From the NCBI GenBank assembly GCA_965197925.1, contig CBDAOC010000020.1, positions 992,001 to 1,056,000 on the forward strand: DNA of 64,000 bases. Direction: 5' to 3'. A model generated the notes under the pieces. The model did no database searches, had not been told where the DNA came from, and was given only the letters and a program-made list of their open reading frames with translations. Origin of the DNA: Nitrososphaerales archaeon (lineage in GTDB: Archaea > Thermoproteota > Nitrososphaeria > Nitrososphaerales > UBA213). The translations under genes and the position numbers were made by a program. Shown one piece after another: positions 1 to 64,000 of the stretch. Positions within the stretch are counted from its first letter, which is position 1; each line of letters begins with the position of its first letter.

Positions 1-48
1 ACATAACTTCATAAGCTTTTGATTCACCAACGATTATCCCTATTTCTT

Positions 49-894
49 TCATCGAAGCACCTCCCTTGACCCTATCTCATTCTTGAGCCCATAAATGCTT
101 ACTAGTCTCTCAAGGTCATCATCGGTTATCAAAGCGGTATGATGAGCAACCTTGAGCACATTTGGATAGCCAGAAACGCTTCCAAAGACAATTCGATCGA
201 TGGTTCTTTCGACTTCAGATTGAACAACTTCATAAGGAAATTCCAATTTTATCAAAGGTGTATAATCATTTAGTCGTGCATAAACGACCGCGATACGTTT
301 GCCGTAACCCTCTCCACCACGTTTTAGGTGATGTGGTTGACTATATCCAGATTTATTGCTAATATGATTGAAATAGTAAATGTCACCAACCTTACTATTC
401 ATAGAATCAAAAAGCTCTCTACTATCTGATGTCTTTGAAATAAAAATAATGTTTGGATATAGGTTTGTTAGATCAATGGCACCCTTTATGGCAGGACCAG
501 AGGCTATAGTGAATCTGGATATCAAGGAACCATCAATCAAGACAAGATCTGAACTCTTGGCTGCTTGGGCCGCCACGTTTGTTTCCATCTCCATCGATCT
601 TGCTACAAGTTGACGTTGGTCTATTATTTTTATTCTACTCTCATATTCTTTAGCCACGACATTCCCATGACCATTTACACTGACAGCATCTATAACGCAC
701 AAATGAAAACCTTGGAAACTTCTCTTATTGTAACTACTGTCGACTCCTACAATAGCGCATTCTCTTGGTGAGGGTTGATATTCTGTCCACAGCTCATCGG
801 CTCTTTCGAAAATGTCTTTGTTCAAATTTATAGATACAACGGAAGTCTCATGCTCACGATTTTTTATTGCATCCAAGTATATTTCGTGTAGCAC
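49..894 (-). CDS. nurA: DNA double-strand break repair nuclease NurA
   Basis: 281 aa; GVDSS, LVLIDGSL, ISKTSDS and GYPNVLKVAH motifs typical of NurA. Confidence 0.85.
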   Translation of the reverse strand: MLHEIYLDAIKNREHETSVVSINLNKDIFERADELWTEYQPSPRECAIVGVDSSYNKRSFQGFHLCVIDAVSVNGHGNVVAKEYESRIKIIDQRQLVARSMEMETNVAAQAAKSSDLVLIDGSLISRFTIASGPAIKGAIDLTNLYPNIIFISKTSDSRELFDSMNSKVGDIYYFNHISNKSGYSQPHHLKRGGEGYGKRIAVVYARLNDYTPLIKLEFPYEVVQSEVERTIDRIVFGSVSGYPNVLKVAHHTALITDDDLERLVSIYGLKNEIGSREVLR

Positions 895-929
895 AACCTA
901 GCAAATGAAAACAGCCTTAAATTGTTTTT

Positions 930-966
930 TAGTTCATATTATGTAGTTCATATTGTTTAGTTCATA
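930..966. repeat. Three direct repeats of TAGTTCATA with an exact 14-bp period, upstream of nurA
   Basis: Copies start at 930, 944 and 958. Confidence 0.7.
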
Positions 967-1235
967 AATGAAAGCTACATTCTGTTGTTATGGTTTTATG
1001 TAAACTGCATAAAATTTCTGATTGACTCAGGTGTCAAAGATCCTACTGATCTAAATCCAGTAATTTTATTGACCAAATACTTACTTCAATTAGTAAAAAG
1101 CAACGCAAGTAGCCTACTTCCATTTATTGCTAATTCCTATTTCATCGCCAGTTAGTTCAGGCACGATTAAGGTTTTTAGATTTTCTAATAGTAAAATTAA
1201 CCTAAAAAACATAACATCTAGTACTTTGAAATTGG

Positions 1236-1643
1236 TTAACCTACACGCATTTGTTTAAGTTCAAATGGTGGGATATTCATTGTTAGATACTCGTTTATCC
1301 TAAACTTAATATCATCCGCAGTAAGATCTTCCATGCTCGGAGAACCAACATCGAAGATAATCTTTTCTGGTTTGATCTGGACGTTTGTAACGACCAGGTC
1401 TGCATATTGATTGGTTAACTCATTGATCCAATACCTAATCTCAGCTGCTTTCAAGTCTGAAACATCCAATTCTATCTTTATTGATTTGAATTTTGCACTA
1501 CCTGAATATTCCTTCCCACTTTCTATGTTATAATCCTGAACACTTGCTCCATGTGCTTGCTTTGCATGTTCCAGCAATTCCTCTTCCTTCCCAAATTTGC
1601 TACCGCATTCACAATTAAATTTCTTCCCGAATAACCCCATCAT
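1236..1643 (-). CDS. C2H2-type zinc finger protein
   Basis: N-terminal CEC...F...L..HAKQAH motif; 135 aa. Confidence 0.65.
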   Translation of the reverse strand: MMGLFGKKFNCECGSKFGKEEELLEHAKQAHGASVQDYNIESGKEYSGSAKFKSIKIELDVSDLKAAEIRYWINELTNQYADLVVTNVQIKPEKIIFDVGSPSMEDLTADDIKFRINEYLTMNIPPFELKQMRVG

Positions 1644-1680
1644 TATAATACGACTTGAAACTAGTATAATAACCCTCTGG

Positions 1681-2214
1681 TTATGTTCGCCAATTACCTC
1701 TTTCTTTATATCTTTTTTCCATTAAATAAGATATTCCACCTGCAACCAACAGGATCATGCCTAAGATCACAATATATGATGGCATTCCTATAGCAATCAT
1801 GGGATCCGTACTACCTGAATATACATCCCCGCCCAGCGCAGCAGAAATCCTGATCATATCCCTAGGTGAGGAGTTATGGATGGTCATGGTATACAATCCC
1901 TCTTTTTTAGCGTCAAAATTATCTATAACAAAAGGGGCATCAAACTGTCTGCTAATGATCTGTATATCATCAGGGTCTTTGATTTCTATTCGGAGAACAC
2001 TGTCGCCTTGTTCGATTATCTCGATGGCATAAACACCACTAAAGTACTCTTCACCTTCTATACGCTCCCTTATCTCAACGGTTTCCCTAGGTCCTAGTGT
2101 ATACTCTTTATTCCTCATCTCTGAGATGGCAGACTGTGCAACTATCCCCAAAACTATGAGACCCCCCAATAGGATTATACCTCCACTAATTAGAACTATT
2201 ATACTTCTCTTCAT
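1681..2214 (-). CDS. Membrane protein with two TM helices flanking a beta-sandwich (GOLD-like) domain
   Basis: Hydrophobic N- and C-terminal segments; GLYTMTIHN strand pattern. Confidence 0.6.
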   Translation of the reverse strand: MKRSIIVLISGGIILLGGLIVLGIVAQSAISEMRNKEYTLGPRETVEIRERIEGEEYFSGVYAIEIIEQGDSVLRIEIKDPDDIQIISRQFDAPFVIDNFDAKKEGLYTMTIHNSSPRDMIRISAALGGDVYSGSTDPMIAIGMPSYIVILGMILLVAGGISYLMEKRYKERGNWRT

Positions 2215-2742
2215 CGTGGTTTTAAGACGGCGAGAGTTTATACGCTTTTCCGATGATCTTATTATGAAATTATTTCCTCAACTAGACTTACCATTGGTAG
2301 AATAGATTCCATTGTAGAGTTTAAGAGTAGATGTTATTGTTTAGTTTAAGAATAGATGGGAATGGGGTCGTATGTATGACTAGTCCCGGTGACGCGAAAG
2401 CCATTATAAACTTTAACAATAAAGCAGAATTTTTTTGTGGAAATATTTGCACTTTTAAATGCTACTGTGCACAGATGACTCTTTTTGAATCTCTAATGGA
2501 TTTGAGTTAGAGTGGTAATTAGTTTTCTTCTCTAATTACTGTAGTAAGTTATTGAATGTAATCCTACCAATAGATACCAATAAAGTTAACAAAAAAGGAT
2601 TATATCCATCAATGCTTGTGAGAGAATTATATTATTTGTTCATTTAACAAGCAGCAAACATCAGCTGGTTATTGTTTTATTAAAATCATCATATAGGATT
2701 GAGGAAGTATTTACAATATCTTACAAAAAGTGATCGTTATCC

Positions 2743-3747
2743 TTAGGTGTTTTGACCCTCATCAACGTTAAAGACCCCAATCCATCCTTTATCAGCAAAT
2801 TCATTTTGATGGGAATGGAACAGGTATTTCCCAGGATATTTATACGTAAATTCTATAACCGCTCTTTCTCCTTGGCTCATAGTTACCATATCTGTTATCT
2901 CGTAATGGGTCAAATTGGTCCCAGTCCGGAATAACTTGTATACATTGCCGTGAATATGGAAAGAATTAACTTGATCAAATTCTAGAATATTGATTAGATA
3001 AATTCTAATCTGTTTATTCATTTCTATTTCTATAGGGTGCTCCATGTGATAAAATGCTGGACCATTGACAGCATAGAAATTGTTCTCCTCGTCAAAGTCT
3101 GTATCAAATCCGTTCATTATGAATACCAATTCGTCAGCTGGTGCTCTTGGTGTTTTTGGGTCAACTATGAATGCACCGAAAAGGCCCCGATTGATATGTT
3201 CCGCAACGGGTGGCATATGGCAATGGTAAAGGAACAACCCAAAGGGTTCAGCAGTCCATTCATAAAGGAATCTACCTCCTGGGCCTATAATTTCGAAAAC
3301 ACCATCCATCTCGGCTGGATGTTCTCCGTGTAAATGTATCGTATGTGAGTGTTCTCCATTATTTATGAAATTGATCCTCATCAGATCCCCTTCTGTTGCA
3401 CGGATGGTAGGCCCAGGCACAGTTCCATTGTATGTCCATGCACTGAAGAAAATTCCAGGTGAAACTTCGATCTCAACATCTTCCACTATTATGGTAAAGT
3501 CTCTGACTGTGGTACCATCGGGTAATGTTGAAACGACTCCATAATTAAAATCACGGAGGAATTCGGTAGGGTCTACACTTAATTGGGTATAGCCATTTCC
3601 TACGGCAGATAACCTTATACTCTCTCCCTCATCGTTGTGTGAGGTTGTGGATGCAATAACGACTCCAGTAGCGATTGTTATTGCGACAGCTACGGTGATA
3701 ATGATTCTGGTTAGGATCGGACGAACTATCTGCACGACGATAACCAT
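2743..3747 (-). CDS. Two-domain multicopper oxidase with the T1 site in domain 1
   Basis: HTIHLHG, YHCH...H....L, FHIHG and FHSH copper motifs; N-terminal membrane anchor; TYNGTVPGPTIR. Confidence 0.9.
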   Translation of the reverse strand: MVIVVQIVRPILTRIIITVAVAITIATGVVIASTTSHNDEGESIRLSAVGNGYTQLSVDPTEFLRDFNYGVVSTLPDGTTVRDFTIIVEDVEIEVSPGIFFSAWTYNGTVPGPTIRATEGDLMRINFINNGEHSHTIHLHGEHPAEMDGVFEIIGPGGRFLYEWTAEPFGLFLYHCHMPPVAEHINRGLFGAFIVDPKTPRAPADELVFIMNGFDTDFDEENNFYAVNGPAFYHMEHPIEIEMNKQIRIYLINILEFDQVNSFHIHGNVYKLFRTGTNLTHYEITDMVTMSQGERAVIEFTYKYPGKYLFHSHQNEFADKGWIGVFNVDEGQNT

Positions 3748-4213
3748 ACAGAATTAGCATTATATAAATTTTTTAGCCAATGGAAAAATTATTGCAACAG
3801 ATTAACTTTAAATATAATACTTCCTATATTCATCATAAAATCACGAGCTACAGTGATATAATAGTTACAGAAAAGTCAAATTCTAATTTAGTTATAAATA
3901 TATACTTGGATAGAGGGATTTATTAAATCTCCAGAACCGGATAAACTTTACATATTCTAAGATCAAGGGATTCTAGTCAGGAAGAAGGCCTGTATCAAAT
4001 TGCATTGGTGATCTATGAACAAATGTTAATAGGGATGTTCCCATCCAAAAATGTCCTAATATGTTAATCCCCGTTGATTCGATAACTGATTTAATCATCG
4101 CAAATGTTCTAGTTTCAATTTCAGTAATTGCTCACAAAATGCTGAATAAAAATAATGGACCAGTTAATATGTTCAAGTTTTATATGCCAGAAATTCAGTT
4201 GTTATGGTAATTT

Positions 4214-5032
4214 ATGGTAAAAAATCTAACACCTCTTTTGCTAAGTTTATTTATTTTACTAATTTTACAAAGTCCCATTCTTATCGGAAGTTCCTACGGG
4301 CAAATTGTTAAAGGAGATCCAAATGGAATTGTAACAATAACACCAATGAGGATTTTTGAATTTGGATTAAAGATCGAGAAGGACACACAGGTGCAGTACA
4401 CCCTCGATGCAGATACCTTAATGTTATTTGATATTCACTCACATCAGGGAAATCAGATTATAACTCACCTAATGGATGAATCAAAAACATTTGAAGGTGT
4501 ATTTGTTGCACCTAAGGATGGTGATTATTATTTTCTAGCCATGAATCTTGCCGAAACAGATGCAACTCTACAATACAATATATTATTGAGACAGAATACT
4601 CTTCAACTTGAGTATCAAGATACAAAATTTAATATAAACACCTTATCAAATTCGGCGGTGGAGATCATTAGTTTTGACCCAGAACATAAACAAATCCTGA
4701 TCAGGGTGCATACACCTTACCTTACTCCTGGATTTGTGAATATTAGTATTCCAAGAATTTTACTGGATGGACCTTTTGAGCTACAAGGTAGCATGACGGA
4801 ATTGAGCTACTCGCAAGATGAATCCTCAACCGCATTCATCATCAATACTCCTCTAGGCATTCATGATGTAACGATAACTGGAACTACCGCAATACCGGAG
4901 ATTCCCTTCCCCGCTCTACTCTTGGCATTAACATTAACATCTTTTCTTTTTATTACAAGATTAAAATGGAAGAATAGAATATACCACTTGCTCGTGGCTA
5001 AAGAACACTTTTCAATAGCATCAATAACTTAG
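4214..5032 (+). CDS. PEF(G/P)-CTERM-like surface protein
   Basis: Signal peptide; ISIPRILLDG domain; C-terminal GTTAIPEIP + TM + basic tail; DIHSH motif. Confidence 0.7.
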   Translation: MVKNLTPLLLSLFILLILQSPILIGSSYGQIVKGDPNGIVTITPMRIFEFGLKIEKDTQVQYTLDADTLMLFDIHSHQGNQIITHLMDESKTFEGVFVAPKDGDYYFLAMNLAETDATLQYNILLRQNTLQLEYQDTKFNINTLSNSAVEIISFDPEHKQILIRVHTPYLTPGFVNISIPRILLDGPFELQGSMTELSYSQDESSTAFIINTPLGIHDVTITGTTAIPEIPFPALLLALTLTSFLFITRLKWKNRIYHLLVAKEHFSIASIT

Positions 5033-5326
5033 ATATAAAACATTTAGACCACGATTGTAATTCAATTTTATTCTCCGGTGAGGTTTGATTCTTACATCTT
5101 GTAAATGTACATCTAAAGCTTCATATCTTTGTCATTTTTCAATGTTGTTCATATTAATGTAGAAGGATTCACTTGTGGAGTCAGTTCTAATTCCATTTTA
5201 TTATGGAATTTAGGTATTAGTCTAATGCTGAAATTACTGTATTTGGATTATAGATCATAATAGTTTGTTCGATTTGTTGATCACATGGATTCTTATGACA
5301 GTTGTTAGTGCTGGTATCCCAAACAA

Positions 5327-5788
5327 CTAAACCGATTGGACCACCATCTGTCCCATATGTAAAGCGTGACCCTCGCCACAGAAGACAGTACAGTAGTAAG
5401 TGAATGTACCTGTTTTGTTAGCTATGAATTTTACAACAGTTTCTGCATTGGGGCTTATATGCCTGTCAGCTATTTCTGGATATCCATCCATGGCAAACCC
5501 ATGTGGTACATCATTACTCTTCAACCTAATCACCACTTCTTGACCTTCATAAACACTGATAGAACAATAGCTGAATCGCCATTGATATACATCCATAAAA
5601 ATCTCTATCACATCTTTATTTGGATCAGCCTTAAAGTCACCTTTGACACATTTGTCAGCATTCTGCAATCTTGGAGTGAGGATTTCATCAACTTGTTCAT
5701 TAGGCTGTAAAGAGGCGAGTGAGGTAAGTATTACTACAGCAACTACACTACCACCTACAATTGTTGTAATTCTCTTATTCACAACCAA
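5327..5788 (-). CDS. Membrane-anchored CuA cupredoxin (COX2/NosZ C-terminal-like)
   Basis: DVPHGF ... YYCTVFCGEGHALHM binuclear CuA motif. Confidence 0.85.
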   Translation of the reverse strand: MVVNKRITTIVGGSVVAVVILTSLASLQPNEQVDEILTPRLQNADKCVKGDFKADPNKDVIEIFMDVYQWRFSYCSISVYEGQEVVIRLKSNDVPHGFAMDGYPEIADRHISPNAETVVKFIANKTGTFTYYCTVFCGEGHALHMGQMVVQSV

Positions 5789-5878
5789 ACTTTACTTTTT
5801 TAGGCGTATAAATTGTATGCTTTCGTATTCGATAGATGTACCAAAAGGTTTTATTCAACTCAGAGGCTATTATTCATA

Positions 5879-6445
5879 ATGAATAAAGTATTATTCGGAT
5901 TAGCCGCTGTAACCATATTTTCTACAATCGTAGCTATATCATTTGCATCATTTGCAAAAAGTACAGAACCAGAGTCTGGACATAATGCTGTTACAGTCTT
6001 GCTAAATTACAAGAGGATTCCAGCAGGAGATTTTATACACTTGTATGATTCTACACCAATGCCTATCGCTCAAGGGCATTTTGCTGTAAAGGTAGATTGT
6101 AATGAAGACGGAGATGGTATTGCATCTATTGCGTTAGGGGCTGCTCCTAATATGGAGATCATAAAGCTAACAATGGACAACATGGTTCATGAGCTTTCTT
6201 CACATGGAGAGATGTGCATTTACCACGTAGATCTGCCACCTGAGCATGATCTGTTGGTCACTGATCTTGCAGTAATAAACACTAGTAGTAGTTCAATAAG
6301 GCTTGGTCCTACTGCTACAGCAGTGATTCATGTGCACTCGTTCGGTGATGCAATGGAGCATGGTGGAGAAATGCACGATGGCGAAGAGCATGAAGAAGAC
6401 GAGAATGAAGAAGGAATGACTCGACGTAAAAGTATCCAACGATGA
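5879..6445 (+). CDS. Secreted His/Cys-rich protein with a His/Glu-rich tail
   Basis: Start re-called at ATG 5879 (MNKVLF signal peptide); HLYD, GHF, CIYH motifs; acidic His tail. Confidence 0.7.
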   Translation: MNKVLFGLAAVTIFSTIVAISFASFAKSTEPESGHNAVTVLLNYKRIPAGDFIHLYDSTPMPIAQGHFAVKVDCNEDGDGIASIALGAAPNMEIIKLTMDNMVHELSSHGEMCIYHVDLPPEHDLLVTDLAVINTSSSSIRLGPTATAVIHVHSFGDAMEHGGEMHDGEEHEEDENEEGMTRRKSIQR

Positions 6446-6679
6446 ATTATTAAGGTATCATTGCATCAATAACTTACTTTTATTTTTATAATTAGTATTA
6501 ATAGTTAAATTTATTGAGATTCTTATCCAACTTGTCACAACGAGACGGAACTGATCAATTCTTAACAAGAATTATCATAATGCAAAGGATTCAAGGATGG
6601 AATCCATTAGTAGCCTCCATTATCTCAATATTAGTTTTTTTTACACAGGGTATTCCTACTTTGCAATCATTTACATGGA

Positions 6680-6920
6680 TTATCCCATAGAATAAATTGT
6701 GTTTGTTGCAAAAATTTTCCAATTGAGTCCATGTTTGAAAAAATCAACTCTACTTATGTTGCCAGAGATATGGAATATTGCAACAAGAATTATTGCAGTC
6801 TTGAAATCTACAAACAACAAAGCAATAGGAAGGAAAATAGTAGATGAACCAAATCCTGCCAACGTTTCAATTATTTCTGCCATAAATGCCGATAGAAAAA
6901 ATAGGAATTCTTATTCCATG
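6680..6920 (-). pseudogene. Fragment of a sulfite exporter TauE/SafE family gene
   Basis: AEIIETLAGFGSSTIFLP N-terminal motif; truncated after about 80 aa. Confidence 0.6.
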
Positions 6921-7019
6921 ATTTTTTGGTTGACGTTAAATCTTAAAATACTTTAGGCATACAGTGCTGTGATTTTGAAAGATTTCTCTTCTGAATACTT
7001 TCTTGCCGATTGCCAACCG

Positions 7020-7460
7020 ATCATTCCTGCTTCATCAATCTGTTATGTGGTTTCTTATTTCTCGATTCAATGCTTCCATGATAAGATTCTTTTCTGGTAA
7101 GCATTACCTATATTACCTTGGGCATGTTGATTGCTACAGCTATTATCTCCTTTAGGTCTCCCCATTCTGGAAGCAACTCTAGTGTAGATTAATTTTATCT
7201 TCTTATCATAGTTGAAAGCAATTCTAGCTGCCCTAATTACTATCCATCTTTTCATCCTTGAGCATTGTTTGGTTATTCTTCCAGTACACAATGTGTTACC
7301 TGACTGATGCAGCGAAGGGGTAAGACGTCCCCTGCTAGGAGATTCTTGTATTTACTGAATCTAGAAATATCAACAAATTCAGATCTGATTAACAATACTG
7401 AACAGACATCTATACAAGTCATATTCATTAATAATCTAACAGACCCGTATGGATGCATCA
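7020..7460 (-). mobile_element. IS110-family transposase relic (C-terminal part, frameshifted)
   Basis: Joined frames read SEFVDISRF...PSLHQSG...GRITKQ...RWIVIRAA...IAVA, matching the Transposase_20 pattern. Confidence 0.7.
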
Positions 7461-8033
7461 TTATATAAAATAAAAATTCAAAAAAAATAGGTACCAACTG
7501 AGCCCAAAACTTCGTCTAAAGGTAGTACAGGGAGGATATCCAAGTATGAAAGCTGAGAAGAGTCTACCAAAAGTTCCTGAAAGGACACTTCTTAATAGTG
7601 AGAGATTTTCATGCCTTGACCATGTAGACCAGAAGAGACATATTGATTCTGGCAAGAATTGTTGTGGAAATAATTTGCCTGGATGATGCTGCAAAATCAC
7701 AATACAACCATTTCAGCCACGGTGAAAACTGGAACTATCGAGAGTCGGGTGATAATCTATTAGAACTTAATTACAGTATGAATACCGACTGTTGGAAGTG
7801 TGAAATCCAAAGGCGATCAATTCAGTTCTTGAAAGAGTTTAAGGTCTGATTGTTACTGGGATGCACTATCACTATTTACAAAGAAAAACGAGTGTCAAAG
7901 GGTTAGCTTTCTTGGATCAAGAAATCTGCTTCAAATTATCCTAAATGATAGATTGAATCTGCTTGATAAAGCAATAGAACTGAAAATGGAGATATAGATA
8001 GAATAACTCTGATTGAAATAGATACTACTATAC

Positions 8034-8816
8034 TTAACGCTTCGAATTCTTACGGAACCAAAATACAAGTGCCACGATGGCACCTAGGATGACCACAACA
8101 GGTAAGTAGGTTGCGAGTTGTATTAACAGTGGATATTCTCTCGATGAACTCAAAATTCCAACTGTATCAGATTCTCCTACTACTATCATACCAGACATCC
8201 AGGGATGAATATTGCAGAAATAAGTGAAGGTGCCAATCTCTTCGAATGTATACGACCACTCTTCTCCTGCAGCGAATAAATCACTATTAAAAATTCCATC
8301 AGGTTCACCCAATTCTCCTTGTATGAACCCAAACCTTCCACTTGAATTACCGCTCGTAACAGTATGCTTTTCCCTATACTCATTTATCCATGTTACAGTA
8401 TCACCAATATTTACGTCAAGTCGAGATGGAATGTACCATTCTTCAGGCCTATCCTTAATCTGTGGGTCTAGTGAGGGGTCAGCTGCTCCATCTGGTATGA
8501 TTACAAATTTCTCTTCATCAACTTTATTGTTTATACCAATAATTCGTGCAGTAGCCATTCCCTCTTGATATGATATTGTTACGTTGGTCCCGCTTGGCAA
8601 ATCACAATTGGGAATAGTTTTTGGCTCAAATAGGTCAGTACTCTGCACTCCACAATTGCCACTAGTAGTGCCTATAATAATGACATCTTCTGTTATTGTC
8701 CCTCTTGAAAGGTTTGTTATAGGAAAAACAAAGACAGCTATGAATACAACTGTCCCACCTATAATGATAGCAAATAGTATGAGTAGGCTTCTGGTGCTAG
8801 CAAATTCGAATCCCAT
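8034..8816 (-). CDS. Type-1 blue copper (plastocyanin-like) membrane protein
   Basis: GDTVTWIN...HTVT...YFCNIHPWMSG; N- and C-terminal TM helices; start re-called at MGFEF. Confidence 0.85.
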   Translation of the reverse strand: MGFEFASTRSLLILFAIIIGGTVVFIAVFVFPITNLSRGTITEDVIIIGTTSGNCGVQSTDLFEPKTIPNCDLPSGTNVTISYQEGMATARIIGINNKVDEEKFVIIPDGAADPSLDPQIKDRPEEWYIPSRLDVNIGDTVTWINEYREKHTVTSGNSSGRFGFIQGELGEPDGIFNSDLFAAGEEWSYTFEEIGTFTYFCNIHPWMSGMIVVGESDTVGILSSSREYPLLIQLATYLPVVVILGAIVALVFWFRKNSKR

Positions 8817-8875
8817 CTGATTCCTAACTACAACGACAAATTTGTAACTTTCTATAATTAGACCATATTTCAAAA

Positions 8876-9000
8876 GGCTCTGTAGAATCTATACATTTTT
8901 AGCTCAATGTATATGGGATTGCAACGTGAGATCAATCTGTGAGATATATCTTATGCCTATACATGGAAGAATCACGATATGTCAAACTTACCAGAACCAA
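8876..9000 (+). mobile_element. Left-end relic of the GGCTCTGTAGAA-ended IS5-type element
   Basis: Aligns with 24171-24295 (TIR plus MEES/MKES-RYVKL start). Confidence 0.7.
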
Positions 9001-9009
9001 TAACTATTT

Positions 9010-10107
9010 GAGGCTTGGGCGTAATTTGGCTCGAAACGATAAGATCAGGTTCTAGTTTTTATTGTTGATATGTTTAGCTCAGACTCGATACTTCTTCGTA
9101 TATTATTTTTGATTGGTGTGATTCCTTGGGCAAAACCTCTTAAGAAGAGAGGTAAACCCTACTACTATTCTCCTACAGTAATGGTGAGATGCTTCATCGT
9201 TAGAGTGTGGCTAAGAATACCAAGCAATAATGTGTTACATCAATACTTTTCGATAGACATGCCATACAACAGGAGAGTTATGGAATCATGTGGTCTTGAT
9301 AGGTTGCCAGACAGAAGAACATTCGACAGAAGGTCAAGGCCATATCAATTGACATAAGATCAAGGATAGATGTTATGGGTATGCTCTTCATAAAAGATGG
9401 GTTGGTAGACCCAGCCATAATATCCGTTGATAGTTCCTTGTTGAAGGCAAAAGGACACGTATGGCACAAATCAAACATGAAGAAGAATGAAGTGCCACGC
9501 TCAGGTATAGATACAGATGCTCGATGGGGATTCAGCAGAACCAAGGGATGGATATTCGGATACAAGATGCATCTAGCATGTAGTACTGGTTCGTTGATAG
9601 TTCCATTATCAGCTGATTTCACAACAGCTAACATTACTGATAACAAGATGTATGAAAGCATAACATCTTCATTGCCTACAGGAATGGTAAGGTATGTTGT
9701 AGGAGATGAAGGATATGATGATCACAAGTTATGTGATTTCAGCAGGTATAGAGGGCATCTACTAATATTCCCATTGGAAAGGTACAAGCATACTACAGAT
9801 AATAATAGACTGGCATTGCTGCAGTTCTATAACTCTGAATATGGGCAGCATGTATATTCTCGGAGGAGCATAAGCGTTGAGCCATTGATAGAGCAGATAA
9901 AGGATGTATTTGATATAGACTCATTACCAGTTAGAGGATTTGATAAAGCTAGGAGCATCGTTCTGATTTCTATATTGCTATACCAGCTGATGGTATACTA
10001 CAACTACTTGACAGGAAGACCATTAAGGGCATTGAAGCACATGTTGGGAAGTTAATCAATCAGAGGCATCAAGTTATTTTTGTTATATGGAATAATGCCC
10101 ATGCCTC
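9010..10107 (+). mobile_element. IS element (DDE_Tnp_1-type transposase, frameshifted), copy 1
   Basis: Imperfect TIRs GAGGCTTGGGCGTAATT / AATAATGCCCATGCCTC; 8-bp TSD AACTATTT on both sides; SVDSS, GDEGYD and VEPLIE DDE motifs. Confidence 0.9.
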
Positions 10108-10192
10108 AACTATTTATGAAATCCTTGGTAATTATGGGTTAACTAGTCAAAATTGCATAGTTATTTATTTAGTTCCAATATTTAGCATCTTC

Positions 10193-10732
10193 ATGATGTG
10201 TAAGATTTATTCCAATTTGTTACTTATTGGTACAATGGTAATATTGACTGGAACGGAGCTTGCTTCGGCTCAGGAAGCTACCCTAGGTTTGGAAGGACCA
10301 ATTGTAACATCAACGGACAAGGATTCAATTGACGTAGAACTCTCCTGGTCCCCCACACCTTTAGAACCAGATCAGGAAACTAAAATGCATATTCGCTTCC
10401 TTCAAAAAGATAAGGGAATATTACAACAGCATGTAGATTATAAGATATTTATTGAGAAGGATGGAAGTGAAGTTTATAGAATACCTATTACACATACAAA
10501 TCCAGGGGAAGTTACAATACCTTACACCTTCACCACTACAGGTGATTTTCTGATAGGCATTGATGTTGAAGGCATACTCTTCCAACCCATCCCCAAAGAA
10601 ACTGCAACTTTTTCGATCCTAGTGGTGCCGGAATTCCCGGTTAGTGCAATTATTGTAATGAGTGTTGTTATAGCTTTTGTTGTTTTGTTGGCACGAGCGC
10701 AACCAATTATGAAACCTATATATAAAAACTGA
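10193..10732 (+). CDS. PEF-CTERM surface protein (single Ig/YtkA-like domain)
   Basis: Signal peptide; HVDY and THT motifs; C-terminal VVPEFP + TM. Confidence 0.8.
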   Translation: MMCKIYSNLLLIGTMVILTGTELASAQEATLGLEGPIVTSTDKDSIDVELSWSPTPLEPDQETKMHIRFLQKDKGILQQHVDYKIFIEKDGSEVYRIPITHTNPGEVTIPYTFTTTGDFLIGIDVEGILFQPIPKETATFSILVVPEFPVSAIIVMSVVIAFVVLLARAQPIMKPIYKN

Positions 10733-10746
10733 ATACCTTAGAAAAT

Positions 10747-12171
10747 ATGAATAGAGATTATTTGATGTTTAGTCTTGTAACATCCCTATTGGTTTTTTCG
10801 GCTTTGAGTTATAGTTCAGCGTTTGGTCATGGTCTAGCAGGTGATATGCCACCACCCGTTGATCTAAGTGGTAAGAATGTGACAGTTTTTGTCAAGATGA
10901 GTCCTGCCGCATTGAGTGCTAGCGCTCCTGAAGATGCTACACTTGATATAAGATTCTTCGATACCAAAACTGATGAAAACTTTGAGCAGGTCACGTACCG
11001 AGTGTGGGTGAAGAAAGAGGGCGAATTGTTAATGAATGAGTGGTTTTATCATCCCAATGGAGATCTGCAGATAAAGATCAGACCTACGGATACAGAAAAG
11101 GTAAAGGTTTATGGTGAGCAGGAATTGCAGCTGGGAGGATGGTTTGGTAGAGGCGGACCTCCGGTTGTGGAAGCGCCTATATTTCTTGAAGGTGGATTGT
11201 ATAATATTTTTGTAGAGATATTTACCGTTGGTACTACTAGGCAGATATTGGATCCACCATTGGAATTTGATGCTTGGGTAAGTGTGGCTGAAGATAATTT
11301 ATTCACAGTTGTTGACAATGGCAAAGAATATCCAATCACGGTTAGAACTTACTTCGACACGATAAGTGAGTTTGAGTTTGATGAGAATAACAAGACATTA
11401 ACCTTTAGAATGCCATTCAACTGGGAGCCTCAATTTACAAAGCTGGTCTATGTAGTACATGAAGAGATTATCGTTCCAAAGGATTTTCAGCAATTCATTG
11501 AATCAGGCAAATATCAAGCAAGTGTGAACGATGTTCCAATAGTGGGGAGGGCTCTCCTTGTGGATCCATATTCTTTTGAAGACAAACTCGTGATACATTA
11601 CTTGATTCCTACTCAGGAACTTGAGCAGATAGGTGAGCAAATTGCAACGGATTCTACATATCCAGAAGAGATGGTATTTAGCCTCAGACCAATCGAAGGC
11701 AGTGAAATAAGTAAAGGCAATAGCATGAATCTGTTCACCGATAACAACAAGGTAAGGATAGTGGTTGGATGGAATCAGGAGATGATCGAACCCACCGAGC
11801 CTGTGAATTTTGATCTTACCTTTTTCGATACAGATACCAACGCTATAATGCGTGATGTTAATTATAACTTTAAAATATTCGATGATAATGGTAATGAGAT
11901 TTACTTTAGGAATAATATGTTAAGTGCTGAAGGGATAGACACGCATACCCATACATTTGAAAGCATTGGTTCCGCTACAATACAGATTCATGTGTTAGGC
12001 ACTGGTTCATTTACTCAGATAGATGACTCCCTCATGGGAACTGCTGAAGGTTCGATAAGTATCGTGCCAGAGTTTCCCATCGGCGCTATAATAGCCATGG
12101 CAGGTGCTGTTACTGCGGTATTATTATTCACACGTGCTAAGCTATTTCCTGATTTGATGAAAATTCATTGA
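10747..12171 (+). CDS. PEF-CTERM surface protein with predicted mature His1
   Basis: Signal ends SAFG then HGL; C-terminal IVPEFP + TM; paralogous to 12142 and 29435. Confidence 0.85.
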   Translation: MNRDYLMFSLVTSLLVFSALSYSSAFGHGLAGDMPPPVDLSGKNVTVFVKMSPAALSASAPEDATLDIRFFDTKTDENFEQVTYRVWVKKEGELLMNEWFYHPNGDLQIKIRPTDTEKVKVYGEQELQLGGWFGRGGPPVVEAPIFLEGGLYNIFVEIFTVGTTRQILDPPLEFDAWVSVAEDNLFTVVDNGKEYPITVRTYFDTISEFEFDENNKTLTFRMPFNWEPQFTKLVYVVHEEIIVPKDFQQFIESGKYQASVNDVPIVGRALLVDPYSFEDKLVIHYLIPTQELEQIGEQIATDSTYPEEMVFSLRPIEGSEISKGNSMNLFTDNNKVRIVVGWNQEMIEPTEPVNFDLTFFDTDTNAIMRDVNYNFKIFDDNGNEIYFRNNMLSAEGIDTHTHTFESIGSATIQIHVLGTGSFTQIDDSLMGTAEGSISIVPEFPIGAIIAMAGAVTAVLLFTRAKLFPDLMKIH

Positions 12172-13521
12172 TCCACATCTCGTAATTACTATCATGGTAG
12201 AAACTATAGCAAGAAAAATTACAAATGGGCCCAATGGAAATTCAGGTACCACGGTTATGAGCAGAGGCGCAGACTCGCCTGTATTGTTTATGTTTTCAAT
12301 TAGTAGAAGTATGGTCCCCGTCTGTTCTTCAGTAAAGGTATAATCCTGCACTATTGCTCCAATGGGAGCTTTGTGATGCTTTCTTACAATCTCCTTTCCA
12401 TCCTTGAAAATCACCAGGTCAGCACTAGAATTTTTCAGTGTGTCAAGTGTTTTGGGGTCTCTTAATGTAACTATGAATTTTGTGGGTTTGCCAGGTTCTA
12501 TAATCCCTGGACTCCATGATATCTGTAGTAAGAAATTTTCCTTCGCAGATAAGATCTCCAGAGGAAATTTTGGAATATCCCTTGGCATAAGTGTAAATAC
12601 AGAAACATTCTGTTCAGGTTTTTGATTTTGTGCTATTCTTATCAACCTATCCTTTCCCACAATGAAATGCACTGTTCGCGTGTTCTCGTATGAATAATCA
12701 TCGAGTAGCAATTCCCTGTTTGAAACTTCAACACCGTTTATTGTTCCGATGTAACTGTTGGACATCAGTCCAGCAAAGTCATTGGAAATCTGTACCTCCT
12801 GATGAATAAAGGGAATCTGGATGAGATAGTTAACATTCCATTCTAATGGCATTCTAAAAGTTATCTTCCTTTCAGAACTATCATAAGAAAGATCACTTAT
12901 TTCATCATAGTAAGTCTTGATGAACAGCATTTGTTTATTATCTTCAGCATCCAAGACCTCATAGTGTGAAGTTTTACCCATACTTGCGAACAGATCGAAT
13001 TCCAAAGGCTCTTCAAGTTTATTTTCGTACTTCCACATTGACAAAACAGTGAATTTGTAATGATAAAGTCCCCCAACAAGCACCTTTCCCTTGACCAAAG
13101 CAGGATTGTCAAAATTCACATTAAGAGCATTGTATAGGGATTCCCTATTACCGTACACTTCCATCCTTTCATTATTGACATGTTCAAAACGCATTGCTAT
13201 TATTCCATCATGACTATGAAACTTATCGTCGAGTAGAATTTCTCCGGCGCGTATGATCTTTACATTGAGTGTTACATGGGGAACAGTGTTGTCGTTGTTA
13301 ATTTCCCGCAGCCGTATTGATGCACTACCAACTTTATCGTCTTCCGTCAGAAATACAGGATTCATGTCTAATGTTATGGAAATTCTTTTATTATCAACCA
13401 ATACCGATCTTGATTCATCGAATCCCAACCCCTGTCCAAATGAGAACTGTTGTATCGAGCTTATTGATACTATTAGTATACCTAGGGCCATCAGTACAGA
13501 AATTGGAATAGACACATTCAT
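12142..13521 (-). CDS. PEF-CTERM surface protein, paralogue with Gln in place of His1
   Basis: SFG then QGLG; TYYD...MPLEW...HQE...VHF motifs; VVPEFP + TM. Confidence 0.85.
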   Translation of the reverse strand: MNVSIPISVLMALGILIVSISSIQQFSFGQGLGFDESRSVLVDNKRISITLDMNPVFLTEDDKVGSASIRLREINNDNTVPHVTLNVKIIRAGEILLDDKFHSHDGIIAMRFEHVNNERMEVYGNRESLYNALNVNFDNPALVKGKVLVGGLYHYKFTVLSMWKYENKLEEPLEFDLFASMGKTSHYEVLDAEDNKQMLFIKTYYDEISDLSYDSSERKITFRMPLEWNVNYLIQIPFIHQEVQISNDFAGLMSNSYIGTINGVEVSNRELLLDDYSYENTRTVHFIVGKDRLIRIAQNQKPEQNVSVFTLMPRDIPKFPLEILSAKENFLLQISWSPGIIEPGKPTKFIVTLRDPKTLDTLKNSSADLVIFKDGKEIVRKHHKAPIGAIVQDYTFTEEQTGTILLLIENINNTGESAPLLITVVPEFPLGPFVIFLAIVSTMIVITRCGSMNFHQIRK

Positions 13522-13564
13522 GTTAAAAAAAATCTAGTCTCCCCAATAAATATATTCAGAAATG

Positions 13565-14251
13565 TTAGAAATCTTCACCCTTTCTTTTTCTGGTTAGAGA
13601 AAATATTGCTACAATCACACCTGCAGCTCCAAGTCCAATACCCATCATGCCAAAGTTGTAAGCCCTTTCGGCATCTTTGCGTAGACCTGATGATAGTTCT
13701 AGAGCTTCAGAAGCACTGTCTTCAGCATTACTGATCCTTCCCGATACTTGATCCACGGTTACCTGCAATTGATTCACTGAAGACTGTATTTGTGATGCAA
13801 GGTTTTTCAACTCGGTAGAGTCTGCTGAGGTATCTGGAAATGCCAATTTCTGTTTACCCTCTGTATCTTCTATCGGGATGTCAGCTTCAACATTATTTCC
13901 ATCAACCATGCCCTTGATCGAGACCACATAACTTCCAGGCCTGGTTGGGATGATGGGAGACAAGTAAGTACCTAATTCTTCCCCCGGGTCTATATCAATA
14001 GTCCTTACAACACCACCATACTTTACCTCTATTGTGATGCTTCTGGGGTCTATAACTAAAGGATTAGAATCCTTTGAAAACCCTAAAAATATGGAATTTA
14101 GTTCTCCAACAAGAGGAGGTTCATTTTCCCATCCAACTTCTATAACGGCTTCTCCTACATGAATATCAGTATGAGCATATACTTGATGGACAAGAGAGAA
14201 AGAAAGCAAAGATACCACTAGTACAACTGTCGAACATTCTAATCTATTCAC
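13565..14251 (-). CDS. Secreted His1 protein with coiled coil and C-terminal TM anchor
   Basis: VYA then HTDIH; VGWENEPP; IIPTRPGSY; terminal TM + KRK. Confidence 0.7.
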   Translation of the reverse strand: MNRLECSTVVLVVSLLSFSLVHQVYAHTDIHVGEAVIEVGWENEPPLVGELNSIFLGFSKDSNPLVIDPRSITIEVKYGGVVRTIDIDPGEELGTYLSPIIPTRPGSYVVSIKGMVDGNNVEADIPIEDTEGKQKLAFPDTSADSTELKNLASQIQSSVNQLQVTVDQVSGRISNAEDSASEALELSSGLRKDAERAYNFGMMGIGLGAAGVIVAIFSLTRKRKGEDF

Positions 14252-14367
14252 ACAAAGAGTGGCTAGTTATCCAAATATTACCTTTGTGGAAAAACATGGA
14301 TTATAAATTATAGAATTCCTTACAACTGCACAAGACACAAATAGCAATCCGGGCATTTTTAGTTTTA

Positions 14368-17226
14368 TTGAATAATCATTTTTTAAAAGTGTGTCATGTA
14401 GGCGCTATAAGTTTCGTTCTCTTGATCACACAATTTTCGGTATTACCTGCCTTTGCTCATCCATTCACCGTTGATACGGAACCGGTGGGACTTGAGCAGT
14501 TACAACAGTCACCTGATAAAGTAGTGATAACATACAGCGAACCTGTTGAAGAAGGGTTCAGTACAATAAAAGTAACTGATTCTTCAGGTAATAGAGTAGA
14601 TAATGACGACGCAGGATTCTATCAGGATGATCAGTCGATGCTCATTGTTACTTTACAACCACTACAAGACGATGTATACGCTGTTACATCGAAAGTCTTG
14701 TCACAGGTGGATGGGCATGTGGTAGAATTCACTTATGCCTTCATTGTAGGTATTCCAGGCGTACCCATCCCTGCTGATACTGGTGTTCAAACTACTACGC
14801 CCGCGATTTTCTTGCCAGAATCATTATCCAGATTTCCTGGACTTGTTGGTCAGGTGATTATTGTTGGTATCAGCTTTGCAACACTATTCCTTTGGAGACC
14901 TATAGATAAGGTAGGCAACATTGACTCTGCTATCTCACAGATTAGATCCTCAATTGACCGACGATTTAAGAAACTGTTGATTATTGGTGTGATACTTGTA
15001 TTGGCTTCAGGTTTTGCAATGATCTTTGTACAGGCAGCATCATTAGGAGCTGGTATTGAAACTGCACTTGCAACAAATTTCGGTAGTACTTGGCTTGTAA
15101 GAATGTTGATAGCGTTAATAATCCTAGGGTTATACTTTGCTCTAAGAACTAAGAATCCTCTGAAGAAAATTCATCATGTATCTATTCTTGCAGTTGGAAT
15201 AGTATTGCTCGCAACAACTACCATGATGGGTCATGGTTATGCAACTACAATACCAATTGCCGGAGTACTGGACTTTGTACATAATTTGGTGGCATCGGCA
15301 TGGATTGGAGGTCTCATCTACCTTGGATTTGTTGCAATACCTTCTATTAGGAAAATAGGATTGAATTTCAAATCTGCTATTATCGCATTGCTAATCCCAA
15401 GGTTCTCAATGATGACCGTGGTTATTCTTGGGGTAGTAGGGATAACAGGACCGCTCTTACTATGGATGCTTGAAAGCAATGTCAATAGTCTCCTATTGAC
15501 ATCTTACGGGAAGATTCTGATAACCAAAATTTCGCTTGCTGGGTTTATGATTGGGGTAGGAGCATTCAATCAATTCATTATTCACAGTAAGTCAGTTACT
15601 ATCATTAAGTCAGGTGAAGGTAGTAAACGAACGGGTGTGTATAGGAGGTTCAACAAAAGTCTCAAGGTAGAGTCAGCAATAGGTATTGCGCTTTTGTTAA
15701 GCGTCGCTCTCTTGACGAATACATCCCTTCCAGGGGGTGAGTTGCCTGTTGAGACATTATCTGCAAAACAGATTGATGATACTCAAATAGTCGATGGGAG
15801 TTCGCAGAGGAAGTTAATGCAGACATTATTTGTTGATGAATCTATAGTAAATATTTCAATCAAGCCTGCAAGGATTGGAATGAATGAGGTGACGGTAACC
15901 ATAACGGATAGTACGGGTAAGGCGTTGGACGACATTGAGAAAGTCCAGATAAAATTAACACAAGTAAAGGAAGGCATAGGCCCACTAATTTCTGGATTAA
16001 CGAAAGTTAAAGATACAAATTTTGATGGTAATACTACTTTAACTGCAAATGGTCGTTGGAATATAGAAGTTCTGGCCCAGAGACAGACAGCTTTGAGTAT
16101 TGTTGCATTATTTGATGTGGTGATAAAGCCTGAACTTAGTGAACTACAGTTCAAGGTAGAAGAATATGCAATGCCAGAAGGTGACTCACTCCCCCTTTAC
16201 CCACTTTACAGCGACGGCATTCTGTGGGTAAGTGATACAGTCAAACCAAGGATATGGAGTTTCAATATCGAGAATAAACAATTCAACAAGTATGATCTGG
16301 GTGGAAATCTTACCACTTTGCTTGACCTGGATTCAAAGGGAAATGTATGGTTCCTTGATCCAGTAAGCAGGGAATTTGGTTATCTAACACCCGATGATGG
16401 AATATTCAAGACCTACGGTACACCTTCCTCAGGACTTCCTGTCTCGCTTGATATAGATTTTAACGATAATGTATGGATAGCCTTGCTGGACACAAATAAG
16501 ATTATGAAGTTCAGCTTATCCAACGAGAAATTTGAAATCTTTGTGCTCCCAACGGAAGAATCACAGCCTTCCGCTGTAAAGGTTGACGATTTTGGTACAG
16601 TTTGGTTTGTTGAGGCGGCAGCTGGAAAGATAGGGAGAATGGATCCTGATACGGGAAACATTGAAGAATTCATTCCTCCAACTGGACCACTGGCAGAACC
16701 CTTTGCCTTGTTGATAGATGAAGATGGAAACATCTGGATTGCAGAGCACATTGGCCCTAAGGTAACACGTTTTGATCCAACTCTGCAGACTTTTACCGGT
16801 TTTCTAGCATTGGATCAGGATTCCTTGCCATATGGGATGACGCTGGACAAATTAGGTAACATTTGGTTCGCACAACATGTAGTTGACAACCTTGGTGTGT
16901 TGAATCCACAAAGCAATAACATGGTTGATGTTCAGGTACCAACTCCGACATCCTTTACCCAGTGGTTGACTATAGATGATACAGGAAAGATATGGTTTGC
17001 CGAGCAACGAGGTTCGAAGATAGGCAGTGTAACGATTACACAGAAACTTATAAGCCCCATGATTCAAGCCAAACCCGAAGCGGTACCAAAACTACTCGAG
17101 ATAAATTATGTTGATCTAGTTGCCCCTGGCATGTCTGTAGGAATAATCGTATCTTCTTTATTTTACGTTAAGAGCGTACATGATCTGAGAAGGAGTATTA
17201 AACTCGTGAAGGCAACAGTTCGATAG
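14368..17226 (+). CDS. CopC-CopD-Ig-like-Vgb-type beta-propeller fusion, putative copper uptake protein
   Basis: AFA then HP...P; YSEPVE; VLSQVDGH (CopC); GH, HNLVASAWIGG and YGKILITK (CopD); repeated D..GNIWF blades. Confidence 0.85.
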   Translation: MNNHFLKVCHVGAISFVLLITQFSVLPAFAHPFTVDTEPVGLEQLQQSPDKVVITYSEPVEEGFSTIKVTDSSGNRVDNDDAGFYQDDQSMLIVTLQPLQDDVYAVTSKVLSQVDGHVVEFTYAFIVGIPGVPIPADTGVQTTTPAIFLPESLSRFPGLVGQVIIVGISFATLFLWRPIDKVGNIDSAISQIRSSIDRRFKKLLIIGVILVLASGFAMIFVQAASLGAGIETALATNFGSTWLVRMLIALIILGLYFALRTKNPLKKIHHVSILAVGIVLLATTTMMGHGYATTIPIAGVLDFVHNLVASAWIGGLIYLGFVAIPSIRKIGLNFKSAIIALLIPRFSMMTVVILGVVGITGPLLLWMLESNVNSLLLTSYGKILITKISLAGFMIGVGAFNQFIIHSKSVTIIKSGEGSKRTGVYRRFNKSLKVESAIGIALLLSVALLTNTSLPGGELPVETLSAKQIDDTQIVDGSSQRKLMQTLFVDESIVNISIKPARIGMNEVTVTITDSTGKALDDIEKVQIKLTQVKEGIGPLISGLTKVKDTNFDGNTTLTANGRWNIEVLAQRQTALSIVALFDVVIKPELSELQFKVEEYAMPEGDSLPLYPLYSDGILWVSDTVKPRIWSFNIENKQFNKYDLGGNLTTLLDLDSKGNVWFLDPVSREFGYLTPDDGIFKTYGTPSSGLPVSLDIDFNDNVWIALLDTNKIMKFSLSNEKFEIFVLPTEESQPSAVKVDDFGTVWFVEAAAGKIGRMDPDTGNIEEFIPPTGPLAEPFALLIDEDGNIWIAEHIGPKVTRFDPTLQTFTGFLALDQDSLPYGMTLDKLGNIWFAQHVVDNLGVLNPQSNNMVDVQVPTPTSFTQWLTIDDTGKIWFAEQRGSKIGSVTITQKLISPMIQAKPEAVPKLLEINYVDLVAPGMSVGIIVSSLFYVKSVHDLRRSIKLVKATVR

Positions 17227-17450
17227 TTGTTCTAGAATATACGAAAACGTAAACTAACCAATTTAAAATTTTGACAAATCTGCCGGCTATTATATAATAC
17301 CAAAAAAATTGTTTATGGTTGAATGAATTGGTAACGGCGAGGTTAGGTCACAACGATGTATGGTACTGCATCCTGTTGTGATACTGATATGAGCGTAAAG
17401 GAACTTGAAGGATATATATTCTGTGGGAATTATGCTCAATCCTTAGCCAT

Positions 17451-17795
17451 CTAAAATTCTCGCTCCTCATATTCCTTAGAACGTTTAATGTCATGATCTA
17501 ATGATCTTATGTAATAATCCAGCCATGATAAAACATTTACGTCGGTTTCTTTTTTCCTTAATTCTTCAAATCGTTTTTTCTTTTTTTCATAGTGTACTGT
17601 TTCAGAACCTGTCCAACCCTCAATATTAAAACTCATGCACGAGTATCTTTTTACCTCTTCTTGATCTCCGTATTTTACCAGAAATTCTCTAATTTCTTCA
17701 AATTTTGGTGGAAGAAAACTTGCAACGTAGCCAAGCCTCGATTTTTCGTCTTCATTTATCCATGCGATAATGTCAGACATGGGAATTATAGTCAT
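17451..17795 (-). pseudogene. Orphan C-terminal fragment resembling the tail of large P-loop NTPase (defence-type) proteins
   Basis: GWTGSE...WLDYYIRSL...EEREF tail pattern; no upstream ORF. Confidence 0.4.
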
Positions 17796-18407
17796 TATTC
17801 CATTCCTTAGCCATTCTCGTATGCCGTGCGCTCTTGAATCTATGGGATCATTCAGAACCAGATTTCAGACATAGGTAAAATCAGACCGAAAATAAGAGAA
17901 ATGAACCTAAATGCAAATCGCAAGAGATTCTGGTTAGGAAGTTTAAAATCAATAGATTCTACAGTATCCAATGATTCTATGCCTTTATCGATGAATTACT
18001 TTAAGAAAGAAGAGATTTAGCTAGATTGTATGGATTTCAATGAATCTGCTCCAAATATACCTGAAGAAAACTAGTTCTTGAGGATGTAGCCACAGCTGTG
18101 CTAAACCTTATTTTGCTTTCGGAATCGTAAATTCCCTCTTAGGGATGCTCATTGTGTAAAATGTGGAGCAATAGGACAGAGGAAGAACTATCAGGACAGC
18201 ACAAACTTAAGGTTCATGAAGGCAATTGAAGGAGATGAAGTTATACGTTTCGACAACACATAGGTGCAGTATGTCTCATGCTAACATTCATGTAGGAACC
18301 TACCCTTAGCAAGTTTTAACAGGACGCAGGCTTGTGCCTACGTTTTCGGTCTAAATACAACTGAAATTTTATCTGTAAGTTCAAGTATAGTTAACATACC
18401 ACTAATA

Positions 18408-21400
18408 GTGATAGAGATGAATCAGCCTAACACAAAAGATGAAATGCTCGAACTTATTAAGAATGAATCAATTAAAAAAAATTATAACTTTGAGACTCTA
18501 CCTGGTTATCTCTTTAAAATAGTATCCAATAGCCTAGAGATCAGGGGTAGTATTCATGAAACGGGTAAGGAGGATGTCAAGGTTAAGGACAAGTGTTGGA
18601 TAGGAATTTGGAATCCTATATGGGAGTTCTTTGATGAACTCGGAGACAGATCAAAATGCTTTATCATTGAAATAGATCATCTACAAAACAACCATGTGGT
18701 CATTCCAGTGGACAGAATACCAGAATCTGCTCTTCAACCAGTCGGCAGTGGTCGTGGTTTGTCATTTATTCTAAAAAGAAAGAATGGTTCTTATCAAATA
18801 AATCGGAATGAATCTTTTTCCCTAACAGAATATACTAATAACCTTGAGAAAATGTATGAAGCGCTCTTGCAGGAATCAGTATCTGCTACTGACTCGCTTT
18901 GCAATGAGATCGTTAAGTTAGCGGATCCACAGAAATATTTGGATTCATTAAATAGAGATACTATTACCAGGTGGACAGAAGCACTAAAACCACTCAATGC
19001 TAAATCGTCAGATGCTTCGTATTACGAGTGGATATCTAAATTGGATTTAAATACACTTACCGAAATTTACGAATTCATTATCCATAAAGAGCAGACTATA
19101 GAAAACGAAATTGATATATCTGCCATACCCCGTGTTGATAACCTGTCGGGCGCTGCTGTTGTAGTCATGTGCGGTCTTCGTTTCTTACAGAGACAGGTTT
19201 TAGGTAAAGCCAACATGAATGCTCATAAATATACAGTATTAAAGTATCAACTTCAAAAGGCGTTAGAAGAGCAATCCAATTACTGGGTATTCGTCGTTAC
19301 TGATCATCCTAAAGAGAACCTAACTACGCAACAAATCTACGAAACGAGAATGAAGGATAAGTTCTGGGGCTTAAACGAAAGAACCCCGTTTCGTAATGTA
19401 CTTCGCAAGGGAGACAGAGTCATTTTTTCCTACGGTGCAAAGCAGTTTCTAGGTATTGCAGCATTGGCCTCTAGTTCGTTTGAATTGTCAAATGAGCAAA
19501 AGACCACTTTGTCACATGATAATGAATACTTTAAGCCGGATTATGGTGTGACGTTGACGGATATAATCACGTGGCAAACACCAAAGCCGATAGAATCAAT
19601 TATTGATATGCTGTCGTTCATAAAAAACAAAGATCAATACCATGCCTATTTCCAAGGTGGTATCAAAAGAATATCAAAAGAGGATTACGAAATCATTACC
19701 GGAGATTCCCTTGTACCCAAAGAAGAGATGAAAGAGGAAAGCAACTGGATTAAGGACCTTACACAAGCATTTATTGAACTTGGTGGACCAGGTAATTTCT
19801 ATCGTCTAAGTCAAATATACGAAACTATTGTGAAAATCAGAGAGCAACGGAGTGAGGGTCTGCCTAAGAATTATGAAGCCATGATCAGGTTCTATCTGGA
19901 AACGAATTCCCGTGGTACAGGTAGAGATTTGTTTGCACTGAAGGAAAAAGGATCTGGATATTGGATGTTAAAATCTAGCCCATCTACGCAAGAAAGGGGG
20001 ATTTGGAAAGTCACACCAGGGAAAACTGCACAATATTGGAATGAATTCCTATCAGCGGGAGTTATAGCAATAGGTTGGAATGAGTTACCTGATTTGTCTA
20101 ACGTAGAAAACAAAGAGGAACTCAAAAAATTATTCAGAGAAACATATCCAAATAGAAGTGATGATGAAGTGAATCATCAGACCGCGGAGATTTGGAATTT
20201 CGTCAAGGAAATTAAGGAAGATGATATAATTGTAGCAAACAAAGGAATAACCAAAATAGTTGGAATTGGAAAAGTGATAGGCAATTATTATCATGAACCT
20301 GACTTTGTTTATCACCACACAATTCCCGTAGATTGGTATGATACGAAAGAGAAGGACATACCACCACAAGCTTGGCAAAGGACTGTTATGAAATTAGAAG
20401 AGGATAAGATAAAAGAACTTGGCATTATCACAGAAGTAACAGTAGAAGAAATATACCTGAGAAAACCGCAGAATCTAGCAATAAGAATTCAGAATGTTAT
20501 GGAAAAACTAGCGGTATCAAGAGAGACACTTGAAGATATAGTGACTAACTTACTTGCTGGAAATCATGTGATTTTAATTGGTGCACCAGGAACGGGAAAG
20601 ACAGAATTGGCTAAATTACTTCCGAAATTATTCTTTGATAATAGTGATTCTCTTGATTCCGAAACAAATTACTGTGATATTGTTACGGCCAATGCTGACT
20701 GGACTACCTACGATGTTATTGGTGGACTAAAAAAAGTTGGTAATGATTTGAAGACCTACAAGGGATGCGTAGTAAAAGCAGTAGAGAAATGTTCACGCAC
20801 AAAGAGTCACTGGTTAATAATAGACGAGTTCAACAGAGCCGATATAGATAAGGCCTTTGGTGCTATGTTTACAGCAATGAATCATGGTTTTATTAATCAT
20901 CCATGGCTTAATCCTGATAAAGAAATGGAGGAAGGTGATGTATTAGTACCTGCAAATTTCCGCATTATCACCACGATGAACACCTTCGACAAAAATTATC
21001 TGTACACAATGTCTTATGGCCTGAGTCGCAGATTTGCGCATATAGACGTTCCTGTACCCCCAAGAGATCAAGAGAAAAAAATCTTAGATCGAGAGGTAAC
21101 TGAAAGGTTAAAAGGTTTTACTAGAGAGGAAGTAGAGAATATTCTTAGGTCAAAATTTTTCGTTAATGCAAAGGAGGAGTTGCTTAAAGTTGTCTATGAG
21201 ATTAGAAGCGAGTGTGGTTTACAAGTTGGAACCGCGCAGGTAATTTCAACACTTACTAGTATAGCAACATACTTGTTGCTGGGGAATGAGAATCAAACCG
21301 TAGACAGAGCGTTTCTTTCTAATGTAGTTGCTATTTTTGAAGGTCAACCCGATGACATGCTTGAAAAGATCATAGGTGCAGTGCCGTGGCGAGAGAGTAA

Positions 21401-21443
21401 GAAAAAGACAAAAGAACTCAAAGAGACAAGTCTTAAGGTGTGA
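18408..21443 (+). CDS. mcrB: McrB-family AAA+ GTPase with several N-terminal DNA-reader domains
   Basis: Walker A GAPGTGKT, Walker B IIDEFNRA, McrB NxxD motif MNTFD, LSRRF; EVE-like and wHTH domains upstream. Confidence 0.85.
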   Translation: MIEMNQPNTKDEMLELIKNESIKKNYNFETLPGYLFKIVSNSLEIRGSIHETGKEDVKVKDKCWIGIWNPIWEFFDELGDRSKCFIIEIDHLQNNHVVIPVDRIPESALQPVGSGRGLSFILKRKNGSYQINRNESFSLTEYTNNLEKMYEALLQESVSATDSLCNEIVKLADPQKYLDSLNRDTITRWTEALKPLNAKSSDASYYEWISKLDLNTLTEIYEFIIHKEQTIENEIDISAIPRVDNLSGAAVVVMCGLRFLQRQVLGKANMNAHKYTVLKYQLQKALEEQSNYWVFVVTDHPKENLTTQQIYETRMKDKFWGLNERTPFRNVLRKGDRVIFSYGAKQFLGIAALASSSFELSNEQKTTLSHDNEYFKPDYGVTLTDIITWQTPKPIESIIDMLSFIKNKDQYHAYFQGGIKRISKEDYEIITGDSLVPKEEMKEESNWIKDLTQAFIELGGPGNFYRLSQIYETIVKIREQRSEGLPKNYEAMIRFYLETNSRGTGRDLFALKEKGSGYWMLKSSPSTQERGIWKVTPGKTAQYWNEFLSAGVIAIGWNELPDLSNVENKEELKKLFRETYPNRSDDEVNHQTAEIWNFVKEIKEDDIIVANKGITKIVGIGKVIGNYYHEPDFVYHHTIPVDWYDTKEKDIPPQAWQRTVMKLEEDKIKELGIITEVTVEEIYLRKPQNLAIRIQNVMEKLAVSRETLEDIVTNLLAGNHVILIGAPGTGKTELAKLLPKLFFDNSDSLDSETNYCDIVTANADWTTYDVIGGLKKVGNDLKTYKGCVVKAVEKCSRTKSHWLIIDEFNRADIDKAFGAMFTAMNHGFINHPWLNPDKEMEEGDVLVPANFRIITTMNTFDKNYLYTMSYGLSRRFAHIDVPVPPRDQEKKILDREVTERLKGFTREEVENILRSKFFVNAKEELLKVVYEIRSECGLQVGTAQVISTLTSIATYLLLGNENQTVDRAFLSNVVAIFEGQPDDMLEKIIGAVPWRESKKKTKELKETSLKV

Positions 21444-21447
21444 TAGT

Positions 21448-22803
21448 ATGAGTGAAGTGAAACCCCCTTTTACTCCCGAACAAAAAGACTATATGGTCAA
21501 TAGATCCATTAATCTTCTTCTCTCTGACTTTGAAAAACCTGAAGCAACCCCTGAAATCGGCTATACTCTTGCCTCCGATCCCGACAAGATAAAAACTGTT
21601 TTCAGTATGATGTTTCTACGGCAGTTTCTTTTTCTAACTAGAGAACTTTTGAATTCTGTAATCCCTCTGATATTAAGACGATTGGTTAGCCTGTCACAAC
21701 GAGTCGAACATGAGTATGAAGGGTTCATAAAGGGAAATGTGAACTGGCATAAAACGATTCTGGCACAGTTAGAAAAAGAGGGCGTGTTTGTTGTAAGGAA
21801 ACCTACAAGAGAATTTTTGACTCCAGAGAATACACTACTAGCCTTGACACTTCGAGAAGTAAATATTCATACAGGAGATCTGATCAGTTTCTTTAAACCA
21901 AACTTGATAGTCGAAAGAGAAAAACTTAGGAAGATAAAGTTAGTCTCACAAAAATATTACCAAAATATCTATTTGCAGTCTTGTGTTGAAAGAGCGACCA
22001 AATTTCTTAATCTAGAAAGGAACTTTCTACGAAACAAACTTGCAAAGAATATGTCGAGTCACACTGAAAGATATCAGATGTTCTGTGATTACGCAGAGAA
22101 AGCAATCGTAAGACGCAGGATTGTCAATAAGAGTTACTTAGACTTGCTTGTATGGAGAAGGGCCTATGCTGATTTGGTAAATGGATTTGCATCACTGAGT
22201 AAGAAAGAGTTCTTGCAAAGAAAATGGGAAGACGACAGACTTTATGAAATATGGGCTTTCTGTGAAATACTTGCTAGTGCGAAACGTTGGAAAGTTAACG
22301 TCAAACCCTTCAGCGCTCTGTACCAGAGTCGAGGCAGACCTCTTTATTACCTGGGAACACTGGAAACAAATCCTGTATATTATAACACATCGCTTGAAAT
22401 AGAAAGTAGTAAAGAAATTATTCCTGAACTGGAACTCCAACTACAACGACTTTTCGTACGAGGCAGCAGGCCAGATATGATCGTTGCTAATACGGTTTCG
22501 CCATATTCCTCTATAATTATCGACATGAAGAATTACCTTGACACTAAAGGAGATGCATATGTTAAAGTCCTTGGCTATATGAAGAACTATAACGTGCAGA
22601 ATGGTGCAGTGGTTTATCCGGTCGATATTAAACATAAAGATTTGGTCAATCCTGTTGAAGAGTTGCCTAACTTTGTTCGTACCGAGGTTTTAAATGGGAA
22701 TTTTATAGCATTAACATTGAAACCTGGAAGAGATTTCGAGAATATGAACAGTATTGGTCTCAAAAAGTTTACAGAATTTCTTGCTGATAAAGTGTTGAAC
22801 TAG
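21448..22803 (+). CDS. mcrC: McrC-like PD-(D/E)xK nuclease
   Basis: Starts 4 nt after the McrB stop; KGNVNWHKT, TPENTLL, LYEIW and RPD...IIDMKNY motifs. Confidence 0.75.
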   Translation: MSEVKPPFTPEQKDYMVNRSINLLLSDFEKPEATPEIGYTLASDPDKIKTVFSMMFLRQFLFLTRELLNSVIPLILRRLVSLSQRVEHEYEGFIKGNVNWHKTILAQLEKEGVFVVRKPTREFLTPENTLLALTLREVNIHTGDLISFFKPNLIVEREKLRKIKLVSQKYYQNIYLQSCVERATKFLNLERNFLRNKLAKNMSSHTERYQMFCDYAEKAIVRRRIVNKSYLDLLVWRRAYADLVNGFASLSKKEFLQRKWEDDRLYEIWAFCEILASAKRWKVNVKPFSALYQSRGRPLYYLGTLETNPVYYNTSLEIESSKEIIPELELQLQRLFVRGSRPDMIVANTVSPYSSIIIDMKNYLDTKGDAYVKVLGYMKNYNVQNGAVVYPVDIKHKDLVNPVEELPNFVRTEVLNGNFIALTLKPGRDFENMNSIGLKKFTEFLADKVLN

Positions 22804-23141
22804 GTTTCTATTTAAGGAGGCCTAGCGTTGGACTGAGGAACTTGACTAGAAAAGCCAAGAATTGTTTGTTTCTTGGTTCAGCGAATTTTGTAGATTCCTT
22901 CTGTTCCAGGGTGAACTCTGCTTATGAAGCATCAAATAGTGAAACAGTTTCTTTTCCCTACACAATACTCAGCCAAGTTCTGTATGTTGATCTTAGCAAT
23001 TGTAATCTCTTCCATTCTTTGATACCAATCTAACTTTATAATCTGTGACAGAGAGTGATTTGTAATATTTTATGAAAAAATGGTAGAACGATTTCCCACA
23101 ACTTTATTATCAAATAAGGAATTTTCCATATAATCTAATGC

Positions 23142-23750
23142 TTACTTAATTTTGCCTAGCTTATTAAGAGCTATATCTTTGTTATTCAATGCTTTAGCAT
23201 CATCAGGATCTATAGCCAGAGCTTTATCAAAATACGTAATAGATTCCTCATAACTGCCTAATTGACCAAGAGATGTTCCCTTGTTATACAATGTATAAGC
23301 ATCGTTAGGATCTATATCCAGAGCTTTATCAAAATACGTAATAGCATCCTGAGATCTACCTAAACTATCAAGAGCTATACCTTTGTTATTCAATGCTTTA
23401 GCATCGTTAAGATCTTGTTCAAGAATGCGATCGTATCGTTCTATAGCTTTATCATATTTCTTAGCATAATAGTAAGAGTTCGCTTCCTTTAGAAGATAAT
23501 CTATATCAATAGGCAACTTTTGATTCAATTTCTCAAGTTCTGTTCTCAACCTCTGAATTTCTTTATCACGTTTCTCAAGTTCACTCAGAAATTCCTCAGA
23601 AACGTCTACTTGTTTGTCCGGAGTTATCTGGTTTTCAATTCCTTTTGCCGTCATCATGATTTTTTGATTTTCTATCACTTTGTATATCATCTGTTCTATT
23701 GTGTTAACATGGTTGTCAACACTACTAACACCTTGAGCAACTTCCGTCAC
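23142..23750 (-). CDS. Tetratricopeptide repeat protein (possibly 5'-truncated)
   Basis: 34-aa repeats NNKGIAL..LG...AI.YFDKAL.IDP; 102-nt DNA repeats. Confidence 0.85.
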   Translation of the reverse strand: MTEVAQGVSSVDNHVNTIEQMIYKVIENQKIMMTAKGIENQITPDKQVDVSEEFLSELEKRDKEIQRLRTELEKLNQKLPIDIDYLLKEANSYYYAKKYDKAIERYDRILEQDLNDAKALNNKGIALDSLGRSQDAITYFDKALDIDPNDAYTLYNKGTSLGQLGSYEESITYFDKALAIDPDDAKALNNKDIALNKLGKIK

Positions 23751-24087
23751 ACCTTTTCTAATATCCTTCCTTTCCTCCTTAGCTAACTGTAATTCATCGA
23801 GTATTCTAGAACTGAAAGTAACAATTCAGTTTTGGTAAAGAATGTGTGTAAGAACTGTAGTACCGAGAACGCAATTTACTGGCAAAAAACAAACGCTTAA
23901 TCTACAAGATGAAGAGTTCTAGTTTGTGATGTTTACTAGTAAGCCAATTTACCAATGAAGCATATACTGCATTTTGGACTAGAACTATGCAAGCGTGGTC
24001 TTAAATACTCACGCACAAAATTTGATTAACAATTATTTTATGCGAGTTTCACAATTAATTTGAACATGGCAAAATTATCTGAAGACA

Positions 24088-24170
24088 TCATTCTATGCAT
24101 ATTGTAAGCAATTACCCTAATGTTAATTCCCTGCTCTGCATCTTAACAAGTCTTGATGTTACATGCTCTC
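24088..24170 (-). mobile_element. Inverted 3' relic of the same IS5-type transposase
   Basis: Reverse complement matches about 25003-25085. Confidence 0.65.
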
Positions 24171-25118
24171 GGCTCTGTAGAAACCATGGATTTTAGCCCA
24201 TTGTATATCGAATTGCACCATTGGATCAATGTGTTACGTGCCATGCATCCTATGCATGAAAGAGTCTAGATATGTCAAACTTGCCAAAACTATGTTGAAT
24301 GTGGTAATGAAGGCCAGAATTCCTCCATACATGCACAGGAAGGGCAACCACATCCATACGGTCTGGCAGCATACCATCCTGCTGGCATTCAGGCAGCATG
24401 AAGGGAAGAGCTGCAGAAGGTTTGTGGAATGGTTGCATGAAGCATGTCATCCCGGAATGTTTATGCAGCTAGGCAGGGTGCCACATTATACAACGCTCCA
24501 GAAGTTTGCCTCAGGAATCAATGGCACCCTGCTGTACAGAATGGCATCCTCATTCATACTTCTCACCAAGATTAGAAAATTGTTGGTAGGAATAGACGCT
24601 TCCGGATTCAGATCCAGCAATGCATCATCATACTATACGGATAGAACAGGGATAAGGAAGAAGTACATCAAGCTATCGATAGGTGCTGAATTAAGAGAGC
24701 AATAGCTGTATTGAAGATAAAAAGCACCTAAACACGATACCATAAATTTAAACACATTATGGAAAGAGCATCAAACATAATGCCACTCTAAAGTTGTAGC
24801 AGACAAGGGTTATGATAGCGAAGCAAATCATGAATTTGTACGAGAACTTGATGCTGTCAGTATAATACCAGCTAGATATGAAGATGTTCCAATATGGAGA
24901 ACGCATGGAAGATATAGGAAGCAAATGAAGAGGAAGTTCTATACACATCTATACTATCAAAGAAACAAGAATGAGACTGTCTGTGGTAAAGAGGATGTTT
25001 GGTGACCATATAGCATCAAGAATGGTGAAGATGCAGAACAGGGAATTAACATTTAGGGTAATTGCTTACAATATGCACAGAATGACTGACCGTCTATATA
25101 GTATGGTTTCTACAGAGC
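24171..25118 (+). mobile_element. IS5-family element with an inactivated transposase
   Basis: TIRs GGCTCTGTAGAAACCAT / ATGGTTTCTACAGAGC; PHYTTLQKF, IDASGF, ADKGYD and RNKNET motifs interrupted by stops and frameshifts. Confidence 0.85.
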
Positions 25119-25134
25119 TGATATTTCCTTGCAT

Positions 25135-26466
25135 CTACTCCCTCAAATGAGGTGCGGAACCATTGTGGTAATATCCTATAGCGCACCGCATGCTGCAAAA
25201 GTAATCGTAGTTCTCGTCCTTAATTTCTGGTGGATTGTGATAGTAACAAACGTCCTGCATGAGTATGGCCTCTGCAGTTGTGCGTGCGTACACCTTCAAC
25301 AGCGTGTTGACATCATCCCATCCCATTGATGCTACAAGGGTTGCATTACTTGCGGTCCTCCGCATCGCTGCATGCGCCCCGCTGTGCCTTAACACGTATA
25401 CGGGCTTGTTTGCCCAGTACCATTCATCCGTTCCTTTGGGATAATTCCACTTTTGGTGCATGCCATTGTGCTCGTCGTAATGCGCCCTGTCAATTTTGCC
25501 CAGGGATATGTAATAATCACTCAGTGCAGATGCAAGCTCGCTCTCCAGTGCAATGACACGGGCATTACTGCCAACGTCGTTAGTACAGAACGTTGCACCG
25601 TGCTTCACACGCTTGATTATTTCAATCACCTTGGGATGTATTGCCATCTTGTCAAAGGCACGATCTGTCTTGGACTCGTATAACGACATGATTGCGTACT
25701 CACCATGAACGCCCTTGGCATCGATTGGTCTGATCTCGAATTTGTTCACCATCGTGATTCCCGTCTTGGTCCTGGGAAAGACCTCGTGCAGCACTCCAAA
25801 TAATTCCTCAAAGCCATAACCACGCATGAACTTGAGCCCCCGTTCAAACTCCCTGTCCGTAAGCTTCACGTTGGCATATGCACCAAAACGCTTCTTCTTG
25901 CCTGACATGATGCCCGTGATGCCACGTGGAATGGCAATGCCATTCCTAATCATGAAATTACGGGTTGATGATGTGTAACGTGTTATCTCCCTGGAACTGA
26001 AATCGATGTTATTGAGTTGACGTGCGTACCTTGCCTCGCCTGCCTTGAGCCTTCTTTCAAACTCCTTTAGCAGGGCAACGCTTGTGTCAATATCCTGGAG
26101 AAGTGCGTCAGGGTGAATGTTCAGCGTGTTGCATACGACGTTCAGGCCTTGTATCATATGATTAACCGATACCGCTGGCTGCCCATTCTTTCCAGCGGTC
26201 ATCAAGTCGTTGAACCATTTCTGGACTGATGGAATTTGTAAAAATTCAGACCTTGCCATTTCTGCATATTGTACCTGCTTCCTGTCCTGTTCTGACCTGA
26301 GTAGATGACCAGTATTGGGGTCTTTTTGAAGTTTCCCAGCCTTGACTAATTTATTCCATTCTAACCATACCCATTGTTCTGAACGATTCATAAGGGAGGC
26401 AATTTCACTCCTGCTCTTTGATGAGATGCCTTTGGACTTGTTGCCGATTGTATGCTCATATACCAT
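25135..26466 (-). CDS. Divergent tyrosine recombinase / integrase
   Basis: FPRTK (R), ESKT (K), YVLRHSG (box B), MGWDD...KVYA (W and catalytic Y); visibly more GC-rich than the flanks. Confidence 0.75.
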   Translation of the reverse strand: MVYEHTIGNKSKGISSKSRSEIASLMNRSEQWVWLEWNKLVKAGKLQKDPNTGHLLRSEQDRKQVQYAEMARSEFLQIPSVQKWFNDLMTAGKNGQPAVSVNHMIQGLNVVCNTLNIHPDALLQDIDTSVALLKEFERRLKAGEARYARQLNNIDFSSREITRYTSSTRNFMIRNGIAIPRGITGIMSGKKKRFGAYANVKLTDREFERGLKFMRGYGFEELFGVLHEVFPRTKTGITMVNKFEIRPIDAKGVHGEYAIMSLYESKTDRAFDKMAIHPKVIEIIKRVKHGATFCTNDVGSNARVIALESELASALSDYYISLGKIDRAHYDEHNGMHQKWNYPKGTDEWYWANKPVYVLRHSGAHAAMRRTASNATLVASMGWDDVNTLLKVYARTTAEAILMQDVCYYHNPPEIKDENYDYFCSMRCAIGYYHNGSAPHLRE

Positions 26467-26531
26467 CTGGGTTAGTTGCTGTTGATCTTCCTCGCCACCG
26501 GCACGGTTCTTCTGCCAGGAGAATCTAGTTC

Positions 26532-26675
26532 TTATGTTCCCTCACCTTGACGGCATTCCATGCACAAAAATTCACGATCGGCTGGATTCGAGCAGTCACA
26601 CCTCTCTATCGTGCTGTGAAAGTTGCATCCAGTGCATCTTATCTCATGTTCATGTGTTAATACATTGGTAGTCAT
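26532..26675 (-). CDS. Small Cys-rich zinc-binding protein, 47 aa (not in the ORF track)
   Basis: MTTNVLTHEHEIRCTGCNFHSTIERCDCSNPADREFLCMECRQGEGT; start overlaps the upstream stop (ATGA). Confidence 0.65.
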   Translation of the reverse strand: MTTNVLTHEHEIRCTGCNFHSTIERCDCSNPADREFLCMECRQGEGT

Positions 26676-26827
26676 GCTTCGGCCTCAAGATTTTCGAGTT
26701 TTTCACGTAAGGCTAAATCGATGAATTGAGTTGGATTGGACATTGTAGGATCTATGTTTCTATCTACAATTGATTCTATTTTTTCTAATATAGCTGTTCG
26801 AACTTGTACACCACTCCATTTTTTCAT
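26672..26827 (-). CDS. Small ribbon-helix-helix protein, 51 aa (not in the ORF track)
   Basis: MKKWSGVQVRTAILEKIESIVDRNIDPTMSNPTQFIDLALREKLENLEAEA; strand-helix-helix pattern. Confidence 0.75.
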   Translation of the reverse strand: MKKWSGVQVRTAILEKIESIVDRNIDPTMSNPTQFIDLALREKLENLEAEA

Positions 26828-26844
26828 ACGATAACCTTATCGTA
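26827..26844. promoter_or_regulatory. Perfect palindrome, putative operator
   Basis: TACGATAA-CC-TTATCGTA lies between the leftward TATA box (TTTATATA on minus, about 26850-26857) and the RHH start. Confidence 0.65.
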
Positions 26845-26927
26845 CTCCATATATAAATTGTACGCTAAATTTATCATAAATAATTTACAGCTAAACAAAT
26901 ATACAAATTTTGTGAGAAGATTATGAT

Positions 26928-27314
26928 ATGGTAAAAAGCGATTGGAGGACAGTAAATGTGAAAAAATCTCTACTTGAACAAATTGAAAAAATACTATACA
27001 GTGATGAAGTAAAAAAAGAAGGCATCACAAATATGTCCCAATTTATAGATTCGGCATTAAAGGAAAAAATCGAAGACATAGAACAAAAACGCATGAATCA
27101 TCTCAACATGTATGATGACCACATAAAAATTATGGACAACAATCTTGGCAAAATAGGCAGAATCGTATCTGTATACTTTAAAAAAGGAAATAAGCCGTGG
27201 TGTGATTACTGTGAGGAATCAGATTGCATCCATGTCCAGTACGCATGGGAGATTGCAGACGTGCGAAAGATTCTGGAAAAACATAGATTTAGTCCTCCTC
27301 CGTCAAGGGTATAG
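26928..27314 (+). CDS. RHH regulator with a C-terminal SWIM-like zinc finger
   Basis: WRTVNVKKSLLEQIE...SQFIDSALKEK (RHH); CDYC...CIH. Confidence 0.75.
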   Translation: MVKSDWRTVNVKKSLLEQIEKILYSDEVKKEGITNMSQFIDSALKEKIEDIEQKRMNHLNMYDDHIKIMDNNLGKIGRIVSVYFKKGNKPWCDYCEESDCIHVQYAWEIADVRKILEKHRFSPPPSRV

Positions 27315-27351
27315 TTATTGAAAATAAGATACCTAATGCTGGAATGATATA

Positions 27352-27744
27352 TTAAAGAAAGAATCTATAGCGTTGATATGTTGTCATGGGCATAAGCCAA
27401 GGTTTCATGTCGTAAAAGGTTCTGCATCCAGAGTGCGATGATCTTGATTGGAATCTTGTAAGTAGTTCTATTGTGACAGAAATGTTGTCCTCCGGGAACA
27501 GAAGGAACCTTTCCGCCTGCCGCTTGTACTGTCTTGCAGCGATGTTCAGGATGCTTATCAGCCACTTCTTATTTTTTTTGTATAGTCTGATCCTGTTTAA
27601 ACAGCACATGCATTTGTGTTCGGTTACTCTGGCATAATGCCCGCAATTCTCACAGAATATTATATGTCTTCTATGGTCCTTGAGGCTTGATTTGAATTTT
27701 CTGCAGTCGACCTGGATACTTATTCCTGCCCACCCTTGGGGCAA
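27352..27744 (-). pseudogene. Zinc-ribbon protein of the virus-like element, probably frameshifted
   Basis: CENC...CMCC motif; the C-terminus appears to continue in another frame. Confidence 0.45.
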
Positions 27745-28077
27745 ACATCTTATTGATGCCCTTCTTGCCCTTTACATCATCGTACTCATAGCGCACCTTG
27801 GTCTGTGTCAGCTCCTTTATCAAGGCACCATTGATTGACCTGGTCGCCGTTAGTGACCTGATGAACAGGTTGTAATAATCTCTTGCAAGGTGCCTTAGTT
27901 TCGGTGGCAATGCGTGAGCCAGTAACGGTATGTGCTCTATCTCAAAAACCGCCAGGGGAGGGCATCTGTGCTTATCATAGAGGAGTAGAGTTGCCTCATG
28001 GGATCTGGGTAGTAGCTATCGCCCTGCCTGTTGCTGTTGCTCTCCTGTATGAGTTCCATCAGCCTATCGCTGGACAA
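27671..28077 (-). pseudogene. Virus-like hypothetical protein, frameshifted near 27955
   Basis: TTG start at 28077 (MSSDRLMELIQ...) joins by frameshift to PLAVFEIEH...RSLTATRSINGALIKELTQT. Confidence 0.45.
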
Positions 28078-28168
28078 TGGTTGGTGTTATGCAGCATGTG
28101 GTTATGACGTTGAATTTTTCAGTTGGGCAATCGCCCTGTTAATGGTTCAGGTTCCAATGTGCGCATGT

Positions 28169-28663
28169 TCACATGGCATCAAGCCATTTTTTACCCTCAA
28201 CCTCGAAAGGGTCATTATTGATGGTAGTTGCGTTACGTCCTACAGGATGACCATAACCATAAAGCAGGCCGTCCGATGGTGGTGGATAGTTTCTCATAGT
28301 CTTACGCTTGCTTTTACTTTTACTCTTACCCTTCTTCTTCGTCTTCTTCATCTTCTTCGTCTTCTTCACCTCTACCCTGTATGGTGCAAATGGATTCCTA
28401 TTGGAGTCTGTCGCTTTCGCAATACGGTTAATTTCTTGTAGTTCACCGACCACACGACCTATTGGTGACTGTCTTGGATAAGTCCTCAAGGATTCTTTCT
28501 TTGCGGCTTCCCCTGCCCTCTTCGCAACTTCTTTCTTCATTTGCTTGGCCTTCGCTTCCTCATAAATGGCGTCAAGTTCCTTCTTGGTCTTGTATTTTAA
28601 AGCCTGCTTTTCCTTGTATTTTTTCGTGATGCTGCTTATCCTGTCTCTTATTCCTGCGGGCAA
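28169..28663 (-). CDS. Very lysine-rich basic protein
   Basis: 164 aa with a KKTKKMKKTKKKGKSKSKSKRK tract; TTG start preceded by the repeated promoter motif. Confidence 0.55.
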   Translation of the reverse strand: MPAGIRDRISSITKKYKEKQALKYKTKKELDAIYEEAKAKQMKKEVAKRAGEAAKKESLRTYPRQSPIGRVVGELQEINRIAKATDSNRNPFAPYRVEVKKTKKMKKTKKKGKSKSKSKRKTMRNYPPPSDGLLYGYGHPVGRNATTINNDPFEVEGKKWLDAM

Positions 28664-28925
28664 TGGTTGGTGTTATGCAACGTATGGTTATAATGTTGTA
28701 ATTTGGAAGCCTTGCCCTCCTCGCTATCCCTGCCTGGTGGTTTGGGTAGTTCGCACCGTGTTGGTTTTGGTAGGACGCTGTTTATTGCGTTGATGTATAA
28801 CATTATATCATACACCTTGTCCTGCTGGATGGCAGATACTATGCCCTGCCTGTACTGTTGTAGTGTCGTTGTAAGTATCCGTAGTAGGCCTGTGTTAGGT
28901 CGGTAGTAGTAGGGAGGGTGGTCAA
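28648..28925 (-). pseudogene. Virus-like hypothetical protein, likely frameshifted near the 5' end
   Basis: QYRQGIVSAIQQDKVYDIMLYINAINSVLP helical segment; possible TTG start at about 28925 in another frame. Confidence 0.35.
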
Positions 28926-28936
28926 TGATGTTGAAA

Positions 28937-29236
28937 GCATTAAAACATACTATATATATTATAAGCACTTCGTTCCTTCGTATCCACTGGCTACCCCCCC
29001 GAAAAATGTTAGTGTTACTTAACTTTTTATTTTATGTTAACTCTCCAGAACAGTTAATATCCCTAAATTTAGTTGTAGCGTTGTAAGTACAACGGTTTAC
29101 GCATTAAAACATACTATATATATTATAAGCACTTCGTTCCTTCGTATCCACTGGCTACCCCCCCGAAAAATGTTAGTGTTACTTAACTTTTTATTTTATG
29201 TTAACTCTCCAGAACAGTTAATATCCCTAAATTTAG
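28937..29236. repeat. Identical 136-bp direct repeat with a 28-bp spacer
   Basis: 28937-29072 equals 29101-29236. Confidence 0.9.
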
Positions 29237-29306
29237 GTAGCACAACTTTACGTAAAGGTGCGCTACCTAGTGCGCACTTTTTTGATAAAGGTGCGCTACC
29301 TAGGTA
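29234..29306. repeat. Iteron-like cluster of 17-18-bp direct and inverted repeats
   Basis: TAAAGGTGCGCTACCTAG at 29253 and 29286; inverted near-copy at 29234-29250; palindromes AGTGCGCACT and TACCTAGGTA. Confidence 0.8.
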
Positions 29307-29434
29307 CTCTACCTAATTTCAAAAACTGTGTTAGTTTATGTCCTATTTTATGGTAAACATAAAATAACACGCCTATCATCCCCGATATTAACACTTCTAG
29401 AACTAATTTATAACTTAGAAGTACAAAATATGTT

Positions 29435-30862
29435 ATGCGAGTGGGTTTAGCAATAATTCTTGCCGTGGTAATAGCAAGTTCAATTCTCTTGAATAGTTAT
29501 TCAATATTACCTCCGGCTTTTGGACATGGACTTGGGAAGCAAGAAACGCAGCCTCAAAATGTTGGCGATCGCATAGCTTTCATGATTGTGAAGATTGCCC
29601 CAGAATTGATAGAATATGGGGAATTGAAGGATATTATGTTAACAATGGAGTTAGTTGACGCTCAGACTGAGGAGAAGATACCAGGTACAGCTTATCATCT
29701 AATTATAGAGAAATTTGCTGATGACATATTACTGTTGGACGAAGCCTTTCATATCATGAGTGACAGCGATACACTTGTTATCAATTTCAAAACTTCTGAC
29801 GAGGGAGATGTAGTAGTAAATGGTATGAAGATAGGTGAAACCCTAGGTTACATGGCTTCTGAGGATGAACTTGTTGTTGAGGGTCCTATTTTCAACCAAC
29901 TGGGGTTGTATCGTTTTACGATCGAGGTTGTTGCAATGGAGGGTGAAACTTTGGATCGGGAAACAAGATCGACATATGAGGCCCTTATTACGCTTGCTGA
30001 GAGCAAGACCTACATTGTAACATACGATGAGGAGGAGTATAACTTGGAAACGATCTCGTATTTTGATAATATCGTAGATTTCAAGTTTGATCCTGACAGT
30101 AAGAGTATAAAGATGACAATGCCATTCAGGTGGCAGAAGGATTTCGTGGAGCAGATACCATTGTTGCATGCTGAGATCTTCATCCCAAAAGCGTTCTCAG
30201 AATTGGCGGGACAGGAGTTAGGTGGTTTGATAAATGGTATTGAAGATCCAATATTCGTTGACCGTTCTCCTCCGGACGAGGTGGTGGTTCACTATATGAC
30301 ACCGAACAACCGCCTGCTCAACCTTTCGGAATTGATCACCAATGATGGGATGGAGGATGATATAGTTGAATTTGGCCTTGTGAGTATGGGTGCTGTTGAA
30401 GAAGAAAATGGGAAACCCTTACCCATGCCAGTTCCAACAGGTGATTGGTCACTTGTAATGCAAACTTCCACTAGTGGTGAAAGTATTCTGGTTAAGGTTC
30501 AATGGTCACCATTAACCATCAAAACTGAGGAGGATGTTACCTTCAAGCTGGAGTTCATAGATCCTGATACAAAAGAGGAAATCGAGGACGTTAGATACGA
30601 CATAATGTTGTATGATCCTGATGAAAATCATGTGGATGCTTCACATAGGTCAAAGCAGACGACAGGTACCCAAAGCTACACATTTGATAGAGTTGGGACT
30701 TTTACACTGCTACTTACGAACGTGAATTTTAGTGGAGAAAGTGCAGAATTCCACCTGTCCGTCGTTCCCGAGTTTCCAGTTGGAGTCTTGATTGCAACCG
30801 GTGTTATGATAGCGGGTATGTTGGCATTGGTGAGGTTCAAAGGACCGGCAATCAAATTATAA
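29435..30862 (+). CDS. PEF-CTERM surface protein with predicted mature His1
   Basis: PAFG then HGLG; SYFD...MPFRW...HAE...VHY motifs; VVPEFP + TM. Confidence 0.85.
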   Translation: MRVGLAIILAVVIASSILLNSYSILPPAFGHGLGKQETQPQNVGDRIAFMIVKIAPELIEYGELKDIMLTMELVDAQTEEKIPGTAYHLIIEKFADDILLLDEAFHIMSDSDTLVINFKTSDEGDVVVNGMKIGETLGYMASEDELVVEGPIFNQLGLYRFTIEVVAMEGETLDRETRSTYEALITLAESKTYIVTYDEEEYNLETISYFDNIVDFKFDPDSKSIKMTMPFRWQKDFVEQIPLLHAEIFIPKAFSELAGQELGGLINGIEDPIFVDRSPPDEVVVHYMTPNNRLLNLSELITNDGMEDDIVEFGLVSMGAVEEENGKPLPMPVPTGDWSLVMQTSTSGESILVKVQWSPLTIKTEEDVTFKLEFIDPDTKEEIEDVRYDIMLYDPDENHVDASHRSKQTTGTQSYTFDRVGTFTLLLTNVNFSGESAEFHLSVVPEFPVGVLIATGVMIAGMLALVRFKGPAIKL

Positions 30863-30974
30863 GATAATTCCATGCCTGATTTTGCCAAAATTTGTATTTG
30901 AAATAACATAATCATTACCACTGTAATCATAATGGGAGCGGTCTTTATACTATTATTTGAATTTGCATATAATT

Positions 30975-32066
30975 GAGGCTTGGGCGTAATTTAGTTCGAA
31001 ACGATAAGATCAGGTTTCAATTTTCATTGGTAATGTGTTTAGCTCAGACTCCATTACTTCTTCGTATATTATTTTTGATTGGTGTGATTTGGTCAAAACC
31101 TAATAGGAAAAGGGGTAGACCATTTTATTATTCTCCTACAGTTATGGTAGATGCTTCATCGTTAGAGTATGGATAAGAATACCAAGCAACAATGCTTTGT
31201 ATGAATATTTTTCGATAGACATGCCATACAACAGGAAGGTAATGAAGGCATGTGGTCTTGATAGGTTGCCAGACAGAAGAACATTCGACAGAAGGTCAAG
31301 GCCATATCAATTGACATAAGATCAAGGATAGATGTTATGGGTATGCTCTTCATAAAAGATGGGTTGGTAGACCCAGCCATAATATCCGTTGACAGTTCAT
31401 TGTTGAAAGCAAAGGGACATGTATGGCATAGATCAAACATGAAGAAGAACGAAGTGCCACGCTCCGGTATAGATACAGATGCTCGATGGGGATTCAGCAG
31501 AACCAAGGGATGGGTATTCGGATACAAGATGCATCTAGCATGTAGTACTGGTTCGTTGATAGTTCCATTATCAGCTGATTTCACAACAGCTAACATTACT
31601 GATAACAAGATGTATGAAAGCATAACATCTTCATTGCCTACAGGAATGGTAAGGTATGTTGTAGGAGATGAAGGATATGATGATCACAAGTTATGTGATT
31701 TCAGCAGGTATAGAGGGTATCCAGTATTCCCATTGGAAAGGTACAAGCATACTACAGATAATAATAGACTGGCATTGCTGCGGTTCTATCAATCTGAATT
31801 TAGACAGCATGTATATTCTCGGAGGAGCATAAGCGTTGAACCATTGATAGAGCAGATAAAGGATGTATTTGATATAGACTCATTACCAGTTAGAGGATTT
31901 GATAAAGTAAGGAGCATCGTTCTGATTTCTATATTGCTATACCAGCTGATGGTATACTACAACTACTTGACAGGAAGACCATTAAGGGCATTGAAGCACA
32001 TGTTGGGAAGTTAATCAATCAGAGGCATCAAGTTATTTTTGTTATATGGAATAATGCTCATACCTC
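30975..32066 (+). mobile_element. IS element copy 2 (defective)
   Basis: Near-identical to 9010-10107; 8-bp TSD ATATAATT on both sides. Confidence 0.9.
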
Positions 32067-32318
32067 ATATAATTATCATTTTTAGCATGACGATGTCCAG
32101 GTGGTTAACACATGCTTTGATCTTGAATATCATATTATTTCCAGGGGTCTTAAGAATTCGAAGATCTACTACACCTAAATATCGATTTACTTGATACATG
32201 GAGTCTAAAAATTGTGACCAGTGATTTACCGTACATGGCTGTAGCTTTTGAAAATCAATAAATGTAATATCAAATCCAAAAATAACTATCTCTCAAAATA
32301 CCTGAACAAATCTAAATC

Positions 32319-32774
32319 TTACCTAACGGAGACAAAAAATCTTGCAGTCTCTATGGGCATAGGTTGGAAGAATACGCCTTCAACATCAACCCGGATTATA
32401 AAATCACCATCATATGGAAATGTATATGTTGCAATTACTATACCCGGATTAGAATGTATGAGGGGGGTTTCATAAATCTCACTCCCATTCCTCTCCACAA
32501 ACAATCTATAGTCGATATGCTCCTGTGTCAGATCTTTGTCTTTCTGAAGGAATCGCATACGCAAGTTTGTTTCCTGACCCTGTTCAAGGGGTGATGGAGT
32601 CAAAGAGAGCTCCACGTCAAGTCTAGCCTTGTCAGTTGGTAGGACTAAAATTTTTGTAGAGGATTTCTGATCAGAATAATTTGAACCAGTTGAAGCCATT
32701 GATACAACAACTGCTATTATTACCGCAGCAACAATCCCCACTCCTATTACTCGAACCTTTTGACCAGGTTTCAT
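32319..32774 (-). CDS. N-terminally anchored paralogue of the 10193 domain
   Basis: DVELSLTPSPLE...RFLQKDK...HIDY...HSNPG...DVEGVFFQP..ETA shared with 10193. Confidence 0.75.
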   Translation of the reverse strand: MKPGQKVRVIGVGIVAAVIIAVVVSMASTGSNYSDQKSSTKILVLPTDKARLDVELSLTPSPLEQGQETNLRMRFLQKDKDLTQEHIDYRLFVERNGSEIYETPLIHSNPGIVIATYTFPYDGDFIIRVDVEGVFFQPMPIETARFFVSVR

Positions 32775-32884
32775 AAATTATGCATTGTATGTTGTCTGTA
32801 GTTAATATGCATTAAATCCATTGCTGATCCTCCTAAACAATTGGTTCTAAAATAAAATTATAGGTTAGTGGGAGTTTTCCTCAT

Positions 32885-33439
32885 CTATAACAATCTGATC
32901 TTCCTAGCCAAAATAACCCCTAGAACAATTGCAAATCCACCACCAACAACAGCAATAATTATCGGTTCAATAGAATTCCTTGGAACAGCACCCTCCGTTG
33001 ATGATACACTTGGATTATCCTCTTTTTCAGTTACAACAACATTAAAATCCACAGAAATTGGAGGTGCATTAAAAGGCACTTTGGCTTCAAGCAAGACCCT
33101 GTAATTTCCTGTATTTGGAAATACAAACGGCTCATATATGTCGCTAAATTCGTATATGTTCTCAAGGGTAGTCACCACCATCCCATCATTATCGAAAATT
33201 TGTATTGTGGTGGGTAGATTGAATAAGTTTAGACCATCTTCATCCAGAATGGAAATGCCTAGAGTGGTGGTCTCATTGGGAGAAGGATAAGTAGGAAAGC
33301 TCTGGAAAGTGACATCGTAATTTCCTACTTGCTTGGTTACCCCTCCATACAAATGGGCATCTAAAGAAGGGAAATGGATAATAAGGAAGCAAAATGACAA
33401 AGAGAAAAATAATAATGAAATTGACTTGACCGGGATCAC
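32885..33439 (-). CDS. Secreted His1 YtkA/Ig-like protein with a C-terminal TM
   Basis: LDA then HLYGG; FPNTGNYRVLLEAK; paralogous to the N-terminus of 36637. Confidence 0.7.
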   Translation of the reverse strand: MIPVKSISLLFFSLSFCFLIIHFPSLDAHLYGGVTKQVGNYDVTFQSFPTYPSPNETTTLGISILDEDGLNLFNLPTTIQIFDNDGMVVTTLENIYEFSDIYEPFVFPNTGNYRVLLEAKVPFNAPPISVDFNVVVTEKEDNPSVSSTEGAVPRNSIEPIIIAVVGGGFAIVLGVILARKIRLL

Positions 33440-33723
33440 TTGAATATGTGAAAGCTCATATTATTTATCTGTACTGCAGAAATAATTTTGATTATTCTTA
33501 GCTTGTCAATAGTTTCAATGCCAGAGAATCCACACTTAAATTATTTCTTTTAAAATCAATATTTCATATGTTCATAACATTCCTATTCCAGGTTTCTTGA
33601 TCATGAAAATACAAACTTTATCATCTAGGGGTACAACTTTCCTGTTGTGCAACACGAGCAATTTTGCCTGTGTACATAATGCCACGAAAAGAGTTTAAAA
33701 TCTAGGGGTGAATATAATATTTA

Positions 33724-34368
33724 TTGAGCTCACAGAATCTAGTCATTAAGGCCTATAGAAAATATGCAGATAATTACGATTTGGTGGTAAAGTTTTACCG
33801 TCTGTTAGGAATCAAAATTGGAAAATATCGAAAAATTACGGTAGATGCACTAGAGTTGTCAAAGGGAGATATAGTTGTGGAATTGGGTTGTGGAACTGGA
33901 TTGAATTTCCCTCTAGTTTTAGATGTAATCGGTCCAGATGGAAAGCTAATAGGAGTAGACATCACTGACAAAATGCTTGATCAAGCAAGAAAAAGAGTAA
34001 AAGGAAATGAGTGGAATAATGTTGAATTGGTACAAAGTGATGCTGCAGAATACAACTTCCCAAAAGATGTAGATGGAATTTTCGCAACTGGTGTAATTCA
34101 ATATTCTCCACAATGTGATAAGATAATCAAGCACGGATATGACGCATTAAAAACTGGTAAGAATTTTGTGATACTTGATTTTAAAATGTCACAGGGGACA
34201 GCCAGAATCTTTGCACCATTATTGCTTTATTTAACAAAACCCTTTTTCTCCAATAAAGAGTATATGGTACGCTCTGCATGGAAATCAATTGAAAAGTATT
34301 TCGAAAAAACTTCATTTAAAGAAGGTTGGGGCGGTTTTTTGTATATTTCAGTTGGGAAAAAGATCTAG
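33724..34368 (+). CDS. Class I SAM-dependent methyltransferase (UbiE/PmtA-like)
   Basis: VVELGCGTG and GVDITDKML motifs. Confidence 0.85.
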   Translation: MSSQNLVIKAYRKYADNYDLVVKFYRLLGIKIGKYRKITVDALELSKGDIVVELGCGTGLNFPLVLDVIGPDGKLIGVDITDKMLDQARKRVKGNEWNNVELVQSDAAEYNFPKDVDGIFATGVIQYSPQCDKIIKHGYDALKTGKNFVILDFKMSQGTARIFAPLLLYLTKPFFSNKEYMVRSAWKSIEKYFEKTSFKEGWGGFLYISVGKKI

Positions 34369-34515
34369 AAATTATCAGGAATAGAGATGGCTAGATAAAT
34401 AGCAATAATAGGAATTGGTAAAATACAATCTACATATTAAAATTCAATTTCTTAATTAGGCGTTCATAATAACTTCCTGGTCTCTTCCAACGCTATTAAC
34501 CCGTTAACTAAGTAC

Positions 34516-35275
34516 TCAGATTATGAAGAGTTCTAACATTCCGATCTTGTACATTATGTATACACCAAATCCAATGTTTGTTAAAGCTGCAGTCACTTTG
34601 ATATGTTGGCTTATTTTCCCATGTCTTTTTTCGATGTAGACAAATGGCATCCCTATAATTGTACTAATTAATATCATACCAACTATGGATCCTATTCCGA
34701 AGATCACTATGTATGTTAGCCCTACCGGAATGGAGTCCAGTGTAGATAACACCACAAGCATGAGCACTGCTCCCTGCGAGCCCATGCATCATTCCTATAA
34801 TGAGAGCTTTATGGCTGTGAGAGTGTCCATCATAATCAATACCATGCTCATGACTATGAGGATGAACATGAATTTTATCGCCGTGGTAATGTAGGTGAAT
34901 ATGTTTTCCAGTAAACATTGTAAAGAAATTATCCAAGAGCTTGTTGCTTTTCACACTTCTTAGTGAAGCAAGTCCTAGAATGAGGAGCATTACTCCTACA
35001 CCAAACTCCAGCGATAATCCCAGATCCTTGGGTATATTCACTGCCAGCAGTAGTACGGCAAGTCCTACGAGGGATAATGTTAAAGTGTGGCCTAATCTCA
35101 AGAATGCGCCAAGCAGCGAGGCTTTGGTAAGTTTCTTGTTTCTGCTCAGCAATGTAGTAACAGCTACAACATGGTCGGCTTCAGTGGCATGTTGCAGACC
35201 TACAATGAATCCAAAAGTAAGAAATGCTAATGGATAACCTGTTAATTCACTTTGTATGAAAGATTCAAACATCAA
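34516..35275 (-). pseudogene. Nickel/cobalt transporter (NiCoT/UreH-like), frameshifted near 34765
   Basis: HATEADHVVAV, GHT, His-rich loop and HGLAGS; reading continues in another frame (AVLMLVV...FGIGSIVGM). Confidence 0.8.
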
Positions 35276-35394
35276 TACTCCTTAACATTTACTTTCAAGG
35301 TTTTTATCATTTTTATCTTGAAACAGCATACATTTTTCCCCATCTGGTTAAGTACTCACTTCTGCTTTTTATAGGAAGCGTTTTATCTAATAAT

Positions 35395-36274
35395 CAACTG
35401 ATCCCAAAACTGATCATTTAGTGAATAATTGACGATCATTTGGATCTATTTGCAATGCTGCCCGTAGCAGATCATGAAATTTCAGGAGATAACAGGTGAA
35501 CAATGGAAGATGATATCACCGCATCTCCCCAAGCCAGCCAGAACCGGAAGGCCAAGGGCAGACGACAGAAAGACAGTCAACGGAATCCTGTTTGTCGGGA
35601 TAACAGGATGCAGGTGGACTGGGATGTCACAAAGGTACGGCTCCAAATCAACTGCGCACCGCAGACTGCAGAACTGGCAGCGACGTGGAATATGGAAGAA
35701 TATCCTCTCCGCTGCAGTCAAATCAGCCCACAGATCAGGCAAGATGCAGCTGCAAAAAACGGTCGATTCGTCATCAATTCCGGCCAAAAAAGGGGAAGCG
35801 TCATAGGATACAACGGATTCAACAGGATTTCAGGCACAAAAATACACGTTGCGGTGGAACAAAACGGACTGCCAGTCTCAGTAGTGATGGGTCCTGCAAA
35901 TCAGCATGACTCTGCAAGATTTGTAGACGTGATGGATGGCATCTCACAATATCTGGATGAGAGATCTATCAGAAAAATTGCGCGGTGCCAAGCAGACAAG
36001 GGCTATGATGCAGAATTCATCAGGAAATACCTCACCAAAAGAAAAATCTCTGACTGCATACCTTACAGAAAAAACAGTAAGACACAACAACAAAATGATG
36101 ATACAGAACAATACCTATACGGCAAGACGCGCTATGTTGTGGAGAGATTCTTTGCCTGGTTGAAGAATGGGTTCCACAGAACCAGGATCAGATATGAGAA
36201 GAATGCACAAAACTATCTGGCATTTGTTATCATTTCGTCGATTATGATGTATTGGAGAGTATTGGGATGACTTT
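35395..36274 (+). mobile_element. IS5-family (IS427 group) element with two ORFs joined by a -1 frameshift
   Basis: Imperfect TIRs; 3-bp TSD AAT; AAAAAAGGGG slip site at AKKG; ADKGYD and RYVVERFFAWL motifs. Confidence 0.85.
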
Positions 36275-36636
36275 AATGTATCACGACACCCTTCTTATAT
36301 CAGTTTATTTGGTGCAAGTTTTCTTTCGATGTTTATATTGCATATACAGAGATTAATGAAGTGTGTACGTAGAGGATTTGGGTCATTTATTTGGCAATAA
36401 CTACGGTAGTTACCGGTATAGTGAGCTTATAGACAAGATAAGATTCATCTTAAATACATAAACCATGACAGAAATCCATCAAGTGTCATGACAGTATTAT
36501 CGTAAAATCCAGTTTTTTGAACCATTACGTTTCTTCAGTCTATGCATGGGAAGTAAAACACCATCGTTCCAACGAGAAATGATTACTAAACCTAACACCA
36601 ATTCATTTAAATTAAATTGCAACTTCACGAAAACAG

Positions 36637-37827
36637 ATGAAATATTATTTTTCAATTATAATTATTTTGTTATTAATGACTCCTGTTATCGCAGAAGGTC
36701 ATCTGCTTGTTGGAGAAACCAATCAAGTCAGAGGTTATAATGTGACATACATGAGTACACCATCCAAACCCATACTAGGTGATGATGTTTTACTTGCGTT
36801 CAGCATTGTACGTGATGATGTTGATGTTTTCAACGTATTAACAAAGTTAACTTTTATGAAGAATGATGCCATTATAGGAACAATTTCAGAAACCAGATAC
36901 CCAGCAGGTGATTTCTTTGTCCCATTCACGTTCACAGAGGATGGTCTTTACAGAATTGTGTTAGAAGCAAAAGTGAGTGGAGAATTGGAACCGATAGTGG
37001 TCACTTTTGATCAGAGAGTTGGGTTAATACCAACTGAAACTACTTCCACAGAAATTTTGGATGTGAACAAGGCAATATTATTATCTGTAGCTATTGGAGT
37101 GGTTCCACTATTTATCGGTCTTACCAATTCTAAACTTTCACACAAACTTCGTGACTCATTTAAAGGTTTCATTACCAGTATAGCATTCGGTATAGTGATA
37201 TTTTCGTTAATAGATCTGTTCGGAGGGGCTTCAAGACTAGGTATTGATTTTGGTTTGAGAGCAATTCCTCTACAATCAACTCTCTTACTGGCTTTTGCAC
37301 TAGGTCTTGTCATTCCATTTGCAGTGGAAGGGTATTCAAAAACCAAAGGAAATGTAGAATCGAAAATCGTGACTTATTCTTTAGTATACCTTTTTGCGTT
37401 GGCGGTAGCTTTTCATAGTTTTGCGGAGGGGGTGGTCATAGGGTTTGATCTGCAGGCTGGATATTCTTTTACTTTTACTCAACAATCTCTGCAAGGAACA
37501 AGCTTCTTCATGCATAAAATAGCTGAGGGCTTAGTCATATCGATACCCGTCATGTTGATCAAACCAAAGGCAGAGACATTCATATTGGCAGGTGTGGTAG
37601 CCTCCATTCCCTTACTCGTTGGGATTTCTACCGCATATCTGAACATTCCCGGCTTAGCGGCATCATATGGATTTGCGTTGGGGGCTGGAGCATCTACATA
37701 TGTTCTCTTCAAACTCAGTTATCTTTCGAATTTGCTTCTGAAAAACAAGATGTTGATATTTTCAGGAATTGTCATAGGATTGTTTTACACGTATTTTGCT
37801 GGATGGATTCATGCAATAGAGATTTAA
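36637..37827 (+). CDS. ZIP-family metal transporter fused to an N-terminal His1 Ig/YtkA-like domain
   Basis: AEG then HLLV; FHSFAEG and HKIAEG ZIP motifs; about 7-8 TM helices. Confidence 0.8.
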   Translation: MKYYFSIIIILLLMTPVIAEGHLLVGETNQVRGYNVTYMSTPSKPILGDDVLLAFSIVRDDVDVFNVLTKLTFMKNDAIIGTISETRYPAGDFFVPFTFTEDGLYRIVLEAKVSGELEPIVVTFDQRVGLIPTETTSTEILDVNKAILLSVAIGVVPLFIGLTNSKLSHKLRDSFKGFITSIAFGIVIFSLIDLFGGASRLGIDFGLRAIPLQSTLLLAFALGLVIPFAVEGYSKTKGNVESKIVTYSLVYLFALAVAFHSFAEGVVIGFDLQAGYSFTFTQQSLQGTSFFMHKIAEGLVISIPVMLIKPKAETFILAGVVASIPLLVGISTAYLNIPGLAASYGFALGAGASTYVLFKLSYLSNLLLKNKMLIFSGIVIGLFYTYFAGWIHAIEI

Positions 37828-37865
37828 GGATAGATATGGGCTTGTAATAGAAGGCTTGGAGTGTA

Positions 37866-38177
37866 TTGGTTAGTAAAGGTTTAGGAGCAGGGATAGGCGG
37901 TGTTGTTGTGGTGGTTATGGTGTTGGCCGGTTTATTCATAGTAGCCGAATTTAGGCAGCAGCAAAATCCTTTTGAATTCTGGGCGAATCAACCTACGACA
38001 TTCATGGATTCGACCGAATATTACCCGGATGAAATATTAGGACGATCAAACGAAGATACGATTGCTATGTGTAAAGCAATGCTTGATACAACAATAGAAA
38101 AGGACAGATTCGTAGATAAGGATATTAATTATTGTGAGGAATTTTTGGAGCACGTTGAAGAAAAAAGTAATGGATAA
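37866..38177 (+). CDS. Small membrane-anchored protein with a Cys pair
   Basis: N-terminal TM; 103 aa; directly downstream of the ZIP gene. Confidence 0.55.
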   Translation: MVSKGLGAGIGGVVVVVMVLAGLFIVAEFRQQQNPFEFWANQPTTFMDSTEYYPDEILGRSNEDTIAMCKAMLDTTIEKDRFVDKDINYCEEFLEHVEEKSNG

Positions 38178-38289
38178 GAATGAAGTTTTATTTTATTAAT
38201 TAAGAAGATCAAGAACCATTATTTCTCGTTTTGTTGTACCTACATATTACCTACATATGGCAACATTATGTCATAGAAACTTGTGATGT

Positions 38290-40090
38290 AATAAATACTA
38301 ATATTCTTGGGGGCAGTTGGAGACAGTTTCAACCGTGAGACATTGATCGGTACCAATCCTTCCATCTAGTTTGCCTTCACCACCAGCTCCTAAAAGTAAA
38401 TCATCACCTTAGTTTCCTTCAAGGTCATCATTACCAGAACCCCCGAAGAGTCGATCGTTACTAACACGTCCAAAAATTTGATGCCATCTTTACCGCCAAA
38501 CAACTCGTCATTATCGAAACCTCCGGATAGCCTATCGGTCCCGATACCTCCAAACAATACATTCTCACCCGGGCCACCAAATATCATATCGTTGCCCTCA
38601 ATGCCATATATCCAACTCATCTCAAAACTAACCATTTAGACAATTTTTAGCGACCATTTAGATCCATGAATAGCGACATCTAAAATTATTTTATGAAATT
38701 CCAAGAATTATCAGACAAACAGTGGAGTATGATGGAATCACACATACCACCACATGCAAAAACTGGCAGGCCTAGGGATGATGATAGAAAAATCATTAAC
38801 GGAATAATCCATGTTCTAACTACTGGATGCCGATGGGACGATATGCCAAAAAGATATGGTGATGATTCTACTGCAAACAGAAGGTTAAACAAATGGCAAC
38901 AAAAAGGAATCTGGAAAAAGATTCTATCACGTACTATTCACTCAGCACATAAATCTGGCAAAATTAATCTACAAAAAATATCAGTTGACTCTTCATCCAT
39001 TCCTGATAAAAAAGGGGCAATGTAACTGGATATAATGGATTCAAGAGAATAACAGGTACAAAAATACATGCCGCAGTAGAGGGTAACGGATTTCCAATAT
39101 CCATACTGTTGAGTCCAGCAAATGAACATGACAGTACAAAATGCATGGATGTTACAGGATCAATTTCAGACTATCTTGATGATGATTCAATACAACAGAT
39201 AGAATCAGTTTATGCAGACAAAATGATGCAAAATACATCAGAATGTATTTGTGGGATAGAAATATTGCATGTTGCATCCCATACAAAATAAATTCCAAGT
39301 TCATCTTGCAAAATAATGATTACAAACATTACAGCAAGACAAGATTTGTAGTTGAGAGATTCCTTGCATGGCTCAAGAATGGATTTCACAGAACAAGAAG
39401 CAGGTATGAAAGAACGGCAGAAAACTACCTGGCATTTGTTAATCTTGCATCATTTTTGATGTATTGTAGGGTTTTGAGATGAGTTGATCGTGTCTCCCTC
39501 CACTACCGTAAATTATATCATTACCAATACCATCTATAATATCATCATCGCCGGGACTACAACAGACATTGTCGTTGCCGACCAAGCCATGTATTACATC
39601 AACTTCAGGAGTTCCCAGTATAACATCATCAACTTCAGTTCCTAGTATGGTACCCGGTAACCTATCACACATTTGTGGTTCGGCCACACATTGGGTATTT
39701 ATGGTGACATCTGTATTTTCTATAAAGGCGTCAGTGTCAAATGTGTTAAAGACCACATCAGATATGGAAGCAGGTGTGTCTGTTACAGGAGAACCAATAT
39801 CTTTAACGTTAGCATTGCTATCTTCTAAAAAGTCTTCACTGCAATCACCTACTTTGCTCTCTGAATCAAGCTTGAGTATCCAGACATCTCTGGAACCCGT
39901 GCCAGATGATTCCGTAAATCCCAACGCCACATATCCTCCATCAAAAGTCTGCTGTATAGAATTTCTACTCGAACTGTCAAAAAGAGGATCGCCATAGGTC
40001 TTGGACCATGTACTCTGTACTGCAGGTTTCCACTAATTGCAATGGCATAGTCGGCAGTAGAACACCAAGTAGCAATATAGCAGTCATGGC
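38290..40090 (-). pseudogene. Hemolysin-type (RTX) Ca-binding protein gene interrupted by an IS
   Basis: GGxGxD nonapeptides on both sides of the IS; frameshifts. Confidence 0.75.
38613..39486 (+). mobile_element. IS5-family (IS427 group) element, defective
   Basis: Perfect 16-bp TIR CAACTCATCTCAAAAC; 3-bp TSD ATC; homologous to 35395-36274. Confidence 0.9.
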
Positions 40091-40880
40091 CTCATATCCT
40101 GCTAGCATGCATTCAGTATACAGTAAAATAATTTATTTCTTATTGAAGGCGAAATAGGTATCGCCAAGCCCGTACTTGGATATATCACGTTCTTTAGGAT
40201 GTAGTACGTGGTAAATGAATAAGCAAATAATATCGTAATGGACCCTCCATAACAAGAAGCAGAAACCCACATTCAGCACTTACATTCATTTCATGATAAT
40301 TGATTAAAAGAGGGGGAAAAACCTGATCAAACGCCGTAATAGCTCCAATGGAGAAAAAGAAGGGGAAAATGTTGGTTCCAAACCAAGTCTAGCATATGAT
40401 TCCCCCTTTACTTATCCCAGTCCAGAGAGGGGAAGGATTGAGTTTGAAACTGGATCTAGAATTTTTGCAATCTGCAGGGTAAGATCAAGGATAAAACTAC
40501 CAGCAGAAAGTTGTACAATTTTGAAGATAACATAATGATTGTAAAACGATTAATTAAAAGTGGTTTTATTTAGAAAATATTATACAAACACGACAGGTAA
40601 GATGATCGTCGTTAAGGTTCTTATACGGTTATAGGTATGAATATTAAAATTGAATTGTTGAACCAACTGTTAAACTTGGCAATATTTGTATATCCTATTC
40701 CCTGTATGCAAATTCATTGAAATATTGGGTGATGAACATTAAGAGAAAATTAAAATGAAATACGAGTCTAATTTTTTACTTTCATCACATTATTAAAATA
40801 ATCATGAAAACCTGATTGATCCCTAACATCATTATATTACACTAGAACGTTTATGAGGTTTAATTTCCGCTAAAAATAAA

Positions 40881-42427
40881 ATGAAAAATAATGTTCTTAA
40901 ACTTACAACGCTGATTGCGGTAATTGGAAGCTTGATGGTTCCTTTGACAGCTAATGCACCTCCTCTAACTTGCAACGGTTTTACTGCTACCATAATAGGG
41001 ACAGATGGTGATGATATACTACTGGGGACTTTAGGTAATGATGTTATAGTTGCTTTAGGTGGAGATGATGACATCCATTCAAGGGCTGGTGACGATGTGG
41101 TATGTGCTGGGGCTGGTCATGATGAGATTTTCGCATGGGAAGGTAATGATTTTGTTGATGCTGGCACTGGAAACGATCATATTATCTCCTATTCAGGCAA
41201 CGACGTTGCCTATGGGGGCGAGGGATGTGACGAAATAGGAGGAGGTCCAGACGCAGAGAATACGACTCTTGTAGATGACGATATAGTATATGGTTTCTAT
41301 CCAGATGATTACACGCCGGATTGGCACAGTTTGGTTCCTACCACGCATCCAGGTTCTCGGTCTCCAGCAAATATGACTGGAGGTGACAAAAATGATGAAG
41401 TTCATGGCTCAAACTATGGAAATGATCGTGTATTCGGAGACGGGGGCGATGACAGATTATTCGGTCATTGGGGTGATGATAGGGTAGTGGCAGGTCGTGG
41501 AGAGGCGCGGATAGTGATGGTGATAGCTGCCTTGCAGAGGAAGTAATAAACTGTCTAAGTTCAGGAGAGGTGATAATACCCATTGTCACTTCAATTACAC
41601 TGGATCTTCCCTCTGAAGTTAACATCACCGAAACTGTAAAAATCACTGCATCCATATTGGAATTCTCCGGGAACGCAGCTAGAAATGTCACTATAGATTT
41701 CTATGATTCAACTACATTGATAGGCTCTAACCGCTCTGATACACTTGGCATGACAAGTATTAGTTACACACCCGTAGCAGGTGCACATCCGATCAAAGCT
41801 GAACTTATGGCAAACGAACATTACGAGGCCAGTGAAAGTCCTGTAAGAATCTTGAATGTGATTGACCCTAGCGTTACCGGGACTGAATGTAACGGTATAA
41901 CTTCTACAATTATTGGTAGAGGGAGATGATTTTCTGATTGGAACAGAGGATAATGATGTGATTAATGGACTTAAGGAAACGATATAATCAGAGGTCTTGA
42001 TGGTAATGATCGTATCTGCGGTGGTGAAGGCTTGGACCTGCTATTTGGTGGTGCTGGTGACGACGTAATTTTTGGATTTACAGAGGATGATACAATATAC
42101 TTTGGGCCTGGTGATGATCTAGGATATGGTGGGATAGGTGACGATAGTCTATACGGAGCCTCGGGAAATGAACTATATGGCGGTGCGGGGAATGACACAA
42201 TCTTCAGTGGTGGTGCCAATGATTTACTGTTTGGTGGTCCGGGCAACGATCTGATGATAGGTGGAGATGGAGGAGATATATTATTCGGTGAGCTTGGTGA
42301 CGATGAGTTATTTGGTGAATCTGGCGGAGACTTCCTAAGGGGTGATGATGGAATAGATAGCGTGGATGGTGGAGTAGATTTCGATAATGATACTTGTTTT
42401 GCCGAGATCAAAGTTAACTGTCCATAG
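40881..42427 (+). pseudogene. Secreted RTX Ca-binding protein with a central Ig-like domain, split into three ORFs
   Basis: Signal peptide; two CNG.T.TIIG + GGxGxD repeat blocks; frameshifts near 41500 and 41925-41975. Confidence 0.75.
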
Positions 42428-42722
42428 ACCGTCAATTGGAACGTTACACAATTTATTTTTTTATTTTTTTATTAAACCTACAATTAGACTTGGGTTTGAT
42501 GTTTTTTAATCCCTTTCATGGTGTTGGCCGGTCATAGATATTAATTCAATGAAGAAACATTTGAGATATTTTCCTTAAACTGTTTCAATGTTAGTCTCTG
42601 CATGTAAGTAAATTGTAATTAAAAAATAAATAAAAAACATTGTTGGACTGATGAAATTGGAAATGATAATTCCAAAGGTCATCTTCTGGACCTGTTACTT
42701 ATTGTTGTGGTATTAAATAATT

Positions 42723-43806
42723 AAGGCTTGGGCGTAATTTAGTTCGAAACGATAAGATCAGGTTCTAGTTTTTATTGTTGATATGTTTAGCCCAGACTCG
42801 ATACTTCTTCGCATATTATTTTTGATTGGTGTGATTCGGTCAAAACCTAATAGGAAAAGTAGACCATTCTACTATTCTCCTACAGTAATGGTGAGACGCT
42901 TCATCGTTAGAGTATGGGTAAATACCAAGCAACAATGCTTTGCATGAATATTTTTCGATAGATATGCCATACAACAGGAAGGTAATGAGGGCATGTGGTT
43001 TGGATAGGTTGCCAGACAGAAGAACATTCGACAGAAGGTCAAGGCCGTATCAATTGACATAAGATCAAAGATAGGTGCTATGGGTATGCTCTTCATAAAA
43101 GATGGGTTGGTAGACCCAGCCATAGTATCCGTTGATAGTTCATTGTTGAAAGCAAAGGGACATGTATGGCACAAATCTAGCATGAAGAAGAATGAAGTGC
43201 CACGCTCGGGTATAGATACAGATGCTCGATGGGGATTCAGCAGAACCAAGGGATGGATATTCGGATACAAACTGCATCTAGCATGTAGCACAGGTTCGTT
43301 GATAGTTCCATTATCAGCTGATTTCACAACAGCTAACATTACTGATAACAAGATGTATGAAAGCATAACATCTTCATTGCCTACAGGAATGGCAAGGTAT
43401 GTTGTAGGAGATGAAGGATATGATGATCACAAGTTATGTGATTTCAGCAGGTATAGAGGGCATCCAGTATTCCCATTGGAAAGGTACAAGCATACTACAG
43501 ATAATAGACTGGCATTGCTGCAGTTCTATCAATCGGAATTTGGGCAGCATGTATATTCTCGGAGGAGCATAAGCGTTGAGCCATTGATAGAGCATATGAA
43601 GGATGTATTTACCATAGATCCATTGCCAGTTAGAGGATTTGATAAAGCTAGGAGCATCGTTCTGATTTCTATATTGCTATACCAGCTGATGGTATACTAT
43701 AACTACTTGACAGGAAGACCATTAAGGGCATTGAAGCACATGTTGGGAAGTTAATCAATCAGATGCATCAAGTTATTTTTGTTATATGGAATAATGCCCA
43801 TGCCTC
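42723..43806 (+). mobile_element. IS element copy 3 (defective, non-matching flanks)
   Basis: Near-identical to copies 1 and 2; left flank AAATAATT, right flank ACCTAGCT. Confidence 0.9.
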
Positions 43807-44143
43807 ACCTAGCTATCCAATTAAAAAGAGAAATTGGTTTGCAAGAAATATTTCTATTGCTGGAATGTATCATCTTACATCAAACTATGGTGAGTCTTAT
43901 GCAAGGCCATTGATTATTATAGCATTAGCATTGCTTGGTTCAACGTTTTTCTTCCTTTCTGTAGGTACTGAGCGGTCAATTGAGGCTACTATTATAAGAA
44001 GTGTCAATTCATTCATTCCGTTTTTTAACTTTCCTGATGATGCTAAGCTAATTGATTATATTCTTGGGATGATATTGTTACCAATTGGCGCAACATTGTT
44101 CATAGCCATGAGAAGAAAATTAGAACGGAGATTTAGACATTAG
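43807..44143 (+). pseudogene. C-terminal membrane fragment (pentapeptide-repeat protein tail-like) truncated by the IS
   Basis: SNYGESYARP...LFIAMRRKLERRFRH; the 5' part is replaced by the IS. Confidence 0.6.
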
Positions 44144-44182
44144 TAATAATAATTAGAAAGGATTTATTCAAATTTTCAAGAA

Positions 44183-44535
44183 TCACTTGTCTGAGGGAAT
44201 ATTAGGTTTCGGTTCGTTGAAATCTAAATCATTTAATCTTCCGTCAATGTACATCATCAACTCTCTTGTCTTTATCTCGATTATGCTAGACCACTGATGC
44301 TTTTTATTCTTATAGATAATCCTCATTCCAAGAAGTTTTCCAAGTTCGGTTAACAAAAGTTTTACAGCATTTGGTCTTAATCTAATGTTTCCTTCATTAG
44401 TTTCTGAGAAATCTTTTTTCTTTATCAATCTCCTTAATGCTATTTTGGTTACAGTGATATCAACTAACCATCTGAAGGGTTCCATCAAGTCATAAACCAA
44501 TGATGCCTTATTGTTGTAGTTTTCATATATTCCCT
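44183..44535 (-). pseudogene. cas1: C-terminal fragment of a solo/casposon-type Cas1
   Basis: KASLVYDLMEPFRWLVD Cas1 catalytic-region motif; N-terminal domain absent. Confidence 0.75.
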
Positions 44536-44569
44536 TGATGAGATCGTCAAACTCATCTTATTCTACGAG

Positions 44570-46069
44570 TCATACTTCCACATAGAGCACAAAAGTACCC
44601 TTTCCTGAAGCTATGACATGCAATCCTTGATCACCTGTAAGAACTATAGCATTATATTTTTGGGCAATATCTACCAACTGTTCGTCATTGGTTCTTGACT
44701 CATTGACAGATTCTTTCAAATAAGCGAGGCCGATTCTGCCTATTGATGCATCATCAGCAATTCTTTCAAGTTCTGCTTTCCCTCCTTGGTTATCACATTC
44801 TTTGGTTACTTCTGGATGCAAGAGGAAAGTAAAATTTTCAAAGAATGCTCCCTTATCAAGATCTTTAGAAATAGTGTCAGACAATATTACATTACTATCT
44901 GGAAGGAGATGTCCATTGTAGTACAGTAATGTTGTATTTAGATCTCTAATAATCTCATTACAGGATATGCATCTACCTTCCATAAAACCTACAATATTAG
45001 AAGTAACCCTTGCTGATTTTGCTATATTTCCACATGAAGGACACAATATACTTAATGTGGTTACTGACAGTTTACCTTCACGAAACAAGTTTTGCGAATC
45101 AGATGAAATCAGTTCATTTCTGATAGGTGGATCCTGCTTCTCAATTTTACCAGTATTACCATCTAACTCTCTCACGTTAGCGAAGGATTGTTTTACAAAC
45201 CAAGGCCATGGCTTGCCAGTCTTCTTCCATCTTGTCAACCACTTTATTGTCAAAGGGTCTCCGGCATTGCCGCTACCTACTGGACAATCTTCAAATGCAA
45301 CCCTTCTTCCAATGGCCTGAATAATCTTCTCTCTTTCTCCCTTGGCTATTATGCTAGCGAGCTTTGTTTCCAAATATCTGTCATCTGCTTTGCTTTGTAC
45401 GCGGATGGTTGCTCCTCTTTTTTGAAGTGTGTCCAGAAATAACGAAATGTTTCTTCCAACACCATAATCATCTAATACAATGCTACAATTCCCCTCTGGA
45501 ACTCTTCTTAGAAGATGTGAAATCATTCTCTGATAAACTAGATCCATGATCTTGTTAATGTTGAACCTATCAGTATGCCTTGGTAGAATCTTTTCTATGA
45601 TGAAAGATAGTCCTTTCAGTTTTAGATGATCTATTTCTAGATATAATTGATCCCAGTATTGTGCTTCTCTTTTTTTCTTGGTGTCTGTCACACTGATTAA
45701 ATTTTCTATTTCCTCTTTTAGGGATGCAGGAAATGCAACGCCAACTAACACGGAGTGCCCAATAAATTCCCCCTTACCCGTTTCATCTAACCCTATAAGA
45801 AATTCACTTTTTGTTGTTTGAAAACCTGAACCAATTAAATCAGAAATCTTATTCCTTACTGCTAAAACATATTCATCATTAGTAGGATTACTAAAAAGTG
45901 TTCCCGTAGAATACTGGGTAAACACAGCTTTATTGATCCTTATTCTCCAAACTTCTTTTGATGTTTCAGAAATTGACGAATCCTCGATACCACAATTTGT
46001 TATTAGTAATTTTTTAACTTCTTCTAATTTATTATCAGGAATATTCCATTTTCTTGGTTTTGGCTGCAT
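44570..46069 (-). CDS. RNase HII/HIII-like nuclease fused to a Zn ribbon and a PIN domain
   Basis: IGLDETGKGE, DTKK, VLDDY, KADD..LASIIAK, GSGN.GDP; CPSC...CISC; LPDSNVI...ND..LV...VLTGDQGL. Confidence 0.8.
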   Translation of the reverse strand: MQPKPRKWNIPDNKLEEVKKLLITNCGIEDSSISETSKEVWRIRINKAVFTQYSTGTLFSNPTNDEYVLAVRNKISDLIGSGFQTTKSEFLIGLDETGKGEFIGHSVLVGVAFPASLKEEIENLISVTDTKKKREAQYWDQLYLEIDHLKLKGLSFIIEKILPRHTDRFNINKIMDLVYQRMISHLLRRVPEGNCSIVLDDYGVGRNISLFLDTLQKRGATIRVQSKADDRYLETKLASIIAKGEREKIIQAIGRRVAFEDCPVGSGNAGDPLTIKWLTRWKKTGKPWPWFVKQSFANVRELDGNTGKIEKQDPPIRNELISSDSQNLFREGKLSVTTLSILCPSCGNIAKSARVTSNIVGFMEGRCISCNEIIRDLNTTLLYYNGHLLPDSNVILSDTISKDLDKGAFFENFTFLLHPEVTKECDNQGGKAELERIADDASIGRIGLAYLKESVNESRTNDEQLVDIAQKYNAIVLTGDQGLHVIASGKGTFVLYVEV

Positions 46070-46491
46070 GAGAACAATATATTAATTTCATCTTTAAGTC
46101 TTTCAAAGATAACAAATAATGTTCATTTGTTTTCTATACATTTTATGAAAATCCACAATGGTTCTAAATTCTTGATTTTGCAATAGCTTTGTTATGATAT
46201 GCGCTGGGTAACCATGGATTATACATTCATTAGTAATCGAACTCAGGTAAAGATTAGATTGCCAATCAATGGGGAACATCATCCAAGTATTATCTTCAAC
46301 CAAAATCAACATTTGATTGATGGTATATGCTACAAAGTTGTTACTGCCAGGAAAGAATGTTCTCAAAACTACCAAATAATCCATTGATCTTAAGTGGTAA
46401 GAATAATGTAATTACCTTTGAAATTAAAACCTGCGTTTTATAACCTAAAATCATTTAAATATTCAGTCAAACATAAGTTGGCAGAATTCAA

Positions 46492-47362
46492 ATGACGAAT
46501 GAGGTCAATGTAAGTAGAATCGAAGAAATTTTAAATGTTAAAGCAGAAGTCTTCTCAGAAGAGGGCGTTGTCAAGGCAAGCTTCCCGCGTACAGACGTAA
46601 AGGTGACTATTGATAACTGGCCCATGAAACCTTTTATGGGTCTTGCTTCATGGGCTGCCTTTCAGAAAGGTGTGAAAGAAGGTATTGAAGTTATGGTCAT
46701 GAGTGACCTAGTGCTCTTTGAAGATAAAGTGAATTCTGTTATGAGTGCAGCTCTGGAAACTTTGCAAGTGACCGCTTTACACAACCATTTCTTCTTTGAC
46801 AATCCTAAAGTGTATTTCATGCACATTAGTGGTGAAAGTGAGCTCGATGCTTTTGCTTCAGGTATTAGAAAGGCCCCTGGATACTGTTAATGCAATCAGG
46901 ACAACTAACACCCAGCCACAAACATCATTCAAAGGACAACAGATCCCTATTGATAATGATATTGATGGCACAACTATTGAAACAATCCTCAGTGTTGGAG
47001 GTACGGCTAAAGATGGAATGTTCAAGGTTGTTATTGGACGCAAGACAAGTGCTTCATGTGGTTGTCTGGTGGGCAAAAATATGGGAGTAAATACTTGGGC
47101 CGCTTTTGCAGGTAACAATGACAACGCATTTGTAGATGGTGATTTTGCAGTCTTGGAAGGTGAACTGCAACCAGTACTCAAAGCTCTAAGAGCAGTTAGT
47201 ATTAACATAGTTGCGATTCATAATCATATGACTTTTGAGCAGCCACGCATTATCTTTCTACATTACTGGGGCAAGGGCAAAGCAACTGATTTAGCTAAAG
47301 GTTTGAAGAGTGCTTTGGACAAAACTCACGATCCTGATCTATTAACAATGAAGTCTCTATGA
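46492..47362 (+). pseudogene. Tandem DUF1259 (LppY/LpqO-like) protein with a +1 frameshift near 46875
   Basis: WAAF, ALHNH...YFMH and AIHNH...FLHYWG motifs; extra C in GCCCC. Confidence 0.8.
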
Positions 47363-47474
47363 TCTTAGTAGTTTCCATTGAGCAGTATCCATACTACCAG
47401 TTACTCACTTGAGAAAAATAACAACTACACATGATAAAGGGTGAGCGGTAAAATTGCGATTCTAATTTTATGAG

Positions 47475-49133
47475 CTATCGGACAAGTGGTGTAACAGAAC
47501 CCTTTACACTCATATCGGTATCCATACCAATAACCTCCCAGTCAACAACTGGCTTCGCCGAATCTACTTTGAGTAAGAAGTACTGCTTGTCATCAGGCTG
47601 TAAAGGATGTTTGGAACCTGAAAATGTCACGGTGTTAAGGTCTCCCTCCTTCTCCCATTTATTGAATGCCTTGGCTGCCTTGATTGAATCTCCAATAGTC
47701 AAGGTAAAAGCATCAATACTTACAGCGCTATCGCCTACATTTGTCAATCTTACGATTATTAGATCTTTGATTTGTTTGGCGTGCACTCTCACTTTTAATG
47801 GATCTGGCACCAATTTATTGGCGAGAATCTCGCTGGCCAAGCTCCGCCCTGCCTCCTGTCCTTCTTGATTGCTGAATTCGAAGTGGATGCCAGCAAAGAT
47901 TCTGGCTCGTCCGGCTTCCTGAGCGGCATCGGAGAAGCTCTCAAAGGTTCGCGGACCGGCAATCGCATCATCTGCCTCGAAGGTAAAGCTCATGTCGTCC
48001 CAGCCAAAGAAGCCAGCAAGGATGGTCGAGCCAGCCCCAGCTAAGACGCTCTGTCCGGCGACGTGTTCTGGTGAGCCACCCTTGCTACCATTACGCGGCT
48101 CCCAGTTCGGGTCCTTCTCAGTATCCGGATTACCATCAGTGTCGGCGTTGCGGATAGCCGTCTGCGGCCGCCAGAAGAAGTAGACAAGCTTGTCATCTGA
48201 ATAAACCCTCACCGAATCGGCCATGGCCATGCCCAACAACGCGAAGAGTCGTGCGCTTTCCGACAAGGAGAGGTCCTGTTGGTCCGCAACTAGGATGGCG
48301 ATCTTGATCCACTCGCCTGGTGATCTGGAGCTACCTGAGCCACCCTTCCAGAACCGAAAGATCTCTTCCTTTTCCTGGTCCGGTATTGCTAGGTTACCCA
48401 GTTCCTTCACTTCGTTGAATGCATTAGTATACTCCTCGCTATCCAATGGCGGTGGACCCGCACTTCGGTAAATGAGTGGGTCAGCTATAGCGAACGGTCG
48501 CATGTTAGCATTATGTGCCGAGGTGAAATCGCTTTGGAATTCACCTGCCTCGGAGCGTGCTGATTCTACCATTTTCGGCGATGTTCCATCGTCGGCCCGC
48601 AGTTCCACGACTTGCTGTCCGACATTTGCGCCCCATGATAGGCCGGCCTCCACATCATCCTTGTCATCATCACCAATGGCATCCAGGTCAGCAGCCATCT
48701 GCGCGTCGTAGATGTCCTCGCGGTCGGCCTGCTCAGCAGAGAGCACTACGTGAGCAGCGGCTATCGCCGCAGCGCGCCGATCAGCTTCGTTTGGTGCGTC
48801 ATCTGGGCTGACGAGGGCAAAGTCAAGTGTGGAGCTGCCATCAGCCCTAGCTATACCGTTGATCGCGTCATACATAGCAATGTTGACCTTGGCATAAAGA
48901 CGGGCAGCCGTCGAGGAGCCGAGCTCCTTTTCACGCACGGTGTCCAAGGCTAATTCGTTCCACGTTATGATTACGTTCTCCGGCTGCATCTCGGCGAATG
49001 CTTTTGAATTACTCACAATCTGTTCATAGTCTACCTGCCTTGACAATGATGACAAGCCCAGCGTACCTACGAGGAGAATAGCTGCAATTGAACCAACTGC
49101 AATTAGCTTCCAGTTATTGTAATTATACATCAT
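47475..49133 (-). CDS. Vanadium-dependent haloperoxidase-like protein (PAP2 superfamily)
   Basis: AMYDAIN, K....FWRP.TAIR, PEHVAGQS and RIFAGIHF motifs; core visibly GC-rich. Confidence 0.8.
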   Translation of the reverse strand: MMYNYNNWKLIAVGSIAAILLVGTLGLSSLSRQVDYEQIVSNSKAFAEMQPENVIITWNELALDTVREKELGSSTAARLYAKVNIAMYDAINGIARADGSSTLDFALVSPDDAPNEADRRAAAIAAAHVVLSAEQADREDIYDAQMAADLDAIGDDDKDDVEAGLSWGANVGQQVVELRADDGTSPKMVESARSEAGEFQSDFTSAHNANMRPFAIADPLIYRSAGPPPLDSEEYTNAFNEVKELGNLAIPDQEKEEIFRFWKGGSGSSRSPGEWIKIAILVADQQDLSLSESARLFALLGMAMADSVRVYSDDKLVYFFWRPQTAIRNADTDGNPDTEKDPNWEPRNGSKGGSPEHVAGQSVLAGAGSTILAGFFGWDDMSFTFEADDAIAGPRTFESFSDAAQEAGRARIFAGIHFEFSNQEGQEAGRSLASEILANKLVPDPLKVRVHAKQIKDLIIVRLTNVGDSAVSIDAFTLTIGDSIKAAKAFNKWEKEGDLNTVTFSGSKHPLQPDDKQYFLLKVDSAKPVVDWEVIGMDTDMSVKGSVTPLVR

Positions 49134-49258
49134 ATCATCTCTTCTGGGATGTTGTACTAAAGGATTTCTAAACTTCCTTATGCATCTTCCACCTGTTAAT
49201 CCAAAGTAGATTTTCTTTCCTTACAAATTATAAATAACTGTGGCTTACGTAATTAGTT

Positions 49259-50282
49259 GAGGCTTGGGCGTAATTTAGTTCGAAACGATAAGATCAGGTT
49301 CTAGTTTTTATTGTTGATATGTTTAGCTCAGACTCGATACTCCTTCGTATATTATTTTTGATTGACGTGATTCTAGTCAAAACCTAATAGGAAAAGAGGT
49401 AGACCATTCTACTATTCTCCTACAGTTATGGTAGATGCTTCATCGTTAGAGTATGGGTAAGAATACCAAGCAACAATGCTTTGCATGACCAGACAGAAGG
49501 ACGTTTGATAGAAGGTTCAAGGCCATATCAATTGACATAAGATCAAGGATAGATGTTATGGGCGTGCTCTTCATAAAAGATGGGTTGGTAGACCCAGCCA
49601 TAGTATCCGTTGACAGTTCATTGTTGAAAGCAAAGGGACATGTATGGCACAAATCAAACATGAAGAAGAATGAAGTGCCACGCTCGGGTATAGATACAGA
49701 TGCTCGATGGGGATTCAGCAGAACCAAGGGATGGGTATTCGGATACAAGATGCATCTAGCATGTAGTACAGGCTCATTAATAATACCATTGTCTGCCGAC
49801 CTAACTACAGCAAATATTTCTGATAATAACATGTATGAGAGTATAACAGCATCATTATCAGAAGATGTTAGATACATTGTGGGAGATGAAGGATATGATG
49901 ATCATGAGTTATGTGATTTCAGCAGGTATAGAGGGCATCTACTAGTATTCCCATTGGAAAGGTATAGGCATACTACAGATAATAATAGACTGGCATTGCT
50001 GCAGTTCTATCAATCGGAATTTGGACAGCATGTATATTTGCAAAGAAGCATAAGCATTGAACCTTTGATAGAGCAGATAAGGACGTATTTGCTATAGATC
50101 CATTACCAGTTAGAGGATTCAATAAGGTAAGGAGTATTGTATTGTTATCTGTATTATTGTATCAGGTAATAGTATTACAATCATCTAGCAGGAAGGCCAT
50201 TAAGGGCATTGAAGCACATGCTTGGAAATTAATCAATCAGATACATCAAGTTATTTTTGTTATTGAATTATGGCCATACTTC
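49259..50282 (+). mobile_element. IS element copy 4 (more diverged, internal deletion)
   Basis: Same ends; flanks AATTAGTT / ATTTAATT; lacks the frameshift shared by copies 1-3. Confidence 0.85.
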
Positions 50283-50344
50283 ATTTAATTTAATATGTAT
50301 TACGATCCTTGTGTTTAAACCAAGCCCACACCCAAACCCTGTAT

Positions 50345-50374
50345 GGTGGAGGGGCACACTTTTGCCTCTCCACC
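50345..50374. other. GC-rich hairpin downstream of the sulfite-oxidase-family gene
   Basis: GGTGGAGGGGC / GCCTCTCCACC stem. Confidence 0.45.
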
Positions 50375-50398
50375 TTAATGTCTACGTTCTATCTTAAT

Positions 50399-52066
50399 TC
50401 AGCCCTTGCTCCCCCATGTTGGTGCTTCCACCATCACAGCGGCTCTGTGATAGCCTGTGGAGCCGCTTGGAAATGGCTTTCGTAGTTCAGCTGTCTGGAC
50501 TTTTCCAGTCTTGTCAGTTGCTCTAACAACAATCTCGTATCTGCCTTCTGCTACCGGATCCCAGTCAATAGCCCAAAGAACCCACGAATTGTTTGAAAGA
50601 GGATCTTTTAATCTGGCTGTTTCCCAACTCCCTCCACCATCCGTGCTAACCTCGACCCCCGATATTCCCCTAGCACCAGCGAAAGCTATACCTGCTATTT
50701 GCACTTTACCTCCATGAACAACTCTTGAGGATAGTTCACCGAATATGTTTGTGAGCGCTTGTCCAGGAAGAACTATTGTAGAATGAGTCTGATATTCAGC
50801 GTTGTTATCCCAATCTCTTCTTTGCCAGTAGCCTTCATAGACCTTGTCAACCAGCTCTATCTCTGTTATCCATTTTGCATTCATCATTCCGTAGAGTCCA
50901 GGGACAATCGCCCTTAGCGGAAAACCATGACTTGCCGACAGAGTAACACCATTCATTTCATACGCCAATATGGTTCCTTCCAAAATACCTAGTTCAAGAG
51001 GAATTCCTACATCATAACCATCATAACACCTGAAGACAATGTAGATTGCTTCAGATCTAACATCAGCCTTCTCGAGTATGCTTTTCATAGGAACGCCTTT
51101 CCATAGGGCTGTACTGATCAAATCCCCCCCTTTCTTGTTGCTAATGCATTCTAAAGTAGCATATTCTTCTACCGCAGGGATCAACTTCAACTCTTCATAC
51201 GTGAGTTCAAAGGGATTGTTTACCAGCCCATTTACCTTTAGCTTCCAAGTATCCGTATCAACTTTGGGAGTTACGACGCTAATATCTACCTGATAGAATC
51301 GATTATTGGGGGTTACTTCTGCAGCAACAAATGAAGCAAGACTAGGTTCTGCAAATATACCTGCAATATCGGAAGGATATTTTGTGGGCTCTGTAACTCC
51401 TTGATCTAATGATTTTGTTTGGTTTGTAGTTACATTTGATGGATCTGTAGGTTTAGAGAATAAAGAGTTTAGTCCAAAAAAAATTACCAGTGATGCAATC
51501 GAGCCCGTAACTGCGGTACGAAGGAACCACCTCTTCTTAATGTCAATGCTCCTCTCCTGAGGAGAGCTCTTTTGCTCGATAAGCTCTGGTCTAGCAACAT
51601 ATCTTTGGAACATCTCGTATAAAATGAAACCAAAGGCAATGTGAGGTGGAATGAGATACAAAGATATGAGTTGAATTGGTATGGGCTGGGATAGAATCTC
51701 TGTTACTTCCAAGAGGATTAATGCTAATACGAACAGAATAAAATAAGATAAGAGCACAAGTTGTAAAACATTAAAAAGGTATACCTTTTGAGCTAGTTTC
51801 CTGTACGGTCTATGCAGTAAGACCCCAAGAACGCCGTACAGAAAAAGATTGATAGCAATCGCCCCAGCAAATGCTGAGTATTTAGCTAAAGATCCAAATG
51901 TCTCTACGGCTTGAGACTCAATTGCTCCTGGAGTTAGAGAGAATAGTGTCTGCGCTGCAAGCTCAGGAATGAATAATCCACCAGCGAAGATTCTCAGAAA
52001 AAAAGAGAGTGCAAGAGCTACGCCACCTCCAGCAAGTCCGATAGTAAAACACTTTGTTGTCTCCAT
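50399..52066 (-). CDS. Membrane-bound sulfite oxidase family molybdoenzyme
   Basis: N-terminal TMs; Tat-like KKRWFLR; TLECISN, HGFPLR, PGLYGMMNAKW; C-terminal dimerisation domain. Confidence 0.9.
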   Translation of the reverse strand: METTKCFTIGLAGGGVALALSFFLRIFAGGLFIPELAAQTLFSLTPGAIESQAVETFGSLAKYSAFAGAIAINLFLYGVLGVLLHRPYRKLAQKVYLFNVLQLVLLSYFILFVLALILLEVTEILSQPIPIQLISLYLIPPHIAFGFILYEMFQRYVARPELIEQKSSPQERSIDIKKRWFLRTAVTGSIASLVIFFGLNSLFSKPTDPSNVTTNQTKSLDQGVTEPTKYPSDIAGIFAEPSLASFVAAEVTPNNRFYQVDISVVTPKVDTDTWKLKVNGLVNNPFELTYEELKLIPAVEEYATLECISNKKGGDLISTALWKGVPMKSILEKADVRSEAIYIVFRCYDGYDVGIPLELGILEGTILAYEMNGVTLSASHGFPLRAIVPGLYGMMNAKWITEIELVDKVYEGYWQRRDWDNNAEYQTHSTIVLPGQALTNIFGELSSRVVHGGKVQIAGIAFAGARGISGVEVSTDGGGSWETARLKDPLSNNSWVLWAIDWDPVAEGRYEIVVRATDKTGKVQTAELRKPFPSGSTGYHRAAVMVEAPTWGSKG

Positions 52067-52488
52067 TATTTTTCCACATCATAACAAGTTCGATCTAACG
52101 GCGTTACCATTTTTCTGATCATTAGATTACATCTTCCATTGAATAGGGTATTGTTACTTTATAAATTGCTTTATCCAAATCCTTCGTATCTAACTCTCGA
52201 ATTTTTTTGTTCACGATATGAATAATTTTTTAATAATATTAGCTTGTGCTTGTGTACTTGACAGCTTTTCAGGAACAAGTAAGCTATAAGATCTTAGTAA
52301 GGTCTTAGTACAGTCTAAGAAAAGCAAAGTACACCTTCTTTCATTTCATTTTTGCTGACACATGATGAAAGTCTTATTCCAGCAAGAACAAGGATTACTA
52401 TGTAGCTGCTTCCGCCTCCGAAACCCACGCTAGAGTAAACGAAGCTTATCCCAAAGAATGGGGATATGTACAAATATGATTTCACTAA

Positions 52489-53415
52489 CTAATGCCCGTG
52501 CCCTTTCAGCATTTTGTAGATATGCAGTATTCCTGGAAAGAGGGCATCCAGTGATTCGGAAACCGCCTTTACACTTCCTGGCAGGTTCACTATAACGGTA
52601 TTTCCCCTGACTCCTGCCACCCCTCTTGATAGCATTGATAACGGTGTCCTTCTTTGACCGTGTGCCCTTAGGACTTCAGCTACACCCTTTACATCCTTTT
52701 CCAGTACTTTCGTTGTCGCCTCCGGAGTTACGTCGCGGGGACCTACCCCTGTCCCCCCACTTGTTAACACAAGATCAACATTGAGCTCGTCACAGAATCT
52801 CTTGAGGTTAGATTCTATATGATTCGCATCGTCAGATATGATTTTATGCTCCACAACATTGAATCCGTTCTTAGTAAGCTTTTCAACTGCAAGCTTTCCA
52901 GATTCATCACTTCTCTCATATCTGGATGTGGAATCACTTATCACAAGAACCGCTACCCTGAGGTTTCTGTCATATTTTTCGTAGAATCCTTTCATACCAC
53001 CATGCTTTTCCTGCAGTTTAACTGATTCTATGGTTAAGGTATCGTCGATAGGCTTCAGCATATCGTATATCGTCAGGGCGGCTATGCAAGCAGCCGTCAG
53101 GGATTCCATCTCCACGCCAGTTTTCCAAACAGTTTTCACATTCACTTTGACTTCGATGGTCTCTTCGTTCAGTGAAACATCGACCTTGACATGATCAATC
53201 GGTATAGGATGACAGTACGGTATTAACTCCCAAGTTCGCTTAGCAGCCATTGTTGCAGCCAGTCTTGCCGCATCAATTATGTTACCCTTGGGTGATTTTC
53301 CTTCGTTTAAAAGGCGAATAGTCTCTGGACTGACTCTTACTATGGCATTCGCAACCGCCTGCCTTTGTGTATCTGGCTTATCACCAACATCGAACATGCC
53401 CAAATTACTCACCAT
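52489..53415 (-). CDS. moaCB: Bifunctional MoaC-MoaB/MogA
   Basis: LIPYCHP and TGVEME (MoaC); TSGGTG..PRDVTPEA and NLPGS (MoaB/MogA). Confidence 0.92.
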   Translation of the reverse strand: MVSNLGMFDVGDKPDTQRQAVANAIVRVSPETIRLLNEGKSPKGNIIDAARLAATMAAKRTWELIPYCHPIPIDHVKVDVSLNEETIEVKVNVKTVWKTGVEMESLTAACIAALTIYDMLKPIDDTLTIESVKLQEKHGGMKGFYEKYDRNLRVAVLVISDSTSRYERSDESGKLAVEKLTKNGFNVVEHKIISDDANHIESNLKRFCDELNVDLVLTSGGTGVGPRDVTPEATTKVLEKDVKGVAEVLRAHGQRRTPLSMLSRGVAGVRGNTVIVNLPGSVKAVSESLDALFPGILHIYKMLKGHGH

Positions 53416-53827
53416 TTATGGGGACACCTTTTACCCAAAACTCGCCAAGATCAGATTTCTCTTTTTTCCATATTGGTACTATTTTCTTGATCGTGTCGAT
53501 TGCATACTTGCAGGCCTCAAAAGCTTCTTTGCGATGTTCTGAACACACAGCAGTTATCACACTTATTTCTCCAACCTTCAATTCACCTACCCTATGAATA
53601 GCAACAAACTTTCTTACACTCCATTTATCAATCACCTCACACTCGATTTTTCTGAGCATTTCTTTTGCCATTTCTTTGTATGCTTCATAATAAATTCCTG
53701 AAACTTTAGTGTTATCATTGTGATCCCTGACAGTTCCCAGGAAAAAAACAGTTGCGCCAGAGGATTCATCCTTGACATACTCCAATACTTTGGAGACATC
53801 AATTTGGTCCTCAACTATGGCAAACAT
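53405..53827 (-). CDS. moaE: Molybdopterin synthase catalytic subunit
   Basis: GATVFFLGTVR, HRVG, HRKEAF and PIWKKE motifs. Confidence 0.92.
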   Translation of the reverse strand: MFAIVEDQIDVSKVLEYVKDESSGATVFFLGTVRDHNDNTKVSGIYYEAYKEMAKEMLRKIECEVIDKWSVRKFVAIHRVGELKVGEISVITAVCSEHRKEAFEACKYAIDTIKKIVPIWKKEKSDLGEFWVKGVPINGE

Positions 53828-53828
53828 T

Positions 53829-54098
53829 TCATCCGCCCCCTACGGGTGGCAGAAGCGCTGCCTCATCTATATGGCTTAGTATTGTGCTGTCATCTGCGAT
53901 TCTATGGTTCAACGCAACCATGATTGGAATTCTTATTGATGAAAGTGCAGGATAAAGCTCTACGATCTTCTTTCTGAGGTCCCCAACCGTCCCGTTATGT
54001 TGAAGTCTTAATCTTATCTCCTCTTTGCCAATAATCTCTCTTACCGAAGCAAACAACTTCACATTAACACTCAGCGGCTCAAGATTTCCCTTGCTCAT
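53829..54098 (-). CDS. moaD: Molybdopterin synthase sulfur carrier
   Basis: VKLFASVRE...PPVGGG C-terminus. Confidence 0.92.
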   Translation of the reverse strand: MSKGNLEPLSVNVKLFASVREIIGKEEIRLRLQHNGTVGDLRKKIVELYPALSSIRIPIMVALNHRIADDSTILSHIDEAALLPPVGGG

Positions 54099-54104
54099 AA
54101 TTAC

Positions 54105-55097
54105 TTATCCTCCTATTGTATGCATTAGGTTTAGGGTTGGCTTGAGTGCCTTGGTTCTTATGATGCTTATTATACCTTCAGGCTTCTTGTTTATACATTC
54201 AAGAATATATTCTCTGATCTCATAGTCAGTCTTCCCACTTCTTAGTAACTTCTTGATGTTATATCCTGGATTTTCAAAAAGGCAAGTGAGAAATCTGCCG
54301 TCAGAAGTTATCCTTACTCTGTCACAGTAAGTACAGAACGGTTCAGTCATAGAGGGGATGAATCCTATAGTGCCATGTCCGTCAGCAAATGAGTAAAGTG
54401 TTGCTGGCTCAGAACTTTCATTTTTCAAGGGTAAAAGTGGTGTCAAATTCTTGCCTATGATTTCCATCATTTTCCTCTTACTAACTACAAGATCCGGTCT
54501 CCAGATACCTGACCCATCTAATGGCATAAACTCGATGAATCGAACAGTGTGACCCGTCTCTCTTGCAAATTCTGCGAATGTTACAACCTCATCATCGTTC
54601 CAACCTCTAATAATTACAGTATTTATCTTAAGTTTCAGACCAACATCATCTGCTGCCTCAATTCCATCTAAGACTCTGTTAAGCCCATCTAAGCCATTAA
54701 TTGCCTTGAATTTTTCAGTTCTGAAAGTATCGAGACTAACATTTACACTTTGAAGCCCAGCATCTTTAAGCTCTTTGACTTTATCATGTAGCAAAATACC
54801 GTTAGTTGTCATACTAATGGTCTTAATTCCTTTTAACTTTGACAATTCACCAATAAAGTCTTCTATGCCCTGCCTGATCAGTGGTTCACCACCTGTAACT
54901 CTTATCTTTTCAACCCCTAGGCTTACTAGAATGGTAGTGAACCTAACAAGTTCCTCATATGTCAATATCTCACTTGCTGAAAACCATTTTGTATGTTCTG
55001 GCATACAGTAAATACAACGCATATTGCATCTGTCTGTAACAGAGATCCTAAGCTTTCTTGCAACCCTGCCGAAATTATCAACCAGACTTTCTTCCAA
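54105..55097 (-). CDS. moaA: GTP 3',8-cyclase
   Basis: CNMRCIYC, TGGEP, CTYCDRVR...CL and terminal IGG. Confidence 0.95.
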   Translation of the reverse strand: MEESLVDNFGRVARKLRISVTDRCNMRCIYCMPEHTKWFSASEILTYEELVRFTTILVSLGVEKIRVTGGEPLIRQGIEDFIGELSKLKGIKTISMTTNGILLHDKVKELKDAGLQSVNVSLDTFRTEKFKAINGLDGLNRVLDGIEAADDVGLKLKINTVIIRGWNDDEVVTFAEFARETGHTVRFIEFMPLDGSGIWRPDLVVSKRKMMEIIGKNLTPLLPLKNESSEPATLYSFADGHGTIGFIPSMTEPFCTYCDRVRITSDGRFLTCLFENPGYNIKKLLRSGKTDYEIREYILECINKKPEGIISIIRTKALKPTLNLMHTIGG

Positions 55098-55129
55098 TTT
55101 AGCTAGCCAACTCCTCTCACTCTAGTCGC

Positions 55130-55775
55130 CTACATTCTAATTTGATTTAACTGCTGGCAGAAATGGTCTCTCCATTCCTCGGGCAACGCCTCTAGTTTTG
55201 AAGCACGCCGCATAGCTTCAATGTCTTCTTTATCATGTACATATAACCTTACTATATCTTTAACAGTGATGTTATTCTTGTCACGACTGATAAGTTCGAT
55301 TGGATCCACAGCACCAACTTCTCCTTCCTTCAATACCCTAAAGTAAAATCCAGGTCTACCACTTACCAGAAACTTTCTAATAATGTCTGTTCGTCCGAAC
55401 CTTACACCAAGCTTATAGCATGGCATTCGTGGTTGTGTCATCATTACTCTGGCTGACCCAATTTGAAATTGATCACCGATATTGAACATATCTTCAAGAA
55501 TCCCTTCCGTAGTCAAATTTTCACCAAACATACTCCATGGCAGAACAGTATCGGGTAATTGGACTTTCCAGTAGTCATAATGCTCCACTGGATATGCATA
55601 AACTGCCTTATCTGGCCCACCATGTACAGTCAAATCAGCCTGTCTGTCACCATCTAGGTTGAGCTTACGTAGTTTGACATGACCCTTGATTAGTTCTTTG
55701 AAAATTCCAGTCACAACCTCCTTTCCCTGAAAGAGCACCTCACGTGGAAGCCCTACGTTGACTAAGAATTTTCAT
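55130..55775 (-). pseudogene. MOSC domain (YiiM-like) protein with a frameshift at codon 5-6
   Basis: HGGPDKAV, GENLT, QPRMPCYKL; ATG at 55775 is out of frame by an apparent 2-nt loss (expected MKILSVNVGLPREV); GTG at 55738 could restart. Confidence 0.75.
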
Positions 55776-55980
55776 TTTAGATTGATCCGCCAATGCTCTA
55801 TAAATATCAGTGAATACTCATTCATATATGTTTTCTATTCAGTTAATAGACTCCCCAAAAAAAAAGAAGGTGGTAATATTTAGAAACAAATCAAAGAAAT
55901 ACAGCTCTTTTTAGATTGATTCACAAATTATCGCGTATATTTGTATTAGAAGTAACTTTATTTGGTTCACAAAACTAAGT

Positions 55981-57252
55981 ATGATTATGGAACAACATGA
56001 TACAACAAGGCATCATGGATTCAAGTCTTATATCCCTGTGGATGTTGCTCTTGGCAAGTTCTTGTCTTACATGGATATCTCCAAATTATTATCCTTTACA
56101 GAGAATGTTGACCTTGGAGATGCTTTAGGTAGAGTCTTAGCAGATGATCTTCTAAGTGATATTGATGTCCCACCATTTGTCAAGGCAGCTATGGACGGCT
56201 ATGCCGTGTTATCTAAAGATACAAAAGGTGCATCAAGTAAGCATCCAATTCTTCTTGATGTGATTGATAGCATATCGGCAGGGCAAGAAGTACGATCCAG
56301 TGTTATATCTGGAAAGGCTGTAGCCGTTGCTACAGGAGGTATGATTCCAGATGGAGGGGATGCTGTGGTGATAGTGGAGAATACCGAATTAGTGGGTAAC
56401 AAAGTTAAGATCATGGAAGAGGCAGAGCAAGGCAAAAATTTGGCATTAAAAGGCGAGGAAGTGAGCAAGGGTCAACTTCTACTTGAGAAGGGCACCTGGC
56501 TTGATGCTCAAGATTTAGGACTTGTAGCTTCTGTTGGTGTTGACAAGGTTCCAGTCCTCAGGAAGCCAAAGGTTGCAGTAATTGCCACCGGTAGTGAACT
56601 TATTGAACCGGGATCGAAGCCTGGTCCGGGACAAATTTTTGAGAGTAATAGGCATGTGATTTCGGGTATGGTGAAGGAGTTCGGGGGGGAAGTTGTGGAC
56701 TTGGGTATTTGTAGAGATGAATGGGATTTAATATCATCTAAGTTAAGGGACGCACTTGCGTTCGACGTTGTAGTTGTAAGCGGTGGATCCTCTGTTGGTG
56801 AAAAAGACTTAATCCCTAATATCATAGGCAAAATGGGAAAGCCCGGATTGCTGGTTCATGGTGTAGCTATGAAACCCGGCTCTCCTACGGCCCTTGGAAT
56901 ACTCGATAACAAACCCATCATTGTCACGCCGGGTTTTCCTGTATCTTCATATTTTGCGTTCTACGCCTTTGGACGTCCTCTCCTCTTTCATATGTTAAAA
57001 ACTAAAGGACCCCCAACACCAACAGTAAATGCGAGGATGTTAGCTGGTATTGATACACATGAGGGAATGCGTACTTTTGTAAGGGTCAAGATATCAAGAA
57101 ATGATAATTGTTATTTTGCTAATCCCATTAGTGCAACAGGCGCCAGAGTTCTTTCAACACTAACGAATTCTGATGGCATAGTTATAGTGGATGATTTGAA
57201 GAGATTGCAGAAGAACGAAGAAGTTAATGTGATACTCCTAAGGAGTCTATAA
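55981..57252 (+). CDS. moeA: Molybdopterin molybdenumtransferase
   Basis: AAMDGYA, ATGSEL, SGGSSVG and MKPG motifs. Confidence 0.93.
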   Translation: MIMEQHDTTRHHGFKSYIPVDVALGKFLSYMDISKLLSFTENVDLGDALGRVLADDLLSDIDVPPFVKAAMDGYAVLSKDTKGASSKHPILLDVIDSISAGQEVRSSVISGKAVAVATGGMIPDGGDAVVIVENTELVGNKVKIMEEAEQGKNLALKGEEVSKGQLLLEKGTWLDAQDLGLVASVGVDKVPVLRKPKVAVIATGSELIEPGSKPGPGQIFESNRHVISGMVKEFGGEVVDLGICRDEWDLISSKLRDALAFDVVVVSGGSSVGEKDLIPNIIGKMGKPGLLVHGVAMKPGSPTALGILDNKPIIVTPGFPVSSYFAFYAFGRPLLFHMLKTKGPPTPTVNARMLAGIDTHEGMRTFVRVKISRNDNCYFANPISATGARVLSTLTNSDGIVIVDDLKRLQKNEEVNVILLRSL

Positions 57253-57365
57253 ACTGAATTGAGGAAATAATTTCCTCAAGTAATTTGTTCACATGTTGAT
57301 AATAATCAAAAAATAGATAAGTATAGGAAGACATTTAATAAAAATAAAAGCGGATATATCTTGAC

Positions 57366-57488
57366 ATGAATTGTTATGCTTGTGGCGGAGAATTAAACGA
57401 AAATAACTCACATACAGTAAAATTTTATCCAGATGTTTTGGGTCCTATCGACCTCTGTGACGAATGTTGGAAAATCAAGATCGAGTAA
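57366..57488 (+). CDS. Small zinc-finger protein, 40 aa (not in the ORF track)
   Basis: MNCYACGGELNENNSHTVKFYPDVLGPIDLCDECWKIKIE, two CxxC motifs. Confidence 0.55.
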   Translation: MNCYACGGELNENNSHTVKFYPDVLGPIDLCDECWKIKIE

Positions 57489-57599
57489 ATTGCACCTATA
57501 AAATTTGAAAGGCAATCACTGCGCCAACAAATCTCGATAAAAAGACAGTTAAGGGAAAATTAGACTTATTGCTTTACTGTAGAACTCTGAGATAGGCAT

Positions 57600-58096
57600 T
57601 GTGGTACCTTTGACAGCTGTCCGGACAACGATCAATTGTTTGGTGGTCCCGATAATGATTCCGTGGTTGGAGGAGATGGTGAAGATGTAGTTCGTGGGGT
57701 CCTGGCGATGATTTACTTCGTGGGAATAATGGAAATGATTTCATATTAGGTGGTGATGGTGATGATCTCTTAGAAGGTGATCACTTTGCAGCAACCAACC
57801 CTGGCATCGACCAACTATTTGGTGGGCCGGGAACAGATCTGATATTTGGGAATGAAGATTATGACCAATTATTTGGTGAATTAGACATTGACTATCTATC
57901 CTGTGGAGAAGGTAATGATAACCACCATCAAGAAGAGAACAATAGTTGTGAGTCATTCACCTTCTTTACAAACTTAGAGGGTGTGCATGAAGTACCTCCA
58001 GTTACTACTAATGCAAGCGGAGTTGCTTCGTTCAGGTTTAATACTACCGGTAATGAATTATTGAAGTTTAGAATTACCGTAAAGAATCTAGACTAG
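57600..58096 (+). pseudogene. Decayed RTX Ca-binding + CHRD domain gene
   Basis: GGPDND and GGDGDD repeats, then LEGVHEVPPVTTNASGVA (CHRD-like) across frames. Confidence 0.6.
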
Positions 58097-58256
58097 GATG
58101 GTAACCAGACTATAATTTTATTTAAGCCAGGCAGAGGGGTTTGAAACAGGGCAAACTTGAACTTGCGGCTTTAAGAATAGGTTATACTGAAGGTCTGATC
58201 GAGGCGATAAGATTCCTAAAGTGTGTTAATACGTGGGAGTAAAATAGTATTTATAC

Positions 58257-58448
58257 ATGATTTTTGGCTTTACGATCATGCAACTAGACGGTCAATTTGT
58301 ATCCGGAATTTCTATGACTGTATTTGGTCTTCTACTTATAATTTTAGGTGTATCTGCTGATATGTTTAACATTCTCTTCCCCGTCGCATTGGTTTTCATA
58401 TTTGCTGGGATTGCTTTAAAAGTAATTTCTGTGAAGAATTTAGGCTAG
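58257..58448 (+). CDS. Small two-TM membrane protein
   Basis: 63-aa hydrophobic ORF. Confidence 0.45.
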   Translation: MIFGFTIMQLDGQFVSGISMTVFGLLLIILGVSADMFNILFPVALVFIFAGIALKVISVKNLG

Positions 58449-58621
58449 CCCTCCAAACTAGTTCTTTAATTGTGATTGAAATATTTCCTTTTTATAATCT
58501 TGCTATACGCTTAATGTGAGTAGCTTTCAGCTTTGATAGCTTTGAATCTGTAATAAATAATAAAAATTAGGAAACATTCTAACATATGTTAAGATATACC
58601 ATAAAGGATTAACCAAAAATT

Positions 58622-58755
58622 GGCTCAGTAGAAACCATACTATAAAGACAATCACTCTGCAAATTGTAAGCAATAACCCTAAATGTTAATTCCTTGTTCT
58701 GCATCTTAGCAATTCTTGATGTTACATGCTCTTCAAACATTCTCTTTATCACTGA
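58622..58755 (-). mobile_element. Right-end relic of the IS5-type element
   Basis: GGCTCAGTAGAAACCATAC TIR plus reverse complement of the transposase C-terminus (matches about 24985-25118). Confidence 0.75.
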
Positions 58756-58834
58756 TAGAATAGTTTCATTCTTCACTTTATGAAATATTCCTCAGCATAG
58801 ATGTTAGCGATAATTAGTCCGAAATCCTTCCCAA

Positions 58835-59098
58835 TTATTTCTTCGTTACAAAAGGCTGCTTATAATTACCTATATCATATCCGTCCAGCCTCAAGTACTT
58901 CAATGTAAGTTTGTAAACTAATTCGTCACGATCCTCATCCTGCATGATCTTCGCCCAAGTTATCCTAATTTTAGATTCTATCTCTGGCTCTAACTTATTC
59001 GCTAGAGTACGTGCGCTTTGTCTGTACTCTTCGAATAGCTTGTTAAATCTCCTCGGCTTTGTATTGCAGGCTTCCACAATACTCCTTACATCGCACAC
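58835..59098 (-). CDS. Hypothetical protein
   Basis: 87-aa ORF with plausible composition. Confidence 0.45.
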   Translation of the reverse strand: MCDVRSIVEACNTKPRRFNKLFEEYRQSARTLANKLEPEIESKIRITWAKIMQDEDRDELVYKLTLKYLRLDGYDIGNYKQPFVTKK

Positions 59099-59449
59099 AA
59101 TTTAAGTTGATCTCCAAAGCTTATACCAGTTTTGGTTCCGTTGATGTGGTTACGACTGAAATATCAAATAGTAAAATACTAAGAATGATTAACCGAACAA
59201 ATGTAAAGGCTATTCAGTAAGGAATATTCTTGATTATGCTAAAGATAACGGAGTCAATCTCTTTCCTATAGAATTCAAGAATTTACTCCAATAGCATCCA
59301 GAAATAAACCCGTAATTTCTCTGCAGGACTCTATATATTGCACGCATTCATATTCACATACTAATAACAATAATACATTTCAAGAATTCATTTTCTAAAT
59401 ATATTTCCCCTTCCTAAGCGGAAACATCCTGGTCTAGAACTAGATTTGC

Positions 59450-60091
59450 TTACTCTTGTGTCAAAGAGAAAACAATTGGTTCTAGTTCAGAAGGTAAATC
59501 TATCAAGTAATCTGGTTTTTCTTTTTTTAAGGCTCCTTTAGAATTGAAACCCCAACTAACTGCAACTGTGATAACCTTTGATTTTTTACCTGCATTCATA
59601 TCTCGTACTTCATCTCCTACGTAGAAGACCTTCTCTTTTTTCAGATTATTTTTAGTGATTAGTTTTCTGAGAACTTTACTTTTCCCAAATACACTATTGC
59701 CCGAATATAAAAAATCAAAAATATTCAATTCGTTGCTTTCTAGAAACTTTTTCACATTTTCTCCTGTGTTAGTAGTTAGAATACCTATTTTACATCCTCT
59801 CTCCTTCAATAGTGATAAAGTTGGTTTTAGGTTGGTACTTGGATGGAGATTTCCAATTTCTTGATTAATCTCAGAAGTAATTCTCCTTGTCCAAAATGGT
59901 AATTTGTATATAGGAATTCCCAGATGTGATAGAATCTCTTTTGGTTTCTTTTCCCTAAGTAATGGAATATCTTCTTCTAAAACTTGTTTGTGTCCAAATT
60001 CATCAGAAATTCTATTTACAATTGCTATTATTGGATCGAGGGTATTCGCAATGGTCCCATCAAAATCAAAAATTATTATAGGTTTTCCCAT
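59450..60091 (-). CDS. HAD-superfamily hydrolase (phosphoglycolate phosphatase-like)
   Basis: IFDFDGT, LTTN, K and YVGDEVRD motifs. Confidence 0.9.
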   Translation of the reverse strand: MGKPIIIFDFDGTIANTLDPIIAIVNRISDEFGHKQVLEEDIPLLREKKPKEILSHLGIPIYKLPFWTRRITSEINQEIGNLHPSTNLKPTLSLLKERGCKIGILTTNTGENVKKFLESNELNIFDFLYSGNSVFGKSKVLRKLITKNNLKKEKVFYVGDEVRDMNAGKKSKVITVAVSWGFNSKGALKKEKPDYLIDLPSELEPIVFSLTQE

Positions 60092-60093
60092 TT

Positions 60094-61449
60094 TTATTTC
60101 GACCTTATTTTATCTTTAAAATATTTCAAAAGCATCTGGCCAATGATTTTAGGGTGAAATAGTACAGAAGGAGATTTGGTCATATGCATCATTTCAAGAA
60201 ATGACTTTGCTGCCAATTCACTATTGGGAATCAAGAGCATCACACTGTTGGTGTATTTTTGCATAAATCTCACAGATAAACTGGGCTTTTTGCCTTTTGT
60301 TGTTGGCCATCTAAGATCATCACTTGTTCCTAAAATCCAAGGTAGGGACACAATTTCAGACACCTTTACTTGAAATTGTTTTGAAAAGTCTTTCCAATCT
60401 GCGTCATTTTGTATTTGTTTAAGACTTTTTGAAAGATATTCAACACATAGTGCGGCTGATGTCATTCCCTGTCCATAAAATGGATTGAAGGTACAAACAG
60501 AATCTCCTATTACGATAAAGTTTTGTGGCCATCGAGAAAGTTTCTCATATTGGTATTTTCTGCTTCCCTCTATTCTGTATCCAAAAATCTTAGATACCGG
60601 AATTGCTTCCTTGATTGAATCATAAAGTTCTGTGGTGGGCAATTTTTTGATAAAATCTAGAAACCCTTCTTTATCGGTTGGAGGATACTCGCCCCCAATT
60701 CCTGAAACTCCAATGATCCATTGATCATTTTCAACCGGGTAGACAATTCCAGTTCTAGGATTATGAGTTGGCCTGTTAAGTATGGCTAGCATCTTCCAAA
60801 TCTTTTCATCAGGTGGTTTTCTATAAATTCTAGTGGCATAACCAACATACGAATCTATCTTCAACTCTTTTGGTTTTTGAAACCCAATATTTTCAAGCCA
60901 TAATGGGGTTTTTGTATTTCTTCCGCTAGCATCAACCACTAAATCTGCCTTGATAGAATCCAGATTACCATCATTTTGATACTCTAAACCCATGACTCTT
61001 GTTTCATCTAAAATCAAATTCTTGACAAAGCAATTCTCAAAAATGGTAATATTCGAAAAGTTTTGCAATACTTTGTTTCGTATTGATTTTTCCAATAAAG
61101 TCCGTGAGCAAGTATAAGTGATAACTTCTGAACAAAATTTTGGTGCCCATCCTGTAGGAAGCAGAATTCTTACATCATTAAGAAAGTCAATTTTATGAGC
61201 ACCATGGGCTAAAAGTTCTTCTTCTATATCGGGGCAAAGCTTTCTCAGGATTTGATATCCTCTTGAAAGTAAAAAATGAATGTGAGTTGCCTGAGGGGTT
61301 CCTTTTCTGATATTCCCATTACTTAAAGAGTCTCTTTCAAGAATAATCACTTGATCAAAATAATCAGATAATACTCGTGCGCTTAACGTTCCAGCGATGC
61401 TCGCACCTATTACTATGGCTTTTTTTCTCAAAATTCTTTCTGCCTCCAT
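60094..61449 (-). CDS. FAD-dependent oxidoreductase/monooxygenase
   Basis: GASIAG Rossmann motif, LVVDASGR, IGDSVCTFNPFYGQGM. Confidence 0.88.
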   Translation of the reverse strand: MEAERILRKKAIVIGASIAGTLSARVLSDYFDQVIILERDSLSNGNIRKGTPQATHIHFLLSRGYQILRKLCPDIEEELLAHGAHKIDFLNDVRILLPTGWAPKFCSEVITYTCSRTLLEKSIRNKVLQNFSNITIFENCFVKNLILDETRVMGLEYQNDGNLDSIKADLVVDASGRNTKTPLWLENIGFQKPKELKIDSYVGYATRIYRKPPDEKIWKMLAILNRPTHNPRTGIVYPVENDQWIIGVSGIGGEYPPTDKEGFLDFIKKLPTTELYDSIKEAIPVSKIFGYRIEGSRKYQYEKLSRWPQNFIVIGDSVCTFNPFYGQGMTSAALCVEYLSKSLKQIQNDADWKDFSKQFQVKVSEIVSLPWILGTSDDLRWPTTKGKKPSLSVRFMQKYTNSVMLLIPNSELAAKSFLEMMHMTKSPSVLFHPKIIGQMLLKYFKDKIRSK

Positions 61450-62032
61450 ATAAGGGAATTATTTGTTTTATTGGGTTTTATCCTTCCTCTCATTGTTGTG
61501 ATATAACTAGATCTATTGTCCGTAGGGAATAATTGCAATTTTAGGTATGAACCTCATTAAGTTAAACGTATTGTTCTTGTCTATAACCCCTCGCCTTGAC
61601 AAGAGGGGCAGACGTCATATAATGAGCATAGCAAAAAAATCCGCAATACGAACCTTTGGTCAATGACACCAACGAAGCCATTCCTACTATAGGTTCAAAT
61701 TATTTTTGCAAGGCAACATTATCATTTTATAAAATACTTACAAATATCCATCAATACAAACTCTACTCTATTGGTTCCTATCTTCTTAACTGGCTTTCAA
61801 AGGAATGAAGTCTGTTAAATATAATCCCAATTGTGGGCAATTCTAATTTTATCTTGCTAATGAACCTCCTCACGTACAAATGGCAAAGAATCCATTAAGA
61901 AGAAGATCCTTAGCATTATATCTCAATCAGATATTGTAAGATGGTAAAATTGAACTGGAAATTTACTCATGCCCCACATTTTTAGTTGAATAATTTTTTA
62001 TAAAAGAAATGTAGGAAGCAACTGAAGGAGAA

Positions 62033-62266
62033 TTGTCAATGCGAATTCCAATAAGATTTGCTTCCCTCCTATTTGGTGTACTTATGGGCGTGTTTATGTC
62101 CTCAATCATGTCCTTCGCAATGTTGGCAATCAACTTTGGGTTCACTCCCAATTTTATCAATGTCTGGTTCAACTCCTTCATTGTAGGCTTCATTGTGGCT
62201 ACTCCTATAGCACTTGTAGCAGTACCCGTTATTGGCAAGATCGTAAAACGATTAACTTCTAACTAG
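62033..62266 (+). CDS. DUF2798-like small membrane protein
   Basis: MSSIMSF...GF...F...W...F.VA.PIAL...P pattern. Confidence 0.7.
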   Translation: MSMRIPIRFASLLFGVLMGVFMSSIMSFAMLAINFGFTPNFINVWFNSFIVGFIVATPIALVAVPVIGKIVKRLTSN

Positions 62267-62458
62267 CCATATCAGAACAGTTAGATTAGAAGAAAACAGT
62301 TTTTCTTTTTGATAACTCTCTTATTGCACACTTAATCAGCGTAGGATATATTTCTTTGATGCAATTCACAAAACAAGATTGTGATAGTTAATGCCTCTCT
62401 GATGGCTAAACTACACATTATTTGACTTTATTCCTCAATGTATCTGAAATCACTGTCT

Positions 62459-62480
62459 GTTCGAATCCACTTCGGGCCCA
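62459..62480 (+). other. Degenerate tRNA 3'-end-like sequence (possible att relic)
   Basis: GTTCGAATCC...CGGGCCCA; T-stem does not pair well and no 5' half is present. Confidence 0.3.
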
Positions 62481-62571
62481 CTAATTATCAGAAATATTAT
62501 ATGCTGAAAATCTTCCATCTTCCTAAGTCTAGGAAGACTTAATTCACTGAAAGCTTTGATCTACCAAGATT

Positions 62572-62871
62572 ATGATTGGAAGATTGAAGAGAATTAAAAC
62601 CAATGAGGATATGCAAGCAGAATTCGAAGGTCTCTTCAAGGAGTTAGACGCTCTAGTTAAATCAAATGAACCGGATTGCAAGGTTCATGAACTCTACAAG
62701 TCTGCTACCGATAACAGCAGTTATGTTGTTGTTGAGCAATATGTTGATGAGCGGGCATTAAATGCCCATGTAGAGTCTGAGCTAGTGTACTTCGACAGAA
62801 TTCGTCCTCTCTTGGCGAAAGTAGAAATTGAGACTTTTAGTTACGAGAAATCCGAAAAGATTGCGTTTTGA
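62572..62871 (+). CDS. Antibiotic biosynthesis monooxygenase (ABM) family protein
   Basis: NEPDC...Y..VEQY.D..ALNAH motif. Confidence 0.8.
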   Translation: MIGRLKRIKTNEDMQAEFEGLFKELDALVKSNEPDCKVHELYKSATDNSSYVVVEQYVDERALNAHVESELVYFDRIRPLLAKVEIETFSYEKSEKIAF

Positions 62872-62987
62872 AACTTCTGTCTTCAACAATGGTCGTTGGG
62901 AATTGATGTCTCTGATTTGTCGTAATTAATGGTTATAGGTAGGATACATCACATTGAATGATTCCCTTCATGAATTAGATGCTATTG

Positions 62988-63782
62988 CTACATCTTGGAC
63001 ATCTCATTGGTGCCTACAGTAATTCTAGAACCATCTGCTATATCACTCATGTTAATTTGAACTGCCGTATGTGTAGCATTGACATTCCACGAATCCCAGC
63101 CTGGTCCTACGCCATTCACCTCGCTAAAGAAGGATCCTTCAATTAACGACCTTTCTATAGTAAAGAACAAGTAACTGTTGATATAACCTAAATTGCTATC
63201 TACTGCGTAATTTCCTTCAACCTTATTGAGATCAAAACTTAAAGCCCATCTCTCTTCATCAAATTTCATATTCAGTGCATCATAATTGATACTGCCTGTG
63301 CGAACGATGTATTCTTGTTCGTTTACATTAATTGTATAATCCTGTGTCCTCAATACATAGAATATCGTAAGATATTCATTCTCTACTTTTTGATAACCTT
63401 CCTTTGAAGCTTCTACGGTAGCAATATATTTCCCGATCTTAAAGTCATCCGTGATCGGAAAAGAGAATTCGAATATTCCCTTATCATCCGTTTTCAATAC
63501 CTTTTGAATTACATTGGTGCCGGCTGGATCCTTTATGAACATATTTACAGGAATGTCCACCAAACCATTCCAACTATTTGTGAGCATCACGTAACCACGA
63601 AGTTTCACAATGTCACCATGATCAAAATAGCTGGTGAAACTTTCCCACACATAGTCGCTCGAAGGATCGTCAAATTCCATAACCGCCAGAATGCGCTCAC
63701 CAGTTTCTGCACTTGTGTAATGGGTGATAGGAAATACTAACACAATGGTTAAAATCAAGGCAACAGCTTTCACATAAGACAT
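62988..63782 (-). CDS. Secreted Ig-like (MG2-like) surface protein, possibly lacking its C-terminal anchor
   Basis: Signal peptide; IKDPAG...TDDKGIFEFSF...GKY; thaumarchaeal-type IERSLIEG domain. Confidence 0.65.
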   Translation of the reverse strand: MSYVKAVALILTIVLVFPITHYTSAETGERILAVMEFDDPSSDYVWESFTSYFDHGDIVKLRGYVMLTNSWNGLVDIPVNMFIKDPAGTNVIQKVLKTDDKGIFEFSFPITDDFKIGKYIATVEASKEGYQKVENEYLTIFYVLRTQDYTINVNEQEYIVRTGSINYDALNMKFDEERWALSFDLNKVEGNYAVDSNLGYINSYLFFTIERSLIEGSFFSEVNGVGPGWDSWNVNATHTAVQINMSDIADGSRITVGTNEMSKM

Positions 63783-64000
63783 AGGAGGTACACATTTTTT
63801 ATTATTACTGATAAATTATCTTTGACTTCTTTCTCATATTATCATCACAATAACTTATATAGTGATTATAGTGATTTTAGCAATTTGTTCGGACATGTTC
63901 ATGACTAGAATAATTTATGCTGGCATAACGATCTCATTCTTGCTTTTTCTGGTGCCAACTTTAAGTTTTGGCGCTGGAAAGCAACCATGTGGATTTTCCT

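Follow-up and report, generated by a model that had tools for sequence, protein, structure and literature searches.

A conserved divergent pair of ribbon-helix-helix genes as a candidate dormancy switch in an integrated element of a Nitrososphaerales archaeon

What do two related regulator genes, placed back to back in front of an integrase operon, do in the genome of a Nitrososphaerales archaeon? A preliminary description of the window, by which we mean the whole stretch of 64,000 nucleotides that was analyzed, had proposed a switch resembling lambda cI/cro, built from two ribbon-helix-helix (RHH) paralogues and controlling the integrase. How proviruses of ammonia-oxidizing archaea become dormant and wake is undescribed in the portions of the literature examined, where the known archaeal switches belong to halophiles, Sulfolobus, and one gut methanogen.

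The regulator pair and the element that carries it

The layout of the pair was confirmed in coordinates, strands, lengths, and the 100-bp spacer that separates the divergent genes (Table 1), and the ATGA overlap of the small RHH gene with the 47-aa gene, followed by the recombinase gene, is present as claimed. The proposed paralogy also holds: the long and small proteins share 20 of 47 aligned residues (BLASTP, E 3e-10), and a profile made of long-protein N-termini only retrieves the small protein from among 9520 ORFs with an E value of 7.6e-11. The small ORF is a conserved gene under purifying selection, with dN/dS values of 0.15 to 0.27 in four of six near-kin pairs, two being saturated.

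Table 1. Features of the integrated element (window coordinates) and predicted operator motifs by locus
Feature	Position	Strand	Length	Remarks
Whole integrated element	17231-29401		~12.2 kb	Between two host genes; both ends match end sequences repeated in the genome
Right end (integrase-downstream side)	17231-17236			TCTAGA core, then ~70-bp conserved end sequence; 13 such ends in the genome
Cargo	18408-22803	+		EVE + AAA_5 protein and overlapping 475-aa partner
Decayed insertion sequence	24169-25121	+		14 bp past the integrase stop; inverted repeats I9; many genome copies
Tyrosine recombinase (integrase) gene	25135-26466	-	443 aa	N-terminal HTH, C-terminal Cys cluster
Cys-rich (zinc-finger) ORF	26532-26675	-	47 aa	ATGA overlap with the small RHH stop; kept in six copies
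Small RHH paralogue gene	26672-26827	-	51 aa	Heads the integrase operon; likely leaderless; likely early antagonist
Predicted operator O1	26827-26844			Half-sites at -17 and -6 from the small ATG; palindrome TACGATAA-CC-TTATCGTA
TATA box candidate TTTATATA	26850-26857	-		Between O1 and O2; would serve the small gene and the integrase operon
Predicted operator O2	26861-26878			Half-sites at -51 and -40 from the small ATG
Predicted operator O3	26911-26928			At the long gene start; one half-site good, the other degenerate
Long regulator gene	26928-27314	+	128 aa	N-terminal RHH and C-terminal C92/C95/C100/H102 domain; likely master repressor
Other-arm remnant	27352-28968	-		Cys-rich ORF, 119-aa gene split in two, 164-aa ORF, truncated 95-aa gene
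Short direct and inverted repeats near the left end	29234-29303			In all copies; candidate recombinase arm sites or origin
Left end	29396-29401			TCTAGA core; 8 copies align inward and diverge outward
Predicted motif TACGATA/TATGATA				Window locus and L102
Predicted motif TATAGTA				Copy D
Predicted motif TACAACA				Copy E
Predicted motif TGTAATA				Copy F
Predicted motif TATGTAA				Copy C
Predicted motif TGTGCTA				L076

The long protein is, by its structural model, a member of the RHH superfamily. The model (pLDDT 81), in which the ribbon strand is not formed in the monomer, matches solved RHH structures over residues 4 to 54 (NikR, Z 6.1, rmsd 1.3, 46 residues aligned), its further best fold matches, over residues 1 to 57, are RHH as well (omega, Z 5.8; PutA, Z 5.6), and RHH_1 is found on 14% of the members of its Atlas cluster with a score of 0.94. 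The small protein can be assigned to the same superfamily by homology; it has no Pfam match itself, and its positional counterpart in L045 matches RHH_1 (E 3e-8).

All 49 homologues examined keep C92, C95, C100, and H102 in the C-terminal part of the long protein, while the N-terminal part varies widely. The C-terminal part had been called SWIM-like and proposed to be a zinc-binding sensor, neither of which we can uphold: its motif is CxxC-x4-CxH and that of the SWIM zinc-finger profile CxC-xn-CxH, the likeness being confined to a weak fold match (E 0.29), and Pfam SWIM (PF04434) gave no match at the long gene at E<=10, so we refer to it as the Cys/His domain. The fold search with the long-protein model barely probed this region, Atlas gave no name for it, and the prediction of a complex of two copies with zinc scored 0.01 and returned no answer. 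No Pfam match to a self-cleaving protease domain was obtained in the 49 long-protein members, whose tails are of ~70 aa with the Cys/His motif. Pfam, PHROGs, and PDB sequence searches named neither regulator, and the viral fold library gave no match under E 0.1. In the phage collection, the integrase had no match and the long protein a single weak one, in the host flank of Pro-Nvie1.

Residues and fold both identify the 443-aa protein as a divergent tyrosine recombinase, and it looks intact. R232, K266, R360, W383, and Y393 are present in at least 90% of 75 sequences, H361 is also conserved, and the first His position of the active site is Tyr in the 443-aa protein; its fold matches XerH (Z 13.0, rmsd 4.0, 256 residues aligned), and Phage_integrase is found in 8 of the 75 members. 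In two of four sequencing runs (X9 and X11), contigs run from position 17237 directly into the far flank across a single TCTAGA, which means that the site is empty in related strains. Active-site residues, fold match, and empty site together bear out a real recombinase and an element that has moved. Limits of ~25.1 to 29.4 kb, with the right end lost to an insertion sequence, were ruled out once the right end was placed at 17231, and integration at a tRNA gene was dropped because the window has none. The element splits a 952-aa gene (14368-17226; a copper-resistance fusion by eye) from a 475-aa secreted-protein gene (29435-30862), and these two adjoin in the empty-site strains. Near the left end, 28937-29236 contains the same 136 bp twice, 164 bp apart; since part of this stretch is skipped by joints in several runs, either a recent duplication or an assembly artefact is possible.

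The source genome has six copies of the small-RHH/zinc-finger module, five of them with the recombinase, and its integrases are 86 to 96% identical behind six different regulator pairs. The TCTAGA-targeting recombinase element spreads by riding a multicopy insertion sequence: by our own count of flanks, 15 of 21 element ends sit in a palindrome inside that abundant sequence, 42 intact palindrome sites are left among the 951 TCTAGA of the genome, and one element copy is flanked by its two halves, one per side. Over the 21 ends, this landing pad is used in both orientations (for example, C19:418971 and C19:428853 of G000). The cargo of the window copy pairs an EVE and AAA_5 protein with a 475-aa partner that has no family match; by its architecture we take the pair to be McrBC-like. 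A TPR gene is also carried. Defence genes near sibling ends (L140 = G000:C20:36501-52500; L162 = G000:C13:70000-84065; L141:1148-2545) differ and include a Cas1-Cas2 fusion, type II restriction with Vsr, Hachiman HamA with a split HamB, and PDC-S01. In copy B (L061:5990-6770), a different regulator pair precedes a 96% identical recombinase, and the remnant of the old long gene lies 400 bp on, past inserted genes, which looks like a regulator swap. At G000:C17:33269-34445, two right ends lie ~1.2 kb from one another in facing orientation, which may mark a miniature derivative that is non-autonomous. Contig G000:C16 (24379-97254) carries 28 tRNA genes in 73 kb, unlike the rest of the genome; it is possibly a virus-like element or a foreign contig.

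An ATPase of sibling copies matches 11 records of Nitrosopumilaceae spindle-shaped viruses (E 1e-15 to 6e-21), and in one sibling a block of small membrane proteins and a 1298-aa protein lies behind it, with homologues in similar blocks of two other genomes. The window copy has neither the ATPase nor the membrane-protein block. Gene content thus suggests that the window element is a cut-down provirus related to spindle-shaped viruses, the ATPase of the siblings being its only tie to named viruses. IMG/VR was scanned with both the long-protein alignment and the ATPase, and no relatives were confirmed there. A 76-aa protein with two hydrophobic segments (L141:3031-3261; G000:C13:79500; C18:169235) is 48% identical to one in L154; this two-helix protein, whose virus matches lack significance, is a candidate spindle-virus capsid protein.

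Distribution of the pair in other genomes and elements

Long-protein matches occur in 86 of 151 genomes of the order, mostly as a distant host-type orthologue, and the close form is found in 19 of 401 genomes of one family. The preliminary description had called for a search for the pair in related genomes. Distinct long proteins were scored where 300 bp of upstream sequence was available. A long-only profile, which never saw small proteins, detected a divergent small RHH at 20 of 42 close, 1 of 24 distant, and 0 of 13 host-type long proteins; a small-protein profile, circular for its own members, raised this to 23 of 42, 8 of 24, and 0 of 13. The pair thus recurs at no fewer than 20 of the close homologues, many of them in mobile elements, and it is a real, conserved regulatory module. 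Against a switch, 19 to 22 of the 42 close homologues have no detectable partner, and several partners are decayed. At L095-L101, L107, L115-L120, and L133-L135, an intact long gene stands next to a decayed small partner and early operon, which is what retention of the repressor alone would lead one to expect.

Control of the integrase by the pair, as first proposed, fits the window, where the recombinase gene lies behind the small gene, and L047, L054, and L055, where a homologue of it lies downstream of the small gene, but it is no general rule: several other elements have the small gene at the head of ATGA-coupled replication operons with helicase-, primase-, clamp-, ParB-, or actin-like genes (labels by eye), and in L071, L072, L074, L099, and L110 a different integrase-like gene (by eye) converges on the long gene.

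The same C-terminal domain stands on a winged-helix-like N-terminus in L089 and L091, opposite a small ORF, and in L086, L089, and L091 such a protein diverges from a small AbrB- or RHH-like ORF; the domain, and not the DNA-binding fold, may therefore define the switch family. The host-type orthologue (L067:6958-7350, at G000:C20:266969; L032-L042, L056, L058, and L059) is conserved and stands alone on the chromosome of many relatives, often opposite a tRNA or HTH gene; it could be a domesticated repressor or, conversely, the origin of the viral one.

Predicted operators and co-variation of the partners

Three operators, each made of two 7-bp half-sites 11 bp apart, are predicted in the spacer (Table 1). 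TTTATATA is, judged by the consensus, presumably the TATA box of the leftward promoter. The perfect palindrome TACGATAA-CC-TTATCGTA, described earlier as lying between this box and the small gene, was located there, and it takes in the A of the small ATG. Taken alone it is borderline (p=0.05, 200 shuffles), and it is retained in the diverged homologue L102, in which both half-sites of the O3 counterpart are good. Two further short palindromes had been named: ATTTATCATAAAT (26869) includes a real half-site, but ACAAATTTTGT (26903) is not retained in L102. As one of six copies of a 7-mer within the spacer, the palindrome is not chance-like (p=0.005 versus shuffles). The rest of the element has no further good operator pair, with a single weak match at 19661.

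Single palindromes are weak evidence, and the position signal is stronger. It was measured, like the co-variation, on a set of 25 pairs. Near-duplicates (L055, L077, L078, L083, L105, L109, L112, L114, L118, L124, L127-L129) were left out, as were frameshifted partners, L018, L073/L108, and the winged-helix cases; since the pairs are hand-picked and kin, the p-values overstate the significance. In 14 of 24 spacers (L046 was omitted, its start being unsure), the 7-mer at -6 from the small ATG recurs at -17 within 1 mismatch (7 of 17 after kin thinning), against a background of ~2% of positions. The mean mismatch dips also at -51 from the small ATG and at -17 and -6 from the long ATG; the last base of the -6 site is the A of ATG, which makes the long-start match look better than it is. 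Half-site pairs are therefore placed alike over the set, at both gene starts and upstream of the small-gene TATA box, which lies between the pair at the small ATG and a second pair near -51/-40. In 12 of the 25 spacers, some 7-mer is repeated more often than in shuffles. The exact -17/-6 register is not kept in more distant pairs (copy B, L044-L047, L054, and L081), which counts against a switch.

According to the available text of PMC3413123, the specificity of RHH proteins resides in the ribbon, and the helices determine how paired sites are spaced. Sequence distances between operators follow the ribbon of the long protein (Mantel r 0.40, p 0.0002; thinned, r 0.35, p 0.027) and track neither its C-terminal domain nor the ribbon of the small protein (r 0.15, p 0.09; thinned, r 0.0). 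The idea that both proteins read shared operators is thus plausible for the long protein but is not borne out for the small one.

Small proteins are more similar to their respective long partners than to the remaining long proteins (permutation p 1e-5, both with 25 pairs and with 18 thinned pairs; exact p 1/120 among five copies of the source genome). Synonymous codons of these five copies show no excess among partners (37/79 versus 93/203), so recent gene conversion was rejected as the source of the likeness within the source genome. Over all 25 pairs, codon identity is higher for partners (48% versus 37%), a difference that a common genome composition can account for. The excess likeness of cognates is found in the helices no less than in the ribbon, so that the partners co-evolve through shared DNA, contact, or both; this speaks against the switch insofar as heterodimers fit too, as does the weak ribbon effect in the small-protein clade of the window (p 0.018; 0.08 thinned). 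A tree of 58 columns intermixes small and long proteins with 8 label changes, and a single origin of all small proteins is not rejected (AU p 0.18).

A candidate switch, its alternatives, and known systems

From the observed genes, fold, synteny, site geometry, co-variation, and mobility, we infer how binding, direction of repression, bistability, and induction may be arranged. The long protein is quite probably a repressor. That the pair and its three two-part sites form a dormancy switch of an integrated virus-derived element, in which the long protein represses the integrase operon and the small one, made early, shuts the repressor off, has in our estimate a slightly better than even chance. 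Each 7-bp pseudo-palindrome would take one RHH dimer, two dimers standing one helical turn apart. Long protein on O1 and O2 would bracket the TATA box and cover the small gene start, and so silence the genes for the small RHH, the zinc finger, and the recombinase; once more abundant, it would fill the weaker O3 and limit its own synthesis. When repression falls, the small protein would be made first, bind the spacer in the manner of Cro or Arc, and keep the long gene off, whereupon the recombinase would be made and the element would excise. Action of the small protein on DNA, and not through mixed dimers, is the softer half of this scheme because its ribbon does not track the operators. The Cys/His domain would be a natural candidate for oligomerization or sensing, and the 47-aa Cys-rich ORF is, as a guess, a possible directionality factor. 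Through joint changes of ribbon and operator, each copy may have acquired its own specificity, or immunity type; the different predicted sites of the six copies in the source genome suggest immunity groups.

It is more tentative, falling well short of an even chance, to assume a lambda-like bistable switch of RHH paralogues that evolved independently and is common to viruses and plasmids of ammonia-oxidizing archaea and their kin, with the Cys/His domain as the induction sensor and with ribbon and 7-bp operator as a natural recognition code by which immunity groups are set apart and six or more related proviruses can coexist on one chromosome.

Alternatively, the small paralogue could be a dominant-negative antirepressor, forming mixed RHH dimers that, without the C-terminal domain, cannot hold the paired sites. 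That partners co-vary not just in the ribbon but also in the two helices of the dimer core, A and B, would agree with this, and so would the tracking of operators by the long ribbon only. However, the pairs of L075, L110, copy F, and L084 have near-identical ribbons on divergent bodies, which suggests shared DNA recognition, and a pure decoy would presumably need its ribbon under purifying selection less; we consider the decoy unlikely. Lone long genes are common, the host-type orthologue being without partner at 13 of 13 loci, and O1 and O3 each lie over the start of their own gene, as would be expected of two autoregulatory repressors that share a spacer and make no bistable switch, the small one limiting the early operon like CopG and the long one serving superinfection immunity or host-gene tuning. 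Such a pair is hard to reconcile with O1, O2, and O3 being one motif per locus and not two, with the location of O2 between the promoters, and with the diversification in specificity of co-resident copies, and we regard it as quite unlikely.

The switch might also be real in relatives but inert in the window copy, left over from a defective provirus that is retained for the defence genes it carries. The lost ATPase and membrane block, the split 119-aa gene, the insertion sequence behind the integrase, and a stop codon in the small gene of copy F point this way. No circle junction was seen in 8 run comparisons and depth was not raised, which also counts against the switch itself; the sole RNA run gave a single contig, of 229 nt, outside the pair. 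Yet both regulators and both ends are intact, as are the three sites and the active site of the recombinase, and related strains lack the element at this site; we consider an inert leftover highly improbable.

As a dormancy-switch candidate, the module is specific and widespread, and its sites are predicted to the base, so that it can be tested without culture of the host. About 20 natural pairs of ribbon and operator make a ready data set for RHH-DNA recognition, the RHH pair is a marker for proviruses that annotation misses, and the TCTAGA-targeting recombinase family, often landing in abundant insertion sequences, moves defence cargo around the source genome.

The right operator of lambda cI/cro has divergent long and short regulators, three related operators, a short gene that leads the early operon, and specificity types among relatives. 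The comparison with it drawn in the preliminary description stands in part: at the level of sequence, a divergent pair with three related, predicted operators between divergent promoters is found here too, but the proteins are RHH and not HTH, there is no self-cleaving protease domain, the promoters are archaeal with TATA boxes, and each operator is two 7-mers 11 bp apart. In immI of P22, Mnt represses arc-ant and Arc represses mnt (available text of PMC11016777). The mnt and arc genes (NC_002371) are, as here, divergent and paralogous RHH genes, one long (83 codons) and one short (53 aa); the 90 bp that separate them hold operators and opposed promoters, and the two are 48% identical over 40 aa, so the layout here is a variant of a known arrangement. 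P22 has two different operators, one per protein, whereas one motif builds three sites here; its downstream gene is ant, in place of the zinc finger and recombinase; and it exerts antirepressor control in a secondary immunity region, whereas the operon here holds recombinase or replication genes. The Cys/His tail of the long protein is unlike P22, and no sequence alignment of Mnt with the long protein was found.

Among archaeal systems, the repressors of the haloarchaeal SNJ2 (Orf4) and Tebi-SV1/PV1 likewise lie beside an integrase operon with an operator between promoters (PMC10123103, PMC13612827); as far as the available main texts go, they are winged-helix proteins, relieved by Orf7 and the Orc1-like Orf8, with no paralogous partner, and RHH is not mentioned. 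MSTV1 has a wHTH/Orc1 pair. F55 of the spindle-shaped virus SSV1 is an RHH lysogeny repressor whose target repeats cover the start sites of both the early genes and its own gene, described in the accessible text of PMC5569661 as a single 6.3-kDa protein with no second domain and no divergent paralogue. The Nipumfusiviridae (Nitrosopumilaceae spindle-shaped viruses) have the ATPase in common with the sibling copies only, not with the window copy; in the two genomes compared, out of 11, it is the sole match (BLASTP E<1e-3; the other core genes encode MCP, a zinc-binding protein, and three unknown proteins) and the RHH pair is absent, and the words lysogen and provirus do not occur in the available main text of PMC10866085. 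For thaumarchaeal integrated elements, the provirus section of Krupovic et al. 2019 (PMC6563490) describes no such switch, and CopG/RHH genes are among the matches listed in its supplementary table. The available main texts of PMC11375127 and bioRxiv 10.1101/2025.08.23.671958 do not describe the module, and their supplements may list such proviruses. A search of the literature, mostly of papers outside subscription, found no archaeal description of a divergent RHH-pair module. The module has likenesses to P22, lambda, SNJ2/Tebi, SSV1 F55, and MSTV1 and is a member of none of these systems.

Follow-up and report, generated by a model that had tools for sequence, protein, structure and literature searches.

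A candidate horizontally mobile nuclease fusing an RNase HIII-like module, a zinc ribbon and a PIN domain in a Nitrososphaerales archaeon

Within the window, i.e. the whole 64-kb stretch of DNA that was analysed, a single uninterrupted 499-aa open reading frame (ORF) encoding a predicted nuclease fusion lies in a 5.5-kb variable segment bounded by two insertion sequence (IS) copies, beside a cas1 remnant. The features of the segment and its borders are as follows.

42714..43785, plus strand: IS copy A, with a DDE_Tnp_1 transposase ORF at 43080-43754 (Pfam; repeat comparison)
44183..44500, minus strand: Cas1 C-terminal fragment of 105 aa, 70 nt downstream of the fusion stop codon and on the same strand (Pfam Cas_Cas1)
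44570..46069, minus strand: whole fusion ORF (P0001), RNase HIII-like module, zinc ribbon and PIN domain (AF2 model, pLDDT 90.7, pTM 0.87)
49250..50263, plus strand: IS copy B, repeating copy A in direct orientation, its transposase ORF (49558-50097) being the shorter (repeat comparison)

The two IS copies carry DDE_Tnp_1 and are approximately 90% alike overall, with 76-95% identity by block. The Cas1 fragment covers positions 229-281 of the 283 in the Cas_Cas1 profile (E 4.3e-8), matches the PADLOC Cas1 models and was recovered in a Cas1 scan of the genome itself; because these matches are to ordinary CRISPR Cas1 models, a casposon origin was set aside. Two overlapping DUF1259 ORFs (46492-46890 and 46796-47362) resemble a single frameshifted gene, and the picture drawn in the initial annotation, of a gene intact among decayed neighbours, between IS copies and next to a cas1 fragment, is accurate in each respect. 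No clear promoter was found in the sequence upstream of the ATG. The dead cas1 fragment is the sole defence neighbour of the gene within the window, in which there is no CRISPR array and close direct repeats are limited to a 102-nt triplet at 23153-23458. PADLOC applied to 20 window neighbours found no further defence system, its matches being the Cas1 fragment, a generic methyltransferase against mad2, and a weak match to PDC-S02 (E 5.6e-4) by a 128-aa ORF at 26928-27311.

The fusion protein was divided into five consecutive segments, all encoded on the minus strand.

45815..46069, minus strand: TBP-like N-terminal domain of RNase HIII type, beta-alpha-beta3-alpha, residues 1-85 (VIA against 4py5_A and 3asm)
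45158..45802, minus strand: type 2 RNase H catalytic core, residues 90-304, with D95, E96, D200 and D229 (Pfam PF01351; 1eke_B)
45050..45157, minus strand: conserved linker, residues 305-340, with PPIR and a helix at 323-330 (K311, P315 and G332 invariant; model secondary structure)
44954..45049, minus strand: four-Cys zinc ribbon, residues 341-372, with C343, C346, C367 and C370 (conservation; beta-hairpins 352-357 and 363-367 in the model)
44573..44926, minus strand: PIN domain, residues 382-499, with D391, E424, D462 and D480 (VIA and Foldseek structural matches)

The ORF listing and translation contain every motif on which the initial four-part description was based: WRIRINKAVFTQYSTGTLF at residues 41-59 of the N-terminal domain, followed by GLDETGKGE (93-101), DTKK (129-132), LDDY (199-202) and KADD (227-230), and in the C-terminal part CPSC and CISC (343-346 and 367-370), PDSN (390-393), KECD (423-426), NDEQ (461-464) and TGDQ (478-481). 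Conservation was scored across 32 homologue sequences of 42-88% identity, and a motif table of 55 rows was compiled. As read from the sequence, the gene product is a single polypeptide with two predicted nuclease active sites, the acidic sets of both being complete.

Residues 92-299 match Pfam RNase_HII (PF01351) with an E value of 3.9e-17 and 63.3 bits, above the cut-off of 25.8. The proposed combination of a TBP-like domain with an RNase HII/HIII core was upheld by structural comparison, in which VIA aligned model residues 6-298 with the entire chain of 4py5_A (0-266; Z 17.9, 262 aa) and residues 4-305 with Bst RNase HIII 3asm. RNase H3 4py5_A was also the top PDB sequence match (phmmer, residues 39-263, E 8.5e-13), and a Pfam search of residues 1-79 returned zero families, with no match to the N-domain model. 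D95, E96 and D200 are invariant among the 32 sequences and D229 is present in at least 90%; the window protein has D as this fourth acidic residue (KADD), and some homologues have E (NSED).

The RNase HII motifs GRG and GSGY recognise the RNA-DNA junction, and RNase HIII is defined by a DEDE active site and the lack of the RNase HII junction tyrosine. The window protein carries GKG and GSGN where six canonical RNases HII from its own and related genomes have GRG and GSGY, and Asn occupies the tyrosine position in nearly all homologues in the motif table. The protein thereby resembles RNase HIII (rnhC; Thermovibrio ammonificans RNase H3 4py5, Bst RNase HIII 2d0a/3asm) in having a TBP-like N-domain ahead of a type 2 core, GKG instead of GRG, no junction tyrosine and, in some homologues, E as the fourth acidic residue. 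It differs from RNase HIII in scoring far below the rnhC equivalog cut-off (TIGR00716, match at 33-252, 49.3 bits against 161.2), in a core that is nearer archaeal RNase HII (model 89-307 against 1eke_B, Z 21.9; GSGxxxDPxT C-terminal helices), in an additional 195 aa of linker, zinc ribbon and PIN domain, and in being accessory and horizontally spread. Archaeal RNases HII (PF01351/TIGR00729; 1eke, 1io2, 1i39) are the top structural matches of the core, at Z 20-22, and have the DEDD tetrad and DxK motif in common with it, but the window protein replaces both junction motifs, falls below the TIGR00729 equivalog cut-off (84.7 bits against 123.3) and bears the extra N-terminal TBP-like and C-terminal PIN domains, in a genome that keeps its own canonical RNase HII.

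These features bear on the proposal in the initial annotation that the protein recognises hybrids or ribonucleotides. Because the junction tyrosine is exchanged for Asn, sensing of a single embedded ribonucleotide is unlikely, and only the hybrid half of the proposal is retained, the RNase HIII-type module, with its duplex-binding TBP-like domain, being predicted to bind and cut RNA stretches in RNA:DNA hybrids. Conservation of both nuclease sites makes it probable that the RNase H part is an enzyme rather than a mere sensor. One homologous copy (L034) has degraded RNase H residues (DTTGKGE, AYTK) and retains the PIN part, and hybrid cleavage may therefore be dispensable in some copies.

In the zinc ribbon, C343, C367 and C370 are invariant and C346 is present in at least 90% of the 32 sequences; the Pfam match to Zn_ribbon_3 is weak (E 0.064). 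The C-terminus, modelled alone, adopts a PIN fold (AF2, pLDDT 94.5), for which the VIA matches include 3i8o_A (Z 13.0, rmsd 2.2, 114 aa), 5f4h_A (Z 11.4) and 3ix7_B (Z 11.2). The top 28 of the 50 listed VIA matches and most of the others are PIN or PIN-like nucleases, universal stress proteins and a small number of unrelated folds intervening from rank 29, and all of the 11 matches listed of 12 with Foldseek E <= 1e-3 are PIN. D391, E424 and D480 do not vary across the 32 sequences, D462 is present in at least 90% of them, and the four acidic residues fall at the places expected for PIN. Pfam on residues 306-499 gave nothing above threshold and no PIN family (best match Mut7-C, E 0.027), and NCBIfam PRK13764 matched weakly at its PIN end (E 0.044). 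From family precedent, the PIN domain is predicted to be a metal-dependent endoribonuclease.

The closest likeness of this domain is to the PilT-N / PIN-TRAM / PINA type (3i8o, 3ix7, 5f4h; Z 11-13, rmsd 2.1-2.8, 111-114 residues), but those PIN domains are fused to TRAM or to an ATPase, whereas here a zinc ribbon precedes the PIN domain and the whole is fused to RNase H; 3i8o and 3ix7 are presumably PIN-TRAM proteins. The combination of PIN and zinc ribbon is shared with the rRNA-processing endonuclease Nob1 (2lcq, Z 7.5), but this match is far weaker, the Nob1 ribbon is inserted in or after the PIN domain rather than before it, and Nob1 is a universal housekeeping enzyme of archaea, the RNase HIII-PIN gene being sporadic. 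The zinc ribbon-PIN module gave 53 phmmer matches among 1.84 billion representatives, none of them with another N-terminal partner; those of 53-334 aa are possibly fragments or split genes, and no longer fusions (875-2495 aa) were found at E <= 1e-10, which is weak evidence.

The presence of a type 2 RNase H core raises the possibility that the gene is simply the ordinary housekeeping RNase HII/HIII of its lineage with a decorative C-terminal extension, as might be supposed from its passing the Pfam RNase_HII threshold and from the name 'ribonuclease HII' that metagenome pipelines give to its homologues. For this genome that explanation is effectively refuted, and we assign it a very low probability. 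A canonical RNase HII (214-aa frame, 131.7 bits) is encoded elsewhere on the same contig (G000:C20:694781-695368) and RNase HI is likewise encoded in the genome, both equivalog scores fall short of their cut-offs, and the junction tyrosine is replaced. The full-length form was found in 0/30 relatives, in which all matches were to canonical RNase HII (residues 90-304) except for one weak match at 36-252 (E 1.3e-9, genome G021), and in 0/400 sampled genomes of the phylum, four of which carry a form lacking PIN (E 1.7e-23 to 1.2e-86) and a fifth a canonical RNase HII-type match only. The gene is thus not the sole vertically inherited RNase H2 of the lineage.

The homologue search recovered 56 loci, with full-length copies 39-49% identical and scattered over both Archaea and Bacteria, including Nitrosopumilus, Undinarchaeota, Archaeoglobi, Thermococci, Chloroflexota, Aquificaceae, Thermotogae, Nitrospirae, Planctomycetia, Gammaproteobacteria and others. 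In a tree of the RNase H part, 24/25 full forms fell in a single crown group, whose internal branches are short and in which the domains of life are intermingled, and bacterial hosts are backed by neighbouring genes for DnaB (L039), SelB (L029) and GGDEF (L058). Most loci derive from metagenome-assembled genomes (MAGs), and the apparent host range is therefore possibly inflated by binning errors, as on one contig (L020) that is labelled 'bacterium' and bears an archaeal-type RNA polymerase Rpb5 gene. Copies at four loci are not intact single ORFs, three being frameshifted (L038, L042, L066) and one in frame only to residue 448 (L047, ORF of 319 aa). Among IMG/VR viral contigs, none of 76 pattern matches was confirmed by tblastn, and there was thus no sign of a virus-borne gene; nor did tblastn reveal remnants of the zinc ribbon and PIN domain beside the PIN-less forms, the 420-aa forms in Dictyoglomota being weak matches to the ribbon region. 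Taken at the level of sequence comparison, the gene is accessory and horizontally spread, not vertically inherited.

The neighbourhoods of full-length copies were counted over 28 loci with three ORFs on either side (136 neighbour ORFs), out of a family of approximately 340 homologue clusters. Defence-type neighbours, i.e. restriction-modification (R-M), BREX-related, Cas, GmrSD or toxin-antitoxin-type genes, occurred in 17/28 of these loci, against 0/20 loci of PIN-less relatives (115 neighbours), in which synteny is lineage-conserved and housekeeping in character (Fisher p = 6e-6; with kin collapsed, 16/27 against 0/10, p = 0.0017). Neighbour Pfam scans were run at two E cut-offs, 1e-5 and 1e-8, and all counted matches pass the latter except AAA_21 in L037, which is unnecessary for the count. 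The gene lies within or at the end of type I hsd operons in five loci (L029, L034, L040, L041, L058), in L034 with hsdM and a Schlafen gene on one side and hsdS-hsdR on the other, and in L041 between hsdRMS and cas3-cas4-cas1; in L025 and L030 it lies between the DUF1156 and DUF499 genes of BREX-related systems. The ORF start ranges from an 11-nt overlap to zero gap relative to the upstream hsdS, hsdM or DUF1156 stop codon in L020, L025, L029, L040, L041 and L058, this coupling being approximate because locus genes were called as greedy longest ORFs. The remaining loci include 9/28 without a defence or mobile neighbour, among whose neighbours are glycosyltransferases, ABC transporters, GatB and Thi4.

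By its recurrent defence neighbours, patchy distribution and horizontal transfer, the gene conforms, on these sequence comparisons, to the operational definition of a defence-island gene. When up to six ORFs flanking the gene on each side in 53 loci were clustered all against all, no conserved partner gene emerged, no cluster being common to more than five loci, and together with the separate RNases HII and HI this agrees with the earlier suggestion of an accessory single-gene system. The further suggestion that it is mobile defence cargo is supported at the family level by the recurrence of the architecture in both domains of life, the horizontal spread and the neighbourhood counts; in the window itself the cas1 fragment is the one defence neighbour. 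Because relatives in many unrelated microbes sit in anti-virus gene clusters, the protein is probably a nuclease of immunity that has not been described before. Its most likely role appears to be that of a stand-alone or backup effector working alongside DNA-targeting immunity, because the gene recurs in type I R-M, BREX-related and CRISPR loci and brings no partner gene with it.

The same neighbourhoods were considered in light of a selfish, toxin-like module, a self-targeting RNase that would stabilise islands or R-M cassettes by post-segregational killing with no specific antiviral role. PIN is the commonest toxin fold, VapC structures are among the matches (Z 5.5-7.2), the distribution is patchy and horizontal, and toxin-antitoxin-like pairs adjoin the gene in three loci (M78 peptidase and DUF4411 in L036 and L047; an MNT nucleotidyltransferase in L037). 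However, no antitoxin-sized neighbour is conserved across the 53 loci, so that VapBC-type adjacency is not seen; a simple toxin would not account for so large and conserved an RNase HIII module or for the rigid linker, and VapC-type PIN domains are less similar than those of the PilT-N / PIN-TRAM type. We consider this explanation improbable.

Somewhat more weight, while still well short of an even chance, is given to an accessory enzyme of nucleic-acid metabolism, in which RNase H would remove primer or R-loop RNA and PIN would trim a flap or single-stranded RNA, akin to RNase H2 with FEN1, either for host repair or to replicate an integrated mobile element. Each active site appears capable of catalysis, flap endonucleases and T4 RNase H count among the PIN-like nucleases (PMC5499597, in the part consulted), serine recombinases flank L039 and L066, the nine loci noted above have ordinary metabolic neighbours, and the PIN-less relatives behave like housekeeping RNase HIII-like genes. 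Against this, no FEN or 5'-nuclease is among the matches listed for the PIN domain, which is nearest the PilT-N / PIN-TRAM / PINA type; no relatives were confirmed in IMG/VR; a replication enzyme would not be expected to be built into operons of type I R-M and BREX-related systems; and the genome already encodes RNases HI and HII.

The balance of sequence and context evidence tilts slightly towards the defence reading, namely that of a horizontally mobile, single-gene, two-headed nuclease that acts on RNA:DNA hybrids and serves in defence either on its own or as a backup effector. The protein matched no family in PADLOC-DB v2.0.0 (5027 models, E <= 1), and in the portions consulted of the literature searched, including the superfamily classifications of PIN (PMC5499597) and RNase H (PMC3985635), a fusion of RNase HII/HIII with PIN is nowhere described, although the supplements of these classifications may list the architecture. 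A precedent is provided by RnlA/LsoA (RNase LS), in which a HEPN RNase domain is joined to an RNase H or to a hybrid-binding TBP-like domain of RNase HIII type, and whose proposed target is the RNA in phage RNA:DNA duplexes (PMC3710099, as far as consulted). There the effector is HEPN rather than PIN, RnlA has a dedicated antitoxin, RnlB, whereas RNase HIII-PIN has no conserved partner, and there is no sequence relationship beyond domain class. PIN, HEPN and Schlafen 'backup effectors' occur inside BREX and DUF499/DUF1156 loci (PMC12839542, in part), and the position of the gene in or at the end of hsd operons, or between DUF1156 and DUF499, resembles that of PrrC/RloC and other R-M- or BREX-embedded RNases (PMC12839542 and PMC3710099, in the parts consulted). 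By analogy, its role may be likened to that of PrrC or of the HEPN, PIN and Schlafen RNases embedded in such operons. PrrC differs in joining an ABC-ATPase with HEPN, RNase HIII-PIN is linked to R-M through gene position, and many copies, including that in the window, are not beside R-M. A toxic RNase without an antitoxin also needs some mechanism of self-control, which counts against the defence reading.

Under the defence reading, the RNase HIII part would dock on hybrids that are abundant from invading DNA, such as replication primers, R-loops and origin transcripts, with the conserved linker and zinc ribbon tethering the PIN domain to the RNase HIII-type module. The docked RNase H core would cut the hybridised RNA and PIN the adjoining single-stranded RNA; alternatively, docking on a hybrid might turn PIN on against bulk RNA. 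By either route, replication or expression of the invader would be blocked, or the cell arrested. The two active sites would be separable by mutation, and the PIN-less sister proteins provide a natural control.

RNases H are housekeeping enzymes of replication and genome stability. More tentatively, and with less confidence than in the defence reading itself, this family could be the first case of a type 2 RNase H put to immune use, a single-chain sensor-effector in which hybrid recognition positions or licenses the PIN domain, serving in Bacteria and Archaea as a fail-safe wired into type I R-M, BREX-related and CRISPR loci and firing on their evasion. To our knowledge, the antiviral repertoire of ammonia-oxidising archaea is poorly known. 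If the proposal is true, a hybrid-directed RNase of possible practical interest would be at hand, RNA:DNA hybrids would join the molecular patterns read by prokaryotic immunity, and a compact single-gene candidate system would be present in both domains of life, the ammonia-oxidising archaea included.

All of the motifs quoted in the initial annotation were found at their expected positions in the window protein, which is encoded by a single unbroken ORF of 499 aa (44570-46069, minus strand). Pfam RNase_HII was matched at residues 92-299 (E 3.9e-17, 63.3 bits against a cut-off of 25.8), and the NCBIfam equivalog models for archaeal RNase HII (TIGR00729, 84.7 bits) and RNase HIII (TIGR00716, residues 33-252, 49.3 bits) scored under their curated cut-offs of 123.3 and 161.2, respectively. 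The top sequence match among solved structures was Thermovibrio ammonificans RNase H3 (4py5_A; residues 39-263, E 8.5e-13), the alignment beginning within the N-terminal domain of the window protein. A whole-protein AlphaFold2 model, with 32 homologues as input, was confident along the entire length (pLDDT 90.7, pTM 0.87), and the structure alignment tool VIA placed residues 89-307 on archaeal RNase HII 1eke_B (Z 21.9, rmsd 2.9 over 209 residues) and residues 6-298 on the complete RNase H3 chain 4py5_A (Z 17.9, 262 of 267 residues), with the alignment to Bst RNase HIII spanning residues 4-305. As 4py5_A and Bst RNase HIII both align through them, the model identifies the N-terminal 85 residues as the TBP-like domain of RNase HIII. 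The C-terminus, proposed to be a PIN domain, modelled as one: residues 382-499 aligned with 3i8o_A (Z 13.0, rmsd 2.2 over 114 residues), and a separate model of the C-terminal 194 residues reached a pLDDT of 94.5. Other close matches were 5f4h_A, which is the PIN domain of PINA, an archaeal helicase (Z 11.4), and 3ix7_B (Z 11.2), followed more weakly by SMG6/EST1A, Nmd4, Utp24, Nob1, Rrp44 and many VapC toxins; no Pfam model recognised the window protein's PIN, the best being Mut7-C at E 0.027. The two nuclease parts are separated by a conserved linker and a ribbon with four cysteines.

This domain architecture is established, as is the conservation of both catalytic sets. Across 32 full-length homologues (42-88% identity to the window protein), RNase H residues D95, E96 and D200 were invariant and D229 was present in at least 90%, with an RNase HIII-like E in some; ribbon cysteines C343, C367 and C370 were invariant, with C346 in at least 90%, as were PIN residues D391, E424 and D480, with D462 in at least 90%. 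Conservation of the catalytic residues of both sites indicates that the RNase H and PIN active sites are both under selection. Across 55 sequences, motifs were compared with those of canonical RNases HII from this genome and related ones.

Motifs of the RNase H-PIN family and of canonical RNase HII
First acidic pair: DETGKGE in the family, DEAGRGS in canonical RNase HII
DxK motif: DTK in the family, DSK in canonical RNase HII
Third acidic residue: DDY in the family, D[AS]C in canonical RNase HII
Junction motif: GSGN in the family, GSGY in canonical RNase HII

RNase H2 structures show the RNA-DNA junction being read by the GSGY tyrosine, whose replacement by asparagine predicts RNase HI/HIII-like cutting of RNA stretches rather than incision at single ribonucleotides. 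In the Aquificaceae copy (L034:9956-11473) the RNase H site seems to have been lost, since DTTGKGE and AYTK replace DETGKGE and ADTK, and the ORF is still full length. The 420-aa ORFs of Dictyoglomota (L067-L069) have an intermediate form, in which the RNase HIII-like part is followed by approximately 110 more residues with a weak ribbon-region match (E 8e-5 to 5e-3) and without a full PIN.

A separate canonical RNase HII, the check suggested for accessory status, is present on the same contig (214-aa frame, 131.7 bits), and an RNase HI gene lies on another contig of the assembly, this second gene being less certain given the assembly's estimated contamination of 5.4%. The housekeeping RNase H reading is refuted for this genome. 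Searches with the protein in 30 relatives, 8 from its family and 22 from its order, returned no full-length copy, only canonical RNases HII at residues 90-304 and, in one genome (G021), a weak RNase HIII-like match at residues 36-252. The full form was likewise absent from 400 genomes sampled across the phylum, four of which, all from one family with genomes of 1.6-2.0 Mb, carried a form of 331-347 aa without ribbon and PIN (hereafter PIN-less); a fifth match, at the E cut-off (G099), was of canonical RNase HII type. The protein database held 336 homologue clusters at E <= 0.001, most of the 120 listed being about 500 aa, and the ribbon-PIN part matched 53 clusters (50% identity) among 1.84 billion representatives, all with the same architecture or short fragments. 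A homologue 88% identical to the window protein lies on a 2.4-Mb contig elsewhere.

The gene had been described as lying between IS copies beside a cas1 fragment, and two direct IS copies do bound a 5.5-kb segment with the following content.

42714-43785: IS copy, direct, 76-95% identical by block to that at 49250-50263
126-aa ORF, no family
Cas1 C-terminal fragment, 70 nt downstream of the RNase H-PIN gene and on its strand; Cas1 similarity starts only near 44510
44570-46069, minus strand: RNase H-PIN gene
93-aa ORF, doubtful
46492-47362, plus strand: two-domain DUF1259 gene, frameshift probable
47475-49133, minus strand: 552-aa ORF, 51.8% G+C against 38.6% for the window
49250-50263: IS copy

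The DUF1259 feature consists of two overlapping ORFs in different frames with one PF07485 domain apiece, probably a single gene broken by a frameshift. The 552-aa ORF, whose sole family match is a weak one to DUF6851 (E 4.8e-4), looks compositionally foreign; the RNase H-PIN gene, at 36.3% G+C, is close to the window value and thus shows no compositional sign of recent arrival. Further IS pieces at 31337-32014, 35503-36270 and 38693-39025 bring the IS4/IS5-type transposase pieces, bounding copies included, to at least five in 20 kb, making this an IS-rich variable region, whose end is marked by an intact cluster of molybdenum-cofactor genes (50399-57252). At 39439-42435, both strands carry several short ORFs with calcium-binding repeats of the RTX/hemolysin type and a bacterial Ig-like domain; they resemble the pieces of one large repeat-protein gene, here in an archaeon. 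A 102-nt unit is repeated in three tandem copies at 23153-23458 (100, 78 and 68% identity). There was no CRISPR array in the 64-kb window, nor any PADLOC system beyond the Cas1 fragment. Six Cas1 matches were found in the genome (L076-L081), two intact (frames of 434 and 399 aa) and four fragmentary, three of the latter with in-frame stops; the four fragments suggest that CRISPR adaptation modules have decayed repeatedly here.

The gene is accessory and horizontally transferred. When one genome of each prokaryotic species was scanned, 56 loci were recovered, with full-length copies at 39-49% identity to the window protein. Archaeal hosts were Nitrosopumilus, Undinarchaeota, Archaeoglobus/Geoglobus, Thermococci, Thermoplasmatales and Methanomassiliicoccales; bacterial hosts were Chloroflexota, Acidobacteriota, Nitrospirae, Gammaproteobacteria, Latescibacterota, Aquificaceae, Thermotogae, Bacillota, WOR-3, Rhodothermus, Planctomycetia, Dictyoglomaceae, Deltaproteobacteria and Goldiibacteriota. 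MAG host labels can be wrong, as at L020, labelled 'bacterium' and carrying an archaeal-type Rpb5 gene, but neighbours including DnaB, SelB and GGDEF confirm that the family has bacterial hosts. The sole copy from a cultured isolate, Thermodesulfatator autotrophicus S606 (L066:115-1628), is split by a frameshift near residue 130 and has a serine recombinase and GmrSD as neighbours. A maximum-likelihood tree built from 55 rows of the RNase H part, trustworthy only in its broad picture given the quick search and two flagged long branches, set the family apart from canonical RNase HII (SH-aLRT 97), with bacterial PIN-less forms (WOR-3, Lithacetigenota/Coprothermobacterota, Dictyoglomota) on long basal branches. 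Of the 25 full forms, 24 fell into a single crown group (support 91), whose internal branches are short and in which the two domains of life are mixed; nested within it were PIN-less forms of Acidobacteriota and Nitrosopumilaceae and two further PIN-less forms, beside which no ribbon-PIN remnant was found. The window protein grouped with Undinarchaeota and Nitrosopumilaceae copies (support 96).

The full-length family is associated with defence islands. Neighbouring ORFs were called greedily, longest first, at 80 aa or more, and a Pfam scan of three ORFs on each side (136 ORFs) found defence-type genes at 17 of 28 full-length loci, two of which (L025 and L026) are near-duplicates; the neighbourhood scoring proposed for this architecture thus came out in favour of a defence context.

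Defence-type neighbours of full-length loci
Type I hsd genes: L020, L029, L034, L040, L041, L058
DUF1156 methylase or DUF499 ATPase, BREX-related (naming per PMC12839542): L025, L026, L030
GmrSD: L022, L066
Large N6/N4 methylases, AlwI, Mrr_N, HNH, SNF2 or HerA: L023, L024, L029, L047
Cas6: L032
Cas3-Cas4-Cas1: L041
M78 peptidase with DUF4411: L036, L047
Nucleotidyltransferase adjoining an AbiEii-like ATPase: L037

Of the remainder, L039 had a serine recombinase only, L021 an ambiguous archaeal ATPase, and nine of the 28 no defence or mobile neighbour within three ORFs. There were no defence-type neighbours at 20 PIN-less control loci (115 ORFs), which showed lineage-conserved housekeeping synteny, with neighbours including SecA, succinyl-CoA ligase, ribosomal S15, penicillin-binding proteins, TGT and endonuclease V. 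Fisher's test gave p = 6e-6, or p = 0.0017 with kin collapsed (16/27 against 0/10), values that are indicative only, as kin are non-independent and the neighbour categories author-chosen. By our own ORF calls, the gene's start ranged from an 11-nt overlap to no gap relative to the upstream hsd or DUF1156 stop (L020, L025, L029, L040, L041, L058), and at L034 it is flanked by hsdM with a Schlafen-type gene and by hsdS-hsdR. In Archaeoglobi (L025:37-3619, L030:1893-6037) it lies between the DUF1156 methylase and the DUF499 ATPase, in a cluster that also includes conserved ORFs (156 aa and 96 aa) belonging to no known family.

The main rival, a non-immune enzyme processing primers or R-loops, is weakened by this embedding in R-M operons, by a PIN of PilT-N rather than FEN type, and by the finding of no virus-borne copy in IMG/VR. 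A plain toxin-antitoxin module would be missing its antitoxin; clustering of up to six neighbours on either side at 53 loci found no partner gene common to more than five.

No model in PADLOC-DB v2 covers the family, whose ESM Atlas cluster (240 members, half bacterial) is named only 'Ribonuclease (Fragment) family protein', and the literature searched, including passages of the PIN and RNase H superfamily surveys, gave no description of an RNase H-PIN fusion. The protein is classed with known kinds, namely type 2 RNase H, PIN RNase and candidate defence-island nuclease. Precedents are RNase LS/RnlA, in which HEPN RNases are fused to RNase H or an RNase HIII-type TBP-like domain and RNA in hybrids is the proposed target (PMC3710099), and the PIN, HEPN and Schlafen RNases within BREX and BREX-related loci that have been described as backup effectors (PMC12839542). 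In the favoured reading, that of a defence nuclease, the RNase HIII module would bind and cut RNA:DNA hybrids and the PIN domain would cut adjoining single-stranded RNA or, alternatively, hybrid binding would license the PIN domain, and the protein would act beside DNA-targeting immunity as a stand-alone or backup effector.
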